A stretch of 64,000 bases of DNA from an uncultured Collinsella sp. (GTDB lineage Bacteria > Actinomycetota > Coriobacteriia > Coriobacteriales > Coriobacteriaceae), in assembly GCA_959606065.1 (NCBI GenBank), contig CAUHHV010000002.1, positions 56,575 through 120,574 of the forward strand. The letters run 5' to 3'. The notes under the pieces were generated by a model. It did no database searches. It was given only the letters and a program-made list of their open reading frames with translations, and had not been told where the DNA came from. This document shows positions 1-64,000 of the stretch, in pieces; within the stretch, counting starts at the first letter, position 1, and each line of letters opens with the position of its first letter. The translations under genes were made by a program, and so were the position numbers.

Positions 1-132
1 GCCTGGCAAGCATCCTATTCCGCGCCAACGTGTTGCGAGCCGTATGCTTGTGTTTGAGAACGGTATTAGACACTTCCATCACCACCACATCGGACAAATG
101 GGCCATCGCCGCCGCTGCTGCCGCCGACAAAC

Positions 133-189
133 GTCTCGATCTGTACCAGGTAGACCGGTTTTTTGTCCCTAAACGTTACAGATCGAGAC
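133..189. repeat. Family-1 hairpin repeat (stems GTCTCGATCTGTA / TACAGATCGAGAC, about 25-nt loop); lies just downstream of the 230..937 gene
   Basis: Inverted repeat read directly. The stem sequence and the GACC..TTTT loop motif match the three hairpins at 7733-7950. Confidence 0.6.
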
Positions 190-229
190 ATAAAGGCAGA
201 AGGCAAGGCAGGCGACAACCGTCCATCCC

Positions 230-937
230 CTACTCCCATTCCTGTTCGTAGATGTTGAGCGACTTTACGTACCGCCCCTGGGCGCCCATGATGTCGCGGA
301 CCAGACGCAAGAAGAAGCTGATGCACGAGGTGTCAAAGCCGTCCTGCAGGTCCTCCGGATGCACCGCACCCGGCCCATCGACCGCCGTATCGCTCAGCCG
401 CGCGATGTCATACAGGTAGAGCTGTCCCGCCGTAAGCCAGACATCGTCGACGCAGGCGAGGCGCACCGCAATCGCGCCGTCACTCCAGTGCTCCTTCTGC
501 ACGATATGCGGATCGTAGACATCAAAGCGATGATCGGTGCGTGTGTCCTTCAGCGCAACCATGCCGTTCGCAGGATCCTTGTCCAAAATGCCAAAGCGCG
601 AGAAATACTGCGTGTCGCGTACCTGCTCGAGCCGCTTGAGCGAGGCAGGCGAAAGCGATGCCGGCGGCTCGTCAACATACAGCTCGAGCAGCGTCTTGCC
701 ATGGCGATAGGGGCGCTCGAAGAGCAGCCAATCGGTAAATGCCATGTTGTAGGCCATGATTTCGTTTTGCGAAGGCTCGGTGCAATAGCTGAGCCACGGG
801 TCGACAATGATCTCGAACTGTTCGCGCGCCGGCTCCAAAAACTGGAACTTCCGCAGCATCCAAAAATGGGCCATGTCGGCAATATCGTTGCCGACGGCTT
901 CGGCTAGCTCTGCTCTGTCAAAAGCGTGGTCAGTCAT
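230..937 (-). CDS. hypothetical protein (235 aa)
   Basis: Long ORF with coding-like composition. No family recognised from the sequence alone. Confidence 0.5.
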   Translation of the reverse strand: MTDHAFDRAELAEAVGNDIADMAHFWMLRKFQFLEPAREQFEIIVDPWLSYCTEPSQNEIMAYNMAFTDWLLFERPYRHGKTLLELYVDEPPASLSPASLKRLEQVRDTQYFSRFGILDKDPANGMVALKDTRTDHRFDVYDPHIVQKEHWSDGAIAVRLACVDDVWLTAGQLYLYDIARLSDTAVDGPGAVHPEDLQDGFDTSCISFFLRLVRDIMGAQGRYVKSLNIYEQEWE

Positions 938-1250
938 GGCATCCTCCTCAAACTGATGGACCTCAATTTGAGCTTACGAGGAAGGTGGGCAGCCACGACC
1001 AGCGCGGGCAAAATAGGCCTCCGACTGCAAACCAGATACTGACCAAACACTTGACGAAAAGCTTGATCGAAAATGCGCACCGCAACAAAACCGCAGGTAG
1101 ACATAGACGGCCAACCCGCCCTTTTGAGCCAGATGCCCGCAGCCACCACAGAAACAACAGGTGACCACAGCCCGAGAAGTCGACAAATGAACATCCGTAC
1201 GTCGACAAACGAGCAAACTGCTCGCAAATCCGCAAGGAGTGTCCCCGAGT

Positions 1251-1321
1251 GCCGACAGAAAAGGAACGTCCCTAACTGCCGGCACTTAGGCGGCACTTAG
1301 GGACGTTCCTTTTGTGCCGGC
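1251..1321. repeat. Family-2 palindromic element: 25-bp arms GCCGACAGAAAAGGAACGTCCCTAA / TTAGGGACGTTCCTTTTGTGCCGGC (2 mismatches), 21-nt loop
   Basis: Inverted repeat read directly, about 43 nt downstream of the gltD stop. Related motifs recur at 37158-37267 and 38238-38270. Confidence 0.6.
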
Positions 1322-1363
1322 CGTTGGGGACAGCCCTTGACGATTCAGCTGTGGGCAGCAGCC

Positions 1364-2845
<1,482 letters not shown>

Positions 2846-2850
2846 GGCAC

Positions 2851-5800
2851 TTACGCCTCCTTCTTGGTCGAAGCAACAGGGCTGGCAGCCACGGACGCAG
2901 CACCCGCAGCACCGCCCGCAATATCGAAGCGAGCGACATCCGCGGCGCTCGCGCGACCGGTCACAATGTCAAACGCCAGCTCCTCTGCCTGCGCATGCGT
3001 CTTACCGGCAGCCTCGCTCGCAGCGACAATCGCCAGCACACGCTCGTACTCGGTCGGAATGACCTTCACAAAGTGCTTGCTCATCGTCTCAAAGCTGTAG
3101 AGCAGCTTGATGCCGCGCGGGCTCTGCGTCGCGTCCACGTGCTCCTGGATGAGCTCGCGAATCTGCGCCAGCTCGCCGGCAGTCGGGGCCTTGAGCTCAA
3201 CGCTCTCGTGGTTCACGCGGGCATCGAGCGTGCCGTACTGGTCAAAAACATAAGCCACGCCACCCGTCATGCCGGCAGCGAAGTTCTGCCCGACCTCGCC
3301 CAGGATGAGCGCCAGGCCACCCGTCATGTACTCGCAACCGTGGTTGCCGCAACCCTCGACCACCACGGTGGCACCGGAGTTGCGTACGCCAAAGCGCTGG
3401 CCGGCCAGGCCGTTGATGAAGCCACGGCCGCTCGTGGCGCCAAAGAACGCAACGTTGCCCACGATGATGTTCTCGTCGAACTTGTAGGTCGCATGCGGAT
3501 TGGGGCGCACCGACACCTCGCCGCCCGAAAGGCCCTTGCCAAAGTAGTCGTTGGCGTCGCCGCACACGTTGAGCGTAATGCCGCGCGGCAGGAACGCGCC
3601 AAAACTCTGACCGGCTGAACCATCGCAATCGATGGTAATGGAGCCGGCGGGCAGGCCCTCGGGATGCGCCTTGGTCACCGCGTTGCCCAAGATGGTGCCG
3701 ACGCAGCGGTTGACGTTGGCGATATCGGCGCGGAAGCGTATCGGACGCAGGTGCGCACGGGCATCGGCCGTATAGGGCACAAACAACGTGGAGTCGAGCG
3801 TCTTGTCGAGCTCGCTGTCGGCAGCCATCTGCGGCAGGAAGTGACGACCGTCGGCACCCGGAATATGGGCACCAAACTCACAGGTCGCGCTCGCCAGCAC
3901 GGGCGACAGATCCAGCAGGTTAGCCTTGCGGTTCCCCGGGACCTCGATCTGGCGCAAGCACTCGGGATGGCCGACCATCTCGTCGACGGTGCGGAAGCCC
4001 AGGCTCGCCATGCCCTCGCGCAGTTGCTCGGCAACAAAGAGCATAAAGTGCTCGACGTGCTCTGGCTTGCCGCGGAAGCCGCGACGCAGGCGGCAGTTTT
4101 GCGTAGCGATGCCGGCGGGGCAGGTATCCTGCTGGCAGTCGCGCTGCATGAGGCAGCCCATCGAGATGAGCGGCATGGTCGCAAAGCCAAACTCCTCGGC
4201 GCCCAACAGGCAGGCGACAGCAACATCGGTGCCGTCCATGAGCTTGCCGTCGGCCTCGAGCACCACGCGCGAGCGCAGGCCGTTTTGCAGCAGCGTCTGC
4301 TGAGCCTCGGCAAGGCCAAGCTCCAGCGGCAGACCGGCGTGCCAGATCGAATCGCGCGCAGCGGCACCCGAGCCGCCATTGTGGCCGCTGATCAAAATCT
4401 TGTCGGCAGCACCCTTGGCAACACCAGTGGCGATGGTGCCGACACCAGCCTCGCTGACCAGCTTGACCGACACGCGCGCACCGGGGTTGGCGTTCTTAAG
4501 GTCGAAGATCAGCTCGGCCAGGTCCTCAATGGAGTAGATGTCGTGATGCGGCGGAGGCGAGATCAGGCCGATGCCGGGCGTGGACTGACGGACCTCGGCA
4601 ATCCAGGGGTAGACCTTCTTGCCGGGCAGGTGGCCACCCTCGCCGGGCTTGGCGCCCTGGGCCATCTTGATCTGAATCTCGAAGGCGCTGCACAGGTAGC
4701 GGCTCGTCACGCCAAAGCGCGCACTTGCCACCTGCTTGATCGCGGAGTTCTTGGAGTCACCGTTAGCCAGCGGGGTCTCGCGACGCGGATCCTCACCGCC
4801 CTCGCCCGAGTTGGAACGGCCGTGCAGGCGGTTCATGGCGATGGCCATGCACTCGTGTGCTTCCTTGCTGATGGAGCCGTACGACATGGCGCCGGTGTTA
4901 AAGCGGCGGACGATGTTGAGCGCGGACTCGACCTCGTCGAGCGAAACCGGCGTGCGGCCGCTGGCATCAAAGTCGAGCAAGTCGCGCAGACGCACGGTAC
5001 GGCCGGTGCGGTGCAGGCGGGCGCTGTACTCCTTAAAGGTGTCGTAGCTGTCCTCACGGCAGGCGGTCTGCAGCAGGTAGACGGTCTGGGGGTCGATGAG
5101 GTGTTCCTCGCCGCCGAGCGGGCGCCACTTGGTCAGGCCCAGCGTGGGCAGCTGATCGGGAGCCGGGCTCTTAAGGATAGCGAGCGCGGCGTCGTAGCGC
5201 TCGTTTTGCTCGCGTTCAACGTCCTCGACACCCATACCGCCCACACGGCTCACCGTGCCGGCAAAGTACGCGTTGACGAACTCCGGCGTAAAGCCCACGG
5301 CTTCGAAGATCTGCGCCGAATGGTAGCTCTGCACCGTGGAGATGCCCATCTTGGACATGATGGAGACGATGCCGGCGGTCGCAGCCTTGTTGTAGTTGGC
5401 GATGCCCTGCTCGGCCGTCACGTCCAGGTCGCCGCGTGCCGCCAGATCGCGGATGCACGCATGTGCGTTGTACGGATAGATGCCGCTCGCGGAGTAGCCC
5501 ACCAGTGCCGCAAAGTCGTGCGGGGACACGGCGTCACCGCACTCCACCACGATGTCGGCAAAAGTACGAACGCCGGCGCGGATCAGGTGGTTGTGCACGC
5601 AGCCCACGGCGAGCAGCGACGGCACGGGCACCTCGCCCGCAGCGGCACGATCGCTCAACACCACAATGTTCACGCCGTCGCGGACCGCAGCCTCAACGTC
5701 CTCGGCAAGCTGTTTGAGCGCAGCCTGCAGCGCGCCCTCGCCGGCATCGCGGCGGTAGACGGCACGGAAACGACGGGTCTTAAAGCCAACACGGTCGATG

Positions 5801-7548
5801 GCACAGATATGCTCGAACTCTTCCTCGTTGAGCAATGGGCGCTCCAAGCGCACCAGCTGACAGGCCGTGCGGGAATCCTCGAGCAGGTTGCCGTGGTTGC
5901 CCAGGTAGAGCGTGGTCGAAGTCACCATGTGCTCGCGCAGGGCATCGATCGGAGGATTCGTGACCTGAGCGAACAGCTGATAGAAGTAGTCAAAGAACGA
6001 ACGCGTCTTCTTGGACAGGCAGGCCAACGGCGCATCGATACCCATCGAGGCGAGCGGGGCCTTGCCCTGCTGGGCCATGGGGCGCACGACCTCGTCAACA
6101 TCATCCCAGTGATAGCCGAGCTTGGCCATGCGCACGGCGGCGGGCACCTCGGCATCCTCGGCGGGCGCGGGCGCGGCGGGCTCATCGAGCGCGTCGACGG
6201 TCAGTGTCTCCTCGGCAATCCAGTCGCGGTAGGGCTTCTCCTTGGCATAGCGGGCGCGCAGCTCGTCGTTGTAGATCACGCGGCCGCGGGCAAAATCGAC
6301 CTCGAGCATCTGGCCCGGTCCCAGGCAGCCGCTCGTCAGGATGTTCTCGGGGCTCACCTCGATGGTGCCCACCTCGCTTGCCAGCATAAAGCGGCCATCG
6401 CGCGTCACGTAGTAGCGGGCGGGGCGCAAGCCGTTGCGGTCGAGGGCGGCGCCCAGCGTGCGACCGTCGGTAAAGGCGATGGCCGCCGGGCCGTCCCAGG
6501 GCTCCATGAGCATGGACTGGTAAGCGTCGTAGGCGCGGCGCTCCTCACTCAGGCTATCGTTGTGGTCCCACGGCTCGGGCAGCAACATGGACGCGGCACG
6601 CGTGAGCGGGCGACCGTTCATGACCAAGAATTCGAGCACGTTGTCCAGAATCGCGGAGTCGGAACCCTCGCGGTTGATGATGGGCATCACGCGCTCAAGA
6701 TCGTGCTGCAGCACGGGGCTGTACAGGTTGGGTTCGCGGGCGCGAATCCAGTTGACGTTGCCCTTGAGGGTGTTGATCTCGCCGTTATGGATGATAAAGC
6801 GGTTGGGGTGCGCACGCTCCCAGCTGGGCGTGGTGTTGGTGGAGTAGCGCGAGTGGACGAGCGCCACGGCCGTTTTGACGGCGGCGTCGTTGAGGTCGAT
6901 GAAGAAGCGGCGCATCTGCGTGGCGACCAGCATGCCCTTGTACACGATGGTGCGCGAGCTCATGGAGCACACGTAGAAGATCTTGTCTCGCAGGGCAAAC
7001 TCGGCATCGGCCTTCTTTTCGATGGTGCGGCGGCACACGTACAGACGACGCTCAAAGGCATCGCCGGCGGGCGTGTCGTCCGGACGGCCCAGGAAGGCCT
7101 GCAGGATAGTGGGCATGCAGGCGCGGGCCGTCTCGCCCAGGTCGTGCGGGTCGACGGGCACCTCGCGCCAAAAGAGCAGCGGCACGCCGGCCTCGGCACA
7201 GCCCTCCTCAAACACGCGGCGGGCATCCTCTACGCCCTTGTCGTCCTGCGGGAAGAACAGCATGGCCACGCCATAGTCGCCCTCTGCCGGCAGAATCTGA
7301 CCGCACTTTTGAGCCTCTTTACGGAAAAAGTGATGCGGAACCTGGAACAGGATGCCGGCGCCGTCGCCGGTGTTCTTCTCGAGTCCCGTACCGCCGCGGT
7401 GCTCCAAGTTGACCAGAATGGACAGCGCGTCGTCCAGAATCTGGTGATGGCGCTCACCGTTGATATCGGCAAGCGCGCCGATGCCACATGCATCGTGGTC
7501 GAATTCGGGGCGATAAAGGCCCTGCTGCTGAGCGGAATCTGCCTGCAT
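2851..7548 (-). CDS. gltB: glutamate synthase large subunit
   Basis: 1565-aa ORF. N-terminal amidotransferase begins ...HDACGIG and is followed by FMN-binding and GXGXG domains. There is a 5-nt gap to gltD. Confidence 0.95.
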   Translation of the reverse strand: MQADSAQQQGLYRPEFDHDACGIGALADINGERHHQILDDALSILVNLEHRGGTGLEKNTGDGAGILFQVPHHFFRKEAQKCGQILPAEGDYGVAMLFFPQDDKGVEDARRVFEEGCAEAGVPLLFWREVPVDPHDLGETARACMPTILQAFLGRPDDTPAGDAFERRLYVCRRTIEKKADAEFALRDKIFYVCSMSSRTIVYKGMLVATQMRRFFIDLNDAAVKTAVALVHSRYSTNTTPSWERAHPNRFIIHNGEINTLKGNVNWIRAREPNLYSPVLQHDLERVMPIINREGSDSAILDNVLEFLVMNGRPLTRAASMLLPEPWDHNDSLSEERRAYDAYQSMLMEPWDGPAAIAFTDGRTLGAALDRNGLRPARYYVTRDGRFMLASEVGTIEVSPENILTSGCLGPGQMLEVDFARGRVIYNDELRARYAKEKPYRDWIAEETLTVDALDEPAAPAPAEDAEVPAAVRMAKLGYHWDDVDEVVRPMAQQGKAPLASMGIDAPLACLSKKTRSFFDYFYQLFAQVTNPPIDALREHMVTSTTLYLGNHGNLLEDSRTACQLVRLERPLLNEEEFEHICAIDRVGFKTRRFRAVYRRDAGEGALQAALKQLAEDVEAAVRDGVNIVVLSDRAAAGEVPVPSLLAVGCVHNHLIRAGVRTFADIVVECGDAVSPHDFAALVGYSASGIYPYNAHACIRDLAARGDLDVTAEQGIANYNKAATAGIVSIMSKMGISTVQSYHSAQIFEAVGFTPEFVNAYFAGTVSRVGGMGVEDVEREQNERYDAALAILKSPAPDQLPTLGLTKWRPLGGEEHLIDPQTVYLLQTACREDSYDTFKEYSARLHRTGRTVRLRDLLDFDASGRTPVSLDEVESALNIVRRFNTGAMSYGSISKEAHECMAIAMNRLHGRSNSGEGGEDPRRETPLANGDSKNSAIKQVASARFGVTSRYLCSAFEIQIKMAQGAKPGEGGHLPGKKVYPWIAEVRQSTPGIGLISPPPHHDIYSIEDLAELIFDLKNANPGARVSVKLVSEAGVGTIATGVAKGAADKILISGHNGGSGAAARDSIWHAGLPLELGLAEAQQTLLQNGLRSRVVLEADGKLMDGTDVAVACLLGAEEFGFATMPLISMGCLMQRDCQQDTCPAGIATQNCRLRRGFRGKPEHVEHFMLFVAEQLREGMASLGFRTVDEMVGHPECLRQIEVPGNRKANLLDLSPVLASATCEFGAHIPGADGRHFLPQMAADSELDKTLDSTLFVPYTADARAHLRPIRFRADIANVNRCVGTILGNAVTKAHPEGLPAGSITIDCDGSAGQSFGAFLPRGITLNVCGDANDYFGKGLSGGEVSVRPNPHATYKFDENIIVGNVAFFGATSGRGFINGLAGQRFGVRNSGATVVVEGCGNHGCEYMTGGLALILGEVGQNFAAGMTGGVAYVFDQYGTLDARVNHESVELKAPTAGELAQIRELIQEHVDATQSPRGIKLLYSFETMSKHFVKVIPTEYERVLAIVAASEAAGKTHAQAEELAFDIVTGRASAADVARFDIAGGAAGAASVAASPVASTKKEA

Positions 7549-7732
7549 CGCGATCCTCCCCTAGATATTTAGACAGTCAGTTGAATAGGCATACTAGGAG
7601 CATCGCCGACCCGTTGTGTTTCCCACCCGTTTCGAAACAATCGCGTAACGCACGCCCTACGAGTGGACACCGCCGACCTCAAGGGCGACAACATAGGCCC
7701 CAAGTTCGGCCTGTAAGCTCACTGCTTCAAAC

Positions 7733-7950
7733 ATCTCAATCTGTAACAGTAAGACCCAATTTCGACGACTAACTGTTACAGATCAAGATGTTTTCGAGAG
7801 ACGGTTCCGAATGTCTCAATCTGTAACACGAAGGGTCAGTTTTGGCGGTCAGCTGTTACAGATCGAGATTTTCCATAGGACCATTTCTTCCTGTCTTGAT
7901 CTGTAACACCTAGACCCAATTTCCATCCCCAGTTGTTACAGATCAAGACA
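7733..7950 (+). repeat. Tandem array of three family-1 hairpins (units about 7733-7789, 7814-7869, 7892-7950; 17-bp stems ..TCTCAATCTGTAACA / TGTTACAGATCAAGA.., 22-24-nt loops), each followed by a short T run; lies in the mntH 5' leader
   Basis: Read directly. Loops 1 and 3 share GACCCAATTTC. Unit 3 has a perfect 17-bp stem. Confidence 0.7.
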
Positions 7951-8071
7951 TTTCGGCAACCCCCTTTCCCCACCCCATTCAAATACAACTATTTTGTTAG
8001 TCATAGTTAACTTTTGAGCCTAAAACGGGTATCCTTTGCGGCGTCAAACAAACGGCACACAGGAGCGCACC

Positions 8072-9328
8072 ATGCTCAACCATCTCAAACAACATTTTGG
8101 CTCCCGACGCACCGGCGGTCACGGAGGCCTAGACATTGCGCGGCATATCGGCCCCGGGCTGCTCGTGACCGTCGGCTTTATCGACCCGGGCAACTGGGCC
8201 TCCAATATGGCCGCGGGCTCGCAGTTTGGATACGCGCTGCTGTGGATCGTCACACTGTCCACGATTATGCTCATTGTGCTGCAGCACAATGCGGCGCACC
8301 TGGGTATCGCCACGGGCGCCTGTCTTGCCGAGGCCACGACACGTTACCTCCCCCGCTTCGTCGGGCGCACGGTGCTCGCCAGTGCCTATCTCGCGACCAT
8401 CGCCACCGCCATGGCCGAAGTCCTGGGTGGCGCGATTGCCCTTCAAATGCTCTTTGGGCTGCCCGTGCGCGCAGGCTGCGTCATCGTGGCGGCGGCATCG
8501 ATGGCGATGCTCATGACGAGCTCCTACAAGCGCGCCGAGCGGTGGATCATTGCCTTCGTGGGCGTGGTAGGACTCTCGTTTTTGGCCGAGCTTGCGCTGG
8601 TCAAGGTCGACTGGCCGCAAGCCGCCACAAGCTGGATTACGCCCAGCATGCCCACCGGCTCGGCCGCGATTATCGTGAGTGTCCTGGGCGCGGTCGTTAT
8701 GCCCCACAACCTCTTTCTGCACTCCGAGGTCATCCAATCCATGCACTTCGAAGGCCAAGGCGAGCAAGTTATCGAAGAGCGTCTGCGCTATGAGCTCTTC
8801 GACACGCTCTTTTCGATGGGCGTGGGCTGGGCAATCAACTCGGCCATGGTCATCCTGGCCGCAACGACCTTCTTTGCGCACGGCATTGTCGTAGACGACC
8901 TCGCCGTCGCAGCGGCCACGCTCTCCCCCATCTTGGGCCCGGCGAGCTCGACTATCTTTGCGGTGGCGCTGCTGTTTGCGGGCCTCTCGAGTAGTGTGAC
9001 GGCGGGCATGGCGGCAGGCACCATCACCGCGGGCATGTTCGACGAGGAATACGACATCCACGACCGACATTCCTCGATTGGGGTGGCGGCATGTTTCGTC
9101 GGCGCAGTGGCGGCGTGTCTGGTCGTCCCAAATCCTTTTGAAGGTCTCATCTGGAGCCAGGCGCTGCTGTCGCTTCAGCTGCCGATCACGGTTTTCGTGC
9201 TTATACGGCTCACCAGCTCGCGCCGCGTCATGGGCAGATACGCCAATTCACGCCCGCTCAACACGCTGCTCGTAGGAATCGGTGCCATCGTGACGATTCT
9301 CGACATCGTGCTGCTAACGGGGATGTAA
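8072..9328 (+). CDS. mntH: NRAMP-family divalent metal (Mn2+/Fe2+) transporter
   Basis: NRAMP signature GPGLLVTVGFIDPGNWASN and multiple TM segments. Start chosen at the ATG that follows an AGGAG ribosome-binding site. The ORF is also open from 8036. Confidence 0.85.
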   Translation: MLNHLKQHFGSRRTGGHGGLDIARHIGPGLLVTVGFIDPGNWASNMAAGSQFGYALLWIVTLSTIMLIVLQHNAAHLGIATGACLAEATTRYLPRFVGRTVLASAYLATIATAMAEVLGGAIALQMLFGLPVRAGCVIVAAASMAMLMTSSYKRAERWIIAFVGVVGLSFLAELALVKVDWPQAATSWITPSMPTGSAAIIVSVLGAVVMPHNLFLHSEVIQSMHFEGQGEQVIEERLRYELFDTLFSMGVGWAINSAMVILAATTFFAHGIVVDDLAVAAATLSPILGPASSTIFAVALLFAGLSSSVTAGMAAGTITAGMFDEEYDIHDRHSSIGVAACFVGAVAACLVVPNPFEGLIWSQALLSLQLPITVFVLIRLTSSRRVMGRYANSRPLNTLLVGIGAIVTILDIVLLTGM

Positions 9329-9357
9329 TTGGGATGGCGTGACTGTCCAGATATAAC

Positions 9358-9375
9358 GTCTCAATCTGTAACACG
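9358..9375 (+). repeat. Partial (left-arm only) copy of the family-1 hairpin repeat, downstream of mntH
   Basis: GTCTCAATCTGTAACACG followed by a loop-like GTAAGGCCGTTTTAAACC. No right arm is present. Confidence 0.45.
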
Positions 9376-9397
9376 TAAGGCCGTTTTAAACCGTCAG

Positions 9398-9440
9398 ATA
9401 AATCAAAAGGGCCCCGGCCGAGAATTCGACCGGGGCCCTT
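9398..9440. terminator. GC-rich hairpin (AAGGGCCCCGG..CCGGGGCCCTT) between convergent mntH and rubredoxin; followed by a T-rich tract on the minus strand
   Basis: Stem-loop read directly. On the minus strand it is followed by TTTTGATTTAT, about 40 nt past the rubredoxin stop. Confidence 0.5.
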
Positions 9441-9479
9441 GGACAGAGCTATGTTCGGCTTTCGCCGTGTGCCTACGAG

Positions 9480-9623
9480 TTACTCCTCGACGAGCTCAAA
9501 CTCATCGGGGCCGACGCCGCAGACCGGGCATACGTAATCCTCGGGCAGCTCGGGCGTGTCGACCTCAACCTCGTAACCGCAAACGGTGCACACAAACTTA
9601 TACGTCTTCTTCTCCTCAGCCAT
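9480..9623 (-). CDS. rd: rubredoxin (47 aa; below the 60-aa cutoff of the ORF track)
   Basis: Hand translation gives [47 protein letters not shown]. It has two CxxCG motifs and a TAA stop. Confidence 0.8.
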
Positions 9624-9712
9624 GATGTTCTCCTCTCGAACGCGACTGGTGATGTACTTCGTTTATTAGTATAGATTCTCAATAATATAATGCAAGTATT
9701 TTTAGAACATTT

Positions 9713-10216
9713 CTAGCCTTGATACGATGAAGCCTTGGGCGGCGTCTTGCCCTTCAAGACCTTGTGATAGTAGTCATAGGTCAGCGGGGCCTCGCCGCTC
9801 AAGCGCTCGGCGTCCTCCACCTCGCCGATAAAGAGCAGGTGCGTGCCCACGTCCACGGTATCAATCAGACGGCAGCTAAACAGCGCCGCCGCGTGCTCGG
9901 GCACATAGGGCATGCCCAGAGCGGTCTCGTGGGTCTCGTACTTGGCAAACTTGTCGTAATCGCTGCTGGTGCGGAAGCCAAAGTTGCCGATATAGAGCAT
10001 GTCGGCGGTCTGGTCAATCACGGTCAGCGCAAAGGCCTTAGCCGATGCGATTACGCCGGACGTGACATTTTCCTTGTTCACGGCAATCGAGATGCGCGGC
10101 GGGGCGGATGTCACCTGCACTGCTGTGTTGATAACGCAGCCGGCACGCAGCCCGTCTGCCACGGCGCTCACCACGTACAGGCCACTCGGCATGGTAAAGA
10201 ACGCAGTTTTGTCCAT
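9713..10216 (-). CDS. flavin reductase-like domain protein (NADH:flavin oxidoreductase family)
   Basis: Start placed at MDKTAFFTMPSGLYVV after a GGAG-like ribosome-binding site. The in-frame upstream extension reads through a repeat element and is probably not translated. Confidence 0.7.
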   Translation of the reverse strand: MDKTAFFTMPSGLYVVSAVADGLRAGCVINTAVQVTSAPPRISIAVNKENVTSGVIASAKAFALTVIDQTADMLYIGNFGFRTSSDYDKFAKYETHETALGMPYVPEHAAALFSCRLIDTVDVGTHLLFIGEVEDAERLSGEAPLTYDYYHKVLKGKTPPKASSYQG

Positions 10217-10343
10217 AACGATCACTCCCCTAACTCGGGATTGAGCCTCATGGATGTATGTACCCACAAAAAAGGCGACGCACATACCGAACGCCGCCTT
10301 TGAGACATATGTGTCAGAACAGTAAGCAAGATGGAACGCCCGC

Positions 10344-10410
10344 AGTTGCGGTGAAATAGAGACTGAATAGCCCCTCAAACAGGCAAAACAGTCCGTATTC
10401 CACCGCAACT
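10344..10410. repeat. Family-3 67-nt palindromic element (AGTTGCGGTGAAATA...TATTCCACCGCAACT)
   Basis: Perfect 10-bp terminal inverted repeat with partly paired inner arms. One of three 67-nt copies in the window. Confidence 0.65.
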
Positions 10411-10422
10411 TATGCAGAGTGC

Positions 10423-10893
10423 CTAGCGGTTGCGTTCCTTAAGGGCGCGGTCGATCTCGCGTTGGACATCACGCTTGGCCATGTCCTCGCGCTTGTCGTA
10501 GAGCTTCTTGCCGCGACCCAGACCCAGCAGCAGCTTTACGCGGCCGTCGTTATTAAAGTAGAGCTCCAACGGAACCAGCGCATAACCACGGTTGCGAAGT
10601 TTGCCGTCAAGAAAGTCGATCTCCTTGCGGTGCAGCAGCAGACGACGCCGACGGTCGGGATCGCGATTCCACACGCCACCATGGCTATAGGGGTGGATAT
10701 GCAGGCCGACGAGCCAGCACTCCCCGCCGCGGATCAGCGCGAAGGTATCGGTGATCTGGCAGGCGCGCTCGCGAATCGACTTGACCTCGGTGCCGCTCAG
10801 TTCAATGCCACACTCAAATGTCTCATCGATAAAGTACTCGTGATGCGCCGAGCGATTCTTGGAAATGAGCTTGCGCTCGCGCTTACTGGGCAT
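10423..10893 (-). CDS. smpB: SsrA-binding protein SmpB
   Basis: 156-aa core MPSKRERKLISKNRSAHHEYFIDETFECGIELSGTEVKS... The ORF extension upstream of that start is discounted. Confidence 0.9.
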   Translation of the reverse strand: MPSKRERKLISKNRSAHHEYFIDETFECGIELSGTEVKSIRERACQITDTFALIRGGECWLVGLHIHPYSHGGVWNRDPDRRRRLLLHRKEIDFLDGKLRNRGYALVPLELYFNNDGRVKLLLGLGRGKKLYDKREDMAKRDVQREIDRALKERNR

Positions 10894-11851
10894 CGCCGGC
10901 CTCCTTGGCGCCATCGGCGTTTGAGCCCGCAGCCTCGCGCTTTGCCTTGCGCTCGGCATTGAGCTCGGCATCGCTCTCGCGCACCAGTTTAATAATCGCC
11001 GCGCAGGCCTCCTCGCCCACCAAGTCGCGAGCACGCACCGTCAGGCGCGTCGCCTCCTGCTTGTCGCCGTCGCTTGCGGCATCGGTCGCGCACATAATCA
11101 GGCAGATGGCAATCTCGGCCGAAGGCGAGGTCGGAACGCCTTGCAGGGCCAGTTCACCCATCACGTGCTCGTCGCTCTCATCGGCGGCATCCGGATAGGT
11201 GGTATGGATCTTGTTGAGCAGGCGCGTCGTATGCGCATCGTTGGGCGCCAGGCGCAGCGCCAGACGCGCGCAGCCCACGGCAGCCGAAACGTTCTCGGTC
11301 TCGGGCTCCAAGAAGTACTGACCTAGATTGGCGTAAGCACGGGCGGCGCACTTGCCATCACTTGCACGCTCCAGCACCGAGAACGAGAGCGATGCCCATT
11401 CCTGCTTGTCCTCGAGTGCGCGGAACAGCTCGGCCAAATCCAAGCGATAGTTGCAGTTCATGGGGTCCCAACGCACAGCCTGCATCAGGGCATTACGAGC
11501 GCTCACATAATCCTGCTGGCGAATGTAGGCAAACGCCATATCAGAGTACAGGCGGTCAAACGGCACCTCGACCTGCACGAGCTCGCGCGGATCCTTCTCC
11601 ACGCGGCGATAGGCCAAGCGCTCAAACTTGCTATCGAAGCTAAAGTATTGACGCTTCTCCTCCGTCTTGCACTCAGCATCGATATACTCCTCGGCGAGCT
11701 CCACCAGACGCTCCAGCAGCGGCGTCGCCGTAGCCAGGTCGCCCTGCGCCAGATAGTTCTCGGCATACGTGATGTCTTGCAAGCTGATGGGCAGATCCAT
11801 GGCTACTCCTCGATCTGAGCGAAACACGGCAGGCGCCGTATATACGGTCAA
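10883..11851 (-). CDS. tetratricopeptide-repeat-like protein with an acidic C-terminal region
   Basis: 322-aa ORF with repeated A/L/Y-rich helical pairs. Overlaps the smpB start by 11 nt. Confidence 0.55.
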   Translation of the reverse strand: MTVYTAPAVFRSDRGVAMDLPISLQDITYAENYLAQGDLATATPLLERLVELAEEYIDAECKTEEKRQYFSFDSKFERLAYRRVEKDPRELVQVEVPFDRLYSDMAFAYIRQQDYVSARNALMQAVRWDPMNCNYRLDLAELFRALEDKQEWASLSFSVLERASDGKCAARAYANLGQYFLEPETENVSAAVGCARLALRLAPNDAHTTRLLNKIHTTYPDAADESDEHVMGELALQGVPTSPSAEIAICLIMCATDAASDGDKQEATRLTVRARDLVGEEACAAIIKLVRESDAELNAERKAKREAAGSNADGAKEAGDAQ

Positions 11852-11894
11852 TACACAAAACCCGGGTCTCTTACGAGGCCCGGGCGTTCAATTT

Positions 11895-11970
11895 TGGTAG
11901 CCCGTACCAGATTCGAACTGGTGATCTCCGCCTTGAGAGGGCGGCGTCCTAAACCGCTAGACGAACGGGC
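11895..11970 (-). tRNA. tRNA-Glu (anticodon CTC)
   Basis: Hand-folded cloverleaf: acceptor GCCCGT, anticodon stem CCGCC/GGCGG around loop CTCTCAA, T-loop GTTCGAATC, CCA encoded. Confidence 0.75.
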
Positions 11971-11988
11971 CATATGTAGCAAATGCAA

Positions 11989-12062
11989 TGGCTGGGATGG
12001 AGGGAGTCGAACCCCCATTGACGGAACCAGAATCCGCTGTCCTGCCATTAGACGACATCCCA
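11989..12062 (-). tRNA. tRNA-Gln (anticodon CTG)
   Basis: Hand-folded: acceptor TGGGATG/CATCCCA, anticodon loop TTCTGGT, T-loop GGTTCGACTCC, CCA encoded. Confidence 0.7.
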
Positions 12063-12328
12063 ATGACTGCATCGCTGCGCTCGGCTGTGCCTTTGCGCAA
12101 GAAAGAAATATACGGGAAGTCCCGCCGTGACGCAAGCCCTAATTTTGACTTTTTTGAAATTCAGTCAAATACGGCCGACACGTGAAGGACCTGTGAAGTC
12201 GACCGCTGCACACGAAGGGCAAAACGCCGCGAGCGGTAGCCGTCAACCGTTGGCAGATTCTACCGCGAAAACGATAGCACCAGGCAACACAATCGAAGTA
12301 TCAATGATCACGTAGATATCGAGGCGCC

Positions 12329-12739
12329 ATGGACGAAGAGCTTGATTACCTATGGGAGACCCTGGGCCTCGAGATCACTGCTGACCTTTGGCCCGAACGG
12401 GACAAAATCCATCCCACCCTGCGCCCCGCCATCACGGTGATGCAGGCAAAATACCGCCGTGCATCCTTTTTGATCATGCGGATGTCATGGCACGCGGGAC
12501 TCCCCGACCTTAAGCGAATCCAGGCAAGCCTCGTCGAGCTGTCCGGTATGCCGACTGTCATATCCGAGGCGCACCTGGAGCAGCGCCAACGCGAGCGACT
12601 GCAACAGCAGCGGATTCCCTTTATCTGCCCCGGTGTTCAGGCATATCTGCCCTTTATGGACGAGGAGTACTGGAGCGGCAAGCCCAACAAGCACGTAAAG
12701 GTCTACGGTCCGCACGAATGGGCACAGCTCAAGGATTGA
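12329..12739 (+). CDS. hypothetical protein (136 aa)
   Basis: ORF of unknown family in the islet beside the tRNAs. Confidence 0.45.
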   Translation: MDEELDYLWETLGLEITADLWPERDKIHPTLRPAITVMQAKYRRASFLIMRMSWHAGLPDLKRIQASLVELSGMPTVISEAHLEQRQRERLQQQRIPFICPGVQAYLPFMDEEYWSGKPNKHVKVYGPHEWAQLKD

Positions 12740-12811
12740 GCCGAGCGAGCCCTCCGATGGAAAACACGTCCCACCCCGAGCGCTCAAAACGGGTCGCACT
12801 TTCCGCAGCCG

Positions 12812-13171
12812 CTACAGCAGCGCCTCGGTCCAAGCTGCTTCCCTAAAGCCGGGAATCGCAAAGTCGTCGCCCACCAACAGCGGACGCTTGACCAGCATGC
12901 CGTCGGTCGCCAGCAGCTCGTAGCACTCCCGATCCGTCATGCCCGCATCTAGACGCGCCTTCAGGCCCAGCTCTCGATATTTCATGCCCGACGAATTAAA
13001 GAAGCGCCGCACCGGCAGTCCCGAACGAGCAATCCAGGTCGCAAGCTCATCAGCCGTGGGATTGTCCAAAACGATATCGCGGTCGATATACTCTACCCCG
13101 TGTTCGTCCAGCCATGCCTTGGCCTTCTTACAGGTCGAGCACTTGGGATATTCAACAAACAGTACGGTCAT
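12812..13171 (-). CDS. ArsC/Spx-family thioredoxin-fold protein (CxxC)
   Basis: MTVLFVEYPKCSTCKKAKAWLDEHGVEYIDRD... shows an N-terminal CxxC in an ArsC-like fold. Start trimmed to the ATG of MTVLF. Confidence 0.7.
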   Translation of the reverse strand: MTVLFVEYPKCSTCKKAKAWLDEHGVEYIDRDIVLDNPTADELATWIARSGLPVRRFFNSSGMKYRELGLKARLDAGMTDRECYELLATDGMLVKRPLLVGDDFAIPGFREAAWTEALL

Positions 13172-13293
13172 GGGATTTCCTTTCTTAGAGAAAACAGGTG
13201 TCCGGAAAACTGCACATCGACGACCACTCGCGATTGCAGCCGTTATTGTAGCCAATGTCGAAGCATAGGCAGTCGCGATGTCTCGTCTTAAGG

Positions 13294-13917
13294 CTAGCGC
13301 CTCGCATGGGCGCCGATCGGCCGAGTCGCATAGCGCACCAACGCCGCTGCCAGCAATACCAACAGCATCGCGGTAACATAGCCCGCAGCATCGAATCCTA
13401 AATCGATAACGTCGAAATGCCTGCCGGGAACAAAGATCTTATGTACCTGATCGCCAACGGAGCAGACGGCGCAAAAGAGCAACACGGGCACGCAACGGGA
13501 GCATACGCTCCACGGACGCCTGGAAAAGCAAACCACGACCACCGAGGCGAACAATCCGACGAAGAAAAACTCTACGGTATGGGCAACGCGACGGACGTTC
13601 GTGCCCACCCACATGCGAATGGAAGCAAGTCGGCCAGACCGGACATTCGAAGCAGCCGAATCGGTGCCCCCGGTCATCCCGTTCTCGGTCTGAGCTTCAC
13701 CCGCGACATCGGCAGCCTGAACGCCCGTAGCCTGACCCTCCACCACGCGCGCGGTGGACTCGCTCAGCAACGACGTCTCCACCGCATTTTGCTCCGTCAG
13801 CACCCAGATGCCCGCCAGCGTTGCAGCGAACAGAATGATCGCGGTCCATCCGATTATTTGTTTTACGCGCGCCAAGGGCCTACCTCCTTTTTTGAATATC
13901 AGCGAGTGTAGCCCCAA
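13294..13917 (-). CDS. VanZ-like family membrane protein
   Basis: Multi-TM ORF with a VanZ-like hydrophobic core. Confidence 0.55.
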   Translation of the reverse strand: MGLHSLIFKKGGRPLARVKQIIGWTAIILFAATLAGIWVLTEQNAVETSLLSESTARVVEGQATGVQAADVAGEAQTENGMTGGTDSAASNVRSGRLASIRMWVGTNVRRVAHTVEFFFVGLFASVVVVCFSRRPWSVCSRCVPVLLFCAVCSVGDQVHKIFVPGRHFDVIDLGFDAAGYVTAMLLVLLAAALVRYATRPIGAHARR

Positions 13918-13979
13918 ATGGCATCGTCACCGTATCAAAATTTGAATCGCAACAGGAAGCGACAAAGCGACGCAAACCC

Positions 13980-14585
13980 CTACCCCGCCTCGCGCATCCA
14001 GCGATCGAACGTCCCCACGCACACGCCCAGGCACTTTGCCGCCTGGCTGCGGGTAATATCGCCCGCCTCATAGCTATCGCGCACCAGCTCAAACTGAGGA
14101 GGGCACGGCTTGCGAGGTCGACCGAAACGGACCCCTCGCGCCCGCGCCGCTGCAATCCCCTCCGCCTGGCGCCGATGAATATTCTCGCGCTCCACCTGCG
14201 CCACGTAGCTCAGCAGTTGTAGCACAATATCGGCAATCAGGGTATTGGTCACATCCGGCGCGCCGCTGGCCCTGGCGCGCGTGTCAAGCAATGGCATGTC
14301 CAACACCACAATGGCAACCCCGAGCTCCTTGGTAATGCGTCGCCATTCCTCAAGAATCTCGGAGTAATTACGGCCAAGCCGGTCGATAGAAAGCACCACC
14401 AGCACGTCCCCGTCTCCCAGGATGTGCAGCAGCTCGCGATACCGCGGGCGATCGAAGTCCTTGCCGCTCGCATGGTCGGCATAAATATTCGCCGAGCCCA
14501 CGCCATAGGCGCCCAGCGCATCCAGCTGCCGATTTAGATTCTGATCGCGCGAACTCACCCGCGCATAACCATACACCGTCGCCAT
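13980..14585 (-). CDS. serine recombinase (resolvase/invertase family) with C-terminal HTH
   Basis: MATVYGYARVSSRDQNLNRQ... shows the catalytic Ser in the YARVSS motif and an HTH tail. Start trimmed to MATVYGY. Confidence 0.85.
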   Translation of the reverse strand: MATVYGYARVSSRDQNLNRQLDALGAYGVGSANIYADHASGKDFDRPRYRELLHILGDGDVLVVLSIDRLGRNYSEILEEWRRITKELGVAIVVLDMPLLDTRARASGAPDVTNTLIADIVLQLLSYVAQVERENIHRRQAEGIAAARARGVRFGRPRKPCPPQFELVRDSYEAGDITRSQAAKCLGVCVGTFDRWMREAG

Positions 14586-14606
14586 CTCATCCCCGCTTTC
14601 TTGTAA

Positions 14607-14647
14607 ACCTGCCAAAAAGGGACAGGTTTATTTTGGTAGGTTTTACC
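14607..14647. repeat. Family-4 41-nt motif ACCTGCCAAAAAGGGACAGGTTTATTTTGGTAGGTTTTACC, immediately upstream of the recombinase start
   Basis: 36/41 identical to 26701-26741, which lies upstream of secA. Confidence 0.55.
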
Positions 14648-14762
14648 TCTCGAATAGCAGGTAAGCGGGCGGCCGAGCGGACGGCAAGGTAGCTATGATC
14701 CAAATGCGGAGGGCGGCCCCGAAAGACCGCCCTCCGCTCTCCCGCCATGAGTCGAGATTTGG

Positions 14763-16898
14763 CTAATGGATAAGCTTAAAGTCCAAGTGCCCACGCGTGG
14801 TATTGACGCGCGAAACCTCGATAATCACGCGCTGGCCCAGTTCATAGCGAGTCCCCGTGTCGGCGCCCGTCAGCGTAAGCGCATCCTCGTCGAACTCGAA
14901 CCACTCGTTGCCCAGACTCTTGATCGAAACCAAGCCTTCGACCTGCGTCAGGTCCAAGCGCACAAAGAGGCCCATGCTGCTGACCCATGAGACCGTTCCG
15001 GCATAGCGCTCGCCCAGGCGATCCTCATAGTACTGGGCAATCTTGATCTTTTGCGTCGCATGGCTAGCGGCATCTGCCGCGCGCTCGGCATCGCTGCATG
15101 CGCGGCAGATCTGCGGCAGAATGCGCGGCAGCGACTCGCGCCCCTTGCCGATCAGCCGCGGTGTACGGACCAGGGCGTCCTTGCCGCCGAGCTGCTCATA
15201 GGCCAACTGCAGTTTGAGCACGCGGTGCACCACCAGATCGGGGTAGCGACGGATGGGACTCGTAAAGTGACAGTAGCACGGCGCGGCGAGCGCAAAGTGG
15301 CCCTCGTTGCGCGGCTTGTACAGTGCGCGCTGCATGCTGCGCAGAAGCAGCGTGTTGACGAGCGGTGCGTTGGCCGTACCGGCGGCAGCATCAACTGCAG
15401 CCTGTAGCTCATCGGGACTCCCCAGGGCGATACCGGCAGCACGGCGATCGTCGATGATGCCCAGCTGCGCCAGCGCAACGGCGGCACCGTGCAGGCTATC
15501 GGGGCTCGGATCCTCATGCACGCGATAGCAGGCCTCGATATCACGGTCTGCCAGCCACTCTGCAACGCACTCGTTGGCGAGTAGCATGGCTTCCTCGATA
15601 AGCGACGTGGCACACGAACGCTCGCGCGCCACAATCTGCACGGGTACTCCGTCCTCATCCAATAGAGCGCGAATCTCGGCCGTGTCAAAATCGACTGAGC
15701 CGCGGGCACGACGAATACGACGGCGAAGTTCGGCGAGTTCGTTGGCGGCGACAAGGAAATCGCCGAGGTCGACGTTATAGCCGCGAGCAGTTTCCTCGCA
15801 CGCAAGACCGCGCTCAAGCGCCTCCTCGCGCGAGGCCTCAGCAGCCGCAACATCCTCAGCGGCGCCTTCCAGCACCGAATACTCAACCGCGTCGGCACGC
15901 ACCAGCAGCGCCTCGGCGCCGTCATAGTCCATACGCACACGCGAGCGAATCACGCTGGGGTACGGATCGTAATGCCGCACGCGACCCTGCGCATCGAGCT
16001 CAATATCAACGGTAAACGCAAGACGGTCCTCGTCAGGGCGAAGCGAGCACAGGTCACAGGACAGGCGTTCGGGCAGCATGGGAAGCACGCGATCGGCCAG
16101 ATACACCGATGTCGTACGATGGCGAGCCTCAAGATCGATATGCCCGTCCCAAGCCACATAGTGTGAAACGTCGGCGATATGCACGCCCAGCTTGTAGCCA
16201 CCCTCGGGCGTACGCTCCAGCGAAATGGCATCGTCAAAGTCGCGCGCGTCGACCGGGTCGATCGTGATGACAAAGCGGTCGCGCAGATCGCGGCGGAGCG
16301 GATCCTTAAGCGCTGCGGACACATCGAGCGAAAGCCCCTCGGCCTCGTCTAGCGCGGCCTCGGGATAGCTATCGGTATAGCCGTAACGCGCCATCACATA
16401 TTGAACACCCAAATCGGGCGCGTCATCTCCGCCAATGCGGCGTTCGATCGTCACGGTACCCGATTCCAGGCGCGTCGGGTAGGTCAAAATGCGTGCGACA
16501 ACGGCATCACCCGGGCGGACGCCCAGGCGATCCGCCGAGGTATCCTCGGGCAGAATGAAGAAGTCGGCCTTCAGACGCGAATCGAGCGGCTCAATCACAC
16601 CGAGCGGACCGGCGGTCTGGTACGTACCCACCACGCTTACGGCTGCGCGCTCAACCACGCCTTCGATCACGGCGCGCCGTTCACCGTGTGGGCTGTTCTT
16701 AATGCTCACGGCAACGGTATCGCCATCCATGATCTCGCGCTTACCGCGGCCCATGACCTTGTAGTCGCCGTTTTCGGTTACAACGTAGGCGCTATGCTCA
16801 TGGAGCTGCACGCGTCCGGTCAGGCTCGGACGGCGTTCGCTGCGCACCGGCCCGCGCTTATTGCGAGCTCCACGCTTATGCTTGTTATTGCGCCCCAT
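14763..16898 (-). CDS. rnr: ribonuclease R (RNB family 3'-5' exoribonuclease with C-terminal S1 domain)
   Basis: 711 aa with an RNB catalytic region and a C-terminal S1 domain. Basic N-terminus. Confidence 0.85.
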   Translation of the reverse strand: MGRNNKHKRGARNKRGPVRSERRPSLTGRVQLHEHSAYVVTENGDYKVMGRGKREIMDGDTVAVSIKNSPHGERRAVIEGVVERAAVSVVGTYQTAGPLGVIEPLDSRLKADFFILPEDTSADRLGVRPGDAVVARILTYPTRLESGTVTIERRIGGDDAPDLGVQYVMARYGYTDSYPEAALDEAEGLSLDVSAALKDPLRRDLRDRFVITIDPVDARDFDDAISLERTPEGGYKLGVHIADVSHYVAWDGHIDLEARHRTTSVYLADRVLPMLPERLSCDLCSLRPDEDRLAFTVDIELDAQGRVRHYDPYPSVIRSRVRMDYDGAEALLVRADAVEYSVLEGAAEDVAAAEASREEALERGLACEETARGYNVDLGDFLVAANELAELRRRIRRARGSVDFDTAEIRALLDEDGVPVQIVARERSCATSLIEEAMLLANECVAEWLADRDIEACYRVHEDPSPDSLHGAAVALAQLGIIDDRRAAGIALGSPDELQAAVDAAAGTANAPLVNTLLLRSMQRALYKPRNEGHFALAAPCYCHFTSPIRRYPDLVVHRVLKLQLAYEQLGGKDALVRTPRLIGKGRESLPRILPQICRACSDAERAADAASHATQKIKIAQYYEDRLGERYAGTVSWVSSMGLFVRLDLTQVEGLVSIKSLGNEWFEFDEDALTLTGADTGTRYELGQRVIIEVSRVNTTRGHLDFKLIH

Positions 16899-16962
16899 GG
16901 CGCCTCCTAACTATCGATGACGAACTCCAAAGAGTCTACCCAAATGATTCGCTTTCCTGCCG

Positions 16963-16999
16963 TCCCCTAGAGATCAAAAAACGGGCCGCCCCATAAGAG
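16963..16999 (-). terminator. candidate intrinsic terminator after ftsX
   Basis: Minus-strand hairpin ACGGGTCG..CGGCCCGT followed by TTTTTTGATC, about 40 nt past the ftsX stop. Confidence 0.55.
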
Positions 17000-17033
17000 A
17001 CGACCCGTTGGAAGGGATGAATTCCAGGCATGC

Positions 17034-17954
17034 CTACACGCGCAGGTAGCGGCGCATGGCGATGGCAGAACCAAAGAGACCGATAATCACGCCGACCAGA
17101 ATCAGCGCAGCATAGGTCACCAGGTAGTACTGCATCGGCAGGGCAAACGACATCCAGCCGATGCTCTCCTGCAGACGCGGAATCATCAGATTACGCAGCA
17201 GCTCCAGAACGCCGATGGAAAGCAGCGAGCCCAAAATGGCCTGCAGTACGCCCTCGGTGATAAACGGGCCACGAATGAAGCCGTTGCTGGCGCCGACCAG
17301 ACGCATAATCGCAATCTCACGACGACGCGCCGTGATGGACAGGCGAATCGTGTTGTTGATGAAGATGAATGCGATAAAGGTCAGAAGGCCAACGAGCACC
17401 ACGGCGGCGATGCGAATGTAGTTGGTCACCTGGAACAGGCGGCTCACTTCCTCCTGGCCGTACAGCACGCTCGCGTTGACGTCGCCGTCATCCGCGATCT
17501 TCTGGAAATCGGCATTCTTCTTGAGCTTCTCTGCCGTGCTCTCGACCTTGGACGGATCGTCCATCTCAATTGCAAACGAAGCCGGCAGCGGGTTCTGGCC
17601 ATCGAGCGCGCTCATGGTGGCGTCGGCGTTGCCCGACATCTTGCTCGTATACTCGGCCAGCGCGTCGTCCTTGTCCTTATAGGTAACGGACTTGACGTTA
17701 TTCCACGTCTTAAGCTCGGCCTCAAAAGCCTGAACATCGGCCTGATCGGCGTCATCACTAATGAACGCGTTGATGACAACCTGATCCTCGACGGTGCCGA
17801 TCACGGAGTTCAGCATCGCGGAGCCCATGATAAACAGGCCGATGATAAACAGCGAAAGGAAGATCGTGATGACGGCGCCGAGCGAGGTAGTCCAGTTACG
17901 GAAGAAGTGGCTGATTGCCTCTTTGAAGGAGTAGCCCACGTTAGTTGGTGCCAT
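17034..17954 (-). CDS. ftsX: cell division permease FtsX
   Basis: 306 aa with FtsX topology: TM1, an extracytoplasmic domain, then three C-terminal TM segments. Overlaps the ftsE stop. Confidence 0.85.
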   Translation of the reverse strand: MAPTNVGYSFKEAISHFFRNWTTSLGAVITIFLSLFIIGLFIMGSAMLNSVIGTVEDQVVINAFISDDADQADVQAFEAELKTWNNVKSVTYKDKDDALAEYTSKMSGNADATMSALDGQNPLPASFAIEMDDPSKVESTAEKLKKNADFQKIADDGDVNASVLYGQEEVSRLFQVTNYIRIAAVVLVGLLTFIAFIFINNTIRLSITARRREIAIMRLVGASNGFIRGPFITEGVLQAILGSLLSIGVLELLRNLMIPRLQESIGWMSFALPMQYYLVTYAALILVGVIIGLFGSAIAMRRYLRV

Positions 17955-19161
17955 AGTTGCCGTAACCTCCCCTCTCCTGGTCGCGGATAACGTGGCCGCC
18001 CTCGAGGGCGATCACGCGACGGTGCATGCTATCGACCATCTCGCGGTCGTGCGTGGCGACGATCACGGTGGTGCCGGTGCGGTTAATACGCTCGAGCAGC
18101 TTCATGATGCCCAGCGAGATCGCCGGGTCGAGGTTACCCGTGGGCTCGTCACAGATCAGCAGCGGCGGACGGTTGACCATAGCGCGGGCGACGGCAACGC
18201 GCTGCTGCTCGCCACCGGAAAGCTGGTCGGGCAGCGAGTCCATCTGATCGGCAAGACCGACCAGACGCAGCACCTCGGGCACCTGGCTGCGAATGACGCC
18301 CTTGGGCTTGCCGATGCACTGCAGGGCAAACGCCACGTTTTCGTAGGCGGTCTTTTGCGGCAGAAGCTTAAAGTCCTGGAACACGGCACCAATCTGACGA
18401 CGCAGGAATGGGACCTTGCGGTTCTTGATCTTCATGAGGTCCTGGCCGGCGACCAAAATACGACCGCTTGTGGGCTTGACGTCGCGGTTGAGCGTCGACA
18501 GCAGCGTGGTCTTGCCCGAGCCGGAGTGACCGACCAAAAAGACGAACTCGCCCGGATAGATCTCGATGTTAATGTCGTCGAGTGCAGGCTTGTTGGGCTG
18601 TGCCGGATAGATCTTGGTGACATGCTCCATAAGGATGACGGGCTCGACACCGGCCTGCTTGGCCATCTTCTTGCGGCTGGCCTGCGGATCGATGGGCGCA
18701 AACACCGACGTAAAATCGGGGTTGTTGAGCGCGTTATCGAGGCTTGCGACCTCGGCTGCCTGATCGCTCTCGACCACCGGGGCAGCAGGCTGCGTGGGAT
18801 CGGGAATAGCGGCAAAGAGGCCGGACTGCGCAGGCTGAGGAGCCGGTGTCGCAGGAGCCATGGGGTCGGGAATGCCGGCCATGCTAGGCTGCGGCGCGGC
18901 GGCGCCAGCCTGAGGCTGCTCCACGCGAGCGGTCACAGCCTGAACGGGCTCAAAACCCGCCGTGCCGGAAAGCGCGACATCGCTGGTGGGATTGTAGGCA
19001 AAGGGATCGGATGCCGGCTGTGCCTGATCTGCCGGCTGAGCGGGAGCCTGAGCAACAGGCTGGCCCTCTGAATCCGGAGTGGCGAAACGACTGCCCTGGA
19101 CGCCTGTCTGCGTCTTGGGGGCATCATCGCCCGCACCGGAGGTACGGAAGTGGTTACCCAC
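17941..19161 (-). CDS. ftsE: cell division ATP-binding protein FtsE; full ORF carries an in-frame 165-aa Pro/Ala/Gln-rich N-terminal extension (core starts at MAKQAGVEPV, about 18666)
   Basis: Walker A GHSGSGKTT, ABC signature LSGGEQQR, Walker B LLICDEP. The N-terminal 165 aa is low complexity. Confidence 0.85.
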   Translation of the reverse strand: MGNHFRTSGAGDDAPKTQTGVQGSRFATPDSEGQPVAQAPAQPADQAQPASDPFAYNPTSDVALSGTAGFEPVQAVTARVEQPQAGAAAPQPSMAGIPDPMAPATPAPQPAQSGLFAAIPDPTQPAAPVVESDQAAEVASLDNALNNPDFTSVFAPIDPQASRKKMAKQAGVEPVILMEHVTKIYPAQPNKPALDDINIEIYPGEFVFLVGHSGSGKTTLLSTLNRDVKPTSGRILVAGQDLMKIKNRKVPFLRRQIGAVFQDFKLLPQKTAYENVAFALQCIGKPKGVIRSQVPEVLRLVGLADQMDSLPDQLSGGEQQRVAVARAMVNRPPLLICDEPTGNLDPAISLGIMKLLERINRTGTTVIVATHDREMVDSMHRRVIALEGGHVIRDQERGGYGNYGTN

Positions 19162-19264
19162 TGGTGCTCCTTATCGTCGTGCGTTTAAACTACATGAGCG
19201 CTTTGTATTTTAGCAGCATTAGCTTTACTGCACATAAGAAGCATGGCGGGGTTTGGGTCTCACC

Positions 19265-19392
19265 GGCCGGGCGCAGGGTTACCTCCCAAATCGTCCTCGC
19301 GCATGGCCTGCATTTGTCCTGCTCCTGCGGAGCTGCGGACAAACGCCGGCCTGCGCTGCGGAAAGATTTGGGAGGTAACCCTGCGCCCGGCC
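19265..19392. repeat. 128-nt palindromic MITE-like element with perfect 28-bp terminal inverted repeats (GGCCGGGCGCAGGGTTACCTCCCAAATC) and a partly self-complementary interior
   Basis: Read directly. It explains the mirrored pseudo-ORFs 19190..19441 and 19243..19425 in the track. Confidence 0.75.
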
Positions 19393-19611
19393 TGCGGCTA
19401 CTATGGGGCCGACGCACCAACTTGAGATGCTGCGCATACAAAGTTGGAAGGGTCTGAATTGCACTTTGTTGGGATGGGCCCGTTTCCCCATGGGAACTTT
19501 GCTTGGCAGGACTCTAATTTTAATTCAGCATAAACAGGGGCGCCCTCTTTGAGGACGCCCCTGTTCTAGCTTGTTTGCGGTTGTCGAAGCGATGTTTTGC
19601 CTCGTCTTGCC

Positions 19612-20553
19612 TTATGCCAAGAACCCCTTGGTGGTCGCCACGATGTTGGCGGCGTCCAGGCCGTACTTGTGCAGGAGCTCGGCACCCGGGCCGGACTCGC
19701 CGAAGGTGTCGTTGACGCCAATCTTCTTGAGCGGCGTCGGGCACTGCTCGCACAGAACATCGGCAACGGCGCTGCCCAGGCCACCGATCACGGAGTGCTC
19801 CTCGACGGTCACGACGTGGCCGGTCTTGGTGGCGCTCTTGACGATCAGGTCGGCATCGATGGGCTTGATGGTGTGCATGTTGATGACCTCGGCATCGATG
19901 CCCTCGGCAGCAAGCTGCTCAGCGGCCTCGAGAGCCTCGCCGACCATCAGACCGCAAGCGATGATGGTGACGTCGGCGCCCTCGCGCATGACGATGCCCT
20001 TGCCCACCTCGAACTTGTAGGTCTCGGGGTCGTTGATGACCGGCGAGGCCAGACGGGCAAAGCGCATGTACACGGGGCCATCGCACTCGTAGGCGGCGCG
20101 CGTCACGGCGCGGGCCTCCACGTCGTCGGCGGGAACAATCACGGTCATGCCGGGGATAACGCGCATGAGGGCGATATCCTCGCAGCACTGGTGCGTGGCG
20201 CCATCCTCGCCCACCGAGATACCGGCGTGCGTGGCACCAATCTTAACGTTAAGGTGCGGGTAGCCGATGGAATTGCGGACCTGCTCAAAGGCGCGGCCAG
20301 CGGCAAACATGGCAAAGCTGCTCGCGAAGGCAACGCGGCCGGTGGTCGCGATACCAGCGGCAACACCCATCAGGTTGCTCTCGGCGATGCCCACATCGAA
20401 GAAGCGGTCGGGGCAGGCTGCCTTGAACTTGCCGGTCTGCGTGGCGGCGGCCAGGTCGGCGTCGAGGACCACAAAGTCATCGTGCTCGTTGGCGAGCTCG
20501 ACGAGGGCCTCGCCGTAGCTTACGCGCGTGGCGATTTTCTTGACGTCTGCCAT
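19612..20553 (-). CDS. tktB: transketolase, C-terminal (pyrimidine-binding) subunit
   Basis: MADVKKIATRVSYGEALVELANEHDD... Start trimmed. Directly follows the N-terminal subunit with a 1-nt gap. Confidence 0.85.
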   Translation of the reverse strand: MADVKKIATRVSYGEALVELANEHDDFVVLDADLAAATQTGKFKAACPDRFFDVGIAESNLMGVAAGIATTGRVAFASSFAMFAAGRAFEQVRNSIGYPHLNVKIGATHAGISVGEDGATHQCCEDIALMRVIPGMTVIVPADDVEARAVTRAAYECDGPVYMRFARLASPVINDPETYKFEVGKGIVMREGADVTIIACGLMVGEALEAAEQLAAEGIDAEVINMHTIKPIDADLIVKSATKTGHVVTVEEHSVIGGLGSAVADVLCEQCPTPLKKIGVNDTFGESGPGAELLHKYGLDAANIVATTKGFLA

Positions 20554-20554
20554 C

Positions 20555-21385
20555 CTAGAGCTCCTCTCCGGCGGCCGTGAGCTCTGCCATGGCCTGCTCA
20601 AACTGTTCATCGTTGGGGGCCTTGCCGTGCCAACCCACCTGGTTCTCCATAAAGGAAACGCCCTTGCCCTTGGTGGTCTCGGCGATGATGGCGGTCGGCT
20701 GACCCTTGGTGGCGCGGGCCTCGGCAAAGGCGGCGCGGATCTGATCGAAATCGTTGCCGTCGGCGAGCTCCACCACGTGGAACTTGAAGGCGCGGAACTT
20801 GTCGGCGAGCGGCATGGGGTCGTTGACCTCCTCGACGGGGCCGTCGATCTGCAGGCCGTTGTGGTCGACGATCACGCAGAGGTTGTCAAGCTGCTGGTTG
20901 CCGGCAAACATGGCGGCCTCCCAAACCTGGCCCTCCTCGCTCTCGCCGTCGCCCAGCAGGGCGTAGGTGCGATAGTCGTCGCCCCAGTGCTTGGCGGCAA
21001 CGGCCATGCCCACGGCGGCGGAGATGCCCTGGCCGAGCGAACCGGTGGACATATCGACGCCCGGGGTGTCGTTCATGTTGGGGTGACCCTGCAGGTGGCT
21101 GCCGATGTGGCGCAGCGTCTCGAGATCCTCCTTGGGGAAGAATCCGCGCTCGGCGAGCACAGCGTACAGACCAGGCGCGCAATGACCCTTGGAAAGCACG
21201 AAGCGATCGCGGTCGGCCTTGCGGGGGTCGGCCGGGTCGACGTTCATTTCCTCAAAGTACAGATAGGTCATGATGTCGGCAGCGCCGAGCGAACCGCCCG
21301 GATGGCCGGACTTGGCAGCGTGCACGCCGGTGACGATGCCCTTCCTTACCTCGTTGGCAACCTTTTTGAGCTCTTCGTCGCTCAT
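20555..21385 (-). CDS. tktA: transketolase, N-terminal (TPP-binding) subunit
   Basis: ...GHPGGSLGAADIMTYLY...LSKGHCAP...GSLGQG is the transketolase TPP-binding motif. Confidence 0.9.
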   Translation of the reverse strand: MSDEELKKVANEVRKGIVTGVHAAKSGHPGGSLGAADIMTYLYFEEMNVDPADPRKADRDRFVLSKGHCAPGLYAVLAERGFFPKEDLETLRHIGSHLQGHPNMNDTPGVDMSTGSLGQGISAAVGMAVAAKHWGDDYRTYALLGDGESEEGQVWEAAMFAGNQQLDNLCVIVDHNGLQIDGPVEEVNDPMPLADKFRAFKFHVVELADGNDFDQIRAAFAEARATKGQPTAIIAETTKGKGVSFMENQVGWHGKAPNDEQFEQAMAELTAAGEEL

Positions 21386-21593
21386 TGTGCCTTCCTTTCA
21401 TCCTCTTAAGACAAGATGCGCACGGCACGGAAAGGTAGTCCCAACACAGCCGCGATGCACGTACGTCATTCATTATGCTGGAAACTGGAAGCTTTACCAG
21501 AGTATTTATCATTATTTGAACAATTGAGCAGGCAGAACCGCTGATGAAACGGTTTATCAATGTGAACGTCTTTTGGATGGAACGCAGTCGGCC

Positions 21594-22484
21594 CTACGCG
21601 TTAATGTCCTTGAATCCCTCACCGAAGGTTTCCGTAACGTCGGCGACCGTCACAATGGCGTGAGGATCGCGCTCGCGCACGATCGTTTTGAGGGTGTTGA
21701 GCTCGCGGCGGCTCACAATGACCATGATCACCGGCTTCTCGGCACCCGAGTACATGCCGGTCGCCCTAAACTTGGTGCAGCCGCGGCCCAGGCCATACAT
21801 GATGTCGGCCGCGATATCGGGAAACTTGTCCGAGATGATGAGCACCATACGGCGCCTGTTGCCACCGTCGACCACGGCATCGATCACGTAGCCGCTAATG
21901 ACCATCGAAAGGCCCGCATACAGCGCGTTTTCGACCGAAAAGACCGGGGCCGACAGCGCGCACACGGCAACATCGATCGCCATGACGGTCGAGCCAACCG
22001 GCAGCGATGTGTTGCGCGAGATGATCTGGCCGATCGTGTCAGAGCCGCCAGTGTTGGCACCGGCGCGCAACACCATGCCATACCCGATGCCCGTGATAAT
22101 GCCGCCCCACATAGCGGGCAGCATCAGGTCGGCATGTGCCAGCGGCGCCACAAACGGAGCGAACAGGTCGGTGAAAAAACCCAGCAGCACAAAACCGGTC
22201 GCCGTCTGCACCACGTAGAACATGCCACCCTCGCGCATAACAACCAGCAGCAGCAAGGCATTCATCACGATGGTCTGGATACCGACGGGAAGCGATATGC
22301 CATGCGAGGCGCCGACCGCCTGAATAATGGTGGCAAGGCCTGTGACGCCGCCGGCGGCAAGGCCGTTGGGGATCAAAAACAAGTCTGTCGCGATAGCTGC
22401 CAGGGCGCAGCCAAACATAATCTTGGGCAAGTCATGAAAGAAGTTCATCGAAAGAATGCGCTTGATGTCCAGACGATATGCCAT
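21594..22484 (-). CDS. YitT-family membrane protein (DUF161 plus C-terminal DUF2179)
   Basis: Multi-TM N-terminal half and a C-terminal soluble domain. Start set at MAYRLDIK after a GAGGGAGG ribosome-binding site. Confidence 0.65.
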   Translation of the reverse strand: MAYRLDIKRILSMNFFHDLPKIMFGCALAAIATDLFLIPNGLAAGGVTGLATIIQAVGASHGISLPVGIQTIVMNALLLLVVMREGGMFYVVQTATGFVLLGFFTDLFAPFVAPLAHADLMLPAMWGGIITGIGYGMVLRAGANTGGSDTIGQIISRNTSLPVGSTVMAIDVAVCALSAPVFSVENALYAGLSMVISGYVIDAVVDGGNRRRMVLIISDKFPDIAADIMYGLGRGCTKFRATGMYSGAEKPVIMVIVSRRELNTLKTIVRERDPHAIVTVADVTETFGEGFKDINA

Positions 22485-22493
22485 GCTGCCTCC

Positions 22494-22525
22494 CTCAAAA
22501 AAGCGCACCCAAACGAGTGCGCTTT
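22494..22525 (-). terminator. candidate intrinsic terminator after prfB
   Basis: Minus-strand hairpin GCGCAC-tcgtttgg-GTGCGC followed by TTTTTTGAGGG, just upstream of the yitT-like ribosome-binding site. Confidence 0.6.
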
Positions 22526-22614
22526 GAACTTCTTGCTGTATTCGATTCTACCGATTCACCGGGCAAATACCACCCCTGCGAAGTGTTTGCATCGACCCGG
22601 AGCCAATCATGTGC

Positions 22615-23762
22615 CTAGGCAGACGATGCTTCCGCATCGGCGTTGCCGGTTGCCCAACGATGGTAGCCGATCACAAACGGATCCAGATCGCCATCGTCGA
22701 GAACGGCCTCGACGTTGCTGGTCTCCACGCCCGTGCGCAGGTCCTTGACCATCTGATACGGGTAGAGCACGTAGCTGCGAATCTGGTTGCCAAAACCGAT
22801 CGTGGTCTTGGGCCCGCGAATCTCATCCAGGGCCTCGGCGCGCTTCTCGAGCTCGATCTCGTACAGACGGGCCTTGAGAATCTGCATGCACGCGGCCTTG
22901 TTTTGAATCTGGCTGCGCTCGTTTTGGCAAGTGACAACGATGCCGCTGGGAAAATGCGTCACGCGTACGGCAGAGTCGGTGGTGTTGACGCCCTGGCCGC
23001 CCGGACCGCTCGCGTGGTACACGTCGACGCGGATATCGTCGGGACTGATCTCGATGTCGATATCGTCAGGCAACACGGGAATGACCTCGACGCCGGCAAA
23101 CGTGGTCTGGCGGCGCTTCTTATCATCGGTGGGGCTGATGCGTACCAGGCGGTGAACGCCGGCCTCGGCGCGCAGCATGCCAAACGCGTCCTTGCCCTCG
23201 ACGGTAAAGGTCGCACGGTCGATGCCGATGACCTCAGCCGCGGGGCAGTCGTTAATGGTGACCTTCCAGCCGCGACGCTGGCAGTACTTCATGTACATCT
23301 TAAAGAGCATGAAGGTCCAGTCCTGTGCCTCCAGGCCACCCTGTCCGGGCTTGATGGTCACAATCGCGTCGCCGTGATCGAACTCACCGGTAAACCAGCT
23401 CGAAAGCTCGAGCTCGTCGATAGCGCGGGCCAGGCGTTCTGCCGTAGCGGCAGCCTCCTCGCGCAATGCGGCGGCATCGGGGTCGTCGCCCATCTCCTCG
23501 GCAAGCTCCAGCGCCGCGCGGGCGTCAGATAGCTCGCCGCGCGCGGTATCCACGGCAGCGATATCTTCCTTGGCGCGAGCGATCTCCTCCATGGTGGCGC
23601 GAGCGGCGTCGGCGTCATCCCAAAAGCCGGGGGCCACGCTTTTTGCCTCGAGCTCGGTCACGCGCGTGCGCTTCTCGTCCAAATGAAGATACGACTCGAC
23701 CTCGCCGAGCCGGTCCGCAAACGCGTCCAGCTCGGCGGGCGTTACCTCTAAAGCCTCGGCCA

Positions 23763-23763
<1 letters not shown>
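22615..23763 (-). CDS. prfB: peptide chain release factor 2
   Basis: The SPF and GGQ (GPGGQGVNTTDSAVR) motifs are present. Start at MAEALEV overlaps the secA stop (TAATG). The reading frame is continuous. Confidence 0.9.
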
Positions 23764-26591
<2,828 letters not shown>

Positions 26592-26700
26592 CGCCCACGC
26601 CGTGCAGCTGCGGGCGAGTTAAACACAGATGATTGTACTTTAGCCAAACAAGGCGCGGCCTATACGGTCGACCTCGACCGCCACGTAATAACTATGACCA

Positions 26701-26741
26701 ACCTGCCACAATGGGACAGGTTTATTTTGGCAAGTTTTATC
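26701..26741. repeat. Family-4 41-nt motif ACCTGCCACAATGGGACAGGTTTATTTTGGCAAGTTTTATC, upstream of secA; a partial second copy (TGCCACGGGGACAGGTTA) lies at about 26772-26789
   Basis: 36/41 identical to 14607-14647. Confidence 0.55.
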
Positions 26742-26797
26742 TGAGCAAACGCCGTCTCTCTGCCATTTGGTGCCACGGGGACAGGTTAGCTTGCACC

Positions 26798-26842
26798 AAT
26801 AAAAAGAAAAGGGCCGCGCACCCAAATGGATGCACGGCCCTC
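26798..26842 (-). terminator. candidate intrinsic terminator after rpmE
   Basis: Minus-strand hairpin GGGCCGTGCATCC..GGGTGCGCGGCCC followed by TTTTCTTTTTATTGG. Confidence 0.7.
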
Positions 26843-26877
26843 ATGCCATGAATGCGAGCGATTCCGCGGCGAGCTAT

Positions 26878-27303
26878 TTACTCAGCAGCCTCGGTGGTCT
26901 CGGCCTCGGCAGCGGCCTCCTCGACGGGAGCCTCTGCAGGAGCCTCGGCGGCCTGCTTGGCAGCCTCCTCGGCGAACTTAGCGGCACGCTTAGCCTTCTC
27001 GGCAGCCTTAGCCTCAGCGGCGGCCTTGCGAGCGGCCTCGGCCTCAGCAGCCTTGGCGGCCTTGGCAGCCTTGGCCTCCTCGGCCTTCTTGAGCTGGGCG
27101 GCAGCGGCGCCACCGAACTTGTCGGCGAAGCGCTGGACGCGTCCACCGGTGTCGACGAACTTCTGCTGGCCGGTGTAGAACGGGTGGCACTCGTTGCAAA
27201 GCTCGACCTTCATCTCGGACACGGTAGCGTGCGTCTTGAAGGTGTTGCCGCAGGAGCACGTCACCGTGCACTCGACATACTGGGGATGGATACCCTGCTT
27301 CAT
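26878..27303 (-). CDS. rpmE: 50S ribosomal protein L31 (type A, zinc ribbon) with an Ala/Lys/Glu-rich C-terminal extension of about 70 aa
   Basis: [48 protein letters not shown] followed by low-complexity (A/K/E)n sequence. Confidence 0.85.
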
Positions 27304-27489
27304 GGTAGGACTCCTTATTAGTCAGGCGCTGGTTACCGATCAGCGCATAAGGCGTCTTGGTTTCCGACCAAGACAACAAACTCGACTATGGTACCACGGC
27401 GCCGCGTGTCCCACAAAAGGTTCACGGTCTTTTCGGCACAACACGAGCTGGACCTTAAATATCAACTTCATCCGAACACTCCCCCACAT

Positions 27490-29298
27490 TCATCTCTCGT
27501 ATGTATCGAGGTATTCCTGCTTGAGCGTCTGCGAGGACGACTTGATCTTTTCCACGAGCGTGCCGGCTTCGATGAAGTAGAACGAGTCGGTGAGGTCTGC
27601 CAGGTCGTCGAGTAGATGGCTTGAGATGAGCACGCTTCGTCCCCGCGCCACCTCGCTGCGCATCGCGTCGCAAGAGGTTTTCCGCTTTCCCGGATCGAGG
27701 CCGTTCAGCGGTTCATCGAGGATAAGGTACGGGCAATCGGTCGATATCGCCATGGCAAGCTTTACCTGCTGCTTCATTCCTGTCGAGAGTTTACGGGTCG
27801 GCTTGTCGAGATATGGGGAGATTCCGAGGGAGCTGCAGAGCGAGTCGATGTCGGCGGCCGATTTCCACGCCTCCCTAACGAAAGAGAGGTGCTCGATGGC
27901 CGATAGCGTGGGGTAGAGATCCGTGCCGCCCGAAGAGCTCAGGTAGACGAGTTCTGCAAATTCGGCTGATCGACGTTGGCAGATTCCGTCTGCCACCAGG
28001 CTTCCCGAGCGGATGCGGGTGGGAAATTGGCCCGACAGCGCTTCAAGAAGGGTGGTTTTCCCCGAGCCGTTGGGAGCAACGAGGCCCGCCGCCGTTCCCG
28101 GGCTCAGGAAAAGCGATCCGATTGAAAGTATCGTCGTGCTCCCGTATCCCACGCTCGCGTCTAGAAGCTCGAGCCCATGGTGCTTTTTAGCGGGTCCAGC
28201 CTGTTTGGGCGAACGTGCCGCAACGGCGCCGACCGCAAAAAGGACCGCGACGTATGCCAGGGCCACGGCAAGCATCGATGCGCTGCCTGAACCGGAGCCA
28301 ATGAATTCTGTCGGGAAGCATCCTACGTAGCCCGTGGCCTCGATAGGCGAGAACACGGCCAGCGGCAGGAGCCCGAGCACGGCATTATGCTCCAGCGCCG
28401 AATCGGACAGCAACGGGAATGCCGGGGCCGCGACAAGCAGCGCTGAGGTAAGGGGGCCCGCGAAGACGCGCCTCGTTGCGGTCGATAGGACGGCGGAGCA
28501 AACGGATATCAAGGTTCCGCCCGCAAGCAGCGCGAGAAGCAGGGTCGTGAAGACGTTTCCCGCGGTCGTGGTGGCAAGCGCGCCGTCATGGAAGAAGGCG
28601 ATCGGGTACCCAATTTGCCCGAAGCCGTTTAGGACCAAGGCGTAAATGCCCCCGGGTGCGAGGCCGGCGAGGAGCATCGCGGTCCCCGCGACGATTATCG
28701 AAAACACGATCTGGATAAGGCGCCGGAATTTGGGCGCGGGCGCCTTTGCCGCCAGGGTCCCGGGCCTTGTGGCGCCGAGCACGAGTATCGACGAGAGAAG
28801 GAAGGGGATGAAGGGAAGGAAAGACGGCGCCGTGGCAATGGCGTAAGGCAGGAAGGAAAGGAATGGCAGGTCGTTTGCGGAGGCCGGGATATCCGTGATG
28901 CCGGAGCTGCTCAGGGCACGGCAATATGCGAGCGCTGCGTCATTGGTCTCTTGGTCTCCCACGATGGACCCGGATTGGAAGCCTTCGCCCATGAGCGCGT
29001 AGTAGCTCTCGGCAGAATCGAGAAAGGCGGCGTCGGTTTGAGCGGCAAGGGCGGCGTTCGCGTATCTTGCAAGCTCCGCGTCATTTTGCTGCTCTGGAGA
29101 TAGGTCTGTGCCGCTGGCCTGGGGCGCGCGCGTATTGAATGCGTCGACAAAGCCCTGCATGCCCTGCTTCATAAAGAAGGGCCCGTAGATGGGTGAATTG
29201 AACGCAATGGGGACGGAAAAGGCTGCAGCGAGAACGAGCGTACAAATCCATGTGGCCTTGTCTCTTAGGATCAGTTTGAGAAGAAGTCGACAGTACAT
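27490..29298 (-). CDS. fused ABC transporter: ABC-2-like permease domain (N) plus ATP-binding domain (C)
   Basis: About 380 aa of multi-TM N-terminal sequence, then Walker A GLVAPNGSGKTT, signature LSTGMKQQ and Walker B LILDEPLNGLD. Confidence 0.75.
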   Translation of the reverse strand: MYCRLLLKLILRDKATWICTLVLAAAFSVPIAFNSPIYGPFFMKQGMQGFVDAFNTRAPQASGTDLSPEQQNDAELARYANAALAAQTDAAFLDSAESYYALMGEGFQSGSIVGDQETNDAALAYCRALSSSGITDIPASANDLPFLSFLPYAIATAPSFLPFIPFLLSSILVLGATRPGTLAAKAPAPKFRRLIQIVFSIIVAGTAMLLAGLAPGGIYALVLNGFGQIGYPIAFFHDGALATTTAGNVFTTLLLALLAGGTLISVCSAVLSTATRRVFAGPLTSALLVAAPAFPLLSDSALEHNAVLGLLPLAVFSPIEATGYVGCFPTEFIGSGSGSASMLAVALAYVAVLFAVGAVAARSPKQAGPAKKHHGLELLDASVGYGSTTILSIGSLFLSPGTAAGLVAPNGSGKTTLLEALSGQFPTRIRSGSLVADGICQRRSAEFAELVYLSSSGGTDLYPTLSAIEHLSFVREAWKSAADIDSLCSSLGISPYLDKPTRKLSTGMKQQVKLAMAISTDCPYLILDEPLNGLDPGKRKTSCDAMRSEVARGRSVLISSHLLDDLADLTDSFYFIEAGTLVEKIKSSSQTLKQEYLDTYER

Positions 29299-29451
29299 TC
29301 AGAAGCACCTACGTTCCTCAAAGAATCGTTAGATTAAAAGTAACAGACCGGATGAAGATACGTGCGACGGGGGCGAGGCGAATGGCTGAGCGGTATCGAT
29401 ATGCGGGTTTAACGGTATTATATTGACCACATAGATTTTTAACTTGCATTT

Positions 29452-30201
29452 CTACCCGCCCTTTTCGTAGAGTCGCCGATACGTGCTTAGCGCACCCTCG
29501 GCGCGTCCGGCAGGCTTTGCGAAATGGGATCCAGGAGACTTCGGCGCAGCATCATCTTGCGGAATGCTTCTAATGAGCCTCCCATCCTTCAAAAACAGAA
29601 TCTCATCGCACAGCCTATCGACCGAATCCAAGATGTGGGATGACATGATGATGCACGTACCAGAATCGGCCAGCTTCCTGAGAATCTCGGAATGCAAGTC
29701 CACCCTGCTGGGGTCGAGCGCGTTCATGGGCTCATCTAATAGAAGGTACCGCGTGCCCGTCGCATACGCAATCGCCAGGGTAAGCTGCTGCTTCATGCCC
29801 TGGCTCAGAGTGCGGATCCTCATCTTCGCGAACTCGCCTATCTGCGTTTGTTCCACTATCTCTTCGATATCGCGAGCATGCGGCCACATATCGCAAACCA
29901 TCTTGAGGTGATCTTCCGCACGCAATCCGGGATACAGCAGCGTCCCCTCACCAGGTGCATAGAAGATCATAGAACGGACCTCTCTCGCACCCGTACCCTG
30001 CACCTCATCCAGAACGATGCTCCCGTCCACGCGAGGACCCGGCAAACCCGCCATCGCACGCAGCAACGTCGTCTTTCCATGCCCGTTCGGAGCGACGAGA
30101 CCGTAGACCGTACCCGGGGCAAACTCAGCGTTCACCGAATCTACGAGCACCTTCTTTCCATAAGAGATCGTCAGCGTTTGAAGGTCAATCATCGAGATCA
30201 T
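29452..30201 (-). CDS. ABC transporter ATP-binding protein
   Basis: Walker A GLVAPNGHGKTT, signature LSQGMKQQ and Walker B LLLDEPMNALD. Overlaps the upstream permease by 4 nt. Confidence 0.85.
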   Translation of the reverse strand: MISMIDLQTLTISYGKKVLVDSVNAEFAPGTVYGLVAPNGHGKTTLLRAMAGLPGPRVDGSIVLDEVQGTGAREVRSMIFYAPGEGTLLYPGLRAEDHLKMVCDMWPHARDIEEIVEQTQIGEFAKMRIRTLSQGMKQQLTLAIAYATGTRYLLLDEPMNALDPSRVDLHSEILRKLADSGTCIIMSSHILDSVDRLCDEILFLKDGRLIRSIPQDDAAPKSPGSHFAKPAGRAEGALSTYRRLYEKGG

Positions 30202-32438
30202 CCCCTTTCGATCTTTGGAACACTCAGGCGCACCATCAACGGAGATACGGCGCCCAAGACCACCAGCAGAGCGCCCGATGCGCCGACGACCTCTCCAAAA
30301 GGCATCGCGTTCGTCCCTCGCCCAAGGAACCCAATCGTCCCCACCTGGGAAGCGGGATCAAACGAGGCGAATGGAGCCAGCAGCGCGACGCCCATGCCCA
30401 CGCTTTCAACATGAGCGCTCAACGAACCCAACACCAAGAGAACCGCGCAAACCATTCCGGTGACAACGGGGTTGCGGCTAATCGCTGCTGTCAACGCAGC
30501 GACGACGGAAATCACGCCGTATGCCATGACCAGCAACGGAATACTGCACAACACCGCCTCCCCCACCATGGACGTTGTCGAAGCTCCCGCCCGAATGAGA
30601 GCGACGGGATACTCCGATCCACCCGCACCGTTCTTAATCACGGACACAACGACAGCGGGAACCATCGACACCAAAAGCAGCACCAAGCCAAGCAGGAGAG
30701 CCAGCGCAACAGCCGTCAGAAAACGCACATGCGCTGTTGCGGGGATCTGGAGAACCAGAAGGGAACGACACTGCAGGTGGGTGCACGCGAGCGATGTGAC
30801 AACCACGGGCAACAGCAAAAATAAGGAGGGAAGCGCTGCCTGGAGATACGAAAGGAGGATTAATGGGGGCATCTTCGTACTTAACTCGTAAACCTTGGGG
30901 TCCGGCAAGCTCGCGATCGACTCAAGCAGAAGGGCGCGCGCCTCCGCACGAGAAGGAGTCTCCGGCTCGATTCCGATCGATTGCAGGAGAGTCGCATCTG
31001 CCGCGCCCAGCTCACCTCGAGCGCGCTCGTACGTCGCAAGGCTTCGAAACCCCTCCGCAGGCATAGGCGCGTACACGAAACCCGAAAGAGCATCCCGCAT
31101 GTCTTCCAGGGCCGCTTTGCCCTCGACGTCCATATTCGCAGCGTTCTGCTCTAGATACCGATCTATTGAACGGAGCTCCCCATCCCTATACCGAACAGCG
31201 GAAACGTTATCAGCGTCAGGAAACATCTCGACCAGAGCCGGGGCCAGCATCGTCGTCGACATTGCAATCGCGCATACGGCGAGGGTAGGAGAACGCAGGA
31301 GCAGTTTCCCCATCGTTCTTACGTATGCAACGGCGGAGGCACAAGCGCTCGAACGAGTTGCCGTTCTCGATGCAGTGAAGGAACCTCTCTCAAGACAAAT
31401 CGGGGATATCGGGCACGCGCAGCCGCTCTTTCCAGCAACGCAAAGCAGGCTAATTGCCAGCACCTCGATCCCGATTGCGCATACGAGGGCAATCGCGCCA
31501 CGCTCGAAGCAAAGTCCAGGCAGATTCACTATCTGCGTTGTCGGGTACGGGCTATAGGCGCCGACGGTCAACTCAGTGTTCGCATACGTAAGGGGATTCA
31601 ACAGGGCGAACTCACGTAAAGCGATGGATCTTCCGTAATACCCGGGAACCATCGTCACCCCCATCAGGGCACATACGAACACGATTCCAAGCGTAGGGTT
31701 ATTGGCAATCTTCACGGCAAGGTGAACGACAAGCGAGATGAACGCTGCCACCAAGAATTGCAAGATGGCCGTCTGCGCGAACACCAGCCAAGCCGGTTTG
31801 ATAACCGGAGTCGCATATTGAATGTAGCCTATCGGATAGAACGGCGAGCCCGGGCCATTCTTCACAAGCGCGGCGATTATCCCTGGAAGATTGATGGCGA
31901 GGACGGCAAGCATTGCAAAAACACTCGCCCATACGCTCGATGCAACAAGTCTACCCAGCTCGCCCATCGGTGCCTGGATGATGAGCTTTTCACGTTTGTT
32001 AAGACGCGCGGCAAGGAACGAGACGGCAACGGCCGTTGCGACCCATAGCAAGTACTCCTTCGATCCGTCATGATAGGTGTACTCTCCATCCGATGTCTGC
32101 AGAAACGGAAGTAGGGGAGAGAGCGGTGCCAAGATAAGACGTCCCGCGGCAAGAGGGTACAGAAGCGCGGGCATGCTTGATGAAGAGGTACAGACACCGT
32201 CCTCCCCCGCATTCACAAGCGCATCCGCATAGGATGCTGACAATTCCTGCTCAACACGGGTTATTCCCGACTCGAGGTATTCGACCCGTCCGTCGATGCC
32301 AGCCGCGCTCCTGAAGACGGGCAGAGCACAAAGAACCATCAACGCAACAACGACAACACAGAGCGACCTGGAGGAGAGAAGCGACCTAAAGATCGCCTTC
32401 GAGATTTTGAGCATATTCATCGCCAACCTTAACCTCAT
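30198..32438 (-). CDS. large polytopic ABC-2-like permease with an internally duplicated domain (746 aa)
   Basis: Two TM-rich halves each carry a KNGxG..YP motif (KNGPGSPFYPIGY and KNGAGGSEYPVAL). The same motif recurs as NGFGQIGYPIAF in the 27490..29298 protein. Confidence 0.65.
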   Translation of the reverse strand: MRLRLAMNMLKISKAIFRSLLSSRSLCVVVVALMVLCALPVFRSAAGIDGRVEYLESGITRVEQELSASYADALVNAGEDGVCTSSSSMPALLYPLAAGRLILAPLSPLLPFLQTSDGEYTYHDGSKEYLLWVATAVAVSFLAARLNKREKLIIQAPMGELGRLVASSVWASVFAMLAVLAINLPGIIAALVKNGPGSPFYPIGYIQYATPVIKPAWLVFAQTAILQFLVAAFISLVVHLAVKIANNPTLGIVFVCALMGVTMVPGYYGRSIALREFALLNPLTYANTELTVGAYSPYPTTQIVNLPGLCFERGAIALVCAIGIEVLAISLLCVAGKSGCACPISPICLERGSFTASRTATRSSACASAVAYVRTMGKLLLRSPTLAVCAIAMSTTMLAPALVEMFPDADNVSAVRYRDGELRSIDRYLEQNAANMDVEGKAALEDMRDALSGFVYAPMPAEGFRSLATYERARGELGAADATLLQSIGIEPETPSRAEARALLLESIASLPDPKVYELSTKMPPLILLSYLQAALPSLFLLLPVVVTSLACTHLQCRSLLVLQIPATAHVRFLTAVALALLLGLVLLLVSMVPAVVVSVIKNGAGGSEYPVALIRAGASTTSMVGEAVLCSIPLLVMAYGVISVVAALTAAISRNPVVTGMVCAVLLVLGSLSAHVESVGMGVALLAPFASFDPASQVGTIGFLGRGTNAMPFGEVVGASGALLVVLGAVSPLMVRLSVPKIERG

Positions 32439-32555
32439 CCAGTCGGAATAGAGGGGCCGAACAAAATGCTCGGCCCTTATTACTTGCCGGCAAAGTCAAT
32501 TTAACATAAACTGTTAAAAAGTAACCTGAGTTTATTAAATTCTTCGGAGGTTATT

Positions 32556-33068
32556 ATGAGTTCCGACAATCGCACTCCCCGGCTTCATTCCTTCCGCATC
32601 GCATGTGCGATAGCCTCTGCGACCCTTTGCGCCACCGCCATCGCACAAGTGGCGTTCTCCTTAAAGCCAGCAATCGAAGTGCTCGACAACCCTGTAATTG
32701 CAGACTCCCCCGCGTATCCAGCCCTTGCGATCTCGACATTGCTCCCTGCCGTCATCGGTATCGCTACGACCATCCTCAGCGCCGTTCTCGTGTGGACGAT
32801 CAAGAGCGGAGACCCCTTCAAGAAAGGGTCTGCGACATGCTTGAAGGTGCTCGGCATTCTCTTCGTTGTTCAAGCTGCCACCAGCCTCTACGCCGGCTCA
32901 CTCAAAACCTCCGTTTCGATGTTTGGCGGCGAGGGGGCCGTCGGCGCCCAAGAGATCGCTTCATCATTCGATTGGACCTCTCTGGTTCTCGGCATCGTCC
33001 TGTTCATGCTTTCCCAGCTCTTCTTGTACGCCCGAGAGCTGTACCTCGACTCCGACGAGATTGCGTAA
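32556..33068 (+). CDS. DUF2975-like small membrane protein (4 TM)
   Basis: 170 aa with four hydrophobic segments. Immediately upstream of a YozG-like HTH gene, the usual pairing for this family. Confidence 0.55.
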   Translation: MSSDNRTPRLHSFRIACAIASATLCATAIAQVAFSLKPAIEVLDNPVIADSPAYPALAISTLLPAVIGIATTILSAVLVWTIKSGDPFKKGSATCLKVLGILFVVQAATSLYAGSLKTSVSMFGGEGAVGAQEIASSFDWTSLVLGIVLFMLSQLFLYARELYLDSDEIA

Positions 33069-33077
33069 GGAAACGCC

Positions 33078-33329
33078 ATGCCCGTAATTGTTCGCCTCGA
33101 CAAGATCATGGCCGAGCGAAAGATTTCCTCGAACGAACTTGCCGAAAGGATTGGAACCACGCCCGTGAACCTGTCCCGTATTAAAAAAGGGCATATTCGC
33201 GGCATTCGCTTCAACACACTCGAGCAGCTATGCCTCGCCCTTCGTTGCCAACCCGGAGACCTTCTCGAAGTCATGAGCGAAGAGGATGCCCGAAAGGAGT
33301 TCGGACTCGATTGGTCCGCCGAGGATTAG
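33078..33329 (+). CDS. XRE-family (YozG-like) helix-turn-helix transcriptional regulator
   Basis: The 83-aa protein contains the HTH KISSNELAERIGTTPVNLSRIKKG. Confidence 0.7.
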   Translation: MPVIVRLDKIMAERKISSNELAERIGTTPVNLSRIKKGHIRGIRFNTLEQLCLALRCQPGDLLEVMSEEDARKEFGLDWSAED

Positions 33330-34055
33330 AGGGCGGTCGTACTCGCCCTGCACACGGGGATGCGAATCGGCGAGGTCTGCGGCCTTCGGTGGTGCGATGT
33401 GGATTTCGAGACGGGCCTGATCTCGATCAGACACTCGGTGGCGTACGCGAAGGGAATGGGTTCGTTCATCAAGGACACCAAGACCCATGACGCCAGGGGT
33501 ATCCCCATCGACCCGGTCGGCCTACTCCCCTTCCTGAAGGAGACCCACGAGATCGACTGCGGAAAGCTGCGCTTGCGCGGCCTTACCGGGGCGGTCGAGA
33601 TCGGGGACTGCTACATCCTGTCGGAGCCGGGCGCGACCTTCGCGACGACAAGCTATATCCGCAGGGCGTTCAAGACGTTCTCGGAGACCAACGGCCTCAT
33701 GGGCACCAACGATGAGCTGATCACGTTCCACGGCCTTCGCCACACGTTCGCAACGCAGTGGATCCGCCAAGGCGGCGATATCAAGGCGCTCCAATCGATC
33801 CTCGGCCACAAGGACGCCATGGCGACGCTCAACGTCTACGCCGACATCGAGCCCATCTCCAAAATCCATAACATGCTGCGCGCCACGCCGTGCCTTTGGC
33901 GCGGGCACCTCGGGCCGAGGGTCGATCCGGGTCCCATGTTCCAACAGAGGATCCAGGAGTCCATCGAGACGCTCCAGGCGTTCGGCTACGGCATCACCGA
34001 GCCGGACGACCGAAATATCGCCATACGCGACGTGAAGACGAACAGTTGGCTCTAG
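33330..34055 (+). pseudogene. N-terminally truncated tyrosine recombinase/integrase (catalytic domain only)
   Basis: Begins at box I (LALHTGMRIGEVCGLRWCDVD) and includes HGLRHTFAT (HxxR) and the LNVYAD Tyr region. The core-binding domain is missing. It starts in frame directly after the TAG stop of the HTH gene. Confidence 0.7.
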
Positions 34056-34451
34056 CTCACCGAGTACGCGGCAGTGCTGGGCCCATCCCAACTGAGGTCA
34101 CGGTGGTCCGATAGGGGCGCCGCCCGCGGCATGCGCCGCGGAGCGGTATCCCCTACCGAAGGGCGGGGATGCCCTCCGCTTCCAGTTCGGAATCAGCCGT
34201 CGGAGGCGTTCGGCTGACTGCGGGAACGGCCTGTCCGCTCAATGTGTTCGGCTGAGATCGGAAATCAACCCAACACGAGCCGGACACGCGCCAGACGGCT
34301 CTTCCCCGTGCGGCCTTCCCCCTTACGCTCATGTTGCAGGCATGTAACGCCGCAGCGAGCGCGCCTTTTTTGCGCCAGACAGGTACAATGATGAACACTG
34401 TACCGTAGCGGAGCGCCCCGCGCGCGCCGCAATCACGCGAAAGGGTTTCCC

Positions 34452-34739
34452 ATGGCCGAGATCTCGTCCTCCCGTATCGTCATCACCGTCCTTGGCAAGA
34501 ACCGCCCCGGCATCGTCGCCGGCGTCACCCGCGTTCTGGGCGAGGCCAACGTCGACATCCGCGACATCACGCAGTCCATTATCGAGGACATCTTCACCAT
34601 GACCATGCTGGCCGACACCGCCGAGTCCAAGCTCGACTTTGCCGAGCTGCAGAAGGCCCTGGCCGAGGCCGGCGAGCTTTCGGGCGTCAACGTGTCCATC
34701 CAGCGCGAGGACGTCTTTAACTTTATGTACCGCCTGTAG
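34452..34739 (+). CDS. ACT-domain protein (UPF0237-like)
   Basis: 95 aa with an ACT fold (IVITVLGKNRPGIVAGVTRVLGEANVDI). Confidence 0.65.
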   Translation: MAEISSSRIVITVLGKNRPGIVAGVTRVLGEANVDIRDITQSIIEDIFTMTMLADTAESKLDFAELQKALAEAGELSGVNVSIQREDVFNFMYRL

Positions 34740-34813
34740 CGAACAGGCTGCGTGGAGACGGCCCAACGTGCGCCCAGGCGCAACGTCACCACATGGCCCG
34801 GAGAGGAGCGCAC

Positions 34814-36232
34814 ATGGCCTACGACGCCAAGAAAATCTACTACCGCTTCGACGACCACCTGAGCCGTCTGGTCTTGGATTACGAAGCAAGCCGCCAGATT
34901 TCGTCTGAGAGCGAAAACCTCTACCACGGCCTGCCGACCGACCCTTATGACGAGGGCCTGTTTGTTGAGCACAATGTCAAGCGCGGCCTGCGCAATGCCG
35001 ACGGCTCGGGCGTGGTCGCGGGCCTCACTCGCATCTCGGATGTGCACGGCTACAACAAGGTCGACGGAAAGGTCGTGCCCGATCAGGGCAAGCTCACGCT
35101 TCGCGGCTACAGCATCGAGGATCTGGTCAACAATGCCCAGGCCGAGAATCGCTACGGCTACGAGGAAGTCGCCTATCTGCTTATCACGGGTTCGCTACCC
35201 AACAAGGAAGAGCTCGACGGCTTTTGCGAGCGCCTGGGCGCCTTTAGACATCTGAGCGACGAGTACGTCAAAGAGTTCCCTATGACCACGGTGTCGTCGA
35301 GCATCATGAACGTGCTCCAGCGCGCCGTGCTGCTGCTCTACGCCTTCGATGCCGAACCAGACGTGATCACGCCCGAGCACGAAATCGACGTCGCCATTTC
35401 CATGCTCGCACGTCTCCCGCGCATCGCCGCCTTCGCACACATGGCCTCGATCGCCAAGCTTCGCGGCTCCGAGGTTCACGTGCCGCACCCCACGCCCGGT
35501 CTCTCCACCGCCGAGACCATCCTACAGGTCCTGCGCGGCGGCATGGCATTCACCCGCGATGAGGCGATGCTGCTCGACGTTATGCTCATGCTGCATGCCG
35601 AGCACGGCGGCGGCAACAACTCCACCTTCGCCTGCCGCGTGCTGTCCTCTTCGGCAACCGACCCGTATTCCGCTTACGCCGCGGCTATCGGCTCGCTCAA
35701 GGGCCCGCGCCACGGCGGTGCCAATGCCAAGGTCGTGTCTATGCACGAGGACATCCGCGCGCATGTCTCCAACTGGGAGGACGAGGACGAGGTTGCAGCC
35801 TACCTGGGCAAGATTCTCGACAAGCAGGCCTTCGACGGCACGGGTCTCATCTACGGTATGGGCCACGCCGTCTACACGCTGAGCGACCCGCGTGCCGAGG
35901 TGTGCCGCCGTTACGCGCGCTCACTGGCAGCCAAGAAGGACTTGGGCGAAGAGTTCGCACTCATCGAGCGCATCGAGCGCCTGGCACCGCAGGTGATGCG
36001 CGACCACGGCATGACCAAGCCCATCTGCGCCAACATCGACCTGTACACAGGCTTTATCTACAAGATGCTCGGCGTGCCCGAAACGCTCTTTACGCCGCTA
36101 TTCGCCGTCGCCCGCATGGCCGGCTGGTCGGCACACCGCATGGAAGAGCTCTTCTGCGCGCACCGTATCATCCGCCCCGCCTATCGTCCGGTGATCGAGC
36201 CGCTGGAGTACAAGCCGCTCGCCGACCGCTAG
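34814..36232 (+). CDS. gltA: citrate synthase
   Basis: Catalytic-region motifs are present, including GYGHAVY-type GMGHAVY and the HGGANA region. Start set at MAYDAKKIYYRF after a GGAGAGGAG ribosome-binding site. Confidence 0.85.
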   Translation: MAYDAKKIYYRFDDHLSRLVLDYEASRQISSESENLYHGLPTDPYDEGLFVEHNVKRGLRNADGSGVVAGLTRISDVHGYNKVDGKVVPDQGKLTLRGYSIEDLVNNAQAENRYGYEEVAYLLITGSLPNKEELDGFCERLGAFRHLSDEYVKEFPMTTVSSSIMNVLQRAVLLLYAFDAEPDVITPEHEIDVAISMLARLPRIAAFAHMASIAKLRGSEVHVPHPTPGLSTAETILQVLRGGMAFTRDEAMLLDVMLMLHAEHGGGNNSTFACRVLSSSATDPYSAYAAAIGSLKGPRHGGANAKVVSMHEDIRAHVSNWEDEDEVAAYLGKILDKQAFDGTGLIYGMGHAVYTLSDPRAEVCRRYARSLAAKKDLGEEFALIERIERLAPQVMRDHGMTKPICANIDLYTGFIYKMLGVPETLFTPLFAVARMAGWSAHRMEELFCAHRIIRPAYRPVIEPLEYKPLADR

Positions 36233-36318
36233 GACGCGGACCGTTATAGAACTCGAGCGTGGCCAGGGACCCAAGCCCTCGGCCACGCTTTTTATGCCAG
36301 TAGAAAGGACCGCATCAA

Positions 36319-37161
36319 ATGATTGTGTTTTCCGATATGGATGGGACGCTGCTGACGAGCGATAAGCAAATGAGCGATGCCACCTGGGCGATGCTCGACG
36401 AGCTCGCACATCGTGGCATCGAGTTTGTTCCCTGCACGGGACGTCCACTGTCGGGCATCTTTGAGCCCATTCTCGCCCATCCCGCCGTGCACTACGCGGT
36501 CTGTGCCAACGGCGCCAGCGTCTGGCAGCTCGACGAGGATACGCCCACCGACGCCTCGCGCGCCACGTGCATCTTGAGCCGTCCGCTCGACCGTGGCATT
36601 GCCCACCGCATCCATCGCATTGCCGCCGGCCACGATGTGACCTTCGATATCTTCGCGGACGGGCAGTGCTTCCTCCCCCGCTCGCTCTACACGCGCCTGG
36701 ACGAATTCTGCGGCGGCGACCCCCACATCGCGGTTTCGCTCAAGCGCACACGAACACCGATCGACATGAATATCGACAGCAAGATCGACGAGGTCGAGAC
36801 GCTCGAACGCATCGCCATGTACTGGCACGACCCGGCCGATCGCGACGCCATCGCGGCGGAGCTCGACACGCTCGGAGGCATTGAGGTCACACGTTCGTAC
36901 GCCATGAATATCGAGGTCATGGGCGAGGGCGCCACCAAGGGAACGGCCCTCACGTGGTTGTGCGAGCATCTGGGCGAACCCCTTGCCGACGCCTGGGCGT
37001 TCGGCGACAACATCAACGACATCCCCATGCTGCAGGCAGCGGGCCACGGCATGGCCATGATCAACGCCGAGCCCGAGGACCGCGAGGCCGCCGACGCCAT
37101 CACCGAATACGACAACGACCACGACGGCGTCGCCCGCACCATCATGGCCGCCCTCGCCTAG
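36319..37161 (+). CDS. Cof-type HAD-IIB family hydrolase
   Basis: N-terminal DMDGTLL motif and C-terminal GDNINDIPML. Confidence 0.8.
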   Translation: MIVFSDMDGTLLTSDKQMSDATWAMLDELAHRGIEFVPCTGRPLSGIFEPILAHPAVHYAVCANGASVWQLDEDTPTDASRATCILSRPLDRGIAHRIHRIAAGHDVTFDIFADGQCFLPRSLYTRLDEFCGGDPHIAVSLKRTRTPIDMNIDSKIDEVETLERIAMYWHDPADRDAIAAELDTLGGIEVTRSYAMNIEVMGEGATKGTALTWLCEHLGEPLADAWAFGDNINDIPMLQAAGHGMAMINAEPEDREAADAITEYDNDHDGVARTIMAALA

Positions 37162-37267
37162 TCATTAGGGACGTTCTTGAATGACTAGTCGTTGGGGACA
37201 GTCTTCTCGAAAAAGCTGCAAGGGCTGTCCCCCACTGCCGGCAGAAAAGGAACGTCTCCATCTGCCG
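37158..37267. repeat. Composite hairpin cluster between convergent HAD genes: CTAGTCATT-[AGGGACGTTCTTG]-AATGACTAG, GGGGACAG..CTGTCCCC, then GCCGGCAGAAAAGGAACGTC (family-2 related)
   Basis: Read directly. Shares the GGAACGTCCC / GCCGRCAGAAAAGGAACGTC motifs with 1251-1321. Confidence 0.55.
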
Positions 37268-37269
37268 GA

Positions 37270-38064
37270 TTAAGCGAGACTCTCCAGCACGCGACGGAGC
37301 TCCTGCTGGACGGCGTGGTCGCGGTTACAACCCACCACGCGATCGGCCACCGCCTTGAGCGCGGGGCGTGCATTTTCCATCGCGCAACCCGTGCCGACAA
37401 AGCGAATGATCTCGTAGTCGTTCATCGAGTCACCAAACGCCATGACCTCGTCGCGCCCAATGCCGTAATGCTCCGCGAGCTGCGCGATGCCCGAGGCCTT
37501 CGACACACCGGGCTGCATGGCATCGATCCACGCGTTACCCGAAGGCGCAAAAGTAAAGAGCTGCCCAAGTTCGCGCTGCAGTACGTACGCACTGTCCATA
37601 ACGGCACCGTCATCGCAAAAGATACTCGCCTTGATGATATTTACACTGGGATCGGGCAGCTCCCAAATGCGCTCGGCATTGGGAAGGTCCTTATCGACCT
37701 CACGCACGAACTTGCACTCGTCATCGAGCAGGAAGGACTTGGTTCGGTCAAAAAGCGCAAGATGCAGATTGGGAAACGTCGCGACAGCTTGGGCGAGCCT
37801 TCGAATCGCCAGGTGCGAATACACCTCACGGTCTACCATTTTGCCGTCGGCGTAGACCTGGGCGCCGTTAGCGGCGACAAAGTCCATCTTGCCGCGAACG
37901 GGCGCAAAGAACTCGCACAGGCGATCGTAGCGACGACCTGACGATGCGGCGAAATGCACACCATGCTCGTGTAGTGCCAGAATCAGTTCGTAGGTCTCGG
38001 GAGGCACCTGGCCGTTTTCGTCAAGCAGCGTGCCGTCCATATCGGATGCAATCAGTTTAAACAT
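37270..38064 (-). CDS. Cof-type HAD-IIB family hydrolase
   Basis: N-terminal DMDGTLLDENGQ motif and C-terminal GDSMNDYEIIRFVGTGCAMENA. Confidence 0.8.
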   Translation of the reverse strand: MFKLIASDMDGTLLDENGQVPPETYELILALHEHGVHFAASSGRRYDRLCEFFAPVRGKMDFVAANGAQVYADGKMVDREVYSHLAIRRLAQAVATFPNLHLALFDRTKSFLLDDECKFVREVDKDLPNAERIWELPDPSVNIIKASIFCDDGAVMDSAYVLQRELGQLFTFAPSGNAWIDAMQPGVSKASGIAQLAEHYGIGRDEVMAFGDSMNDYEIIRFVGTGCAMENARPALKAVADRVVGCNRDHAVQQELRRVLESLA

Positions 38065-38237
38065 AGAAAAGCTCCCTTCGGGCTTGTTGGAATCGAACGT
38101 GTATCCGATTCCAACGTACCCAAAGGGAGTTCAAATAAGACTCCGCGGGCGTAAACGTTACAAGGACCTGGCAAATAGCTCACACATGCCAGAGATCCTA
38201 CGGTCGTGGCGCCAGGCGACACGCCACCCCGACGGCC

Positions 38238-38270
38238 AGTCGTTTAAGAACGTCCCCGATGACTAGTCGG
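38238..38270. repeat. Hairpin related to 37158-37188 with its loop inverted (CCAGTCGTT-[TAAGAACGTCCCC]-GATGACTAGTCGG); overlaps the adenine deaminase stop
   Basis: Same GACTAGTC stem, with the GGGACGTTCTT loop in reverse-complement orientation. Confidence 0.5.
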
Positions 38271-40083
38271 CGTAGGTGAAGGTCGTGACGTCGAACATGC
38301 CCTCGGGGCGAATGCGGAGCGTCGGGATGACCGGCAGGGGCAGGAAGATGATGCCCATGATGGGGTCGAGCGGCGACTCAATACCCATGGCGCGCGCCTT
38401 GACCATAAAGTCGTCGTGCTGCGCGGCAACGTCCTCGGCCGTGCCTTCGCTCATAAGGCCACCGAGCGCCAGCGGAATGCGCGCCACGACCTCTCCGTTG
38501 CGCACCAGCACGTGACCACCTTGGCCCACGGCCTCAACGGCGGCCATCATATCGGCGGCGTTGTCGCCCACCACGCACACGTTGTGCGAGTCGTGGCCGA
38601 TCGTGGAGGCAATGGCGCCACCCGTGATGGTAAAGCCGCGCACCCAGCCGCGACCGATGTGCTTGCCGACAAGACCCAGGCCAGCGGGGCCGTCGCCGTC
38701 GGCGCCCTCGGCTTGCAGCGACACGCCGCGGCCGTGGCGCTCGATCAGCATAATGCGACGCAAGTTCTCGTCAGTCTCGGGACGAACCATGCCCGTGATG
38801 GCCTTGCCCGGCACCACGTCAATCACGGCCTCGCCCGGCTTAAAGGCATAGTCGAACACGTCGAGCGATAGCTTCGGCAGCTTAACGGAGGCGCGCAGCT
38901 CATCGGCAAGGGCCGCAACCTCGGCCATCTCGGGTGCAATCTCGCCCACAAAGGTGCCGTCCTGCGCCACCAAAGCACCGGCGGCATATACGCGATGCGG
39001 AGCCGTGGCAAACGTCAGGTCATTGAGCACCAGCAGGTCGGCACGCTTGCCCGGGGCAATCGCACCGCGGAGCTCGTGCGGGTCGCGGCAGCCGTGATCC
39101 AGGCCAAACGCCTCGGCCGTGGAGAGGGACGCCATAGAGATAGCGACCACGGGGTCGATACCGGCCTCAATCGCCACGCGGCAGGCATTGTCGATCATGC
39201 CGGTCGCAAGCGCATCGGAAGGGGCGCGGTCGTCAGTCGCAAAGCAGCAGCGGCGGGCGCGCGCGGGATTCTCCAGCAGCATCGGCGACAGGTTGGCCAG
39301 ATCATGGCTGCACGTACCCTCGCGCAGCATCACGTACATGCCGCGAGACAGCTTGTCGAGCGCCTCCTCGGGAATCGTCGACTCGTGGTCGGCGATAATG
39401 CCCGCCGCGGCATAGGCATTGAGGTCCTTGCCGGCAACGAGTGGCGCATGGCCGTCGACCTGCTTGGACGGCGTCTGGTTGGCAGCGTCGATACGAGCAC
39501 AGGTCTCGGGATCGGCCATAAAGACGCCCGGCAGGTTCATCATCTCGCCCAGGCCAAAGACATCACCCGGATATTCGGCAAAAAACGCCTGCATATCAGC
39601 AGCGGTGATGACGGCACCGGCCTGCTCGTCGGGCAGCGCGGGCACGCACGAGGGCATCATGTACTTGATGGAAATAGGAGCGCGACGGCCGTCCTCGATC
39701 ATAAAGCGCAGGCCGTCCAGGCCGGAAACGTTGGCGATCTCGTGGCTGTCGGCAATGGCAGTGGTGGTACCGCGCGTCGCCGCCATGCGCGCATACTCGG
39801 CAGGGCGGATGTTCGAAGATTCGATATGCAAGTGCCCGTCGATAAAACCGGGGGCAAGATAGCGGCCCTGGCAGTCGATGACTTCAGCCGCCTCGTAGGT
39901 GCCAGCAGCGTCATCGCGACCGTCGTAGAGCACGCCGACGATTACGCCATCCTTGACGGCAACGCTACCGGGCGCCACGCGCTGGCCATATACGTCGACA
40001 ATCTGCGCATTGGTAAACAGCGTGTCGACGGGCACGCGACCCTCGGCAGCGTCGATCACAGACCTCATGACCTCAACGGACAT
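38263..40083 (-). CDS. ade: adenine deaminase
   Basis: Amidohydrolase metal-binding motif GFIDGHLHIESS in a domain architecture of about 600 aa. Start trimmed to MSVEVMRSVIDAAEG. The ORF is open upstream to 40164. Confidence 0.85.
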   Translation of the reverse strand: MSVEVMRSVIDAAEGRVPVDTLFTNAQIVDVYGQRVAPGSVAVKDGVIVGVLYDGRDDAAGTYEAAEVIDCQGRYLAPGFIDGHLHIESSNIRPAEYARMAATRGTTTAIADSHEIANVSGLDGLRFMIEDGRRAPISIKYMMPSCVPALPDEQAGAVITAADMQAFFAEYPGDVFGLGEMMNLPGVFMADPETCARIDAANQTPSKQVDGHAPLVAGKDLNAYAAAGIIADHESTIPEEALDKLSRGMYVMLREGTCSHDLANLSPMLLENPARARRCCFATDDRAPSDALATGMIDNACRVAIEAGIDPVVAISMASLSTAEAFGLDHGCRDPHELRGAIAPGKRADLLVLNDLTFATAPHRVYAAGALVAQDGTFVGEIAPEMAEVAALADELRASVKLPKLSLDVFDYAFKPGEAVIDVVPGKAITGMVRPETDENLRRIMLIERHGRGVSLQAEGADGDGPAGLGLVGKHIGRGWVRGFTITGGAIASTIGHDSHNVCVVGDNAADMMAAVEAVGQGGHVLVRNGEVVARIPLALGGLMSEGTAEDVAAQHDDFMVKARAMGIESPLDPIMGIIFLPLPVIPTLRIRPEGMFDVTTFTYAD

Positions 40084-40232
40084 ACATACTCCTTTAACCG
40101 TAGAAAAAAGCTGCGGAGCGGACGAGCCTTCACCGCAGCAAACCAATAGCCATTGTATGCCCAAAAGAAAGTCCCGCTAACACCCCTTCCGCTTAACGGC
40201 ACCGCCAAATGATCCCTCCGTCCCCAAGGGAT

Positions 40233-40275
40233 CGTCGTAACCAAAAAGGCCGCAGTCGGGATTCCCGGCTGCGGC
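40233..40275 (-). terminator. candidate intrinsic terminator after tyrS
   Basis: Minus-strand hairpin AAGGCCGCAGCCGGG..CCCGACTGCGGCCTT followed by TTTTTGGTTAC, about 30 nt past the tyrS stop. Confidence 0.65.
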
Positions 40276-40305
40276 CTTATTGCACTTGTGAGGTCAACTC
40301 GCTCG

Positions 40306-41517
40306 TTAGACCAACTTAAAGCCCTTGCGCTTGCCCACGGAGAGGGTGTCGCCCAGCTTGAGGGCGCTCGGATCGATGTTGTAGCTCTTGGGAGCCACAG
40401 CCTTGCCGTTGATCTTGACGCCGCCGCCGTCGATGTCGCGGCGGGCCTGACCGGCGCTGGCCGAAAGGCCCAGGTCCTTGAGCAGGCCAGCGAGGTAAAT
40501 CTGGCCCTCGTCGTTGACGGTCAGCTCAACGTGCTTCTCGGGGAAGTCGGCAAGCTGGCCCTCCTTGAACACACGGTCGAACTCGGCCTGAGCCTCGTCG
40601 CCGGCGCCAGCACCGTGGTAGGTGTCGCACAGGTCGCGGCCTAGAGCGCGCTTGAGCTCGTAGGGGTCGGCGGAGCCATCGGCCAGGGCGGCATCGATCT
40701 TGTCGACCTCGGCCGGGGTGAGCGAACTGGCCAGACGATAGTACTTGCCAATCATCTCGTCGGGGATGGACATGGTCTTGCCGAACATATCCTTGGGAGC
40801 ATCGGTCAGGCCGATGTAGTTGCCGTAGGACTTGGACATCTTGCGCACGCCATCGGTGCCCTCGAGCAGCGGCATGGTAAGCGCAATCTGCGGCTCCATG
40901 CCCATCTTCTCCATGAGCTCACGGCCGGCGAGCAGGTTAAAGAGCTGGTCGGTGCCGCCCATCTCCACGTCGGCCTTGATCTGAACGGAGTCGAAGGCCT
41001 GCATCACGGGGTACAGGAACTCGTGCAGGGCGATCGGCGTCTGAGACTGGTAGCGCTTAGTAAAGTCGTCGCGCTCAAGGATGCGGGCGACGGTGAACTT
41101 GGAGCACACCTGCAGCAGACCGGCCAGATCCATCGAAAGGATCCAGTCGCCGTTGTGCACAATGGTGGTCTTCTCGGGATCCAGGATCTTCATGGCCTGG
41201 CTCACGTAGGTCTCGGCGTTGGCCTCGATCTGCTCCTGCGAAAGCTGCGGACGCGTGGAGTTCTTGCCCGAGGGATCGCCGATTAGCGCGGTGCCGTTGC
41301 CGATGATAAGGGTGACGTTGTGGCCCAGGTCCTGGAACTGGCGCATCTTGCGCAGCGGCACGGCATGGCCCAGGTGCAGATCGGGGCTAGTGGGATCGAC
41401 GCCGAGCTTGATGTTGAGGGGCTCGCCCTTCTCAAGCTTCTTGCGAAGGTCGGCCTCGGGAACGATCTGCGCGGCGCCCGAGGTGATGATACGCATTTGC
41501 TCGTCAACAGACAGCAT
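40306..41517 (-). CDS. tyrS: tyrosine--tRNA ligase
   Basis: Class I motifs HLGH and KMSKS, and a C-terminal S4 domain. Confidence 0.95.
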   Translation of the reverse strand: MLSVDEQMRIITSGAAQIVPEADLRKKLEKGEPLNIKLGVDPTSPDLHLGHAVPLRKMRQFQDLGHNVTLIIGNGTALIGDPSGKNSTRPQLSQEQIEANAETYVSQAMKILDPEKTTIVHNGDWILSMDLAGLLQVCSKFTVARILERDDFTKRYQSQTPIALHEFLYPVMQAFDSVQIKADVEMGGTDQLFNLLAGRELMEKMGMEPQIALTMPLLEGTDGVRKMSKSYGNYIGLTDAPKDMFGKTMSIPDEMIGKYYRLASSLTPAEVDKIDAALADGSADPYELKRALGRDLCDTYHGAGAGDEAQAEFDRVFKEGQLADFPEKHVELTVNDEGQIYLAGLLKDLGLSASAGQARRDIDGGGVKINGKAVAPKSYNIDPSALKLGDTLSVGKRKGFKLV

Positions 41518-41614
41518 TGGGTATCCTCCTTTTGCTATAGCACCCTCACCGGATACGGCGGTGCTGGAAGTTCATAAACTCTCTTATGATAACCAAAACG
41601 GCGCGGCCGAACAC

Positions 41615-43600
41615 CTACGACAGGAAAATCCTCGTCCTGCCGCACGCGTCGATAACGACCGGCAAACGCGTGCCGTCACGTTCGACCAAAAAGCGCGCCC
41701 GCTGACGGCGCGAGCAGTCACGGCAACGGATCTGCCCCGTTGCATCCGTGGCGCAGGCGCCCTCGGCAGTCAGCAAGCAGTGCTCGCACACCATGAGCTC
41801 GGAACGGTCGGCATCGACAGGCCTCAAGACGCCGGGACAAGCGGCAAGCTCGGCAACACGCTCCGCATCATTGCCGAGCAACTCGGCCGACAAGTACACC
41901 CGCCCCGCCCCGAGTCCGCGCAGCCAGGTAAGCGTGACCCGATTCGCGCAGAACACCGGCGCCGCCACGTCAAACGTCATGCCCAGCTCGCGAGCGATCA
42001 CCACCTGTCCCAGGTTGCGGCAGACGACGCGCCCGGCACGCTGCATAAGTGAGCGGGTCCGATCAGCGTCACCCGTGCGGCACACCTCGTCCAGCACCAC
42101 AACGGCGTCGGACAAATCGCGTTCTCCGCGCGGATCGGCATCCATCAGCTGCCAAGCAAAAACCATGTGAGCGGGAACCGCGCGCTCCACCAACTCCGTC
42201 GACGCACCGCCATCCACCGCAACGTCCTCAAAGGGCAGCACCTCAACGGCACGCGCAACGGGCGCAATCGCATCCGCCTCGGCCCGCATGCGCTCCAACA
42301 CCGCCGCCGTCTGATCCAACACGCCGGCGCTGCGAATCAGATAGACCTCGCAGCCCGCGTCCACCTTACGTTTGCAATGCACGACGATGCGCTCTCCCGC
42401 AGCGGCATCCACGGGGCAAGGCACCTGTGGCCAGCGCTTGGGCACATCGGGACGCGCGTCGGCACCCGGGTAAAATCGGATTTCGAGCGTATCGCCCGCC
42501 GCCACGGCGGCATCAAGCTCAACCGTCACCTCTTCGTGACCCACCGCCACCAAGTGGCCCACGCGCACGCCCTGGTTGATCGCGCGCTCAAAGCTCATGA
42601 GCTCGACACCCGAACGACCCCGCAGGTAAGCATCGGTAAACCCACGGTTAAACGACCTTCCCAGCTCGCGTTCAAGCTCTTCCACGGCACCGGAGTCCCA
42701 CGCGCCGTCGCACAGCATATCGAGTGCCCGACGCCACACCCTCACCACGTTGAATACGTAATCGGGATTCTTCATGCGTCCCTCGATCTTGAGCGATGCC
42801 ACGCCGGCGGCAACAAGCTCGGGCAGGTGCGCGATACCCAGATAGTCACGCGGACAAAGCAGGCGGTCTCCCTCGACGGCAACAACACTCTGCCCCGCCT
42901 CGTCCACTAGGTCGTACGCCAGACGGCACGGCTGCGTGCAGTCGCCGCGCATCGCCGAGCGCCCACGCCGCAAGGCCGAGAACTCGCACGCCCCCGAATA
43001 GCCGATGCAAATCGCACCGTGGCAGAATACCTCGATGGGCACGCCCGTGGCACATAGCGCCGCAATCTCGTCGACCGTCAGCTCGCGTGCCGTCGTCACG
43101 CGCTCGACCCCCAGCTCATCGGCGGCAAGCCGCACGGCACCCTCGCTATGAGCGCCCGCCTGCGTGGACAGGTGAATCTCGACCCCGGGAATCGCCGCGC
43201 GCAGCGCGCAGGCCAACCCGGCATCGGCGACAATCAGAGCACCGGCGCCCAGCTCCAGTGCATGAGCTCCCAACGCCACCGCGTCGGACAACTCATCGTC
43301 AAACACGAACACGTTGAGCGTCACGTACACACGCACGCCATGGGCATGCGCCACGGCGCAGCCGCGCGCAAACTCGTCATCCGTAAAGCCATGGGCGCCC
43401 ACACGGGCGTTAAAGCCGCCCAACCCCGCATAGATGGCATCGGCGCCCGCGGCGATGGCCGCAAGCATCTGGTCGAGTCCGCCCGCCGGCGCCAGCAACT
43501 CGGGCAGCGCCGCACCGGCAGCATCCAATCCAGTCTCGTATTGTCCGCTCGGCCCCATCGCCCGAATCGCCATCGGCAAACTCCTTACCAAGGTATGCAT
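41615..43600 (-). CDS. peptidase U32 family protein (collagenase-like)
   Basis: N-terminal region ELLAPAGGLDQMLAAIAAGADAIYAGL...VYVTLN and a cysteine-rich core, typical of U32 peptidases. Confidence 0.75.
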   Translation of the reverse strand: MHTLVRSLPMAIRAMGPSGQYETGLDAAGAALPELLAPAGGLDQMLAAIAAGADAIYAGLGGFNARVGAHGFTDDEFARGCAVAHAHGVRVYVTLNVFVFDDELSDAVALGAHALELGAGALIVADAGLACALRAAIPGVEIHLSTQAGAHSEGAVRLAADELGVERVTTARELTVDEIAALCATGVPIEVFCHGAICIGYSGACEFSALRRGRSAMRGDCTQPCRLAYDLVDEAGQSVVAVEGDRLLCPRDYLGIAHLPELVAAGVASLKIEGRMKNPDYVFNVVRVWRRALDMLCDGAWDSGAVEELERELGRSFNRGFTDAYLRGRSGVELMSFERAINQGVRVGHLVAVGHEEVTVELDAAVAAGDTLEIRFYPGADARPDVPKRWPQVPCPVDAAAGERIVVHCKRKVDAGCEVYLIRSAGVLDQTAAVLERMRAEADAIAPVARAVEVLPFEDVAVDGGASTELVERAVPAHMVFAWQLMDADPRGERDLSDAVVVLDEVCRTGDADRTRSLMQRAGRVVCRNLGQVVIARELGMTFDVAAPVFCANRVTLTWLRGLGAGRVYLSAELLGNDAERVAELAACPGVLRPVDADRSELMVCEHCLLTAEGACATDATGQIRCRDCSRRQRARFLVERDGTRLPVVIDACGRTRIFLS

Positions 43601-43735
43601 TCACTCTGAAAAATGCCGTCTTCCAGCATACACGAGGCCTCGCGCGCCCCGTTTGGTTTATCGTGTAATAACTTATGTCCATCCTGCCCCGACGGCACAT
43701 CCACCGTCCGGCACGACATACCTGGAGGTCAATAT

Positions 43736-45934
43736 ATGGGTCCTCGCCAACGACAGGGACGCAGCCGTTCAAAGACGCATGCTCTGCCCATAATCCTGCT
43801 CTCGTTTTTGGGCTTTCTGCTGATTGCGGGCGTGGCATTTGGCATCGGCATGGTCGGCAACGTCAACCGCTGGCTGTCCGATCTGCCCGACTACACCGAC
43901 GCCAACGCGTATCTGGTGAGCGAGCCCACCGAGATCGTCGACTGCAACGGCAACAAGATCGCGAGCTTCTACACGCAAAACCGCAAGTCTATCACCAAGG
44001 ACGAGGTCTCCCCCTACGTGCTGCAGGGCACCGTTGACGTCGAGGACGAGCGCTTCTACGAGCACGGCGGTATCGACCTGTGGGGTATCGCGCGTGCTGC
44101 GGTGGCAACCCTCGGCGGCGGGCACGAAGGCGCCTCGACGATCACCCAGCAGCTTGTGCGCAACACCATCCTGCAGGAGGAGCAATTCGACTCGACCATT
44201 GAGCGTAAGGTGCGCGAGGCCTACATCGCCATCAAGATGGAGGACATGTACTCCAAAGACGAGATCCTCATGATGTACCTCAACACCATCTATTACGGCC
44301 ACGGCGCCTACGGCATCGAGGCCGCAGCCGAGACCTATCTGTCCAAGAGCGCCGCCGACCTCACCCTGAGCGAGGCCGCGCTACTCATCGGCCTTCCCAA
44401 CTCGCCTTCGCAGTACGACCCCACGGTCAATCCCGATCTGGCACTGTCTCGCCGCAACAAGGTTCTCGACAACATGCTGCGCCTGGGCCACATCACCCAG
44501 GAGGAGCACGATGCCGCACAGGCCGAGCCCATCACCCTCAATGTGACCGAAATCTCGGGCAGCGGCGTCGACGTATACTCGCAGCCCTACTTTGTCTCCT
44601 ACGTCAAGCAGCTGCTGGAGCAGGAGTTCTCGACCGACGTGCTCTTTAAGGGCGGCCTGACCGTCAAGACCACCATCGACCCCACGATGCAGCAGGTGGC
44701 AGAGAATGCCGTCCGCGAGCAGCTCGACACGCTCTCGCTTGACGGCCTGGACATGGGCATGGTCGTCGTCGACCCCAAGACCGGCTACATCAAGTGCATG
44801 GTGGGCGGCTACGACTACAACGCCGACGAGAACCACGTAAACCATGCCACGGCCAAGCGTCCCGTCGGCTCCACCTTTAAGGCCTTTACGCTGGCAACTG
44901 CCATCCAAAACGGCATGAACCCCAACGTCACCCTCAACTGCAACTCGCCGCTCAAGGCCAAGGGCACCACGACCGAGGTCCAAAATTACGCCAACCAGAG
45001 CTACGGCAGCATCACGCTTAAGCAGGCGACGGCATACTCCTCCAACACCGGCTACATCCAGGTGGCGGAAGCCGTCGGCAACAGCAAGATCATCTCGCTC
45101 GTCAAAAAGCTCGGCATCGACCCCGCCAAGGACAACATCGAGGACGTTCCCGTCATGACGCTCGGCACCGGCTCGATCTCGCCACTCGAGATGGCCGCCG
45201 CCTACGCGACGTTTGCCAACGGCGGCTACTATCGCCAGCCGATCGCCATCACCGAGATTGATTCTCGTACCGGTTCGGTGCTGTACCAGCACACCGACAA
45301 TCCCTCACAGGTGCTTACCGAGGGCGAGGCCGCCGCGGTCACCGATGTTCTGTCCGGCGTCATGAAGGGCAGCGGTACGGGTGCTGCCGGCGCCCTGAGT
45401 GTCAACCAGCCCTATGCCGGCAAGACGGGCACCACCGACAACACCACCAACCTGTGGTTCTGCGGCTATACCCCGCAGCTGGCGTGCGCCCTGTGGACCG
45501 GCTATTCCGCGGGCGAGATCCCCATCCAAAAGTACGGCACGGACCTGCTGGGCGACAGCACCAACCTGCCTGTCTTTAAGCGGTTTATGAACACCGTTCT
45601 GACCGGTACCGAGCGCGAGGAGTTTGCGACCGGAACGGCGCCCACCTACAAGAACAACAGCGTCTGGAAGTTCTACGGCACCAATAACACCAAGAAGTCG
45701 GAGAACGACGACAAGGACAAGGACGAAGAGGAAGAGGAAACCACCACAACGACTACCACGACGACCACGACCACCGAGACCACGGGCGGCGACACCACCG
45801 GCGGCACCGGTACGACCGGTGGCTCGACGGGCGGCTCCACTGGTGGTTCGACCGGCGGCGATGGCGGCACGCCTACGCCTACGCCCACTCCCACTCCCGA
45901 CCCCTCGCCCACGCCTGACGATACGGTCGGCTAA
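43736..45934 (+). CDS. class A penicillin-binding protein (transglycosylase/transpeptidase) with a Thr/Gly/Pro-rich C-terminal tail
   Basis: GT51 motif EDERFYEHGGID. Transpeptidase motifs STFK, SNT, and KTG (in AGKTGTT). The tail is TTTTTTTTTTTTETTGGDTTGG...PTPTPTPTPDPSPTPDD. Start at MGPRQRQ after a GGAGG ribosome-binding site. Confidence 0.9.
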   Translation: MGPRQRQGRSRSKTHALPIILLSFLGFLLIAGVAFGIGMVGNVNRWLSDLPDYTDANAYLVSEPTEIVDCNGNKIASFYTQNRKSITKDEVSPYVLQGTVDVEDERFYEHGGIDLWGIARAAVATLGGGHEGASTITQQLVRNTILQEEQFDSTIERKVREAYIAIKMEDMYSKDEILMMYLNTIYYGHGAYGIEAAAETYLSKSAADLTLSEAALLIGLPNSPSQYDPTVNPDLALSRRNKVLDNMLRLGHITQEEHDAAQAEPITLNVTEISGSGVDVYSQPYFVSYVKQLLEQEFSTDVLFKGGLTVKTTIDPTMQQVAENAVREQLDTLSLDGLDMGMVVVDPKTGYIKCMVGGYDYNADENHVNHATAKRPVGSTFKAFTLATAIQNGMNPNVTLNCNSPLKAKGTTTEVQNYANQSYGSITLKQATAYSSNTGYIQVAEAVGNSKIISLVKKLGIDPAKDNIEDVPVMTLGTGSISPLEMAAAYATFANGGYYRQPIAITEIDSRTGSVLYQHTDNPSQVLTEGEAAAVTDVLSGVMKGSGTGAAGALSVNQPYAGKTGTTDNTTNLWFCGYTPQLACALWTGYSAGEIPIQKYGTDLLGDSTNLPVFKRFMNTVLTGTEREEFATGTAPTYKNNSVWKFYGTNNTKKSENDDKDKDEEEEETTTTTTTTTTTTETTGGDTTGGTGTTGGSTGGSTGGSTGGDGGTPTPTPTPTPDPSPTPDDTVG

Positions 45935-45956
45935 GAAGTACGCGACTAAAGCCAAC

Positions 45957-46001
45957 AAGGCCCCGAGCAGCTTATTGAACTGCTCGGGGCCTTTTAGTTT
46001 G
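45957..46001 (+). terminator. candidate intrinsic terminator after the PBP gene
   Basis: Hairpin AAGGCCCCGAGCAG-cttattgaa-CTGCTCGGGGCCTT followed by TTAGTTTG. Confidence 0.6.
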
Positions 46002-46117
46002 AAGCGACTGGGCGGTCGTTATACCAGCAAACAAAAAAAGGGGATACCGACCAACGTCGACACCCCTTACAAGCCACTATGTAAGCGCACGCAGTGCCGA
46101 GCGCACGACCCGCACGC

Positions 46118-46555
46118 CTACTTGCGAGAATTGCTCAGCTTATTGATCAGCGCCTCGAGACGCTCGCCGTCCTCGGCCGTCTGGGCAATAACCAAAATCG
46201 TATCGTTGCCGGCAAGCGAGCCAAGCACATCGGGCAACTCTGCCGCATCAACGGCGGCGGCGATGCCGGAAGCCGTGCCAGGCTGAGCCTTGATCATAAC
46301 CAGATTATCGGTACGCAGAACGCCCGTTACGAGCTCGGAAACCATGCGCTGCAGGTGCAGGTCCTCTGCCAGAACATAGATGCCCTCAGGGAGCTTACGC
46401 AGCCCCATATCGGCAATATCGCGAGAGACAGTCGCCTGCGTGCAATCAAAGCCCATAGCACGGAGCTCATCGACCAGCACACGCTGCGTGCGGACGTCCT
46501 TATTGCGCACAATATCTCTAATGGCATCCTGGCGCCCATTGCGTTTTTTAGCCAT
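46118..46555 (-). CDS. argR: arginine repressor ArgR
   Basis: MAKKRNGRQDAIRDIVRNKDVRTQRVLVDELRAMGFDCTQATVSRDI... shows a winged-helix N-terminus and a C-terminal oligomerisation domain. Start trimmed. Confidence 0.85.
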   Translation of the reverse strand: MAKKRNGRQDAIRDIVRNKDVRTQRVLVDELRAMGFDCTQATVSRDIADMGLRKLPEGIYVLAEDLHLQRMVSELVTGVLRTDNLVMIKAQPGTASGIAAAVDAAELPDVLGSLAGNDTILVIAQTAEDGERLEALINKLSNSRK

Positions 46556-46687
46556 ACAAACCCTCACTCCAAAAGATGGCGGAGACAATCAATCAGTGAT
46601 TGAATAGTTTAACGCTATTTGAAGGCTTTTGTGTATAAGAACGCATTTCGAAACAATTCTATGCAAGTTTGTTTCGTAATGAGCCGT

Positions 46688-47728
46688 TTAGGCGGTTTTT
46701 GCGCCCGTCCGGTTAAGAAAAGCTGCCAGATGCGTACACATCACGCAACGCGCGGGCTTGGCGCTAGCGATCGGCCCAAACAACAGACCGAGCCCCCGAT
46801 GGTTATCCTTGAGCGCGGCGACCATCTGACGGGTTCGAGGCGCCTCGAGCATATCACGCATGCGGGCGGAACGCTCGATTGACGACACCCCATGCGGGCT
46901 CAGACACAAATTCTCGATGCAGGCGACCAGTCCGGCAAAGTAGAACTTTTGGCTTGCCAGCTTGAGCCGGCCACCGCTATCTGCTTCCGAGAGTGAGTCC
47001 GCAAGCTCGTCGAGTGCTCGGGTGTCATCGGATACCCTGGCATACATGGTGGGATCAAAGGCATCTGTAAGCTTAGGCGCCACCGCGTGGAAACAAGCGT
47101 CGCCGCATCCGGAGACGCGCTGCGCCTGCGAGAGCGCGCATGCCATAAACCCAACTGTGCGAAACGCCTTGTCGCACAAAAGGCATGCCTCAAACAGCGG
47201 ACGGCTATACATCACGCCAGAGACTTGAGCAACCAAGCCGCCTAAAATCAACTGAGGCAGCCCGGCCACCATCGAAGATTTGCTATCAATGGAAATATGA
47301 GTAGCATCCAAGACGCGCGAATGGCGCTCTCGATGTGCATCATAGCGGTCGAGCGACACCGTGGGGAACACTATGTCTGCCGCAGTATCGCACGCGATAT
47401 CGACCATCTTGGAAAGGGATTGCGGAGCAAACCACTCATCGGCGTTCATGGCGATGATTTGAGAGCCGCGCGAGGCAGCAAAACCGGCACGAAGACACGC
47501 GCCGCGCGTCGCGTCCTCGACGTCAATCAAATCAATATGGATGTCCCTGTCGGCAGCAACTTGAAGCGAATGGCGCACACCGGGCGCAGTATCGCGACAG
47601 ACAACGACAATCTGCAAATCGTAGAGGTCTTGGTTCTGGATACTCTCGAGCGCACGCATCGCATAGCTGGGCGAACCTTCTACCACAAGGATCACCGAAA
47701 GTCGCGGATGCGAGCCACGTCGAACCAA
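46688..47728 (-). CDS. glycosyltransferase family 2-like protein
   Basis: The N-terminal SVILVVEGSPSYAMRALESIQNQDLYDLQIVVVCRD resembles the GT2 nucleotide-binding fold. Confidence 0.55.
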   Translation of the reverse strand: MVRRGSHPRLSVILVVEGSPSYAMRALESIQNQDLYDLQIVVVCRDTAPGVRHSLQVAADRDIHIDLIDVEDATRGACLRAGFAASRGSQIIAMNADEWFAPQSLSKMVDIACDTAADIVFPTVSLDRYDAHRERHSRVLDATHISIDSKSSMVAGLPQLILGGLVAQVSGVMYSRPLFEACLLCDKAFRTVGFMACALSQAQRVSGCGDACFHAVAPKLTDAFDPTMYARVSDDTRALDELADSLSEADSGGRLKLASQKFYFAGLVACIENLCLSPHGVSSIERSARMRDMLEAPRTRQMVAALKDNHRGLGLLFGPIASAKPARCVMCTHLAAFLNRTGAKTA

Positions 47729-47889
47729 ATTATCCGTCCTCTCGACAGCAATGAATCAAACCGTGGTTCATGGTACACCCCGGCAATAAAAGCAATGAGA
47801 CACCGGTTGCATTGCACGCCAAGAACAGATGTTGCACACGCGCAGCCCACAGATGACAGGTGTCGACGCACGACACGTCGAGCCCTCCC

Positions 47890-48729
47890 CTAGTCGAGCA
47901 CGACAAGCTCGGCGGGATCGTAATCCACGCCCATAAACGTAAGGCCGCAGGCAGGAGCCGTGGGGCCCGCAGCGGTGCGGTCGCAAGCATCGATAACCTC
48001 GCGCATCCACTCGGGTTCACGGCGATGCATGCCAATCTCGACAAGCGTGCCCACGATCGTACGGACCATCGAATGCAGAAACGCATTGCCCTCGATGGTG
48101 AACGTCAGGATGTCCTCGCCAAACGCAACCTCATGGCCAAATTCGGCACGCATCACGCAGCGATGCGTGGGCTTGCCAACGGCCGAAGCAACCTTGCAAA
48201 AGCTTTTAAAGTCCTGCTCGCCCAGCAGTGCGGGGCAGGCAGCAGACATAGCCTCAACATCCAAGGGATAGCGATGCCACCACACGGCACCGCGCGAGAG
48301 CACGGGGCGCGCATCGCGATCGGCAATACGGTACGTATACGTACGGGACCGCGCGTCAAAGCGGGCAGAAAAGCCCCTACGGGCCTTGTAGACCTCGTTT
48401 ATGGCGATATCTTTGGGCAGGAGGGCATCCATAGCCCTCAGCCACCTACGGCGCGTCAGAGCAAGCTCAGCGTCCGTTACGGGCACGCTAATGTACTGGG
48501 CCACCGCATGCACGCCGGCATCGGTACGACCCGCACACGTCAGATCGATCGGGCGGCGCAGCAGCGTCTCGATAGCGCGGCGCAACTCGCCCGCAACGGT
48601 CGTCTGGCCCGGCTGCTCGGCAAATCCGCTATAGGACGAGCCATCATAGGCAACACAGAATACAAGCGTGGCATCGAGCTCAAGAATCGAATTGAAATCA
48701 GACGGCGCGGTCATGGGCGCTCCCAACAA
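47890..48729 (-). CDS. truA: tRNA pseudouridine(38-40) synthase TruA
   Basis: Catalytic GRTDAGVHA motif. Sits at the conserved position after rplQ. Confidence 0.9.
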   Translation of the reverse strand: MLGAPMTAPSDFNSILELDATLVFCVAYDGSSYSGFAEQPGQTTVAGELRRAIETLLRRPIDLTCAGRTDAGVHAVAQYISVPVTDAELALTRRRWLRAMDALLPKDIAINEVYKARRGFSARFDARSRTYTYRIADRDARPVLSRGAVWWHRYPLDVEAMSAACPALLGEQDFKSFCKVASAVGKPTHRCVMRAEFGHEVAFGEDILTFTIEGNAFLHSMVRTIVGTLVEIGMHRREPEWMREVIDACDRTAAGPTAPACGLTFMGVDYDPAELVVLD

Positions 48730-48748
48730 ACAATCAACGGTATCGCGA

Positions 48749-48780
48749 CAAAAAAAGAGGGGTACGCGAACGTACCCCTC
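48749..48780 (-). terminator. intrinsic terminator between rplQ and truA
   Basis: Minus-strand hairpin GAGGGGTACG-ttcg-CGTACCCCTC followed by TTTTTTTGTCG. Confidence 0.7.
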
Positions 48781-48806
48781 GAATATAGCCTATGCAGACG
48801 GAATGT

Positions 48807-49289
48807 CTACTCAGCGGTCTCCTCAGCAGGAGCCTCCTCGGCAGCGGTCTCCTCGGCAGCCTCGACCTTCTTGGGAGCAGCGGCCTTCTTGGGGGCCGGA
48901 GCAGCCTTCTTGGCCTTAGGCGTGCAAGGCTCGGTGACGAGCTCCATGATAACGATGGGAGCGTTGTCGCCCTTACGGTTACCGAGCTTCATGATGCGGG
49001 TGTAACCACCGTTGCGGTCCTGCCACATGCCCTGAGCAGCCTTGTCGAAAATCTCGGCAACGAGCTGCTTATCGCCGAGCTTGGCGATAGCCAGACGACG
49101 AGAGTGCAGGTCGCCCTTCTTGGCCCAGGTGATGATCGGATCGACGACCGAACGCAGCGCCTTAGCGCGGGTCTCGGTGGTCTTGATGCGGTCGTTCTCG
49201 AAGAGGGCCTTGGCCAGGCTCTTCTTCATGGCCTTGGTGTGGCTCGCATCGGTGCCGAGCTTCAGGCCCTTCTTAACGTTGTGACGCAT
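48807..49289 (-). CDS. rplQ: 50S ribosomal protein L17 with an Ala/Lys/Glu-rich C-terminal extension
   Basis: MRHNVKKGLKLGTDASHTKAMKKSLAKALFENDRIKTTETRAKALR... followed by KAKKAAPAPKKAAAPKKVEAAEE... Confidence 0.9.
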   Translation of the reverse strand: MRHNVKKGLKLGTDASHTKAMKKSLAKALFENDRIKTTETRAKALRSVVDPIITWAKKGDLHSRRLAIAKLGDKQLVAEIFDKAAQGMWQDRNGGYTRIMKLGNRKGDNAPIVIMELVTEPCTPKAKKAAPAPKKAAAPKKVEAAEETAAEEAPAEETAE

Positions 49290-49319
49290 GGTCTAGTTTC
49301 TCCTCAAATATGCGAAGCA

Positions 49320-50261
49320 TTAAGCCTTCAGGCTCAGGCCCATGGACTCAAGCTTGTCCTTCACTTCCTCGATCGACTTAACACCGAAGTTACGGATGTT
49401 AAGCAGATCGTTCTCCGAGAACTCAACGAGCTGACGGACCGAGTGAATGCTGGCGCGCTTAAGGCAGTTGTAGGAACGGACGGAAAGGTCCAGATCCTCG
49501 ATCTGCTTGTCCAGCTCGGCGTTGTCGTTGGTGACCTCGGGAGCGAAGATCGAAGCCTCCTCCTCGACCTCGGGGGTCTCGGCAAGGTTCATAAAGGCAG
49601 CCATATGCTGGTTGATGATATTGGCAGCCTGGACCACGGCGTCGCGCGGAGCGATGGAGCCGTTGGTCTCGATCTCGAGGACAAGGCGGTCGTAGTCGGT
49701 GTGCTGACCGACACGGCAAGCCTCAACGAGCTTGGCGCAACGGGACACCGGCGAGTAAAGCGAGTCGACGTGGATCACACCGATGGGATCGTTGTCGCGC
49801 TTGTTAGCCTCGCCAGAGACATAGCCGCGGCCATAGCCGATGCGCATGCTCATGGTGAGATGGCCACCCTCGGTGAGCGTAGCGATGTGCTGCTCGGGGT
49901 TGACCAGCTCAAACTCGGACGGAATAAAGAAGTCCGCACCGGTGACCTCGCAGGGGCCGTCAACCGAAATGGTGGCGGTCGCCTCGTCGGTCGTGCCGAG
50001 AGCCCTGAAGACAAGACCCTTGACATTCAGGACGATGTCGGTGACATCCTCGACCATGTTAGGGATGGTCATGAACTCGTGCTGCGCGCCATCGATCTGA
50101 ATAGCCTCGACGGCGGCACCCTCGAGCGAGGACAGAAGAACGCGACGAAGGGAGTTACCCAGCGTATCGCCGTAGCCACGCTCGAGCGGCTCGACGGAGA
50201 CACGAGCAGACGTCTCGTTAATCTCTTCGACCTGAACCTGAGGCCTAATGAATTCTGACAT
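49320..50261 (-). CDS. rpoA: DNA-directed RNA polymerase subunit alpha
   Basis: 313 aa with the conserved N-terminal dimerisation domain and alpha-CTD. Confidence 0.95.
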   Translation of the reverse strand: MSEFIRPQVQVEEINETSARVSVEPLERGYGDTLGNSLRRVLLSSLEGAAVEAIQIDGAQHEFMTIPNMVEDVTDIVLNVKGLVFRALGTTDEATATISVDGPCEVTGADFFIPSEFELVNPEQHIATLTEGGHLTMSMRIGYGRGYVSGEANKRDNDPIGVIHVDSLYSPVSRCAKLVEACRVGQHTDYDRLVLEIETNGSIAPRDAVVQAANIINQHMAAFMNLAETPEVEEEASIFAPEVTNDNAELDKQIEDLDLSVRSYNCLKRASIHSVRQLVEFSENDLLNIRNFGVKSIEEVKDKLESMGLSLKA

Positions 50262-50293
50262 GTATTACCTCCAGCCTCAGCAGCCCGGATGGA

Positions 50294-50890
50294 CTACTTA
50301 GAGTAGAGCTCGACGATGAGCTGCTCGTTGATATCACCGCTGATCTGCTCACGCGTCGGCAGAGCGAGCACGTTACCAGACAGCTTCTCGATATCGACCT
50401 CGAGCCAGCCAGGGACCTCGAAACGCTCGGAGGAAATCAGAGCCTCCTTGATGGGGAGGAGGTCACGGAACTTCTCGCCGACAGCGACGACGTCGCCGGC
50501 CTTGACGCGGTAGGACGGGATGTCCACGCGCTTGCCGTTCACGGTGAAGTGACCGTGACGGACGGACTGACGAGCCTCTTTGCGGGTGCGGGCGAAGCCA
50601 AGACGGAAGACGACGTTGTCGAGGCGAGACTCAAGGATGATCATGAGGTTCTCACCGGTGACGCCGTTCATCTTACGGGCCTTGTTGAAGTAGCCGTGGA
50701 ACTGCTTCTCCAGAACGCCATAGATAAACTTGACCTTCTGCTTCTCGCGCAGCTGCATGCCGTACTCAGATTCCTTGCGACGGCGCTTGGGCTGACGGAT
50801 AGATTCCTTCTTGCTGCTGTAACCGAGCTCAGCGGGATCGATCCCGAGCTGACGGCAGCGCTTAAGAACAGGAGTCCTGTCGATTGCCAT
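50294..50890 (-). CDS. rpsD: 30S ribosomal protein S4
   Basis: 198 aa with the S4 domain, in the conserved alpha-operon position. Confidence 0.95.
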   Translation of the reverse strand: MAIDRTPVLKRCRQLGIDPAELGYSSKKESIRQPKRRRKESEYGMQLREKQKVKFIYGVLEKQFHGYFNKARKMNGVTGENLMIILESRLDNVVFRLGFARTRKEARQSVRHGHFTVNGKRVDIPSYRVKAGDVVAVGEKFRDLLPIKEALISSERFEVPGWLEVDIEKLSGNVLALPTREQISGDINEQLIVELYSK

Positions 50891-50909
50891 ATTGATACGA
50901 TCCTTTCAG

Positions 50910-51314
50910 TTACACGCGGCGACGCTTCTTGGGGCGGCAGCCGTTGTGCGGGATGGGGGTCTTGTCCTGGATGCTCGAGACCTCGAGGCCAGCAGCCTGG
51001 AGGGAGCGGATGGCGGTCTCACGACCGGAGCCGGGGCCCTTAACGAAGACGGAAACCTTCTTCATGCCGTGCTCCATGGCCTGCTTGGCAGCAGCCTCGG
51101 CAGCCATCTGGGCAGCGAACGGCGTGGACTTACGGGAGCCCTTGAAGCCCACCTGGCCAGCCGACTTCCAGGAAATGACGTTGCCCTGGGGATCGGTGAT
51201 TGAAACGATCGTGTTGTTAAACGTAGAACGAATGTGAGCCTGGCCCACGGAAATGTTCTTACGGTCCGCGCGCTTCAGACGGGCAGCGCGAACGTTCTTC
51301 TTAGCAGTAGCCAT
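50910..51314 (-). CDS. rpsK: 30S ribosomal protein S11
   Basis: 134 aa conserved S11 sequence. Confidence 0.95.
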
Positions 51315-51328
51315 CTATCTAGCGCTCC

Positions 51329-51703
51329 TTATTTCTTCTTCTTAGCACCGATCTGACGCTTCGGGCCCTTGCGGGTACGAGCGTTAGTGTGGGTGCGCTG
51401 GCCGCGGACCGGGAGGCCCTTGCGGTGACGAAGGCCGCGGTTGCAGCCGATGTCCATAAGGCGCTTGACGTTCTGGTTGCGCTCACGGCGGAGGTCGCCC
51501 TCAACCATGATCTGGTTCTTGTCGATATAATCGCGGATGGCGTTAACCTCATCCTCGGTGAGGTCCTTAACGCGCGTATCCACGTTAACGTTGCACTCGA
51601 CGCAAATCTTCGTCGCAGTGGTGCGGCCGATGCCGTAAATGTAGGTCAGACCGATCTCAACGCGCTTCTCACGCGGGAGGTCGACACCATTAATACGGGC
51701 CAA
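51329..51703 (-). CDS. rpsM: 30S ribosomal protein S13
   Basis: [26 protein letters not shown]... Confidence 0.95.
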
Positions 51704-51717
51704 CGTAGTCTCCTCTC

Positions 51718-51831
51718 TTAACCCTGACGCTGCTTATGACGGGGGTTCTCGCAAATGACGAGGACCTTGCCATGGCGCCTAATGATTTTGCACTTATCGC
51801 ACATCTTCTTGACCGAAGGACGTACCTTCAT
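51718..51831 (-). CDS. rpmJ: 50S ribosomal protein L36 (37 aa; below the ORF-track cutoff)
   Basis: Hand translation [37 protein letters not shown], between rpsM and infA. Confidence 0.85.
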
Positions 51832-51978
51832 CGTTCTTCCTTTCGGTAGCGCTCAAACTACTTCCCTACTATCTACTCGCCCAGCCGCAGGCGTTTAAAA
51901 CTATGGCTGGTCTTCACACGCAAACCGACCGTAGGTTGAGCTAAGCCTGCAGTCGGAAAAGAGCGTGTATGTGTGTCG

Positions 51979-52203
51979 CTATTTATAGCGATAGGTGATG
52001 CGACCGCGGGTCAGGTCGTACGGGGAAAGCTCCACGACAACCCTGTCACCGGGGAGAATGCGGATGTAATTCATTCGAATCTTGCCAGAAATGTTGCACA
52101 GAACCGAATGACCGTTCTCGAGCTCAACCTTAAACATGGCGTTGGGCAGCGGCTCCTTTACCGTACCCTCGAGCTCAATTGCGTCTTCCTTCTTCACAAG
52201 CAA
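51979..52203 (-). CDS. infA: translation initiation factor IF-1
   Basis: [70 protein letters not shown]. Confidence 0.9.
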
Positions 52204-52308
52204 TCATCTTTCTCTAGAAAACGACAGCGATTGAGTATTCTACAACACGTATACACGCATCGTAATAACTTCGTAATGGCTCCACAACTACGTGGAACTT
52301 GTTACATT

Positions 52309-52439
52309 TGAAATGTAAAACAAAGCCGTTCCCTGATGCCCAAGATCGCCTTGAAATGAGAAGGCATAGACCTTGGGGTCATGCCTTCGAAATTGAAAGG
52401 CGAGGTTGGGCATCAGGGGGCGGCGACTTTTACATTTCA
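52309..52439. repeat. 131-nt extended imperfect palindrome in the map-infA spacer (outer 12-bp stem TGAAATGTAAAA / TTTTACATTTCA, inner 13-bp stem CCCTGATGCCCAA / TTGGGCATCAGGG, plus further stems)
   Basis: Read directly. The outer arm overlaps the last codons and stop of map. Not related to the other repeat families. Confidence 0.7.
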
Positions 52440-53218
52440 CCGCCTTGCAAGGAACACCAAGCACCCTGGGCATCCGTGGTGAGAATCACCGGACCGTCAT
52501 TGGTAATGGCGACGGTGTTCTCGTAGTGCGCGGCGGGCAGGTGGTCGTTGGTCGTAACAATCCAACCGTCGGAGCCCGTGCTCACATGGTTGGAACCCAT
52601 CGTAACCATCGGCTCGATGGCAATGACCATGCCGGCCTGGAGGCGAACGCCCCTCCCCTTCTTTCCATAGTTAGGAACGTTGGGGTCCTCGTGCATCACG
52701 CGGCCAATGCCATGACCCACATAATCACGAAGCACGCCGTAACCGTGAGACTCGGCGAGGGACTGAACGGCATAACCGACGTCCCCGATATGGTTACCGG
52801 GAACAGCCTGCTCGATGGCAGCCTTAAGGCAATCGCGCGTAACCTCGCACAGAGCCTTGGCCTCGGGCGTGGGGGTACCGACGAAAAACGTCCAAGCGTT
52901 ATCGCCGACCCAACCGTCGACAACGGCTCCCGTATCGATGGAGATGATATCGCCATCGCGCAGAATCATGTCGGGGTTGGGAATACCGTGGACAACGGCA
53001 TCGTTGATCGATGCGCAAATGGTCCCCGGGAACCCGCCGTAACCCTTAAAGGCCGGGGTGCCACCATGCATGCGGATAATCTGCTCCGCAAGCTGATCGA
53101 GCTCAAAGGTCGAAACACCAGGGCGAACCATGGCTCCAACGTGGCGGAGCGCCATCTTAGATAGCGCTCCTGCCTTCTTCATCTGCTCGATTTGCGTCGC
53201 AGACTTAATCTTGATCAT
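52430..53218 (-). CDS. map: type I methionine aminopeptidase
   Basis: Metal-ligand context motifs ...DGDIISID... and ...YVGHGIGRVMHE... Overlaps the adk stop by 4 nt. Confidence 0.95.
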   Translation of the reverse strand: MIKIKSATQIEQMKKAGALSKMALRHVGAMVRPGVSTFELDQLAEQIIRMHGGTPAFKGYGGFPGTICASINDAVVHGIPNPDMILRDGDIISIDTGAVVDGWVGDNAWTFFVGTPTPEAKALCEVTRDCLKAAIEQAVPGNHIGDVGYAVQSLAESHGYGVLRDYVGHGIGRVMHEDPNVPNYGKKGRGVRLQAGMVIAIEPMVTMGSNHVSTGSDGWIVTTNDHLPAAHYENTVAITNDGPVILTTDAQGAWCSLQGGEM

Positions 53219-53847
53219 AGACCGAGAGCCTCTTTGACATCCCCGTACACGGTCTCGCGAGCCTGGTCACCGTTGACCGACTTGAGCAGACCCTGGCCAC
53301 GATAGTAGTCGACGAGCGGGCTCGTGGACTTCTCGTAGACGTCGAGACGGTTCTTGATGGTCTCGGGCTTGTCGTCGTCGCGCTGATACATCTCGCCACC
53401 ACACTTGGGGCAGGTAGCATCGGCAGCGGTGCCGGTGTAACCGCAGGCGCGGCAGGTGCGACGCGAAGACAGACGGTCGATGATGACCTCGGGGGCCACG
53501 TCGACCAGAAGGGCGCAGTCAATCTCGCGACCCATGGCGGAGAGCTCGGAATCGAGCGTCACAGCCTGGGCGGTGTTGCGCGGGAAGCCGTCGAGGATGA
53601 AGCCCTGCTGGGCGTCATCGGCGGCAAGGCGCTCCTTGACAAGGTCGATCACGAGCTGGTCGGGAACGAGCTCGCCGGCGTCCATGTACTTCTTAGCCTG
53701 AATACCAAGCTCGGTGCCGCCCTTGACGGCAGCACGCAGCAGGTCGCCCGTGGAAATGTGAGCGACGCCAAACTCGGCGACGAGTTCCTGTGCGACGGTG
53801 CCCTTACCGGCACCCGGAGCTCCGAGCAATACGAGGTTCATGAGCAA
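53215..53847 (-). CDS. adk: adenylate kinase (with a zinc-finger LID, CxxC..CxxC)
   Basis: P-loop GAPGAGKGT and LID CRACGYTGTAADATCPKCGG. Confidence 0.95.
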   Translation of the reverse strand: MLMNLVLLGAPGAGKGTVAQELVAEFGVAHISTGDLLRAAVKGGTELGIQAKKYMDAGELVPDQLVIDLVKERLAADDAQQGFILDGFPRNTAQAVTLDSELSAMGREIDCALLVDVAPEVIIDRLSSRRTCRACGYTGTAADATCPKCGGEMYQRDDDKPETIKNRLDVYEKSTSPLVDYYRGQGLLKSVNGDQARETVYGDVKEALGL

Positions 53848-53859
53848 TCCTCCTCTAGC

Positions 53860-55146
53860 CTATTTAAAGAATCCATCGTAATCATACATCTTGATCTGGC
53901 CTTCGAGCTTGTCGACCGTGTCGAGCACGACGCCGACCATGATGAGGATGGATGTGCCGCCAAATGCCTGGATCAGCTGGTTACCCGTAAAGGAGAAGAT
54001 GATCGAAGGCACGATGGCGATGAGCGCCAAGAAGACAGCGCTGGGAAGCGTGATCTTGTTGAGCGCGTTCTTGATGTAGGCCGCGGTAGCCCTGCCCGGA
54101 CGGACGCCCGGAATAAAGCCGCCCTGCTTCTTGAGGTTGTCGGCCGTGTCATCGGGGTTGAACACCATGGAGGTGTAGAAGTACGCGAAGAACACGATGA
54201 GGACAACATTAAGCACCCAGTTGAGCCAACCGGTCGAAAGCGCAGAAGCAACTGCCTGGATCCAGCCGATGCCGGGGAAGAACACGGCGATCTGGGCCGG
54301 GAAGTACAGCAGCGCCGAAGCGAAGATGATCGGCACGACACCCGCGGTGTTGACCTTGATGGGCAGGTAGGTGGTCTGGCCACCCATCATGCGACGGCCC
54401 ACGACGCGCTTGGCGTAAGAGACCGGAATGCGGCGCTGGCCGCGCTCAAGGAAAACAATCAGCGGGATAACCAGCAGGATGATGGCGCAGATGATCACCA
54501 TGGTGATAATGCCACCGGCATTACCCTCGGTGCTGGAGAAAATCGCCTGCGGAAGGCCGGCCATGATGTTCGCAAAGATGATCAGCGACATGCCATTGCC
54601 GATACCGCGCTGGGTGATGAGCTCACCAATCCACATGATCAGCATGGCGCCCGCAGTGAGCGTGCCGACGACCATGAGGTCGAAGATGATCTCGGGAGCG
54701 CCGGCGCCATTAAAGCTGATGCCGAAGCTCTTAAAGAGGAAGAGGTAACCCACGGAGTTGAGGATTGCCAGAGCCAAGGTGAGGTAACGCGAATACTGCG
54801 TAATCTTGGTCTGACCGACCTCGCCCTCGCGGGCAAGCTCATGCAGGGAAGGCACGACGGCCTGGAGCATCTGGAGGATGATCGAGCTGGTGATGTAAGG
54901 CATGATGCCCAGCGAAAACACCGACACATAGCTCAACGCGCCGCCAGAGAAAAGATTCAGGAGGGCCATAGCACCTGCGGCGACCGAATTGTTATCGGTC
55001 GAGAAAAGGCCCAGCATCCCCTGGAAGGGAATGCCGGGCACAGGAACGTGCGCACCAATGCGGTACACGACGAGCATAGCTATGGTAAAAAGAATCTTTT
55101 CGCGCAATTCTTTGATGCGGAAAGCATTCTTAAGACCATTTAGCAC
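53860..55146 (-). CDS. secY: preprotein translocase subunit SecY
   Basis: 428 aa with 10 TM segments and a conserved SecY sequence. Confidence 0.95.
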
Positions 55147-55589
55147 GGCAGCTCGACCTTTCCGCCGGCGGCCTCGATCTTGGCCTGCGCAGAAGCGCTG
55201 ACCTTGTCGACCTTGACCGTGAACTTCTTGGTGAGCTCACCATTGCCGAGCACCTTGACGGGCTCGAACTCGCTCTTGGTGATGCGAGCGGCCTTAAGAG
55301 CGGCACCGTCGATCACAGCGCCATCCTCGAACTTACGCTCGAGACGCTCAACGTTAACAGCGGTGTACTCGATACGACGGGGGTTGCGGAAGCCCGGAAG
55401 CTTGGGCAGGCGCATAGCCAGCGGAGTCTGGCCACCCTCGAAGCCGGCACCCTTGGTGCCGCCAGAGCGGGAACCCTGGCCCTTCTGGCCGCGGCCAGAA
55501 GTGGTGCCGTGACCCGAAGAATTGCCACGGCCGACGCGCTTACGGTTCTTGGTGGAACCGGGCGCGGGAGTAAGATCGTGAAGCTGCAT
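55140..55589 (-). CDS. rplO: 50S ribosomal protein L15
   Basis: [38 protein letters not shown]... Confidence 0.95.
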
Positions 55590-55592
55590 TTG

Positions 55593-55775
55593 CTACTCCT
55601 CTACAATCTCGACAAGGTGCTTGACCTTGAAGATCATGCCGCGGACGGACTCGTTGTCAGCAATCTCGCGAACCTCGCGGATCCTGTGGAGACCGAGGGC
55701 ACGGACAGTACGGACCTGGTCCTGCTTGCAACCGTTGGTGCTGCGGACCTGCTTGATCTTGATGGTGTCAGCCAT
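55593..55775 (-). CDS. rpmD: 50S ribosomal protein L30
   Basis: MADTIKIKQVRSTNGCKQDQVRTVRALGLHRIREV... Confidence 0.9.
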   Translation of the reverse strand: MADTIKIKQVRSTNGCKQDQVRTVRALGLHRIREVREIADNESVRGMIFKVKHLVEIVEE

Positions 55776-55777
55776 GC

Positions 55778-56302
55778 TTAGTTCTCCTTACCGACGAACA
55801 TCTCGGAGACCGTCAGGCCACGGCGAGCCGCGACGTCCTCAGGGCTGGAGAGCTCCTTGAGGCCCTCGACGGCAGCCTTGATGATGTTGAGGCCGTTGTC
55901 GGTACCGAGGGACTTGGACAGGACGTTCTTGATGCCAGCAAGCTCGAAGAGGGGACGCACAGCGCCGCCGGCGATAACGCCGGTACCCTCGACAGCGGGC
56001 TTGATGATGATGCGGCCGGCACCAAAGTGGCCGAGAACCTCGTGCGGGATGGTGCCCTGCTCGGTCACCGGCACGTGGAACATGTTCTTCTTGGCATCGA
56101 GAGACGCCTTGGAGATGGCCAGGGGCACCTCAGCGGACTTGCCCATGCCAACGCCGACGTTGCCCTTGCCGTCGCCAACGACGACGAGAGCGACGAGGCT
56201 CATGCGACGACCACCCTTGACGGTCTTCGACACGCGGTTGATGTAAACGACGCGCTCCTCGAACTCGGAGGCCTCGCGCTGCTGCTTCTGATTACGAGCC
56301 AT
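55778..56302 (-). CDS. rpsE: 30S ribosomal protein S5
   Basis: ...[35 protein letters not shown]... Confidence 0.95.
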
Positions 56303-56316
56303 GTGCTACATACCTC

Positions 56317-56685
56317 CTAGAACTCGAGACCGGCGGCACGAGCACCGTCGGCGAGGGCCTTGACGCGGCCATGGTAGATACGGCCACCACGATCGAAGGC
56401 GACCTTGGTGATGCCGGCCTCGATGGCGCGCTTGCCAACGAGCTGACCGACCTTCTCCGCAGCCTCCTTGTTCGAGGTGTGGGTGCCCTTGAACTCGGCC
56501 TCGAGGGTCGAGGCAGAGACGAGCGTCAGGCTGGAGCCCTTGCTGTCGTCGATGATCTGGGCATAGATGTTGGCGTTAGTACGGGTCACGCGAAGACGCG
56601 GACGCTCGGAGGTACCCGAGACCTTGCCGCGAACACGACGCTGACGACGCTTGAGGCCTTCCAGCTTCGCCTTATGCTTGTTCAT
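56317..56685 (-). CDS. rplR: 50S ribosomal protein L18
   Basis: 122 aa conserved L18 sequence. Confidence 0.95.
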
Positions 56686-56760
56686 ACGTAAACTCCTAAA
56701 AAGGTTGATCTTGCCAGCACCTGACGGGGTGCTGGTCTTATGCGAGTGAGTCGGTTACGA

Positions 56761-57297
56761 CTACTTGGCGGCCTTACCCAGCTTGCGGCGGATGTGCTCG
56801 CCAACGTAGTGGATACCCTTGCCCTTGTAAGGCTCGGGAGGACGATGGCCGCGGATCTCAGCGGCGATCTGACCGACCTGCTGCTTGTTGATACCCTTGA
56901 CGTTCACGTGGGTGTTGTCGGGAACCTCGAAGGTGATGCCCTCGGGAGCCTCGACGATCACGGGGTGCGAGAAGCCCAGGGAGAACTCGAGGTTCTTGCC
57001 CTTCTGCTGCACGCGGTAACCGACGCCGGCGAGCTCGAGCTTCTTCTCGAAGCCCTCGGAAACGCCAACCACCATGTTGTGGATGAGGGCGCGGGTGAGG
57101 CCGTGGCGGGCACGGGTCTCACGCTCGTCGTCGGGACGGGAAACGGTGAGGACGTTGTCCTCGATGTTGATAGCGAGCTTCTCAAAGACATCGAGCTCGA
57201 GCTGGCCCTTGGGGCCCTTGACGACAACGTTGTTGCCGTTGACTGCCACTTCGACTCCGGCGGGAATCTGGACAGGCTTATTACCGATACGAGACAC
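56761..57297 (-). CDS. rplF: 50S ribosomal protein L6
   Basis: [33 protein letters not shown]... Confidence 0.95.
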
Positions 57298-57330
57298 GGT
57301 GATCTCCTTTCCTTCTACCTACCGAGCGAA

Positions 57331-57729
57331 TTACCAGACGTAAGCGATGATCTCGCCGCCGACGTTGTGCTTGCGAGCATCGCGGTCGGTCATAACGCCA
57401 TGGCTGGTGGAAATAATGGCGGTACCAAGGCCACCGCGGACGCGGGGCATGTCGGCAACGCCGGTGTACTTACGCAGGCCCGGCTTGGAAATGCGGCGGA
57501 TGCCGTTGATGACCTTAGCCTTCTTGGGACCATACTTAAGCGTGATGTGCAGAGTCTTCTGGGGAACGGTGTCCTCGACATCGTAGCCCTCGATGTAGCC
57601 CTCCTCGTGCAGAACACGAGCGATCTCGACGAGCTTCTTGCTGCTCGGCATGGAGACCGTGGCCTTGTTCACAGAGTTAGCGTTACGGATGCGCGTAAGC
57701 ATATCTGCGATCGGGTCTGTAAGGTTCAT
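57331..57729 (-). CDS. rpsH: 30S ribosomal protein S8
   Basis: [32 protein letters not shown]... Confidence 0.95.
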
Positions 57730-57848
57730 ACAGATTCTCCTTCGTTCTTGATGAACACGTGCTCTTGGTTCTTCGCCGCCCTTAACGGCAAAGCCTTTTT
57801 AGCGCGTTTTCCCTGTTCCAAACTGATGCTTGAAACGCTGGTAGTGAC

Positions 57849-58034
57849 TTACCAGCTGGCCTTCTTAACGCCGGGAAGCTCGCCCTTGAGTGCAAGCTCG
57901 CGGAAGCAGACACGGCACAGGCCGAACTTGCGGTACACAGAGTGCGGACGGCCGCAGCGCTGGCAGCGCGTGTACTCACGAGTAGAGAACTTCTGCTTGC
58001 GATTGCACTTGACGATCATCGATGTCTTAGCCAC
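57849..58034 (-). CDS. rpsN: 30S ribosomal protein S14 type Z (zinc-binding)
   Basis: 61 aa with CxxC...CxxC ([23 protein letters not shown]). Confidence 0.95.
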
Positions 58035-58113
58035 TTATATCCTCCTCACATAGAGTATTGTTCGCCCCAAGCGCCGCCCCCTTCTGGGAACGGCGCTCAT
58101 AGGGCAGGTGAAC

Positions 58114-58671
58114 CTATTTCTTGAACGGGAAACCGAAGGCGTCCAGAAGGGCCTTGGCCTCCTCATCGGTGTTGGCGGTGGTCACGAAAGTGATGTCCAT
58201 ACCACGCTGGTGATCGACGGAGTCGAAGTCGATTTCGGGGAAGATGAGCTGCTCGGTGACGCCCATGGAGAAGTTACCACGGCCGTCGAAGCTCTTGGCG
58301 GAGATGCCGCGGAAGTCGCGGATACGGGGGATTGCGACAGAGGTCAGACGATCGAAGAACTCCCACATACGGTCGCCACGCAGGGTAACCTTGCAGCCGA
58401 TCGGCATACCAGCGCGCAGGCGGAAGGTAGCGATGGACTTGCGGGCACGGGTGATCATCGGCTGCTGGCCGGTGATGGCGCGCAGGTCGCGCACGGCACC
58501 GTCGATGGCCTTGGAATCGGTAGCGGCCTCGCCGACACCCATGTTCACGACGATCTTCTCAAACTTGGGGATCATCATGACGTTCTCGTACTGGAACTTG
58601 TCCTGAAGCTGCTGCTTGACCTCGTTGTTGTACTTGGTCTTCAGACGCGGCACATACTTCTCTTCTGCCAT
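58114..58671 (-). CDS. rplE: 50S ribosomal protein L5
   Basis: [49 protein letters not shown]... Confidence 0.95.
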
Positions 58672-58912
58672 TGTTCACTCCTTCTTGGGGTTTTAAGCAC
58701 GGGGCGTGGCCACGATGGGTTGTCCTCGTGCCTCCTGGCTGCATCCGCGCCGCTCATGGCATTTCGCGGTTTGGACTCGACGCAGCAGGAGCCGACAAAA
58801 CAATCGGTACTATACGCGCATTGGGTGCGTATTTCCAGAAAAACCTCGTCTGCCTGCACAACTCCACAACTCCCCCGCACAAATTGATCCCTAGGGCACG
58901 GAGGAAAACAGC

Positions 58913-58979
58913 AGTTGCGGTGAGATAGGGACCGTTTGACGGCTTAACAGGCTTTAACAGTCCGTATTTCACCGCAACT
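58913..58979. repeat. Family-3 67-nt palindromic element (AGTTGCGGTGAGATAGGGACCG...CAGTCCGTATTTCACCGCAACT), upstream of rplE
   Basis: Same length and termini as 10344-10410 and 61707-61773. Confidence 0.65.
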
Positions 58980-58996
58980 CATGTATGGGGATGCGA

Positions 58997-60040
58997 TTAG
59001 CGCTTGCGGGGGACGAGCTTGGTGCGGCGCAGGTGAATCATCTCGGCAGCGATGGAGATGGCGATCTCCTCGGGATCCTCGGCCTCGATGGCAACGCCGA
59101 TCGGCAGGTGCAGCTCGTCGATCTGGTCCTGCGTAAAGCCCTCCTGCTCCAAACGGGCGCGCACAAAGGCCGTCTTGCGGCGCGAGCCCAAGCAGCCCAG
59201 ATAGGCGGGTTTAGCGCGCATGGCCTGAATCACCACGTCGATATCGGACTTGTGGCCTGCTGTGGCCACGACCACCAGGTCGCGCGGGCCGATGGGGCAC
59301 TGCTTGCTCAGGTTCTTGTAATCGACCAGGCGACGATCGTAGACACCGGGCACCCATTCGGGCGTCAGCGTGCCGGGGCGGTCATCGCACGCCACAACGG
59401 CAAAGCCCGCCGCCGTGAGTACGCGCGCCGTCGCAGCGCCCACGTGTCCGCAGCCAAAGATGTAGGTCAGGCCCTCGGGGCAGAGCGTCTCGATGTGCGC
59501 CGGGGGAATCTCGGAGGCGGCGTTGGTGTAGGTGACCTTACTCCCCTCCTCCACCAGCGAAAGCTCGGGGCAGCCGGCAATGGTATGGCGCGATGTCTCG
59601 CCATGGTACTCAACCACATCGCCCTCGAGCGCGCTCGCGATAAACGGCTCAAAGTCGATGACGAAGTCGCCGATGCGCCGATAGGCCAAGACGTCGGCAA
59701 CCGACTGGAACAACGGTGCCTGGGTCGAGTCCAGATGCAGGTAGCACAGGCAGATGGCCCCGCCGCAGATCATGCCGGTATCGGAGTTCTCGCCGCCCAT
59801 GGTGTAGCGGACCAGACGCGATTGCCCTGCGGCCAGCAGCTCGCGCGCCTCGTCCAGCGCAAAAAGCTCAATCTTGCCGCCGCCGATGGTGCCCGCTTGG
59901 CTGCCATCGGCAAAGACGGCCATCCAGGCGCCCACGCCGCGTGGTGATGACCCCGCCGTACCGGCCACTACCACCAGCTCGCACGTCTCGCCAGCACGCA
60001 GGGCGGCAAGCGCCGCATTCACAACATCGAGCTTTTCCAT
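58997..60040 (-). CDS. yqeB: XdhC/CoxI-family accessory protein (YqeB-like, selenium-dependent molybdenum hydroxylase system)
   Basis: 347 aa with an XdhC N-domain and a Rossmann-like C-domain, in a locus context with yqeC, a hydantoinase and mocA-like. Confidence 0.7.
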   Translation of the reverse strand: MEKLDVVNAALAALRAGETCELVVVAGTAGSSPRGVGAWMAVFADGSQAGTIGGGKIELFALDEARELLAAGQSRLVRYTMGGENSDTGMICGGAICLCYLHLDSTQAPLFQSVADVLAYRRIGDFVIDFEPFIASALEGDVVEYHGETSRHTIAGCPELSLVEEGSKVTYTNAASEIPPAHIETLCPEGLTYIFGCGHVGAATARVLTAAGFAVVACDDRPGTLTPEWVPGVYDRRLVDYKNLSKQCPIGPRDLVVVATAGHKSDIDVVIQAMRAKPAYLGCLGSRRKTAFVRARLEQEGFTQDQIDELHLPIGVAIEAEDPEEIAISIAAEMIHLRRTKLVPRKR

Positions 60041-60049
60041 TGCCGCCTT

Positions 60050-60844
60050 CTATCCTCTAAAGACATCGGTGAGCATAGCGAGTGCCTCGAGCACGCCGCC
60101 GCCGACCGACGTCGCCTTGTCCGAAATATAGTTGATGTAGCTGGCATCGCCGCGTGGATCGACATCGGCGCATTTAAAGCCCTCAGTCACCTGCACGCCG
60201 TTCGCCAAAAGCCCGCGCAGACAGCCATCGATCTGCGTGCACATGGGCGTATCGCCCGCGTAGCCAATCACGTCTCCGGCGCTCACGATGTCGCCGATTG
60301 CGCGGTCGGACCGAAACACGCCGGCGGCGGGGCTGTGGATAACACGTTCCTTGCCATAGCCGGCGATAATGCCCGGCACGCCCGTGTTGGGCTGGGGCGA
60401 ACCTTGGGTAATGACACGGCCCAGGAAATGCCCACGCATGGTCTCGACCACGGCGTCGCAGTCAACCGGCGCGGTAAAGCCCGGCCCCACGGCGATGACG
60501 GCAGGCGCCATGTCGCGCGTGGTGCCCAAGTTGCGCTTAGCCAAAATCGCGTCGACCACAGCAGCGGGTTTCAGCTCGCCGATCATCTTGGCCTGGGGGT
60601 CTACCACAACGGCGACGTCTCCAGCCTCGGTAATCTCAAGCGCCTCAGCCGGCGTCTGTGCCAAGCGAGCGCGAATGCCTTCGACCTCGACCTCGCCCAG
60701 GCGAATGGCCTCGCAAAAACAGATTGTGCGGCGGATGCACGTGGGAACCGCGATATCGGCCATAACGACCGAAACGCCGGCGCGCACCAAGCGAGCGGCG
60801 ACGCCCGTGGCGATATCGCCGGCGCCGCGAACATAAACGAGCAT
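60050..60844 (-). CDS. EF2563-like selenium-dependent molybdenum hydroxylase system protein
   Basis: 264 aa with an N-terminal VRGAGDIATGVAARL Rossmann-like motif. Family call is from memory of the family features and from context. Confidence 0.55.
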   Translation of the reverse strand: MLVYVRGAGDIATGVAARLVRAGVSVVMADIAVPTCIRRTICFCEAIRLGEVEVEGIRARLAQTPAEALEITEAGDVAVVVDPQAKMIGELKPAAVVDAILAKRNLGTTRDMAPAVIAVGPGFTAPVDCDAVVETMRGHFLGRVITQGSPQPNTGVPGIIAGYGKERVIHSPAAGVFRSDRAIGDIVSAGDVIGYAGDTPMCTQIDGCLRGLLANGVQVTEGFKCADVDPRGDASYINYISDKATSVGGGVLEALAMLTDVFRG

Positions 60845-60946
60845 TCCCGGGGCACCTCCCTGTGCTACGGTTTGAGCAGAGCAAAAGCGGTTCGGCCGCT
60901 ACTCTGATGATTATTTATTATCACAGTATTATACGGCGGTGAACAG

Positions 60947-61681
60947 ATGGGAACGACGAGCGGAAACCTTGCCTCCGCGCTCAAGATCGAGCCGGGCATT
61001 ACCGCAATTATCGGCAGCGGTGGCAAGTCGACCTTGCTAAAGACGCTGGGTCTCGAGCTCATGCGCGCTGGCGGCCGCGTGCTCCTCTGCACCACCACGC
61101 ACATGTTTCCCGTCGCCGGCGTGCCGTGGGACGGGTCAAACCGTCGCCTGGATGCCGCGCCTTGGAAGCCGGGTGCCGCGCATGTCCCCGGCTGCACCTG
61201 CAAGGTATGCGCTGGCATGAGCCGCGGAAGCATCTGCCAGGCGGGTGTTTTGGACCCGGAGACAGGCAAGCTCTCCGCCCCCGCCGAGCCGCTCGGCGAG
61301 CTGGCACGGCGCTTTAACTATGTGTTGGCCGAGGCAGATGGCAGCAAGCAACTCCCGCTCAAGGCGCATGCCGCCTGGGAGCCGGTAATTCCCGCCGCCA
61401 CGGCAAACGTTGTCTGGGTCGTCGGCGCCTCGGGGCTGGGCAAGCCCGTCGCCGAGGTTGTCCACCGCCCCGAGCTCTTCTGCGAGCGCTGCGACTGCGA
61501 GCCTACCGACATCGCCACGCCCGAGCGCGTCGCCCAGGTGCTCAATGCCGAGATGCAGATGCTGAACCTAAACAATGCCCGTATCATGCTCAACCAAGTC
61601 GACACGCTTGCCGACTCAACGATAGCCGACCGCTTCCAGGCAGCCCTCGGCCGCCCCGTCGTCGCCACCAACCTCAAGTAG
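60947..61681 (+). CDS. yqeC: probable selenium-dependent hydroxylase accessory protein YqeC
   Basis: 244 aa with N-terminal P-loop-like IIGSGGKSTLLKTL. Locus context supports the call. Confidence 0.65.
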   Translation: MGTTSGNLASALKIEPGITAIIGSGGKSTLLKTLGLELMRAGGRVLLCTTTHMFPVAGVPWDGSNRRLDAAPWKPGAAHVPGCTCKVCAGMSRGSICQAGVLDPETGKLSAPAEPLGELARRFNYVLAEADGSKQLPLKAHAAWEPVIPAATANVVWVVGASGLGKPVAEVVHRPELFCERCDCEPTDIATPERVAQVLNAEMQMLNLNNARIMLNQVDTLADSTIADRFQAALGRPVVATNLK

Positions 61682-61706
61682 CTGGCGCTGCCCCAGCAGG
61701 CCTATA

Positions 61707-61773
61707 AGTTGCGGTGGAATAGTTCCTGAAACGGCCTATTTGGCGGCTAAACAGGAACTATTCCACCGCAACT
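61707..61773. repeat. Family-3 67-nt palindromic element; this copy has a perfect 22-bp stem (AGTTGCGGTGGAATAGTTCCTG / CAGGAACTATTCCACCGCAACT)
   Basis: Read directly. Lies between convergent yqeC and the hydantoinase. Confidence 0.7.
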
Positions 61774-61800
61774 GCGGAGGGAAATCCGGTGATCTTCCTG

Positions 61801-63168
61801 CTAGCGGGGCACGTAGCGACCGGGCTGGGCCCCGGTGGGCTCGCCGTCGCGCGCGGCCAGCACGCCGTTCACAAACACGGCCTTGGCGCGGCCGTGCGCC
61901 TCAAAGCCCTCGAGCGGCGTGTAGTCCACGGCCTGATGCTGCGTCGCGGCGCTAATCGTCCAGCGCGCCTTGGGATCCCACACGCACACGTCGGCATCGG
62001 CGCCCTCGGCAAGACAGCCCTTGTGCGGATACATGCGAAAGACGCGCGCCGGGTTCTCGCTCATCAGGCGGCACAGATCCTCGGGACCCAGCTGTCCCTC
62101 AAAGCTCGTAGCGATCGCGACGGGGCGATGCTCCACGCCGGGTCCGCCGTTGGGAATCGCGCGGAAGTCGTCGCGCCCGCGGTCCTTTTGCCCGTGCAGG
62201 TTAAAGCTACAGTGGTCGGTCGCAATCGTATCGATCTCGCCGGCCACAAGCGCCTCGCGCAGTGCCGCACGGTCGCCGGCATGGCGCAGCGGCGGACTCA
62301 TCACGTACTTGGCGCCCGCAAAGCCGTCCTCGCCCTGCTCCAGATAGCAGGTGTCGTCGAGCATCAGATACTGAGGGCATGTCTCGACATAGATGTTCTT
62401 CTGCCCGCGCGCTTTGGCAGCGCGAATGGCCTCGAGCCCCAGCTTGGTCGAAAGGTGCACCACGTTGACCGGAGCGTCCCCGGCCAAGTGCGCCAGATAC
62501 AGCAGGCGGCTCACGGCCTCGGCCTCACACACGTCCGGACGGCTGAGCGCATGGCCCTCGGGCCCGTGGATACCCTGCTCAAACACGCGCTTCTGCAGCG
62601 CGTTGACCAACGTGCCGTTCTCGCAATGCACGCACAGGATACCGCCCACGCGCTTGAGCTCCTCCAGCACCTCGAGCGTCTCGGCATCGTCCAGGCGCAG
62701 ATGGTCGTAGGCAAAGTAGGTCTTGAACGACGATACGCCCGCCTCGCGCATGGCCGAAAGATCGGCGCGGTTGCGCTCATTCCACTCGGCAAGCGCCATA
62801 TGGAAGGCATAGTTGGCGGTGCAGGTGCCGTCGGCGCGATGATGCCACTCGACCAAGGCATCGGGCATGGTCACGCCACGATCGGCCGTCGCGTAGTCCA
62901 CAATGGTCGTCGTGCCGCCGCAGGCAGCCGCGCGCGTGCCGGTCTCAAAGCTATCGGCTGTCCAATCCATGCCGGTCCAGCACTGCATGTGCGTGTGGCC
63001 GTCGATAAAGCCGGGAAACACCCAGCAGTCGGTGGCGTCCTCGACGGTATCGCCCTCGCCCGGCTCGATTGCCGCGGCAATCCGCACAATCTTGTCGCCC
63101 TCCATGGCAAGATCGGCGCGGCGAAGCCCCTGGGGCGTCACGAGTGCGCCGTTTTTGATGATGATCAT
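61801..63168 (-). CDS. hyuA: cyclic amidohydrolase (D-hydantoinase/dihydropyrimidinase family; HyuA/YgeZ-like)
   Basis: Metal-binding motif GFIDGHTHM and a later Lys region, on a 455-aa scaffold. Confidence 0.8.
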   Translation of the reverse strand: MIIIKNGALVTPQGLRRADLAMEGDKIVRIAAAIEPGEGDTVEDATDCWVFPGFIDGHTHMQCWTGMDWTADSFETGTRAAACGGTTTIVDYATADRGVTMPDALVEWHHRADGTCTANYAFHMALAEWNERNRADLSAMREAGVSSFKTYFAYDHLRLDDAETLEVLEELKRVGGILCVHCENGTLVNALQKRVFEQGIHGPEGHALSRPDVCEAEAVSRLLYLAHLAGDAPVNVVHLSTKLGLEAIRAAKARGQKNIYVETCPQYLMLDDTCYLEQGEDGFAGAKYVMSPPLRHAGDRAALREALVAGEIDTIATDHCSFNLHGQKDRGRDDFRAIPNGGPGVEHRPVAIATSFEGQLGPEDLCRLMSENPARVFRMYPHKGCLAEGADADVCVWDPKARWTISAATQHQAVDYTPLEGFEAHGRAKAVFVNGVLAARDGEPTGAQPGRYVPR

Positions 63169-63177
63169 AATTGCTCC

Positions 63178-63792
63178 TTATTGATTGATGCAGTTGGCCA
63201 CGCGATCAAAATACGAGCAGGCGGCGATATGCTCCGTTATGCGTCGCTGTCCCTTGACGGTATCGACGTCCCACAGCTCGTAGGCACGCGCCTCGACCAG
63301 CACCACGTCGGTACGGTCCTTGAGGATCGAACCGCCGCCGTCCTTACCCTCAAGACACATAAGTGCATCGAACAGTTCCGCCGGAAAGAGCACCGGGCTC
63401 GAAGGCTCACCGTTGCACGCAAGACGCACCGGATGCTTGCGGCCACGCTCGTCAAATGCACGAACCATAGCCTCAAAAGAATCCGAACTCACGAGAGGCT
63501 GGTCGCCCGGCAAAAAGAGGCAACCTTTCCAGTTGCGTTCGACTCCCCACGAAAGGCCCGCACGGACGCTTTCGCTGCGCAGCTCGCCATCGTGCAGCAC
63601 GCACGGGCAATGCTTGTCATCACAAATCTGAGCGACCTCGGGCCAACGCGTCGAAACCACAACGTCAAAGCCCCGGGGAACCGAATCAATGGTCCGGGCA
63701 ATCAGCGGCTCGCCATAGATATCGGCGAGCATCTTGTTAGAGCCAAACCGCTTGCCCTCGCCCGAAGCCATAATGACGCAACCGAGTTTCAT
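63178..63792 (-). CDS. mocA: MobA-like NTP transferase (molybdenum cofactor cytidylyltransferase, MocA/YgfJ-like)
   Basis: N-terminal LGCVIMASGEGKRFGSNKML nucleotidyltransferase motif. Confidence 0.7.
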   Translation of the reverse strand: MKLGCVIMASGEGKRFGSNKMLADIYGEPLIARTIDSVPRGFDVVVSTRWPEVAQICDDKHCPCVLHDGELRSESVRAGLSWGVERNWKGCLFLPGDQPLVSSDSFEAMVRAFDERGRKHPVRLACNGEPSSPVLFPAELFDALMCLEGKDGGGSILKDRTDVVLVEARAYELWDVDTVKGQRRITEHIAACSYFDRVANCINQ

Positions 63793-64000
63793 CTCCGCAA
63801 ACCTCCCCTGGCTGCCTTGGACACCATAGTTGCTATACCCACCATAGCAAGCTCACACTCCGTCGGAACAGGCACGCACTCGTTTTCCAGCGAACGCCTC
63901 TTGGCTCCCCATAGCACAAAGGAGGGCACCCCGCGACGCAGGGCACCCTCCTCAATGGTGCAGATATGCCTACTCAGCGTCGCCGGTAAACGTGGTACCG

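Follow-up and report, generated by a model that had tools for sequence, protein, structure and literature searches.

The three hairpins between gltB and mntH in a 64,000-nucleotide stretch of DNA from an uncultured Collinsella sp. (GCA_959606065.1, CAUHHV010000002.1:56575–120574; hereafter, the window) are copies of a genomic repeat of the REP/BIME-like kind rather than a switch that senses manganese, because the same repeat is found at dozens of unrelated intergenic regions. On the evidence below, we consider it likely that the family is a Collinsella-specific interspersed intergenic repeat that forms dynamic arrays, has arms that are read sequence-specifically and lacks any manganese-specific role. 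The family is REPIN/BIME/NIME-like and appears to be undescribed.

Anatomy of the gltB–mntH array

Three 57-bp hairpin units occupy window positions 7733–7949 with a period of exactly 80 bp. They lie between the genes for the glutamate synthase large subunit (gltB, 2851–7548, − strand) and an Nramp transporter (mntH, 8072–9328, + strand); both gene calls were confirmed, and the gene identities and the tandem hairpins of about 57 bp given in a preliminary description of this DNA were therefore correct. Unit 1 (7733–7789; arms 7733–7748 and 7774–7789) encloses the 25-nt loop GTAAGACCCAATTTCGACGACTAAC and is joined by a 23-nt linker (7790–7812) to unit 2 (7813–7869; arms 7813–7828 and 7854–7869), which a second 23-nt linker (7870–7892) separates from unit 3 (7893–7949; arms 7893–7908 and 7934–7949). 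The 16-mer arms match GTCTCGATCTGTAACA at 7733(+), 7774(−), 7813(+), 7854(−), 7893(+) and 7934(−), with orientation flipping every 39–41 bp. Three further matches lie beyond the array, at 133(+), 174(−) and 9358(+), giving nine matches with at most two mismatches in the window compared with 0.10 expected from shuffled sequences. Loops 1 and 3 have GACCCAATTTC in common, and hairpins 1, 2 and 3 are followed on the 3′ side by the short T runs GTTTTC, TTTTCC and ATTTC, respectively, both as first noticed. The stem had been given as 17 bp around a loop of 22–24 nt; the loop is indeed 23 nt when the stem is taken as 17 bp, but 25 nt separate the two 16-mers, and units 1 and 2 have one or two C·A mismatches in the stem on the + strand. 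Tandem Repeats Finder missed the array because its units are too diverged.

Each unit folds as RNA, on either strand, with a free energy of −20 to −32 kcal/mol (z = −4.7 to −8.1), and as DNA with −9 to −16 kcal/mol; a fold of the whole region shows that long-range pairing between arms of different units is also possible. Such stable RNA hairpins, alternative pairings and T runs speak for a cis-acting RNA. It might be a series of manganese-responsive attenuators or terminators in the mntH leader, or a hairpin with a generic mRNA-stabilizing or terminating effect. A promoter and terminator scan of positions 7400–8200 yielded no sigma-70-like site. Against a cis-acting RNA, the scan did not identify the units as terminators, and neither their 25-nt loops nor the A-W-W that follows the stem in the consensus resembles a terminator. 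A search of Rfam 15, which includes the manganese riboswitch and Collinsella-1 models, returned no match at the gathering threshold in the region, consistent with the early impression that no known riboswitch family is present; at E ≤ 10, it gave only sub-threshold, spurious eukaryotic microRNA hairpin models.

The 122 nt between the last arm and the mntH start codon (7950–8071, + strand) lie outside the repeat. The distance from the right arm of the last unit to the ATG is 122 nt in every array-bearing species, and alignment shows that the stretch is conserved in all of them; neither a sigma-70-like consensus nor an inverted repeat or operator was found in these 122 nt. Given this fixed distance and this conservation, the promoter, operator and ribosome-binding site of mntH are presumably located within them, 3′ of the array. 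The array could still be part of a long 5′ untranslated region.

Along the 80-bp unit, A/T-rich triplets recur at multiples of about 10 bp (positions −2 to 0, 19–20, 28–30, 38–39 and 58–60). They sit at the arm–linker junctions, at the TAG/CTA motifs and at the exact loop centre (for example, window 7731–7733, 7760–7762 and 7790–7792), and their spacing suggests helical phasing or intrinsic bending.

Other copies and neighbouring elements in the window

A fourth intact unit, also recognized previously, lies at 133–189, 3′ of a gene for a 235-amino-acid protein (230–937, − strand), and corresponds to the last unit of a longer array that extends upstream of the window in related strains (locus L002, 1892–2189). 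The left-arm-only copy reported past mntH is a half copy (9358–9398, + strand) in which the left arm (9358–9373) is followed by 25 loop-like nucleotides and the right arm is absent. On its 5′ side is the mntH stop codon and on its 3′ side a GC-rich, terminator-like hairpin. A search of the other 54 kb with a profile derived from 328 related units detected no additional copy.

The GC-rich hairpin (GGGCCCCGGCCGAGAATTCGACCGGGGCCC, 9407–9440; RNA −28.4 kcal/mol, z = −5.4) is unrelated to the repeat family. It separates mntH from a convergent rubredoxin-like gene and is likely to be a bidirectional terminator; that mntH has this strong, separate terminator-like element is a further point against a terminating role for the repeat. 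A different C. aerofaciens strain has an IS200/IS605 element (tnpA WP_055287554.1; L156 22748–23495, equal to NZ_OY725717.1 422748–423495 and equivalent to about window position 9400) inserted around 35 bp past the half copy and before the terminator-like hairpin. An identical second element at 533435–533893 has no arms nearby, and the end hairpins of both are GC-rich and unrelated to the arms. Elsewhere in the window, Rfam identified an L31-Coriobacteria ribosomal-protein leader (27311–27346, − strand; 36 bits against a threshold of 33), in keeping with the rpmE gene at the equivalent position of the C. aerofaciens record, and two tRNA genes (11898–11971 and 11992–12062, both − strand).

Distribution across Collinsella

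The 16-bp arm, RTCTCRATCTGTAACA, is present in 861 copies in 171 arrays in a 1.04-Mb sample (the window plus 126 loci) that covers about 110 Collinsella species. An exact hairpin pattern searched in one genome per species recovered at least 120 blocks, and among the matches listed essentially all were from Collinsella. The basic unit comprises 57 bp, with two inverted 16-bp arms around 25 poorly conserved bases. Its dimensions are nearly invariant: the spacing from a + to a − arm is 41 in 395 of 398 pairs, which corresponds to a 25-nt loop, and that from a − to a + arm is 39 or 40 in 248 of 258 pairs, which corresponds to a linker of 23 or 24 nt. Arrays consist of whole hairpins, with 1–8 units head to tail, mostly 4, 6 or 8 arms and a maximum of 16. 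Clustering of the flanking sequences yielded 24 genomic contexts and few singletons, indicating a few dozen orthologous sites rather than hundreds of independent insertions.

The arrays are overwhelmingly intergenic (159 of 171 lie outside called open reading frames in the 1.04-Mb sample) and show no preference for convergent or unidirectional gaps; in this sample, 42 were between divergent genes, 41 between convergent genes and 48 between tandem genes. The flanking genes are mutually unrelated and have housekeeping and sugar-utilization functions. They include LacI, DeoR and GntR regulators, PTS and lac genes (lacG), CoaX, Dxs, ClpB, RF3, a DEAD helicase, GlmS, ThiD, GlgP/MalK and a copper-type P-type ATPase. 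Neither an adjoining transposase nor a cas-like neighbour was present among the flanking genes of the sampled arrays. The suggestion that the hairpins might be a REP-like element is thus upheld by dozens of unrelated intergenic sites across the genus. For a cis-acting RNA with a role at mntH, the unrelated genes are a difficulty, as are the roughly 30% of arrays (27–32%) between divergent genes, where no termination is needed.

The repeat was presumably mobile at some time, as judged only from its dispersal; no empty orthologous site was found among the fetched loci, a sample ill-suited to such a search. BLAST searches of plasmid and phage collections matched a single Collinsella replicon and nothing else. 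Ten Collinsella-like IMG/VR contigs carry arrays where host-matching DNA meets phage-like DNA (for example, L144 3691–5402, and L128, L131, L140, L143 and L145). The array in L144 is 135 bp from the end of a large serine recombinase gene, and five of the contigs have the GDSL-lipase/ThiD site in common. These arrays could reflect integration next to arrays or host flank included in prophage calls; they are probably host flank, because their flanks match known host contexts.

The matching replicon, NZ_OY725717.1 (899,693 bp, from PLSDB), is a plasmid by label and carries ribosomal protein operons, rpoBC and dnaE. We used it for a census of one whole C. aerofaciens replicon. The gltB–mntH array is present there with 99% identity, and a profile search found 15 sites (13 arrays and 2 half copies) with 69 arms and about 31 hairpins. 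All 15 sites are intergenic in the RefSeq annotation (6 convergent, 4 divergent and 5 tandem). Six of them lie in 402.7–422.7 kb, around copA, gltBD and mntH, a region that corresponds to window 1–9400 plus about 20 kb upstream, and none lies in the first 400 kb. The proposed preferential insertion around mntH therefore holds as a local hot region of six sites in 20 kb and fails as a link to metal genes: the repeat is absent at seven other metal-related genes of the replicon (a putative manganese transporter, a second P-type ATPase, a metal-dependent regulator, two CDF transporters, feoB and mntP), which also counts against a manganese-responsive RNA.

Extrapolation to a 2.4-Mb genome gives roughly 150–180 arms at about 40 sites. 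On the basis of one 0.9-Mb replicon and capture–recapture of contexts, the copy number per genome is tens to about a hundred, and not many hundreds. The preliminary description had named, as the result that would speak against its regulatory reading, a dispersed and abundant REP element with hundreds of copies and no bias towards mntH or metal genes; this is essentially what we found, apart from the smaller number of copies.

Copy-number variation and recombination

The same MntH protein is encoded on many gut-metagenome contigs, and we compared 20 loci encoding the MntH N terminus at 93–100% identity. The number of units upstream of mntH varies: three units in nine loci, two in one, one in six and none in four, with mntH preceded by another gene in the four zero-unit loci. 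The presence of zero to three copies before near-identical mntH genes indicates that the array is dispensable for mntH and is evidence against an attenuator. Among the six one-unit forms, four have a chimeric loop in which the left of loop 1 is fused to the right of loop 3 at GACCCAATTTC, and two have loop 1 fused to the last right arm. Chimeric loops mark crossovers between units, and the one-unit forms are therefore recombination products. A 1.46-kb deletion that removes a gene for a 356-amino-acid protein has both end points inside hairpins. Together, these cases show that arrays expand, contract and delete neighbouring DNA through recombination between units, and hence behave as variable-number repeats and recombination hot spots.

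The gene lost in this deletion (L002 795–1865, immediately before the start of the window; E = 0.026 for a weak match to DUF559) is flanked by arrays on both sides in 14 loci and is absent in one strain (L006); paralogues elsewhere with 35% identity have no adjoining arrays. Two paralogues of about 200–236 amino acids that are around 50% identical and have no family match each have an array about 55 bp downstream (L016 2683–3276 and 4633–5226; L040 435–1031), and a gene for an AAA_16 ATPase (L041 4860–5966) is also flanked by arrays. We considered these array-bracketed genes (356-amino-acid, AAA_16 ATPase and approximately 236-amino-acid proteins) as cognate enzymes of the repeat and rejected all of them, because each has a single orthologous site, paralogues occur without arrays and one gene is missing in a strain that keeps the arrays.

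Arm sequence and spacing, not pairing, are conserved

Between orthologous arrays of different species, identity is 95.2% in the arms, 82.2% in the loops, 80.9% in the linkers and 82.8% in the flanks, a comparison that is partly biased because arms were detected by their similarity to the consensus. A smaller comparison of strains chosen through MntH, and so not ascertained on the repeat, agrees with constraint on the arms (59 of 1088 arm positions differ, compared with 124 of 850 loop positions). The arms evolve about three times more slowly than the loops, linkers or flanks, in line with the initial observation of conserved stems and variable loops. Non-orthologous copies are 90% identical in the arms and 43–51% identical in the loops. 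Arm positions 2–4 and 7–16 contain 1.7–2.0 bits each, and a purine (G/A) occupies positions 1 and 6. In the loop there is only a weak consensus, nnTAG-N6-WWW-N6-CTAnn, which occurs in both orientations, even in adjacent units. Loop length is held far more strictly than loop sequence: from the 0.0097 gap openings per bp of non-coding flanks, about 21% of 25-bp segments would be expected to have changed in length, whereas 99% of loops measure exactly 25 nt.

The behaviour of the loops also decides against a CRISPR-like array, whose acquired spacers would be the variable segments of 25 and 23 nt. Conserved repeats that are regularly interspaced with variable segments, and unit numbers that differ between strains, are features of such arrays. 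Here, the orientation of the repeat alternates, random pairs of loops are 51% identical, and each genome has dozens of small arrays, which were found without a cas-like neighbour. Loops that share a degenerate consensus, and that are inherited orthologously and diverge at the rate of the flanks, exclude this origin for practical purposes; the preliminary description had reached the same view from the alternating, hairpin-forming repeats, and we give the idea virtually no credence.

Selection for pairing was not detected. Among 144 distinct units, 80.6% of cells are standard-paired compared with 81.2 ± 0.4% when the letters of the 3′ arm are shuffled among copies, and the covariation score is 0.123 compared with 0.129 in shuffles. 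On the sense strand of arrays between co-oriented genes, G·U and C·A pairs are about equally frequent (71 and 79, P = 0.57), with no bias towards wobble pairs. The absence of covariation and of a sense-strand G·U bias indicates that arm sequence and spacing are conserved, rather than base pairing. Invariant stem positions cannot covary, so a sequence-exact hairpin that is read in single-stranded DNA or RNA is still compatible with these results. The absence of covariation and of wobble bias adds to the variable copy number at near-identical mntH genes, the third or so of arrays between divergent genes, the 25-nt loops and the negative terminator and Rfam searches, and the attenuator or structured-sRNA interpretation is not supported. 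The cis-acting RNA reading is largely refuted, and we regard it as extremely improbable.

Several other explanations were considered and rejected. CpG deamination does not account for the variation of the arms: in the arm sense, CG to CA stands at 47% (position 6 G/A) and CG to TG at only 9%, an asymmetry that indicates a tolerated purine and not symmetric CpG decay. The loop interior is not an extension of the stem; complementarity is 3.7 of 11 within a copy and 4.6 between copies, and the lower within-copy value arises because loops are present in both orientations. An integron attC site was also dismissed, as the GTTAC/GTAAC motifs sit at the inner rather than the outer ends of the palindrome and are a misfit to RYYYAAC/GTTRRRY.

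The arm GTCTCGATCTGTAACA has no internal stem of its own, and the palindrome arises only from the 57-bp pair of arms. The bases that flank the unit are complementary (T...A, an extension of the stem) and not a direct target-site duplication. This is relevant to the possibility that the units are MITEs, miniature elements that derive from a resident DDE insertion sequence and whose terminal inverted repeats would be the arms. Short inverted termini around a variable interior, dispersed intergenic sites and the many insertion sequence families of the genome (IS21, IS256, IS30, IS3, IS110, IS1595 and IS1249) would all fit. However, besides the missing target-site duplication, the units form seamless tandem arrays at a fixed period rather than independent insertions, the sites are orthologous across species, the plasmid and phage collections gave no match outside Collinsella, and no arms lie beside annotated transposase genes in 0.9 Mb (except that the IS200/IS605 element is about 35 bp past the mntH half copy). 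A MITE origin is therefore very unlikely.

Interpretation and significance

We infer that the arms are kept since something reads their sequence and spacing. The simplest reader would be a protein acting on DNA, for which the arms would serve as phased inverted sites; it could be a host DNA-binding protein, or a recombinase or transposase that once spread the element. Any effect of the array on the expression of gltB or mntH would be a generic side effect, exerted, for example, by RNA hairpins if the array is transcribed or by a change in DNA topology.

A more specific version, which we put forward tentatively and hold to be less than probable, is that, instead of being selfish DNA in decay, the arrays are nucleoprotein elements maintained by the host, REP-like but acting as double-stranded DNA and RAYT-free. 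Arms about 40 bp (four helical turns) apart, together with the A/T triplets phased at around 10 bp, would constitute phased candidate binding sites. A Collinsella-specific DNA-binding or recombinase protein may assemble at the approximately 40 intergenic sites per genome. It might organize DNA locally, or provide a recombination platform for the gain and loss of neighbouring accessory genes such as the 356-amino-acid protein gene, the AAA ATPase gene and possibly prophages.

The interspersed Collinsella repeat matters in several respects, whatever reads it. Recognizing it keeps a supposed 'Mn attenuator array', an easy mistake to make, out of the annotation of a genus that is very common in the human gut, and puts on record an apparently undescribed family of interspersed repeats in Coriobacteriia. 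Array copy number differs among strains with identical MntH, which makes the arrays possible VNTR-like strain markers. They are likely break points in metagenome assemblies, and they are demonstrable recombination substrates that delete or bracket accessory genes. The conservation of arms and spacing without covariation raises the testable question of their reader.

Comparison with known systems

The surveys of GTAG/CGTC REPs and of RAYTs that we consulted do not mention Actinobacteria, and a search of the literature on Collinsella repeats returned nothing relevant. Rho-independent terminators, attenuators and the yybP-ykoY manganese riboswitch resemble the window copies in having stem–loops near a transporter gene and T runs; they differ from the Collinsella hairpins, which have AT-rich stems, 25-nt loops, no family-wide U tract and no Rfam match.

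The architecture matches that of the REPINs of Pseudomonas fluorescens SBW25 (Bertels & Rainey 2011, PMC3116915). Like them, the Collinsella family has a predicted hairpin, single units with remnant half units, and ordered tandem clusters that include the flanks (PMC3116915). The likeness raises the possibility of a true REPIN/RAYT system, in which a 57-bp non-autonomous hairpin formed in single-stranded DNA at the replication fork would be moved by a single-copy HUH/Y1 transposase, and the conservation of the arms would reflect the requirements of the RAYT enzyme. The REPIN definition is matched by inverted, invariant 16-mers around a less conserved spacer of fixed length in tandem clusters with flanks (PMC3116915), the arms alternate at regular spacing as in BIMEs (PMC2817692), the foot of the hairpin, YGTC, recalls CGTC/TGTC-tagged REPs (PMC3733652), and Y1 transposases are present in the genus (IS200/IS605 tnpA).

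Other features set the family apart from REPINs. The start-to-start distance of the arms is 41 bp rather than 71 bp (PMC3116915), a single arm has no palindromic core, and compensatory changes, which are described as common in REPINs (PMC3116915), are absent. There are tens of sites per genome instead of hundreds, and units mostly occur in arrays. Different species carry the arrays at orthologous sites, where the arms are conserved locus by locus instead of decaying. Convergent and unidirectional gaps are preferred by REPs (PMC3733652), but about one-third of the Collinsella arrays are flanked by divergent genes. No RAYT was found: tblastn detected no Y1 or RAYT protein near arrays in 1.2 Mb (nothing below E = 0.6, with approximate queries that make this a weak negative), the annotation of the 0.9-Mb replicon shows none beside arrays, and the only Y1 genes of that replicon are the two identical IS200/IS605 copies with unrelated end hairpins. 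A RAYT-driven mechanism is thus possible but unsupported, and we judge it unlikely. The architecture of the family also matches two further published descriptions.

The REPs (PU) and BIMEs of Enterobacteria are likewise extragenic, with alternating regular repeats, two alternating classes of fixed-length linkers and copy numbers that vary between strains (PMC2817692). REPs of E. coli are themselves imperfect palindromes of 35–40 bp with a GTAG tag; they number in the hundreds, mostly follow the 3′ ends of genes and bind gyrase, IHF and Pol I (PMC2817692). In Collinsella, by contrast, 27–32% of arrays lie between divergent genes, and the arm is not itself a palindrome of 20–40 bp; the REP preference for convergent or unidirectional gaps is not seen in the near-even split of 42 divergent, 41 convergent and 48 tandem settings.

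The NIMEs of Neisseria (dRS3 plus RS) have no sequence similarity to the Collinsella repeat. The dRS3 unit is 20 bp long with its own 6-bp terminal inverted repeat, and the RS spacers are 50–150 bp and belong to many families (PMC1797815), whereas the spacers in Collinsella are 25 and 23–24 bp and nearly invariant in length. The general arrangement is nevertheless alike: NIMEs also consist of short conserved repeats around variable spacers, in intergenic arrays that are dynamic in number and length (PMC1797815), and those arrays lie beside variable genes, have been proposed as recombinase binding sites and have prophages integrated at or next to them (PMC1797815).

Follow-up and report, generated by a model that had tools for sequence, protein, structure and literature searches.

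The genus Collinsella is abundant in the human gut and comprises a very large number of species. Among the short palindromic repeats of other bacteria, the ERIC/IRU and Correia (NEMIS) elements, which are enterobacterial and neisserial, are imperfect palindromes of 100–160 nt with conserved inverted ends. They are inserted in both orientations into intergenic DNA that is transcribed, and the long RNA hairpins that they form affect mRNA processing and stability. In most hosts, no transposase is known for them. In REPINs, two conserved ends enclose a spacer that is less conserved but constant in length, and the whole has the capacity to form a hairpin (Bertels and Rainey, PMC3116915). Here, we compare with these systems a palindromic element of Collinsella, three copies of which are present in the window, i.e., the whole 64-kb stretch of DNA that was analyzed. 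Literature searches returned no report of such an element in this genus, and a comparable repeat family appears to be undescribed both for Collinsella and for the Coriobacteriia.

An earlier note had listed three copies of 67 nt, all intergenic and sharing the termini AGTTGCGGTG...CACCGCAACT. Their coordinates and length were all borne out, and the gene context was as claimed, with NCBIfam identifying SmpB, a flavin-reductase-like protein, ribosomal protein L5 (rplE), an XdhC-family protein, YqeB, YqeC, and a D-hydantoinase as the neighbors. Copy A (10344..10410) has type-1 arms, ATAGAGACTG / CAGTCCGTAT, and the centre AATAGCCCCTCAAACAGGCAAAA. It is separated from the smpB stop codon (10423–10425) by a 12-nt spacer (10411..10422, minus strand), which reads GCACTCTGCATA in smpB sense and represents a weak outer motif with ATA at its end; in some strains, CCGTCCTCCATA or CCACCCTTCATA stands in place of this spacer. 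The intrinsic terminator of smpB, read from the sequence as a GC-rich hairpin followed by a T-tract (approximately 10266..10303, minus strand), lies about 40–50 nt downstream of copy A and is kept as GGCGGCGTCCGTTATGGGCGCCGCCTTTTTT in metagenome loci. Copy A is thus placed between the stop codon and the canonical terminator, that is, within the 3′ UTR of smpB. Copy B (58913..58979) also has type-1 arms, with the centre TTTGACGGCTTAACAGGCTTTAA, and its outer flank motif (58980..58996, minus strand; TCGCATCCCCATACATG in gene sense) extends to the stop codon of the XdhC-family gene (58997–58999). Copy C (61707..61773) has the type-2 arms ATAGTTCCTG / CAGGAACTAT and lies between yqeC and the hydantoinase gene, which are convergent and have no other hairpin between them. 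Its flank up to the hydantoinase stop codon (61801–61803) occupies 61774..61800 on the minus strand and ends, in gene sense, with the C-rich outer motif ...TTTCCCTCCGC, and the flank from the yqeC stop codon (61679–61681) occupies 61682..61706 on the plus strand and ends with ...GCCTATA.

The perfect 22-bp stem claimed for copy C was confirmed in both its sequence and its fold (−45.6 kcal/mol, z = −10.5). In copies A and B, the inner arm is of the other kind (A/GGGAC..GTCC), and the folding energy is −30 to −38 kcal/mol (z = −7.4 to −8.7); in each of them, 3 of the 22 stem positions are non-Watson-Crick, namely 11, 16, and 17 in copy A and 12, 16, and 21 in copy B, position 12 of the latter being a G·U wobble. 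On either strand, the three copies gave z values of −7.4 to −11.4 against shuffled sequence. The match of the family profile to each of them (E = 2e-16 to 9e-16) excludes chance. No extra copies or half-copies were detected in the 64-kb window, where the exact and one-mismatch arm matches were the six arms of these three copies only.

The proposed genome-wide pattern search confirmed the family, with at least 120 loci in GTDB species genomes, nearly all of them from Collinsella or unnamed Coriobacteriaceae. The length of exactly 67 nt turned out to be a family-wide property: among the matches listed, 124 of the 130 copies with exact termini had this length, and the remainder were 65, 66, or 68 nt long. 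A profile search of the listed loci and the window retrieved at least 142 copies at ~50 orthologous sites, 12 of them with imperfect termini. Overall, more than 200 copies from about 50 orthologous sites were gathered, and the family was restricted to Collinsella. One 900-kb record of C. aerofaciens contained 33 copies, which were unevenly spaced, with none in the first 200 kb and three within another 50-kb stretch; this number and placement suggest roughly 50–100 copies per genome. The same record is titled “plasmid 6,” yet it has recA and ribosomal protein genes on board. A collection of viral contigs held only two genuine copies, and a blastn search of a phage collection gave no match to the element. 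We interpret these loci as a family of non-coding palindromic repeats that is dispersed, specific to Collinsella, and of the REP/REPIN or MITE kind, a reading to which we assign a probability of about 0.6.

Each copy is built of two conserved inverted arms of 22 nt and a centre of fixed length (23 nt), the sequence of which depends on the site. The outermost 10 nt of either arm are almost invariant, and positions 11–22 and 46–57 are conserved with a few mirrored variants. The centres formed 42–47 distinct families, almost always of 23 nt, and followed a loose pattern of TTT-GC-rich-A/T-GC-rich-AAA. Beyond the core, a weaker palindromic extension was observed, CCATCCCCTCATA–core–TATGAGGGGATGG, which in its fuller form reads (C)CATCCCCTCATA–core–TATGAGGGGATG(G). 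With this extension, the full unit amounts to ~90 nt, and the element is able to form a hairpin stem of about 25–30 bp. In every predicted fold, arm paired with arm and never within itself, and the consensus has no internal arm hairpin. The inward-reading C-rich motif was found on 54% of the gene-end flanks and on ~40% (39% upward) of all other flanks, compared with 2–10% for a G-rich control. In addition, TA or ATA abutted the core on 40–70% of the flanks, the presence of TA at both ends being only partial.

Covariation was analyzed with 47 sequences, one for each centre family. The outer 22-bp stem was 96% paired, compared with 88.4% in column shuffles, and its covariation score was 0.214, compared with 0.101; none of the 500 shuffles reached either of the observed values. 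Positions 17–19/49–51 were GGA/TCC in 25 of the 47 centre families and TTC/GAA in 19, pair 16/52 was G-C, C-G, or mismatched, and pair 12/56 was A-T or T-A. The GGA/TCC and TTC/GAA states, as well as C16-G52 and T12-A56, were mirrored on both arms. The covariation signal was carried by these few subfamily-defining pairs (12/56, 16/52, and 17–19/49–51), and the variation at pairs 11/57 and 22/46 equaled the product of the column frequencies, i.e., the two sides varied independently.

A switch of the arm type was accompanied by a change of the centre, which was sometimes inverted, at sites 0, 1, 3, and 12, between copy C and locus L100, and at the smpB site. Thus, the orthologue of copy B in locus L012 (site 1) has a type-2 element in the same place, and the orthologues of copy C in loci L100, L028, and L108 have a type-1 element with the centre inverted. 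Since the centre switches along with the arm type, these changes are replacements of the whole element and not double mutations in place. The compensatory stem changes described in the earlier note are therefore real in so far as the arms are mirrored and paired above the shuffled level; however, they come mainly from two discrete subfamilies, and the difference between copies A/B and copy C is not a set of independent events. The same applies to the selection on structure that the note had proposed: the results supported the conclusion that selection keeps a symmetric hairpin-forming palindrome, but not a classic RNA covariation. In the centre, no covariation was detected in a fixed register (46.5% paired, compared with 46.9% in shuffles). 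When the register was left free, native centres folded slightly better than chimeric halves (−46.5 vs. −45.3 kcal/mol, p ~0.007), which is a weak excess; the folding of the centre relative to mononucleotide shuffles (z = −1.6) was mostly due to positional composition.

The strand polarity of the element was assessed in two ways. In copies with a single adjacent gene end, the outer stems contained 37 G·U and 51 A·C combinations on the sense strand. The polarity of the element (T-rich side first) relative to the upstream gene was random, with 17 units in sense and 18 in antisense orientation. The lack of a G·U preference together with the random orientation is evidence against a strand-specific RNA gene. 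A strand-specific structured RNA, whether an sRNA gene or a cis-acting 3′-UTR motif with a stem under RNA-level selection, could account for the high stability of the hairpin (z = −7 to −11), the location of copy A inside the smpB transcription unit, the conservation of the copies in place, and the slightly better folding of native over chimeric centres (p about 0.007). We nevertheless consider it highly improbable, given the two counts above, the independence of pairs 11/57 and 22/46, and the centre without fixed-register covariation. Rfam gave no match at the gathering threshold nor at E ≤ 10, no promoter-like site was associated with copies A, B, and C, and it is the arm sequence itself, not pairing alone, that is conserved over about 50 sites. 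The RNA-gene reading of the earlier note was thus not upheld. The data fit a symmetric requirement, which may concern the palindrome in the DNA, a hairpin formed by either of the strands, or an orientation-independent RNA hairpin. A role of the centre as a guide or spacer was also considered and rejected, as 19-mers of the three window centres had no exact match in viral contigs and 47 centres had no match of ≥17 nt outside the elements in 1.65 Mb.

The evolution of the element in place was studied at 19 sites by pairwise comparison of orthologous copies of the same allele with the adjacent gene. Third codon positions had diverged by 0.169 and first and second ones by 0.032, compared with 0.032 in the inner arms (p = 4e-6 vs. 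third positions) and 0.060 in the centre (p = 5e-5). The outer arms were left out of this comparison because the loci had been chosen by their exact outer-arm sequence. Orthologous copies evolve 3–5 times slower than synonymous sites, i.e., they are constrained in place. An unbiased sample was provided by 80 metagenome loci retrieved through SmpB, 48 of which carry the major type-1 allele. In these 48 loci, nucleotide diversity (pi) was 0–0.03 in the element and about 0.09–0.14 in the non-coding flanks, and the end of smpB was polymorphic at 17 of its 19 synonymous positions. Within alleles, paired inner-arm positions changed three times less often than unpaired ones (0.071 vs. 0.217 per site).

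In spite of this constraint on the copies within alleles, the elements are gained, lost, and swapped between strains. Orthologues of copy A were found in five GTDB genomes (site 6), and 69 of the 78 smpB loci from metagenomes were occupied as well; about seven of the other metagenome junctions were unoccupied, and two had another palindrome. The contents of the junction varied even among strains with 99% identical SmpB, and its alleles comprised a type-1 element, two kinds of type-2 element (one having another centre and one lying at another offset), a different palindrome (GGTGGGACAAA...TTTGTCCCACC), and unrelated sequence. Local alignments of the unoccupied smpB alleles revealed no significant relics of the element (p = 0.05–0.7). 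A further site was occupied in locus L083 and empty in L102, and the junction was not that of a clean insertion; neither a clean target-site duplication nor a clean empty site could be defined in the L083/L102 and smpB comparisons.

At five of ~50 sites, a single copy in one genome corresponded to two copies around 0.3–1.8 kb of ordinary genes in another. A transposase between the paired copies was ruled out, the enclosed genes encoding a GntR regulator, an AAA ATPase, a peptidase, an oxidoreductase, and a zinc-ribbon protein. In locus L092, two identical copies, with 19 nt of one flank in common, bracket the oxidoreductase gene. Chimeric copies were also found, with the crossover in the left arm in L048 and in the right arm in L035; such differing crossover points are expected of homology-driven exchange between copies.

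These polymorphisms bear on the possibility that the palindromes are host DNA sites bound by a chromosomal protein (a nucleoid protein, gyrase, or a recombinase), with an effect mainly on DNA, including the cassette-like gain and loss of genes. The conserved arm sequence and spacing, as for a dimer on two half-sites, the independent variation of position 11/57 in both arms, and the lack of strand polarity agree with such a site, as do the polymorphism between one element and two elements around a gene at 5 of about 50 sites, the chimeric copies, and the two identical copies in L092. However, the differing crossovers are better explained by homology-driven recombination, the strong bias toward positions just after stop codons is left unexplained, and no recurrent recombinase or integrase gene was found beside the inspected copies; an explanation of this type is therefore improbable in our view. 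Half-sites of the parS or operator kind (GTGAAAT/ATTTCAC), which the element resembles only loosely, were not retained as a reading. More doubtful than a host DNA site is a reading in which the arms would be the sites of a putative non-RAYT, Collinsella-specific system with two specificities, one for each arm subtype, which would copy or exchange elements and mediate the cassette-like gain and loss of flanked genes; the centres, conserved in place, would carry locus-specific information and be more than spacers.

The position of the elements relative to genes was not random. Among the listed loci, 121 copies had two called neighbors, of which 47 pairs were convergent, 68 tandem, and 6 divergent. 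The distance from the stop codon to the core was usually 9–27 nt, with a peak at 12–17 nt, and in a record with PGAP/RefSeq annotation one copy lay 13 nt past a stop codon between convergent genes. The copies are located in transcribed 3′ regions, in both orientations. A separate canonical terminator was detected upstream of the element at 5 of 57 junctions and within 160 nt downstream at 10 of 57, so that most junctions lacked a terminator separate from the element. A T-rich tract right after the element was present at 9 of the 57 junctions and at none of the three window copies. The element was therefore rejected as a canonical intrinsic terminator, given the rarity of the T-tract and the terminator that copy A has downstream of it. 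The idea that the element supplies or targets the stop codon was likewise discarded: TGA accounted for 8% of the stop codons beside elements and 8% genome-wide, and the smpB stop codon was identical in unoccupied alleles. In E. coli, terminating ribosomes are reportedly stalled, and tmRNA tagging triggered, by REP hairpins that follow a stop codon at a distance of up to about 15 nt (Liang, Rudd, and Deutscher, 2015). The preferred spacing of 12–17 nt, found after smpB as well, makes the idea of ribosome stalling and tmRNA action worth testing in Collinsella.

The putative partner protein of the family was sought in 1.39 Mb around ~200 copies and in the 900-kb C. aerofaciens record, which represents ~40% of one genome. 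The queries for tblastn were E. coli RayT, IS200 TnpA, and IS608 TnpA, and the RayT query was 100% identical to the annotated RayT. No RAYT was found in the 1.39 Mb; the search retrieved one ordinary IS200 TnpA (L122:3742-4170), which is not beside an element. RayT also gave no match at E ≤ 10 in the C. aerofaciens record with its 33 copies. Thus, the involvement of a RAYT suggested in the earlier note found no support. A true REPIN, mobilized by a single-copy REP-associated tyrosine transposase (RAYT, of the Y1/HUH kind) with the single-stranded DNA hairpin as its binding site, would explain why the layout equals the published one, including the length-conserved spacer and the mirrored changes (PMC3116915). 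The long-term persistence of the copies and their constraint in place agree with published work on REPINs, and the IS200 TnpA in L122 demonstrates that Y1 transposases occur in Collinsella. Nevertheless, the failure to find a RAYT in either dataset, the arms without a small REP hairpin of their own, and a published RAYT survey that makes no mention of Actinobacteria render this origin unlikely.

The possibility of a classical MITE was assessed with the same DNA. In this case, the element would be an internally deleted DDE insertion sequence, e.g., a TA-targeting IS630-like one, moved by a transposase encoded elsewhere. Its terminal inverted repeats of 22 nt, small size, and lack of coding capacity are those of a MITE, several IS families are present in Collinsella, and the presence/absence and replacement polymorphism between strains, together with the TA or ATA directly at the core on 40–70% of the flanks, could result from transposition. 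However, 1.65 Mb of Collinsella DNA contained no longer element or IS with matching, AGTTGCGGTGRAATAG-like inverted-repeat ends, and solo arms were very rare there (two degenerate ones). In those parts of the C. aerofaciens genome that contain its annotated IS21, IS30, and IS3 copies, arm-like sequences were not detected either. Moreover, TA on both sides was not the rule, and the flanks read as an extension of the palindrome and not as a direct duplication. The centres, nearly all different and exactly 23 nt long, are unlike the product of a recent burst, and the copies are under constraint in place. We regard a classical MITE as a rather unlikely, tentative explanation.

Our preferred reading, a Collinsella-specific family of dispersed palindromic repeats, leads to the following scheme. 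The two arms would be kept alike and symmetric by one putative sequence-specific protein that recognizes both of them. The candidate may be either the copying enzyme of the element or a DNA- or RNA-binding factor of the host, and its target may be the DNA palindrome or the hairpin. The mirrored changes, including the two arm subtypes, would then result from a requirement for symmetry and not from strand-specific RNA selection. Once transcribed into mRNA, the hairpin probably serves as a barrier at the 3′ end or a terminator-like structure near the terminating ribosome, and such a predicted role would explain the retention of the copies. Several results do not favor this reading: no partner protein, RAYT, or IS with matching ends was found in ~40% of one genome and in the neighborhoods of the copies; nearly every site has its own centre, unlike after a recent MITE burst; and constraint in place is unexpected for purely selfish DNA.

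The features of the family most worthy of note are the site-specific centre that is constrained in place and the coexistence of two symmetric arm types. The family may be used as a marker for strain typing and assembly breakpoints, and it marks hotspots of accessory-gene gain and loss. It also offers a gram-positive, high-GC test case for the question of whether “resident” repeats of the REPIN type can do without a RAYT and still be maintained by purifying selection. Should the 3′ ends of mRNAs be shaped by the hairpins near the terminating ribosome, the expression of dozens of genes per genome, including smpB, could be affected.

Comparison of the Collinsella element with known systems demonstrated partial similarity to each of them. 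With integron attC sites it shares an imperfect palindrome at the 3′ ends of genes, conserved ends with a variable middle, and gene-plus-element modules that are gained and lost. However, an attC-like site was rejected: the order of the end motifs does not fit, AGTTGC...GCAACT here being the reverse arrangement of RYYYAAC...GTTRRRY in attC, and the copies are dispersed and not in arrays, occur in both gene orientations, and have variable crossovers, with no integrase adjacent to the inspected ones. Like intrinsic terminators, the element is a GC-containing hairpin just past stop codons, often between convergent genes and in most places with no second hairpin, but ~50 sites have one arm sequence in common, which ordinary terminators do not. 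The location in the 3′ UTR, the occurrence in both orientations, and a partner that was not found are reminiscent of the ERIC and Correia elements. The Collinsella element differs from them in its smaller size (67 nt for the core and ~90 nt for the extended unit) and its restriction to one genus, and its copies have neither a shared internal sequence nor a clear TA duplication.

The family is also similar to REPINs in its conserved inverted ends, length-kept spacer, mirrored changes, and persistence at orthologous sites (PMC3116915), as well as in the tens to hundreds of extragenic copies and the occasional higher-order arrangements. In a REP-RAYT system, every REP forms a small imperfect palindrome of its own beside a conserved tetranucleotide, and the genome also encodes a RAYT, mostly with repeats on either side of it. 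Membership is not established, since the defining RAYT was not found and the arms have no internal REP hairpin; the GTAG-type tetranucleotide is also missing from them. The Collinsella repeats further differ from REPINs in that their host is an actinobacterium (Coriobacteriia) and that two symmetric arm subtypes coexist on the same termini.

Comparison of loci carrying the 67-nt palindromic element in GTDB species genomes demonstrated that gene-sized segments of 0.3–1.8 kb, bracketed by two copies of the element in one genome, corresponded to one copy, sometimes chimeric, in another. Such differences were observed between locus L045 (positions 643–1570) and loci L048 and L035, between L094 and L111, between L112 and L057, L063, and L084, and between L051 and L097 and L099; a further bracketed segment was located in L092 (4725–5978). 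The genes inside these segments included those for an AAA ATPase, an AbiEi-like protein, a zinc-ribbon protein, and an oxidoreductase. Thus, the correspondence of two-copy segments with single or chimeric copies between genomes indicated that the 67-nt repeats mark or promote the gain and loss of accessory genes in a cassette-like manner.

The junction downstream of smpB also varied in its occupant. In some strains, the 67-nt element was replaced after smpB by a different palindrome, GGTGGGACAAA-N13-TTTGTCCCACC, which was single in metagenome locus L139 (3471–3545), whereas metagenome locus L137 (3471–3600) carried two copies of it in inverted orientation flanking 37 nt. One metagenome strain (L122) lacked the 67-nt element at the smpB site, where a gene for an IS200-family TnpA had been inserted just 3′ of the smpB terminator (3742–4170); the encoded protein had 50% identity to the Salmonella IS200 TnpA. 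At 58114–58997 of the window, an XdhC/YqeB/YqeC selenium–molybdenum cofactor cluster and copy B of the element were found upstream of rplE in the place of rplX, and a promoter-like site was located on the minus strand (58837–58809); therefore, the spc ribosomal operon seems to start anew at rplE.

The C. aerofaciens record NZ_OY725717.1, circular and 899,693 bp in length, is named “plasmid 6” in PLSDB and is evidently chromosomal DNA, because it carries recA, ftsK, tRNA synthetase genes, and numerous ribosomal protein genes. It contained 33 copies of the 67-nt element, none of them in the first 200 kb. A typical copy was also present on a locus labelled Alloprevotella sp. (CAVGCW010000044.1); this contig most likely derives from Collinsella and was placed in that MAG through a binning error. 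Among all genes called in the window and in loci L001–L120, TGA was rare as a stop codon (8%, with TAA and TAG at 46% each) despite a G+C content of about 60%.

Other inverted repeats were also observed. A third family of repeats, based on the motif AAGGGCTGTCCCC...GCCGGCAGAAAAGGAACGTC, occurred in the window at 1227–1345, as a palindrome with arms of 55 nt, and at 37212–37268, as well as at about 15075–15103 of L208, a stretch of NZ_OY725717.1; in this record, part of its motif (AAAAGGAACGTCCCC..GCCGGC) immediately adjoined a 67-nt element. The window also contained an inverted repeat, GGCCGGGCGCAGGGTTACCTCCCAAATC, whose 28-nt arms (19265–19292 and 19365–19392) matched perfectly and were separated by 72 nt. 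In addition, two 68-nt inverted arms (37130–37197 and 38227–38294), 71% complementary and 1029 nt apart, may represent the termini of a small mobile element.

A second family of palindromic repeats, (A)TCTCRATCTGTAACA - centre - TGTTACAGATYGAGA, was present in the window at 121–192, 7721–7792, 7801–7872, 7881–7952, and 9355–9397. In 1.39 Mb of Collinsella DNA sampled around copies of the 67-nt element, its 10-mers ATCTGTAACA and TGTTACAGAT were exactly 25 nt apart in 220 of 221 copies. Tandem arrays of this family with a period of exactly 80 nt were frequent. A comparison with Rfam returned only chance-level matches to miRNA models. The design of this family, with conserved arms and a semi-variable centre of fixed length, was the same as that of the 67-nt family.

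Follow-up and report, generated by a model that had tools for sequence, protein, structure and literature searches.

Several classes of intergenic palindrome have been described in bacteria. The REP, BIME and REPIN sequences of proteobacteria, which are mobilised by RAYT proteins, are extragenic palindromes that are found at gene 3′ ends, fold in mRNA, are often kept over the long term at orthologous sites and are targets for insertion sequences; the REP unit itself is 20–40 nt long, has a conserved stem and a flanking GTAG, and is present in tens to hundreds of copies. ERIC (~127 bp) and Correia/NEMIS elements, MITE-like sequences of about 100–150 bp, are imperfect palindromes in transcribed intergenic DNA, for which variants with inserted or replaced internal segments are known and which affect mRNA processing when transcribed. 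Their sequence, including that of the terminal repeats, is kept between copies and they are bounded by TA target duplications. The U-tract-less ('I-shaped') terminators of Actinobacteria and the TRIT terminators of M. tuberculosis consist of a GC-rich hairpin soon after the stop codon with no run of U residues, and the TRIT motif is sequence-related and reused behind many genes. Finally, integron attC sites are recognised by their structure, and combine conserved unpaired bases and a variable terminal structure with a position after genes in a fixed orientation.

Collinsella is among the most prevalent genera of human gut actinobacteria and, to our knowledge, almost nothing is known about its non-coding elements. 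Here we describe a hairpin located at positions 19265–19392 of a 64-kb stretch of DNA (the window) from a Collinsella of the C. aerofaciens group, between the genes for transketolase (tkt) and ftsE. It is a vertically inherited representative of a family, small and dispersed, that is found in Collinsella and in related Coriobacteriaceae. The family resembles the REP-type sequences in the respects listed above, its folding in mRNA being predicted, but its hairpins are ~130 nt long with locus-specific stems and a handful of copies, and in place of a short conserved unit with a flanking tetranucleotide in many copies only an internal junction and a 4-nt CGCA flank are conserved. It is similar to ERIC and Correia/NEMIS in size, in having variants with replaced internal segments, and in being an imperfect palindrome in intergenic DNA that would be transcribed, but the arms are unshared, there is no target duplication and the orientation with respect to the upstream gene is fixed. 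Compared with the I-shaped and TRIT terminators, the hairpin has three tiers and is far longer than a terminator needs to be, contains an invariant asymmetric junction and, in the tkt–ftsE copy, is in the opposite orientation and not beside a stop codon. The likeness to attC is an analogy only: the RYYYAAC and GTTRRRY core sites are absent, the ends read GG... and ...CC, with CGCA and GGNNAG outside them, and the elements adjoin housekeeping genes whose chromosomal positions are conserved, without a cassette array or an integrase. The general kind is therefore known, but the architecture was found neither in Rfam 15 nor in the literature searched, and the family is apparently undescribed. What is new, as judged from sequence comparison, is an invariant junction enclosed by 28-bp helices specific to each locus, together with nested boundaries and modular interiors.

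The hairpin at the tkt–ftsE locus

The sequence GGCCGGGCGCAGGGTTACCTCCCAAATC at 19265–19292 is 100% complementary to 19365–19392 over 28 nt, with 72 nt between the arms. These two sites are the only matches to the arm in the window, even with three mismatches allowed, and none of 100 dinucleotide shuffles contained a match. The perfect 28-bp terminal inverted repeat of the original prediction is thus confirmed, as is its self-complementary interior: the 72 nt form a hairpin in their own right, with small internal loops and a GCA triloop at the apex, which is of the type that we call B (GUCC-GCA-GCUCC-GCA-GGAGC-A-GGAC). A 148-nt stretch folds into a single rod on either strand (plus, −111.9 kcal/mol, z −12.6; minus, −115.2 kcal/mol, z −13.1) and no shuffled sequence folds as stably. 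We refer to the strand carrying TCCGCAG as the s-strand, which is the minus strand at this copy. The mirrored reading frames that had been noted across the hairpin are indeed present, but a palindrome alone yields such frames and they are not coding; the small ORFs have no Pfam support, indels between alleles break every frame, and a conserved reading frame is incompatible with interiors that measure 65, 67, 72 or 74 nt among relatives.

Features of the tkt–ftsE hairpin and its surroundings (window coordinates; strand on which each feature is read)
Feature	Position	Strand	Basis or remark
Transketolase N subunit gene	20555–21385	−	Pfam and gene calls on related contigs
Transketolase C-terminal subunit gene (tktC)	19612–20553	−	Pfam; 313 aa on related contigs
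Terminator hairpin of the tkt operon, not part of the element	19533–19565	−	inverted repeat, conserved
5′ flank homologous to the pfk-locus copy (...TAGTAGCCGCA before the arm)	19393–19426	−	alignment of flank consensus
P1 outer helix, 5′ arm, 28 nt	19365–19392	−	complement of 19265–19292; covaries within the locus and across the family
Junction, 5′ half, UU-UCC-GCA-G (TTTCCGCAG)	19356–19364	−	nearly invariant in 101 alleles; lowest diversity
Interior cassette: P2, P3, type B apex	19300–19355	−	folds; apex common to asd-locus copies
Apical triloop GCA (minus) / TGC (plus), closed by GCUCC/GGAGC	19326–19328	.	sequence and folds
Junction, 3′ half, C-GA-GGA-C (CGAGGAC)	19293–19299	−	invariant in arm-ascertained set
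P1 outer helix, 3′ arm	19265–19292	−	complement and covariation
Extended −10 of the predicted ftsE promoter (TGCTAAAAT), not part of the element	19207–19216	−	conservation in relatives
ftsE, ABC ATPase with N-terminal extension	17941–19161	−	Pfam and gene calls on related contigs
ftsX	17034–17954	−	3′ of ftsE
Resolvase-family gene	13980–14615	−	4.6 kb from the hairpin

The neighbouring genes, assigned from Pfam matches and from gene calls on related contigs, are all on the minus strand in the order secA, prfB, yitT, split transketolase, ftsE, ftsX, RNase R and resolvase. The location between a transketolase operon and ftsEX therefore stands, with the correction that transketolase is encoded by two genes and that both tkt and ftsE are read from the minus strand. 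On the minus strand the tktC stop codon precedes the hairpin by 220 nt, and the ftsE start codon follows it at 104 nt. The hairpin lies behind the tkt operon's own terminator, from which it is separated by a partly conserved spacer of ~140 nt; the T-run after this terminator is clearer in other alleles (TTTTT in L003 and L005). With this terminator on one side and the predicted ftsE promoter on the other, the hairpin is placed between two transcription units, as had been suggested. On the minus strand, 52 nt separate the hairpin from the extended −10 of ftsE, after which come a leader of ~45–50 nt and a GTG start codon. A strict sigma-70 scan listed no promoter in or near the hairpin, the ftsE −10 included, and the promoter is predicted from conservation across relatives, in which the hexamer is kept as TAnnAT (TAAAAT, TAGAAT, TATGAT, TAAGAT) both with and without the hairpin. 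Since the −10 and leader are outside the hairpin and are conserved in relatives that lack it, the hairpin is not the source of the ftsEX promoter, contrary to one earlier suggestion.

Contigs carrying this locus were fetched by exact look-up of the FtsX protein, independently of the hairpin, giving 10 gut-metagenome contigs with the same gene order; the hairpin is at the same site in all 10. It is also present at the orthologous site in ~90 genome and metagenome contigs carrying the locus in a pattern-selected sample, and a genome scan with only the inner arm sequence returned 119 matches, nearly all from C. aerofaciens or Collinsella sp. The arms at this locus occur as compensatory alleles, namely CCTCCC/GGGAGG versus CTCTCC/GGAGAG versus CTTTCC/GGAAAG, GCGC versus GCAC/GTGC, and GGGC versus GCGC/GCGC. 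Two unrelated interiors are found, a majority form of 67 nt, which is that of C. aerofaciens ATCC 25986 (L129), and the minority 72-nt form of the window, and both halves of the junction are invariant among these alleles. Across 101 distinct alleles from this locus and the pfk locus described below, 98.0% of cells are paired and 21 of the 43 pairs have changed on both sides, a level reached in none of 500 shuffles, and slid registers likewise fall far below the pairing of this set. These data support the proposal that the structure is under strong selection.

Hairpins of this family are absent from the tkt–ftsE spacer in relatives whose FtsX proteins are 91%, 89%, 79% and 77% identical. In the first of these the spacer contains a hairpin of another kind, whose arms are 31 nt long, and in the other three it has no long hairpin; a relative at 75% identity contains another unrelated hairpin. 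Judged by this distribution, the tkt–ftsE hairpin is a lineage-specific gain. According to the covariance model, the hairpins that take the place of the element in L130, L136, L137 and L138 do not belong to the family.

A family of hairpins behind genes

The genome scan located a second copy directly after pfk and before a gene for an XRE-type regulator, with arms GGAGGCCCCAGGGCTTACCTCCCAAATC and an interior of 65 nt. A profile search identified a third locus after asd, ~7 kb from the pfk locus, which has 28-nt arms (GGCGGGGACTGGGCTTGGTTTTCAGAAC), the same junction motifs and an apex nearly identical to that of the window's 72-nt allele. A junction-anchored scan of metagenomes yielded 120 stretches, 70 of which form the hairpin; the other 50 have no arm pairing and were discarded as chance matches. 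Searching with a covariance model, R1, added further members, and the additional loci follow genes for a P-type ATPase, MIP channel, class IV aminotransferase, PEP carboxylase and GHMP kinase. The element is therefore repeated, as originally supposed, with copies at the 3′ ends of at least seven other genes. Among 24 diverse paralogues, both partners have changed in 27 of the 35 pairs tested, and as many as five pair types occur at a single position; the fraction of paired cells is 97.6%, compared with 28–51% in slid registers.

The members have a common order of parts. On the s-strand, CGCA is followed by the 28-bp helix P1, which begins GG and is closed by an invariant C-G pair, then by NN-UCC-GCA-G, the 4–5 bp helix P2, P3, the apex, CAUG, P2′, C-GA-GGA-C, P1′ and GG(A/U)(C/G)AG. 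The sequence of P1 differs by locus and covaries fully, such that arms beginning GGCCGGGCGCAGGG, GGAGGCCCCAGGGC, GGCGGGGACTGGGC and GGGACCCGATGGGT are all 28 nt in length but different in sequence. The apex is either of type A (CGCGAAGCG or CACGAAGUG) or of type B (GUCC-GCA-GCUCC-GNA-GGAGC-A-GGAC). All of the helices covary, whereas conservation is seen in the junction, the CAUG loop and the closing pairs; in the arm-ascertained set, nucleotide diversity (pi) is 0–0.014 in the junction, 0.05–0.09 in the outer arms and 0.1–0.3 in the flanks. TCCGCAG, CGAGGAC and CGCAGG were imposed by the metagenome pattern, so that their invariance in distant members is partly ascertainment, and only for the members retrieved by their arms is the invariance of the junction free of this effect. 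One boundary, CCGCA + palindrome + G(A)GGAC, is used at each of three nested levels, namely the base of P1, the base of P2 and the type B apex. The covariance model scores the tkt–ftsE copy at 127.7 bits on one strand and 53.3 bits on the other, which shows that the element is not symmetric.

No second member was found in the window with nhmmer or the covariance model, whose other matches there are unrelated hairpins, and nothing in Rfam 15 overlaps the element at E ≤ 10 in the window or at gathering thresholds. Seven other members compared with Rfam gave only sub-threshold matches to models of eukaryotic microRNA precursors, which are generic long hairpins. The full pattern has no match in viral contigs, where 33 matches to a 16-mer were all without a partner arm and were set aside as chance matches. 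A literature search for hairpins, terminators and inverted repeats of Collinsella gave no relevant result, and the published Collinsella-1 motif does not match the element. Four further candidates were rejected by eye: a K-turn (the second base after the GCA bulge is not A), 6S RNA (the large central bubble is absent), SRP RNA and a retron msd (there is no reverse transcriptase gene nearby).

In a census of 199 instances whose arms pair, 104 face a long convergent ORF whose stop codon is 8–30 nt beyond the 3′ end of the s-strand, and the orientation is the same in all but one of these. The ORFs are real genes: the abutting stop codon is that of pfk (60 instances), asd (23), GHMP kinase (7), P-type ATPase (7), class IV aminotransferase (4) or PEP carboxylase (3). 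The usual member is thus placed just past the stop codon of a gene, whose mRNA would contain the GUCCUCG...CUGCGGA strand. After pfk and asd, no further terminator-like structure is visible. Three lineages have the element at the GHMP-kinase locus, with arms and apex types that differ considerably, which indicates that it is old at this site. The tkt–ftsE locus is the sole exceptional locus and accounts for 91 of the remaining 95 instances; relative to its upstream gene, this copy has the opposite orientation to 103 of the 104 gene-proximal copies.

Origin of the tkt–ftsE copy

Homology between the tkt–ftsE and pfk copies continues for ~34 nt beyond the 5′ arm (23/34 identical, with 9 of 2000 shuffles as good) and for only ~8 nt beyond the 3′ arm. 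At pfk, the counterpart of this 5′ flank forms the 5′ half of an additional outer stem (GACGAATAGCCTCGGC); this sequence repeats the pfk stop-codon region in inverted orientation. This suggests that the ftsE copy derives from the pfk copy via a duplication that was not bounded by the inverted repeat, and the copying probably took place in the ancestor of the C. aerofaciens group, with the pfk-locus copy as the source. A dedicated promoter in the conserved 5′ flank was considered and rejected, as TAGT(T/A)(A/G) does not fit TAnnnT.

According to the original prediction the element could be a recently mobilised MITE, whose 28-bp terminal inverted repeats would be bound by a transposase. The perfection of the repeats, the spacers without the element in relatives at FtsX identities of 91% or below, and the other copies in the same genomes all speak for this view. 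However, the arms are almost completely different between loci, which leaves no common sequence for a transposase to bind, and the homology to the pfk copy runs on past one arm. Inspection of the flanks for short direct repeats revealed none at any of three loci (tkt–ftsE, ...GCCGCA / GGTGAGA..., with CCGCA and GGTGA immediately outside the arms; pfk, ...ACCGCA / GATGAGA...; asd, ...ACCGCA / GGACAGA...), and thus no target-site duplication. The element is moreover fixed at one orthologous site in ~90 genomes or contigs, where its alleles have diverged and, given the compensatory substitutions that they have accumulated, are old. There is one copy in the 64-kb window and none in viral contigs, and no autonomous element with the same ends occurs in the window or the fetched flanks. 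We therefore consider recent mobility very unlikely, and this reading already largely refuted. A single-copy element that is missing from close relatives and has no target-site duplications had been named as the outcome that would speak against mobility: the duplications are indeed absent, but the element is not single-copy, its other copies being diverged paralogues at conserved sites rather than identical copies made by transposition. Two tempting annotations of the tkt–ftsE element, as a mobile element and as the ftsEX promoter, are thereby corrected.

A separate family in the window, AGTTGCGGTGRAATAG...CTATTYCACCGCAACT, has three copies and is polymorphic for presence and absence between strains. 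It is a better MITE or REP candidate than the hairpin with 28-bp arms.

Inverted repeats flanking a short segment could also form an inverton, in which recombination between the 28-bp arms flips the 72-nt segment and alters expression of ftsEX. The resolvase-family gene nearby is compatible with this idea, and one pfk-locus copy (L027) is inverted relative to pfk, but inverted copies number 0 of 91 at the tkt–ftsE locus and 1 of ~61 at pfk. The interior is a GC-rich near-palindrome with no promoter-like sequence, and the ftsE promoter is outside the repeat. The resolvase gene near ftsX is also present in L131 and L132, which have no hairpin, and so does not co-vary with it. An inverton is accordingly an extremely improbable explanation.

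Candidate functions and possible exchange at the junction

We tentatively favour, at somewhat less than even confidence, the view that the tkt–ftsE hairpin is a displaced paralogue of a family of terminator-proximal 3′-end hairpins, which insulates tkt from ftsEX. Typical members would act in mRNA as a U-tract-less intrinsic terminator and as a hairpin protecting the 3′ end, with the junction presumably recognised by some factor. The most likely effect of the tkt–ftsE copy would be that of a second block or insulator: whatever RNA reads through from tkt would fold here, and transcription of tkt would be prevented from running into the ftsEX promoter. In the census, 104 instances occupy the place of an intrinsic terminator, just past the stop and on the coding strand, but the tkt–ftsE copy does not. 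Its opposite orientation counts against a terminator, and tkt already has a canonical terminator, so that a second is not obviously needed. There is no U-tract after the hairpin, the minus strand continuing GGUGAGACC and the plus strand UGCGGCUAC, and the terminator scan did not list it. In addition, a plain terminator leaves the invariant junction and the exchange of interiors between loci unexplained.

A stand-alone or 3′-UTR-derived structured RNA, in which the junction would be a site for protein binding or for processing (for example by RNase III within the 28-bp helix), appears unlikely to us. Such an RNA would account for the conservation of the junction, CAUG loop and closing pairs while the helices covary, and for the strand asymmetry of the covariance model. 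At the tkt–ftsE locus it could be a plus-strand transcript that begins in the AT-rich promoter region of ftsE and runs divergently from this gene; the plus-strand hairpin matches the orientation of the 103 gene-proximal copies, and TGTATTTT, ~50 nt upstream on this strand, could serve as a −10. Against this, the promoter scan is empty and no promoter is conserved between three Collinsella loci, and the hairpin has neither a terminator tail nor a match to an Rfam family. The types of mismatch do not favour a strand either. Sites of G-U and A-C mismatch number 15 versus 17 and 11 versus 11, symmetric on the two strands, and so the constraint on pairing can be assigned neither to RNA over DNA nor to one strand. 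If the family does act as RNA, it would point to a shared system for control or protection of the 3′ ends of glycolysis and amino-acid genes.

The arms and interiors of the hairpin have evolved separately, on the evidence of allele comparisons. The aminotransferase and PEP carboxylase copies have interiors that are identical at 53 of 53 positions and arms that are near-random to each other. L040 has arms identical to those of the window but a 67-nt interior, and in L003 the ftsE arms are identical to the window's at 25 of 28 positions, yet the interior is the unrelated 67-nt rather than the 72-nt form. Some alleles are mosaics with two arms from different alleles, which places recombination breakpoints inside the element. 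At the pfk locus of L137 and L138 an unrelated hairpin takes the place of the whole element, with the conserved CATC and TGCG as its exact boundaries. Two contigs, L117 and L286, join the arms of two different loci, through inversion between copies or through misassembly. Foreign DNA belonging to an integrase-associated element starts 7–8 nt past the 3′ arm in L034 and L120, whose alleles differ.

These observations bear on a further reading, in which the palindrome would function in DNA, forming a hairpin or cruciform when single-stranded or supercoiled. Complementarity of the arms would then be kept by correction of one arm from the other, through template switching or mismatch repair in the hairpin, and not by selection on RNA, and a junction-specific process (an HUH/RAYT-like nuclease, a recombinase or microhomology-driven copying) would swap interior cassettes and make the sites hotspots for rearrangement and insertion. 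The separate histories of arms and interiors, the whole-hairpin swap at pfk, the chimeric contigs, the inverted copy in L027 and the abutment of foreign DNA at the same position in two independent alleles are all consistent with such a process, as are the boundary repeated at three nested levels, the pfk outer stem copied from the stop-codon region and the symmetry of the mismatch sites. C-GNA-G triloops, such as that of GCGAAGC, are moreover very stable mini-hairpins in DNA. On the other hand, no candidate enzyme was found beside any copy, and the low copy number and the conservation of positions between species imply that any such activity is rare. The fixed orientation and the 8–30 nt distance from stop codons point instead to a link with transcripts; on the s-strand, the frequencies attained by G-U variants exceed those of A-C variants, and the chimeric contigs may be assembly artefacts at the shared interior. 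On balance we regard action in DNA as rather doubtful; were it correct, the family would be a tractable case of long palindromes that are kept, exchanged and used as sites of rearrangement and insertion.

Whether in DNA or in RNA, the junction might be the site of a dedicated protein, a proposal to which we give a low probability. For exchange, CCGCA^G ... C^GAGGAC and the C-GNA-G triloops could be recognised or cut by a structure-specific protein that moves or swaps interior cassettes between locus-specific outer helices at gene 3′ ends, constituting a new 'hairpin-in-hairpin' class. Alternatively, the junction could be bound by a putative protein acting on the mRNA 3′ ends of a group of central-metabolism genes (pfk, asd, thrB-like, ppc and ilvE-like) in Coriobacteriaceae. 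The family would rank higher in interest if the junction were such a site. A covariance model (R1) and an exact search pattern now exist for the family, and chimeric MAG contigs arising at these repeats have been flagged. The end sequence of the foreign DNA in L034 and L120 is also present in the window itself, at 34244–34270, beside a tyrosine recombinase ORF.

The ftsE leader and the tkt-ftsE spacer

The ftsE leader and its extended -10 element are invariant or nearly so across relatives as distant as 75% FtsX identity (coordinates here and below are collected in the table; handles beginning with L denote related contigs or alleles, numbered internally). Since this segment is far more conserved than the remainder of the tkt-ftsE spacer, it may serve ftsEX as a regulatory leader. 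FtsE itself (window 17941-19161, minus strand; 406 aa) carries about 190 low-complexity N-terminal residues ahead of the ABC domain, an extension which is retained among relatives, where the protein is 371-413 aa long. The spacer is 1384 nt in one strain (L002 3410-4793), where an additional 196-aa ORF on the opposite strand, without a Pfam match, is inserted downstream of the tkt terminator and ahead of the hairpin.

Substitution, possible rearrangement and probable insertion at hairpin sites

In relatives which lack a member of the 28-bp-helix hairpin family, the same intergenic slots that are occupied by family members elsewhere are filled by unrelated long hairpins (L130, L136 and L137/L138). 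These slots seem to need or attract some long hairpin, regardless of its sequence. Two hairpins combine arms from different loci: one pairs an ftsE-locus arm with a pfk-locus arm (L117 3009-3167) and another an aminotransferase-locus arm with a PEP carboxylase-locus arm (L286 582-722). They represent either inversions between family members or misassemblies, of MAGs or metagenomes, at the common interior. At the pfk locus, a single copy among about 61 (L027 189-347) has its asymmetric interior inverted relative to pfk.

In two independent hairpin alleles (L034 2636-2690 and L120 5131-5184), an end sequence, GGTTGATTTCCGATCTCAGCCGAACAC, begins 7-8 nt past the 3' arm of the hairpin, and both contigs then end. 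This end sequence also occurs in the window, where it adjoins an ORF for a tyrosine recombinase. The sequence probably belongs to an integrative element able to insert beside the hairpin.

A second hairpin family and other features of the window

A second hairpin family, about 65-75 nt long with the consensus AGTTGCGGTG(A/G)AATAG...CTATT(T/C)CACCGCAACT, varies in presence between strains in both the tkt-ftsE and pfk-xre spacers and behaves like a mobile MITE/REP-type element. Two further long imperfect inverted repeats in the window are not members of the first family according to its covariance model (R1). Across the whole window, the only Rfam matches above threshold were two tRNA genes and one ribosomal-protein leader. 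Finally, at least five copies of a unit of about 20 nt containing TGTTACAGATC(A/G)AGA lie in alternating orientations at 7729-7953, in what looks like a multi-operator region.

Positions of features in the window and in related contigs
Feature	Source	Position	Strand	Detail
ftsE leader and extended -10	window	19162-19216	minus	GCGCTCATGTAGTTTAAACGCACGACGA(T/A)AAGGAGCACCAGTG
Unrelated hairpin	L130	2035-2123		31-nt arms
Unrelated hairpin	L136	2119-2177		22-nt arms
Unrelated hairpin	L137/L138	3604-3700		23-nt arms
End sequence	window	34244-34270	minus	GGTTGATTTCCGATCTCAGCCGAACAC
Tyrosine recombinase ORF	window	33360-34055	plus	phage integrase family
Second family, copy 1 of 3	window	10344-10410
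Second family, copy 2 of 3	window	58908-58984
Second family, copy 3 of 3	window	61707-61773
Second family	L001/L010	about 4370-4450
Second family	L137/L138	3760-3830
Imperfect inverted repeat	window	1227-1345		55-nt arms, 82% complementarity
Imperfect inverted repeat	window	52325-52424		33-nt arms, 82% complementarity
Two tRNA genes and L31-Coriobacteria ribosomal-protein leader	window	11898-12062 and 27311-27346		Rfam

Follow-up and report, generated by a model that had tools for sequence, protein, structure and literature searches.

The Collinsella aerofaciens accessory block of about 6.8 kb at 27454–34270, which lies in the spacer between rpmE and an ACT-domain gene, is, with a probability of about three in four, the transposase-less remnant of a transposon bounded by IS30-family ends, inside which a deletion joined a piece of a tyrosine integrase gene to the stop codon of an HTH regulator. 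Positions refer to the whole 64,000-nt stretch of DNA that we analysed, here called the window. The block is a worn-down transposon with insertion-sequence (IS) ends, an ordinary decayed mobile-element mosaic, and it reveals no new mechanism. Its parts and neighbours are as follows.

27439–27453, no strand: left copy of a 15-bp target-site duplication (CAACACGAGCTGGAC), adjoining the left IS end
27454–27494, plus strand: first 41 bp of an IS30-family element, with its left inverted repeat, broken off within a hairpin (by comparison with intact copy L154)
27490–29298, minus strand: ABC602, a fused membrane domain and ABC ATPase (ABC_tran at residues 395–532)
29452–30201, minus strand: ABC249, an ABC ATPase whose best sub-threshold matches are lantibiotic-protection, NodI and DrrA types
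30198–32438, minus strand: TM746, a large membrane protein without a family match, the presumed permease partner of ABC249
32439–32555, no strand: AT-rich (39% GC) predicted divergent regulatory spacer, with palindrome TTAACATAAACTGTTAA at 32501–32517
32556–33068, plus strand: DUF2975 (YoaS-like) small membrane protein (sub-threshold match of 22.1 bits to Pfam DUF2975, whose gathering score is 27)
33078–33329, plus strand: complete 83-aa YozG-like Cro/C1 HTH regulator (HTH_26, 75 bits, residues 6–65)
33328–33329, plus strand: deletion junction inside the HTH stop codon (TAG at 33327–33329), placed by comparison with locus L119 and intact integrases
33330–34113, plus strand: 3′ fragment of a tyrosine integrase gene (int′), a pseudogene with the catalytic domain only (Phage_integrase match and relatives)
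34114–34204, plus strand: DNA that in tRNA-Pro-type elements naturally follows the integrase gene (homologous to the L128 group as far as 34204)
34205–34270, plus strand: last 66 bp of an IS30-family element, right inverted repeat region (by comparison with copies L154, L123 and L100)
34271–34285, no strand: right copy of the target-site duplication (CAACACGAGCCGGAC), adjoining the right IS end
34452–34739: ACT-domain gene, 95 aa, right neighbour of the block
from 34793: citrate synthase, after the ACT-domain gene

Several lines of evidence support acquisition of the block, as an earlier sequence-only reading had proposed. First, the site is polymorphic for the insertion. By tblastn, rpmE directly adjoins the ACT and citrate-synthase genes (in the secA–rpmE order) at about 18 of 80 Collinsella loci, the empty arrangement that the earlier reading had suggested looking for in related genomes. 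A single species complex contains empty alleles, filled alleles and, in L046, a 142-bp IS remnant standing alone at the block's site; none of the sampled empty sites has the exact haplotype expected before insertion, with CAACACGAGCYGGAC in one copy. Of the neighbours named earlier, rpmE was correct, but the right neighbour is the ACT-domain gene, not citrate synthase, and the native spacer picks up again from the right duplication copy onward. Profile searches also bear out the gene content then described, two ABC units and a DUF2975/HTH pair with zero housekeeping genes.

Second, the compositional signal of the block resides in GC3, not in overall GC. Cargo GC3 is 0.63–0.72 against 0.80–0.92 in core genes, so the deviation expected of acquired DNA is seen at third codon positions, whereas whole-block GC (0.581 versus 0.611) reaches merely the 7th percentile among same-size windows.

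Third, the block forms a diversity valley, with π of 0.004–0.02 across 29.5–34.2 kb compared with about 0.045 in the flanks, 5–10 times lower, and synonymous diversity of 0.005–0.013 compared with 0.045–0.063 in flanking genes. The flanks are about as diverse within carriers as between carriers and non-carriers, the lineages being intermixed. This intermixing, and the single site common to all carriers, would also suit a block that was ancestral to the group and deleted in the lineages without it. We consider that history highly improbable: the IS termini and the target duplication mark an insertion, non-carriers other than L046 have no remnant, and the low diversity and atypical cargo GC3 argue in the same direction.

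The ends of the block are those of an IS30-family element. The two duplication copies match at 14 of 15 positions, for which the chance at one fixed position pair is about 4e-8, and they directly adjoin the IS ends; the search for direct repeats at the block edges thus led to a target duplication and not to tRNA-derived repeats. In C. aerofaciens TSDC17.2-1.1 (L154) we found an intact element of 1,636 bp whose two ends match window positions 27453–27494 and 34196–34271. Its open reading frame assigns the family (NCBIfam transpos_IS30, 104.6 bits versus a cutoff of 80), its 27-bp terminal repeats agree at 18 of 27 positions, and it is flanked by a 13–14-bp duplication, CCCAGAGAGTCCC(C). A second intact copy with an IS30 transposase is present at L123. 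The left end in the window is 86% identical to L154 (10439–10479), and the right end is 91–96% identical to L154 (12001–12074), L123 and the rearranged L100 copy. On other contigs each terminus is found, cut at an identical base, beside at least five different neighbours, on the left for the left terminus and on the right for the right one. The block therefore has the terminal inverted repeats and adjoining target duplication of the family but lacks its DDE transposase; no IS30 transposase lies anywhere within the 64-kb window.

These ends also decide the nature of 34056–34451, which had been taken for the att-site scar of a decayed integrative element with its own integrase at the right edge. 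Some observations fit that idea: the integrase fragment lies 150–215 bp off the right boundary, the block is an indel with flanking direct repeats, and a 70-bp repeat (equal to 34201–34270) flanks it in 17 carriers and occurs once in L046, resembling attL, attR and attB. This 70-bp repeat, however, turns out to be the right end of an IS30-family element with a transposase of its own, and both copies of GTTCGGCTGA (34208–34217 and 34246–34255), whose repetition had been read as a sign of the scar, fall within the terminal 66 bp of that element. In intact relatives of the integrase the integration site is tRNA-Pro(GGG), and 79–116-bp copies of the tRNA 3′ end are left behind; at the window locus there is no tRNA-Pro, and the block ends carry neither a tRNA nor a tRNA fragment. 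Homology to integrase elements halts at 34204, where an illegitimate junction leads into the IS end, and int′ has a host-like GC3 of 0.87, unlike the 0.63–0.72 of the cargo. The scar is thus rejected in favour of IS30-family inverted repeats and a 15-bp target duplication as the block termini, and we regard an element delimited by its own integrase as quite unlikely.

The cargo may have come to lie between IS ends in more than one way. The left junction is visible in 29 carriers, 17 of which have a 142-bp 3′ IS fragment in place of the left inverted repeat, with a left repeat copy (CGACACGAATCTGAC) that differs at 4 of 15 positions; a simple insertion model leaves these 17 junctions unexplained. 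These 17 carriers have two right-end IS fragments in direct order, and the window type holds a left-end and a right-end fragment. A full IS30–cargo–IS30 composite was not found among the loci examined. A single IS30-family copy might instead have arrived first, the cargo later replacing its transposase gene in place without any composite transposon, either by recombination with DNA from a plasmid or element or by IS30 insertion beside a resident inverted repeat. The solo remnant of L046 at the same site fits such a replacement, as do the independent histories of the cargo modules; moreover, the inner part of this IS can be exchanged, as the L114 and L100 copies show, whose middles are swapped for an IS21 istB fragment. 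In-place replacement nonetheless needs several independent illegitimate events, each exactly between the IS ends, and we judge it, by either route, to be rather unlikely.

The right part of the block records the deletion. Single-frame translation of 33078–34058 reads ...DWSAED*RAVVLALHTGMRIGE..., so that, as first noticed from the sequence, a tyrosine-recombinase catalytic domain follows the HTH stop codon in frame at the very next codon. DNA homology to intact integrase genes starts at 33328/33329, within the TAG. The window reads GAT TAG|AGGGCGGTCG, a related contig (L119) reads GAT TAG|GGGGCGCGAA past its HTH gene, and intact integrases have TTC AGG AGG GCG GTC at the matching site. In L119, the only source of the pre-deletion arrangement, the HTH gene ends in TAG and is followed by a spacer of about 0.97 kb and a full 496-aa integrase. 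These breakpoints and an AG(R)GGGCG microhomology at the window junction support the proposal that a deletion abutted a decaying integrase to the HTH gene; other internal junctions of the block likewise show short microhomology. With an integrase allele that shares just 83% DNA identity with the fragment in the window, L119 represents a cousin, not the direct ancestor. The TAG is the HTH gene's own stop, because the L119 HTH gene has the same TAG with unrelated DNA downstream. Relatives of the YozG-like protein elsewhere are 80–88 aa long with the same ...MSEEDxxxEFGL-acidic tail, and variable sites in the HTH gene number 2/0/7 by codon position.

About 235 N-terminal residues of the integrase are gone, with homology starting at residue 236/237 of 496, and they are absent upstream in every frame. 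The predicted loss of the core-binding domain is therefore confirmed and extends to the arm-binding domain, to judge by an intact relative whose alignment with Tn1549 Int begins at residue 136. What remains at 33330–34055 matches Phage_integrase (PF00589) with 80.3 bits over profile positions 28–168 of 172, so the fragment begins about ten codons before the catalytic Arg I (in MRIGE, 33360–33374). At 34053–34055 a TAG stands where relatives have Tyr, followed by a 1-bp frameshift; the supposedly non-coding 34056–34113 is still integrase gene.

Could the HTH–TAG–integrase arrangement be functional, as a fusion made by readthrough or reinitiation or as a domesticated catalytic-domain protein? 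The reading frames are in common frame, the catalytic R, HxxR, H and Y are all kept, the int′ frame is unbroken in 61 of 66 carriers and the exact 231-aa frame is indexed in 26,778 blocks of public assemblies. Such integrity is expected anyway, because π is about 0.005. By contrast, variable sites fall at 15/17/18 by codon position with a dN/dS of about 0.56, the low divergence within the block limiting the power of this neutrality test, and carriers show independent deletions, frameshifts and nonsense variants, with additional deletions in L021, L026 and L054. The junction sequence is identical in 55/55 carriers and its TAG, native to the HTH gene as in L119, is never a sense codon in them. 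The core-binding domain is missing, and the first ATG (33360) has GGGG directly adjoining it and no spaced Shine–Dalgarno sequence. The readthrough fusion suggested earlier is thus unsupported, the decay suggested with it stands, and a functional product is exceedingly improbable. Most simply, the shared frame is a one-in-three coincidence. Judged by its sequence variation, int′ appears to be a dead fragment drifting neutrally, an untranslated or useless relic.

The remaining genes form two modules. ABC602 is a separate one, with limits at about 27487–29437; the C. aerofaciens plasmids NZ_CP084005.1 and NZ_OY725718.1 carry it at 97% identity, and its π of 0.02–0.05 is core-like, unlike the remainder of the block. 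In the second, the ABC249 stop codon overlaps the TM746 start, the C-terminal half of TM746 is 26% identical to the membrane domain of ABC602, and the relative cassette at L090 has the same ATPase/735-aa pair. Curated NCBIfam cutoffs for the ABC-2/DrrA-type exporter family were missed (best galliderm_ABC, 124 versus 310), leaving a match to generic ABC_tran only. A frameshift or nonsense codon interrupts TM746 in 8 of 58 carriers, whereas DUF2975 is unbroken in 65 of 65. Variation is near-uniform across codon positions in TM746 and DUF2975 also.

The AT-rich spacer between these divergent genes, which had been counted as part of the scar, is instead a putative operator and promoter region: AT-rich inverted repeats occur upstream of YoaS–YozG operons (bioRxiv 10.64898/2026.09.15.751765), and the palindrome, TTAACA-N5-TGTTAA, is kept in the distant relative L090. 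It is likely, from its sequence, to be the candidate operator of the HTH protein, which we infer acts from this predicted site to repress the operon that encodes it and, probably, the exporter as well.

On the preferred reading, the IS30-bounded transposon would have inserted once into the rpmE–ACT spacer of an ancestor of the C. aerofaciens group, duplicating 14–15 bp of target. It may have originated as a Tn6330-like IS30–cargo–IS30 composite and been trimmed later by internal deletions. Its interior is a mosaic of four parts: the ABC602 module; the conserved four-gene cassette, in which the putative ABC249–TM746 exporter diverges from the DUF2975/YozG-like HTH pair around the predicted palindromic operator; a 0.88-kb 3′ part of a probable tRNA-Pro-targeting integrase gene; and the IS ends. 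A deletion of about 1.7 kb at the AG(R)GGGCG microhomology would have joined the integrase piece to the HTH stop codon, taking with it the spacer, the arm- and core-binding domains and an incomplete copy of tRNA-Pro next to the integrase. The block may have spread between lineages by homologous recombination.

An integrase at an island edge can thus be a passenger relic, with the true boundaries supplied by another mobile element, here of the IS30 family; it had been taken for the edge of its own element, which the tRNA-Pro preference of its intact relatives and the IS30 ends contradict. The value of the case is mainly practical. Its documentation is good: every junction is mapped to the base and a pre-deletion relative is known. 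Among Collinsella of the human gut the block is very frequent, about 70,000 assembly blocks being indexed for the exact HTH sequence, so the right annotation touches many genomes: the int′ reading frame should be labelled a pseudogene, the two ends of the block IS ends and the AT-rich spacer a predicted operator region.

Parts of the block resemble several known systems. Among solved structures, Tn1549/Tn916-type integrases (PDB 6EN0, 6EMY and 6EMZ) best match the intact relative (E = 7e-20, residues 136–408), and the motifs MRIGE, HGLRH, LGHKD and NVYAD align with those of Tn1549 Int. The window copy has the catalytic domain only, because it starts at residue 236/237, and the intact Collinsella relatives target tRNA-Pro and not AT-rich sites. 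The gene pair, its order and the AT-rich upstream inverted repeat are those of YoaS–YozG operons (bioRxiv 10.64898/2026.09.15.751765), but here the pair is divergently coupled to an ABC exporter, the match to DUF2975 falls short of the Pfam threshold and the function is predicted.

At the level of the whole block, mobile insertion cassettes (MICs) are IS-ended passenger cassettes without a transposase. Like them, the block has both complete terminal repeats (41 bp and 66 bp) around its cargo and no transposase, and because these are kept, intact IS copies elsewhere in Collinsella could mobilise it in trans. Unlike in MICs, there is no sign of movement: carriers share one and the same locus in 20 of 20 long contexts read and in 56 carriers. 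That the block is still movable in trans, as a very large MIC, is very unlikely, and less likely still is a catalytic-domain integrase made by reinitiation or readthrough that acts with the HTH protein. IS30-family composite transposons can lose IS copies, as does Tn6330 (ISApl1–mcr-1–ISApl1). As there, IS30-family repeats bound passengers, the transposase copies are lost and the cargo is stuck at one site; no full composite is seen here, however, the duplication is 14–15 bp instead of 2–3 bp, and the cargo is an ABC/YoaS–YozG cassette with an integrase fragment, not a resistance gene. For the long duplication the closer parallel is IS1630 of Mycoplasma fermentans, reported to be of IS30 type, with target duplications that are long and variable (Calcutt et al. 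1999, PMC94219, cited in PMC7648426). Although IS1630 belongs to a different phylum and the window target is no obvious palindrome, the two share an IS30-type transposase and unusually long duplications, and the L154 copy lies within a palindrome, GGGGAC...GTCCCC, like the targets of IS1630.

The locus between rpmE and citrate synthase is a decayed mosaic, bounded by ends of an IS30-family insertion sequence (IS) and carrying an integrase pseudogene. Judged by sequence, the window belongs to the Collinsella aerofaciens group; the relatives of its citrate synthase at 99–100% identity are all from Collinsella. The mosaic (the block, 27454–34270) lies among the following features.

23763–26591, minus strand: secA
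26878–27303, minus strand: rpmE
27490–29298, minus strand: ABC602, fused membrane/ATPase protein
29452–30201, minus strand: ABC249, ATPase
30198–32438, minus strand: TM746, membrane protein
32556–33068, plus strand: DUF2975-like protein
33078–33329, plus strand: HTH_26 regulator, 83 aa
from 33330, plus strand: integrase fragment
34452–34739, plus strand: ACT-domain gene
34793–36232, plus strand: citrate synthase

Ahead of rpmE stands an L31-Coriobacteria ribosomal leader (27311–27346, minus strand; 36 bits against a gathering score of 33). The rpmE product has 141 aa, with a ~75-aa Ala/Glu/Lys-rich C-terminal tail coded by imperfect DNA repeats (26881–27084). The sole tRNAs of the window, tRNA-Glu(CTC) and tRNA-Gln(CTG), lie side by side at 11895–12062 (minus strand) and are unrelated to the block.

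The sequence-only reading had taken this region for an acquired block, and gene order bears that out: secA–rpmE directly adjoins ACT–citrate synthase in about 18 of 80 Collinsella loci, the ACT gene lying between rpmE and citrate synthase, and most of the remaining loci hold the whole block with an identical HTH/integrase junction. Flank homology stops at about 27432–27453 and restarts at 34271–34330. The expected compositional deviation is found only in part, with GC3 of 0.63–0.72 in the cargo against 0.80–0.92 in core genes, but host-like GC3 in the integrase fragment (0.87) and a whole-block GC that is only mildly low (7th percentile of same-size windows). The block occupies the rpmE–ACT site in all 20 long contexts read and in all carriers, the loci that have it. 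Among carriers, synonymous diversity is 0.045–0.063 in rpmE and ACT, a core-like 0.072 in ABC602, and 0.005–0.013 from ABC249 to the integrase fragment; sliding-window diversity has the same valley, at 29.5–34.2 kb. In the flanks, carriers differ from one another as much as they differ from non-carriers; this young part of the block has therefore moved through lineages that had already diverged, with homologous recombination the simplest route.

Both edges of the block are IS ends. The left 41 bp (27454–27494) start at the same base behind five different left neighbours, and the right ~70 bp finish at the same base (...GAAATCAACC) ahead of five different right neighbours. A plasmid-record search yielded a complete C. 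aerofaciens replicon (TSDC17.2-1.1, L154) in which both block ends are the ends of a 1,636-bp element; its ORF, annotated as an IS30-family transposase, scores 104.6 bits against the NCBIfam IS30 cutoff of 80, and a 13–14-bp duplication flanks the element. A second intact IS30 copy occurs in L123; the window itself encodes no IS30 transposase. The junction strings are CCCACATTCATCTCTCGTATG, from the left IS end to ABC602, and CAGCCGTCGGAGGCGTTCGGCTGA, from integrase-downstream sequence to the right IS end. Abutting both IS termini is a 15-bp repeat, CAACACGAGC(T/C)GGAC, at 27439–27453 and 34271–34285 (14/15 identical). A match of this quality at one fixed position pair has a chance of ~4e-8; by itself, such a repeat would turn up by chance ~1.5 times within 8.5 kb, and 15-bp direct repeats as att sites were thus uninformative alone, gaining meaning only through the abutting IS termini. 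The ...ATCAACC boundary, at first weighed as an integron-like cassette site, proved to be an IS end, and that reading was dropped.

The single-15-mer empty-site haplotype expected for an insertion-made duplication is GTCTTTTCGG(A/C)AC(A/G)ACACGAGCYGGACACGCGCC; the carriers' flank haplotype has no match among the sampled empty sites. In non-carriers, ~60 bp around the insertion point (window equivalents 27433–27453 and 34271–34330) are hypervariable, with at least three haplotypes (L008, L028/L064 and L046), one of them 45 bp longer. Tandem 15-bp-like repeats in naive sites were set aside, their similarity being weak and the spacer hypervariable there. Elsewhere, IS30-family copies in L114 (18014–19624) and L100 (8431–10038) have the central 0.9 kb swapped for an opposite-strand IS21 istB fragment (IstB_IS21, E = 9e-59), with both IS30 ends kept and total length nearly unchanged. 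In one genome (GCA_964261755.1, L156/L165), elements of the IS110 and IS21 (istA/istB) families have inserted downstream of a HAD hydrolase gene (~37200 in window terms), a few kb to the right of the block, which shows that insertion-sequence traffic is active near it.

These boundaries replace an earlier picture of an integrative element with its own integrase at the right edge and an att scar within 34056–34451. The flanking repeats are IS30 ends plus the 15-bp duplication, and the repeated GTTCGGCTGA motif once linked to the scar is part of the right IS end. Where relatives of the integrase are intact, they adjoin tRNA 3′-end copies of 79–116 bp, and one integrase element (L093) has a full tRNA-Pro(GGG) at its far end. 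No tRNA or tRNA 3′-end copy is found at the rpmE–ACT site, and scanning the window, L114, L119 and L128 for tRNAs and Rfam families revealed neither at the block ends. Integrase-element homology ends at 34204, where an illegitimate junction leads into the IS end. The fragment was therefore carried along as a passenger; it did not drive the insertion. No match came from searching IMG/VR with the N-terminal domain of the integrase, phage DNA with the block sequence, or 32380–32620 and 34040–34460 for promoter and terminator consensus sequences.

The in-frame succession of HTH stop and integrase domain stands as first described, a single frame translating as ...DWSAED*RAVVLALHTGMRIGE..., and the stretch after the TAG matches Phage_integrase (profile positions 28–168 of 172). 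In a protein search, close relatives whose N-terminal half is intact (P0052, P0053, P0062 and P0018) have ...MMSDSTFR directly before RAVVLALHTGMRIGE. DNA homology to three intact integrase genes starts at 33328/33329, inside the TAG, and ends at 34108–34113; at 34053 the window has TAG where integrase relatives have Tyr, followed by a 1-bp frameshift. Among solved structures, Tn1549 Int matches an intact relative best (aligned over residues 136–408). The fragment begins at residue 236/237 of an intact relative and so lacks both DNA-binding domains; it keeps the catalytic R, HxxR, H and Y. HTH relatives in unrelated contexts have 80–88 aa and the same ...MSEEDxxxEFGL-acidic tail, and the regulator gene is therefore complete.

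A pre-deletion-type relative, L119 (one metagenome contig), carries the block at 96–98.5% DNA identity with a 100% identical HTH protein. Its HTH gene ends in GAT TAG, continuing GGGGCGCGAATCC, and a ~0.97-kb spacer (0.8 kb of unique DNA, a partial tRNA 3′-end copy, then a short stretch) separates the stop from a full 496-aa integrase. Across the junction, intact integrases read TTC AGG AGG GCG GTC and the window GAT TAG AGG GCG GTC. By this three-way comparison the window is the L119-type arrangement minus ~1.7 kb, with AG(R)GGGCG microhomology at the join, which upholds the proposal that a deletion fused a decaying integrase to the regulator: a ~1.7-kb deletion at AG(R)GGGCG would have joined the integrase 3′ part to the HTH stop. 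The TAG is thus the regulator's native stop, and the shared frame is most simply a coincidence, of one chance in three. The L119 integrase, 83% identical in DNA to the fragment, is a different allele, so L119 is a collateral relative rather than the ancestor itself; the closest intact alleles, the L128 group, share 90% protein identity, with homology reaching 34204.

L103 (OCHJ01002646.1) at first seemed to show this locus with its integrase whole, but it is a mosaic and was left out of the evidence: its positions 1–9256 run from a core flank of the tRNA-Pro locus through a full-length mosaic integrase, whose 5′ part is like P0053 and whose 3′ part matches the window at 100% from 33704 onward, into the ACT and citrate synthase genes of the window's right flank. 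Either the assembly is chimeric, joined within the integrase sequence that both share, or intact integrase and remnant have truly been rearranged by homologous recombination. In L119 (9420–9840), upstream of the partial tRNA-Pro copy and intact integrase, the short direct repeats GGGGATTCAC (three copies) and AATCACGACGTTAACAAA (two copies) are possible arm-type binding sites for elements of the tRNA-Pro family.

A readthrough fusion had also been suggested. The native TAG is present in 55/55 carriers, identical with its surroundings in 47/55. Variable sites in the fragment are spread evenly over codon positions (15/17/18), against 2/0/7 in HTH, 6/2/27 in ACT and 8/4/85 in citrate synthase, a test of limited power given low divergence and near-uniform TM746 and DUF2975. 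Pairwise dN/dS for the fragment is ~0.56. Independent lesions remove 33481–33808 in L021 and L026 and 33336–33953 in L054, and frameshift, deletion and nonsense variants also occur in public proteins and genomes. Stop, codon-position pattern and lesions argue against readthrough, and the fragment is, as far as sequence can tell, an integrase pseudogene. ORF counts (intact in 61/66, against 50/64 for TM746) do not set it apart and are not decisive.

The interior is itself composite. The ABC602 module (~27487–29437) is 96–97% identical on two ~30-kb C. aerofaciens plasmids and recurs, differently arranged, close to IS30 ends and to integrase elements. ABC249–TM746 and DUF2975–HTH form a conserved divergent four-gene cassette, found in L090 without ABC602. 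Its 39%-GC spacer has a palindrome, TTAACATAAACTGTTAA (32501–32517), with TTAACATATAATGTTAA at the equivalent position in L090; AT-rich inverted repeats upstream of YoaS(DUF2975)–YozG operons have been described as likely operators (2026 preprint, bioRxiv 10.64898/2026.09.15.751765). The block ATPases resemble lantibiotic-protection, NodI and DrrA types, all below family cutoffs. ABC602 residues 2–360 align with TM746 residues 372–732 (26%), and its ATPase with ABC249 (37%); in ABC602 the ABC249/TM746 pair appears to have a fused paralogue. A frameshift or nonsense codon interrupts TM746, the exporter's membrane subunit, in 8/58 carriers (L029, L041, L051, L066, L069, L077, L158 and L163), and its variable sites are spread 68/46/77 over codon positions; both point to relaxed or diversifying selection. 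Many relatives also hold 417-bp modules of two kinds, both absent from the window (L001 2268–2690; L003 7270–7686; NZ_CP084005.1, L153, 13579–14018), each coding a ~115–120-aa protein with a hydrophobic, signal-peptide-like N terminus. One kind adjoins ABC602 exactly at the IS right end, and a Collinsella plasmid has it at 99.3% identity; the other lies between TM746 and DUF2975 (window equivalent 32478/32479). The two proved unrelated to one another.

The window-type allele, with its left IS end, recurs in 12 other loci. A second allele (17 carriers) has a 142-bp 3′ IS fragment at the left, with direct 70-bp repeats flanking the block, and often a 417-bp small-gene module 99% identical to plasmid DNA; L046 has the 142-bp fragment alone. 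We infer an IS–cargo–IS ancestor, from which different internal deletions would have trimmed the window-type and 142-bp-type alleles; L046 would have lost its cargo by recombination between repeats. The left 15-mer differs between the two carrier types (CAACACGAGCTGGAC and CGACACGAATCTGAC), and that of the second is not explained by this trimming. The locus is instructive for annotation; its biology is ordinary. Long target duplications are documented for IS1630, an element of IS30 type (PMC94219, as cited in PMC7648426).
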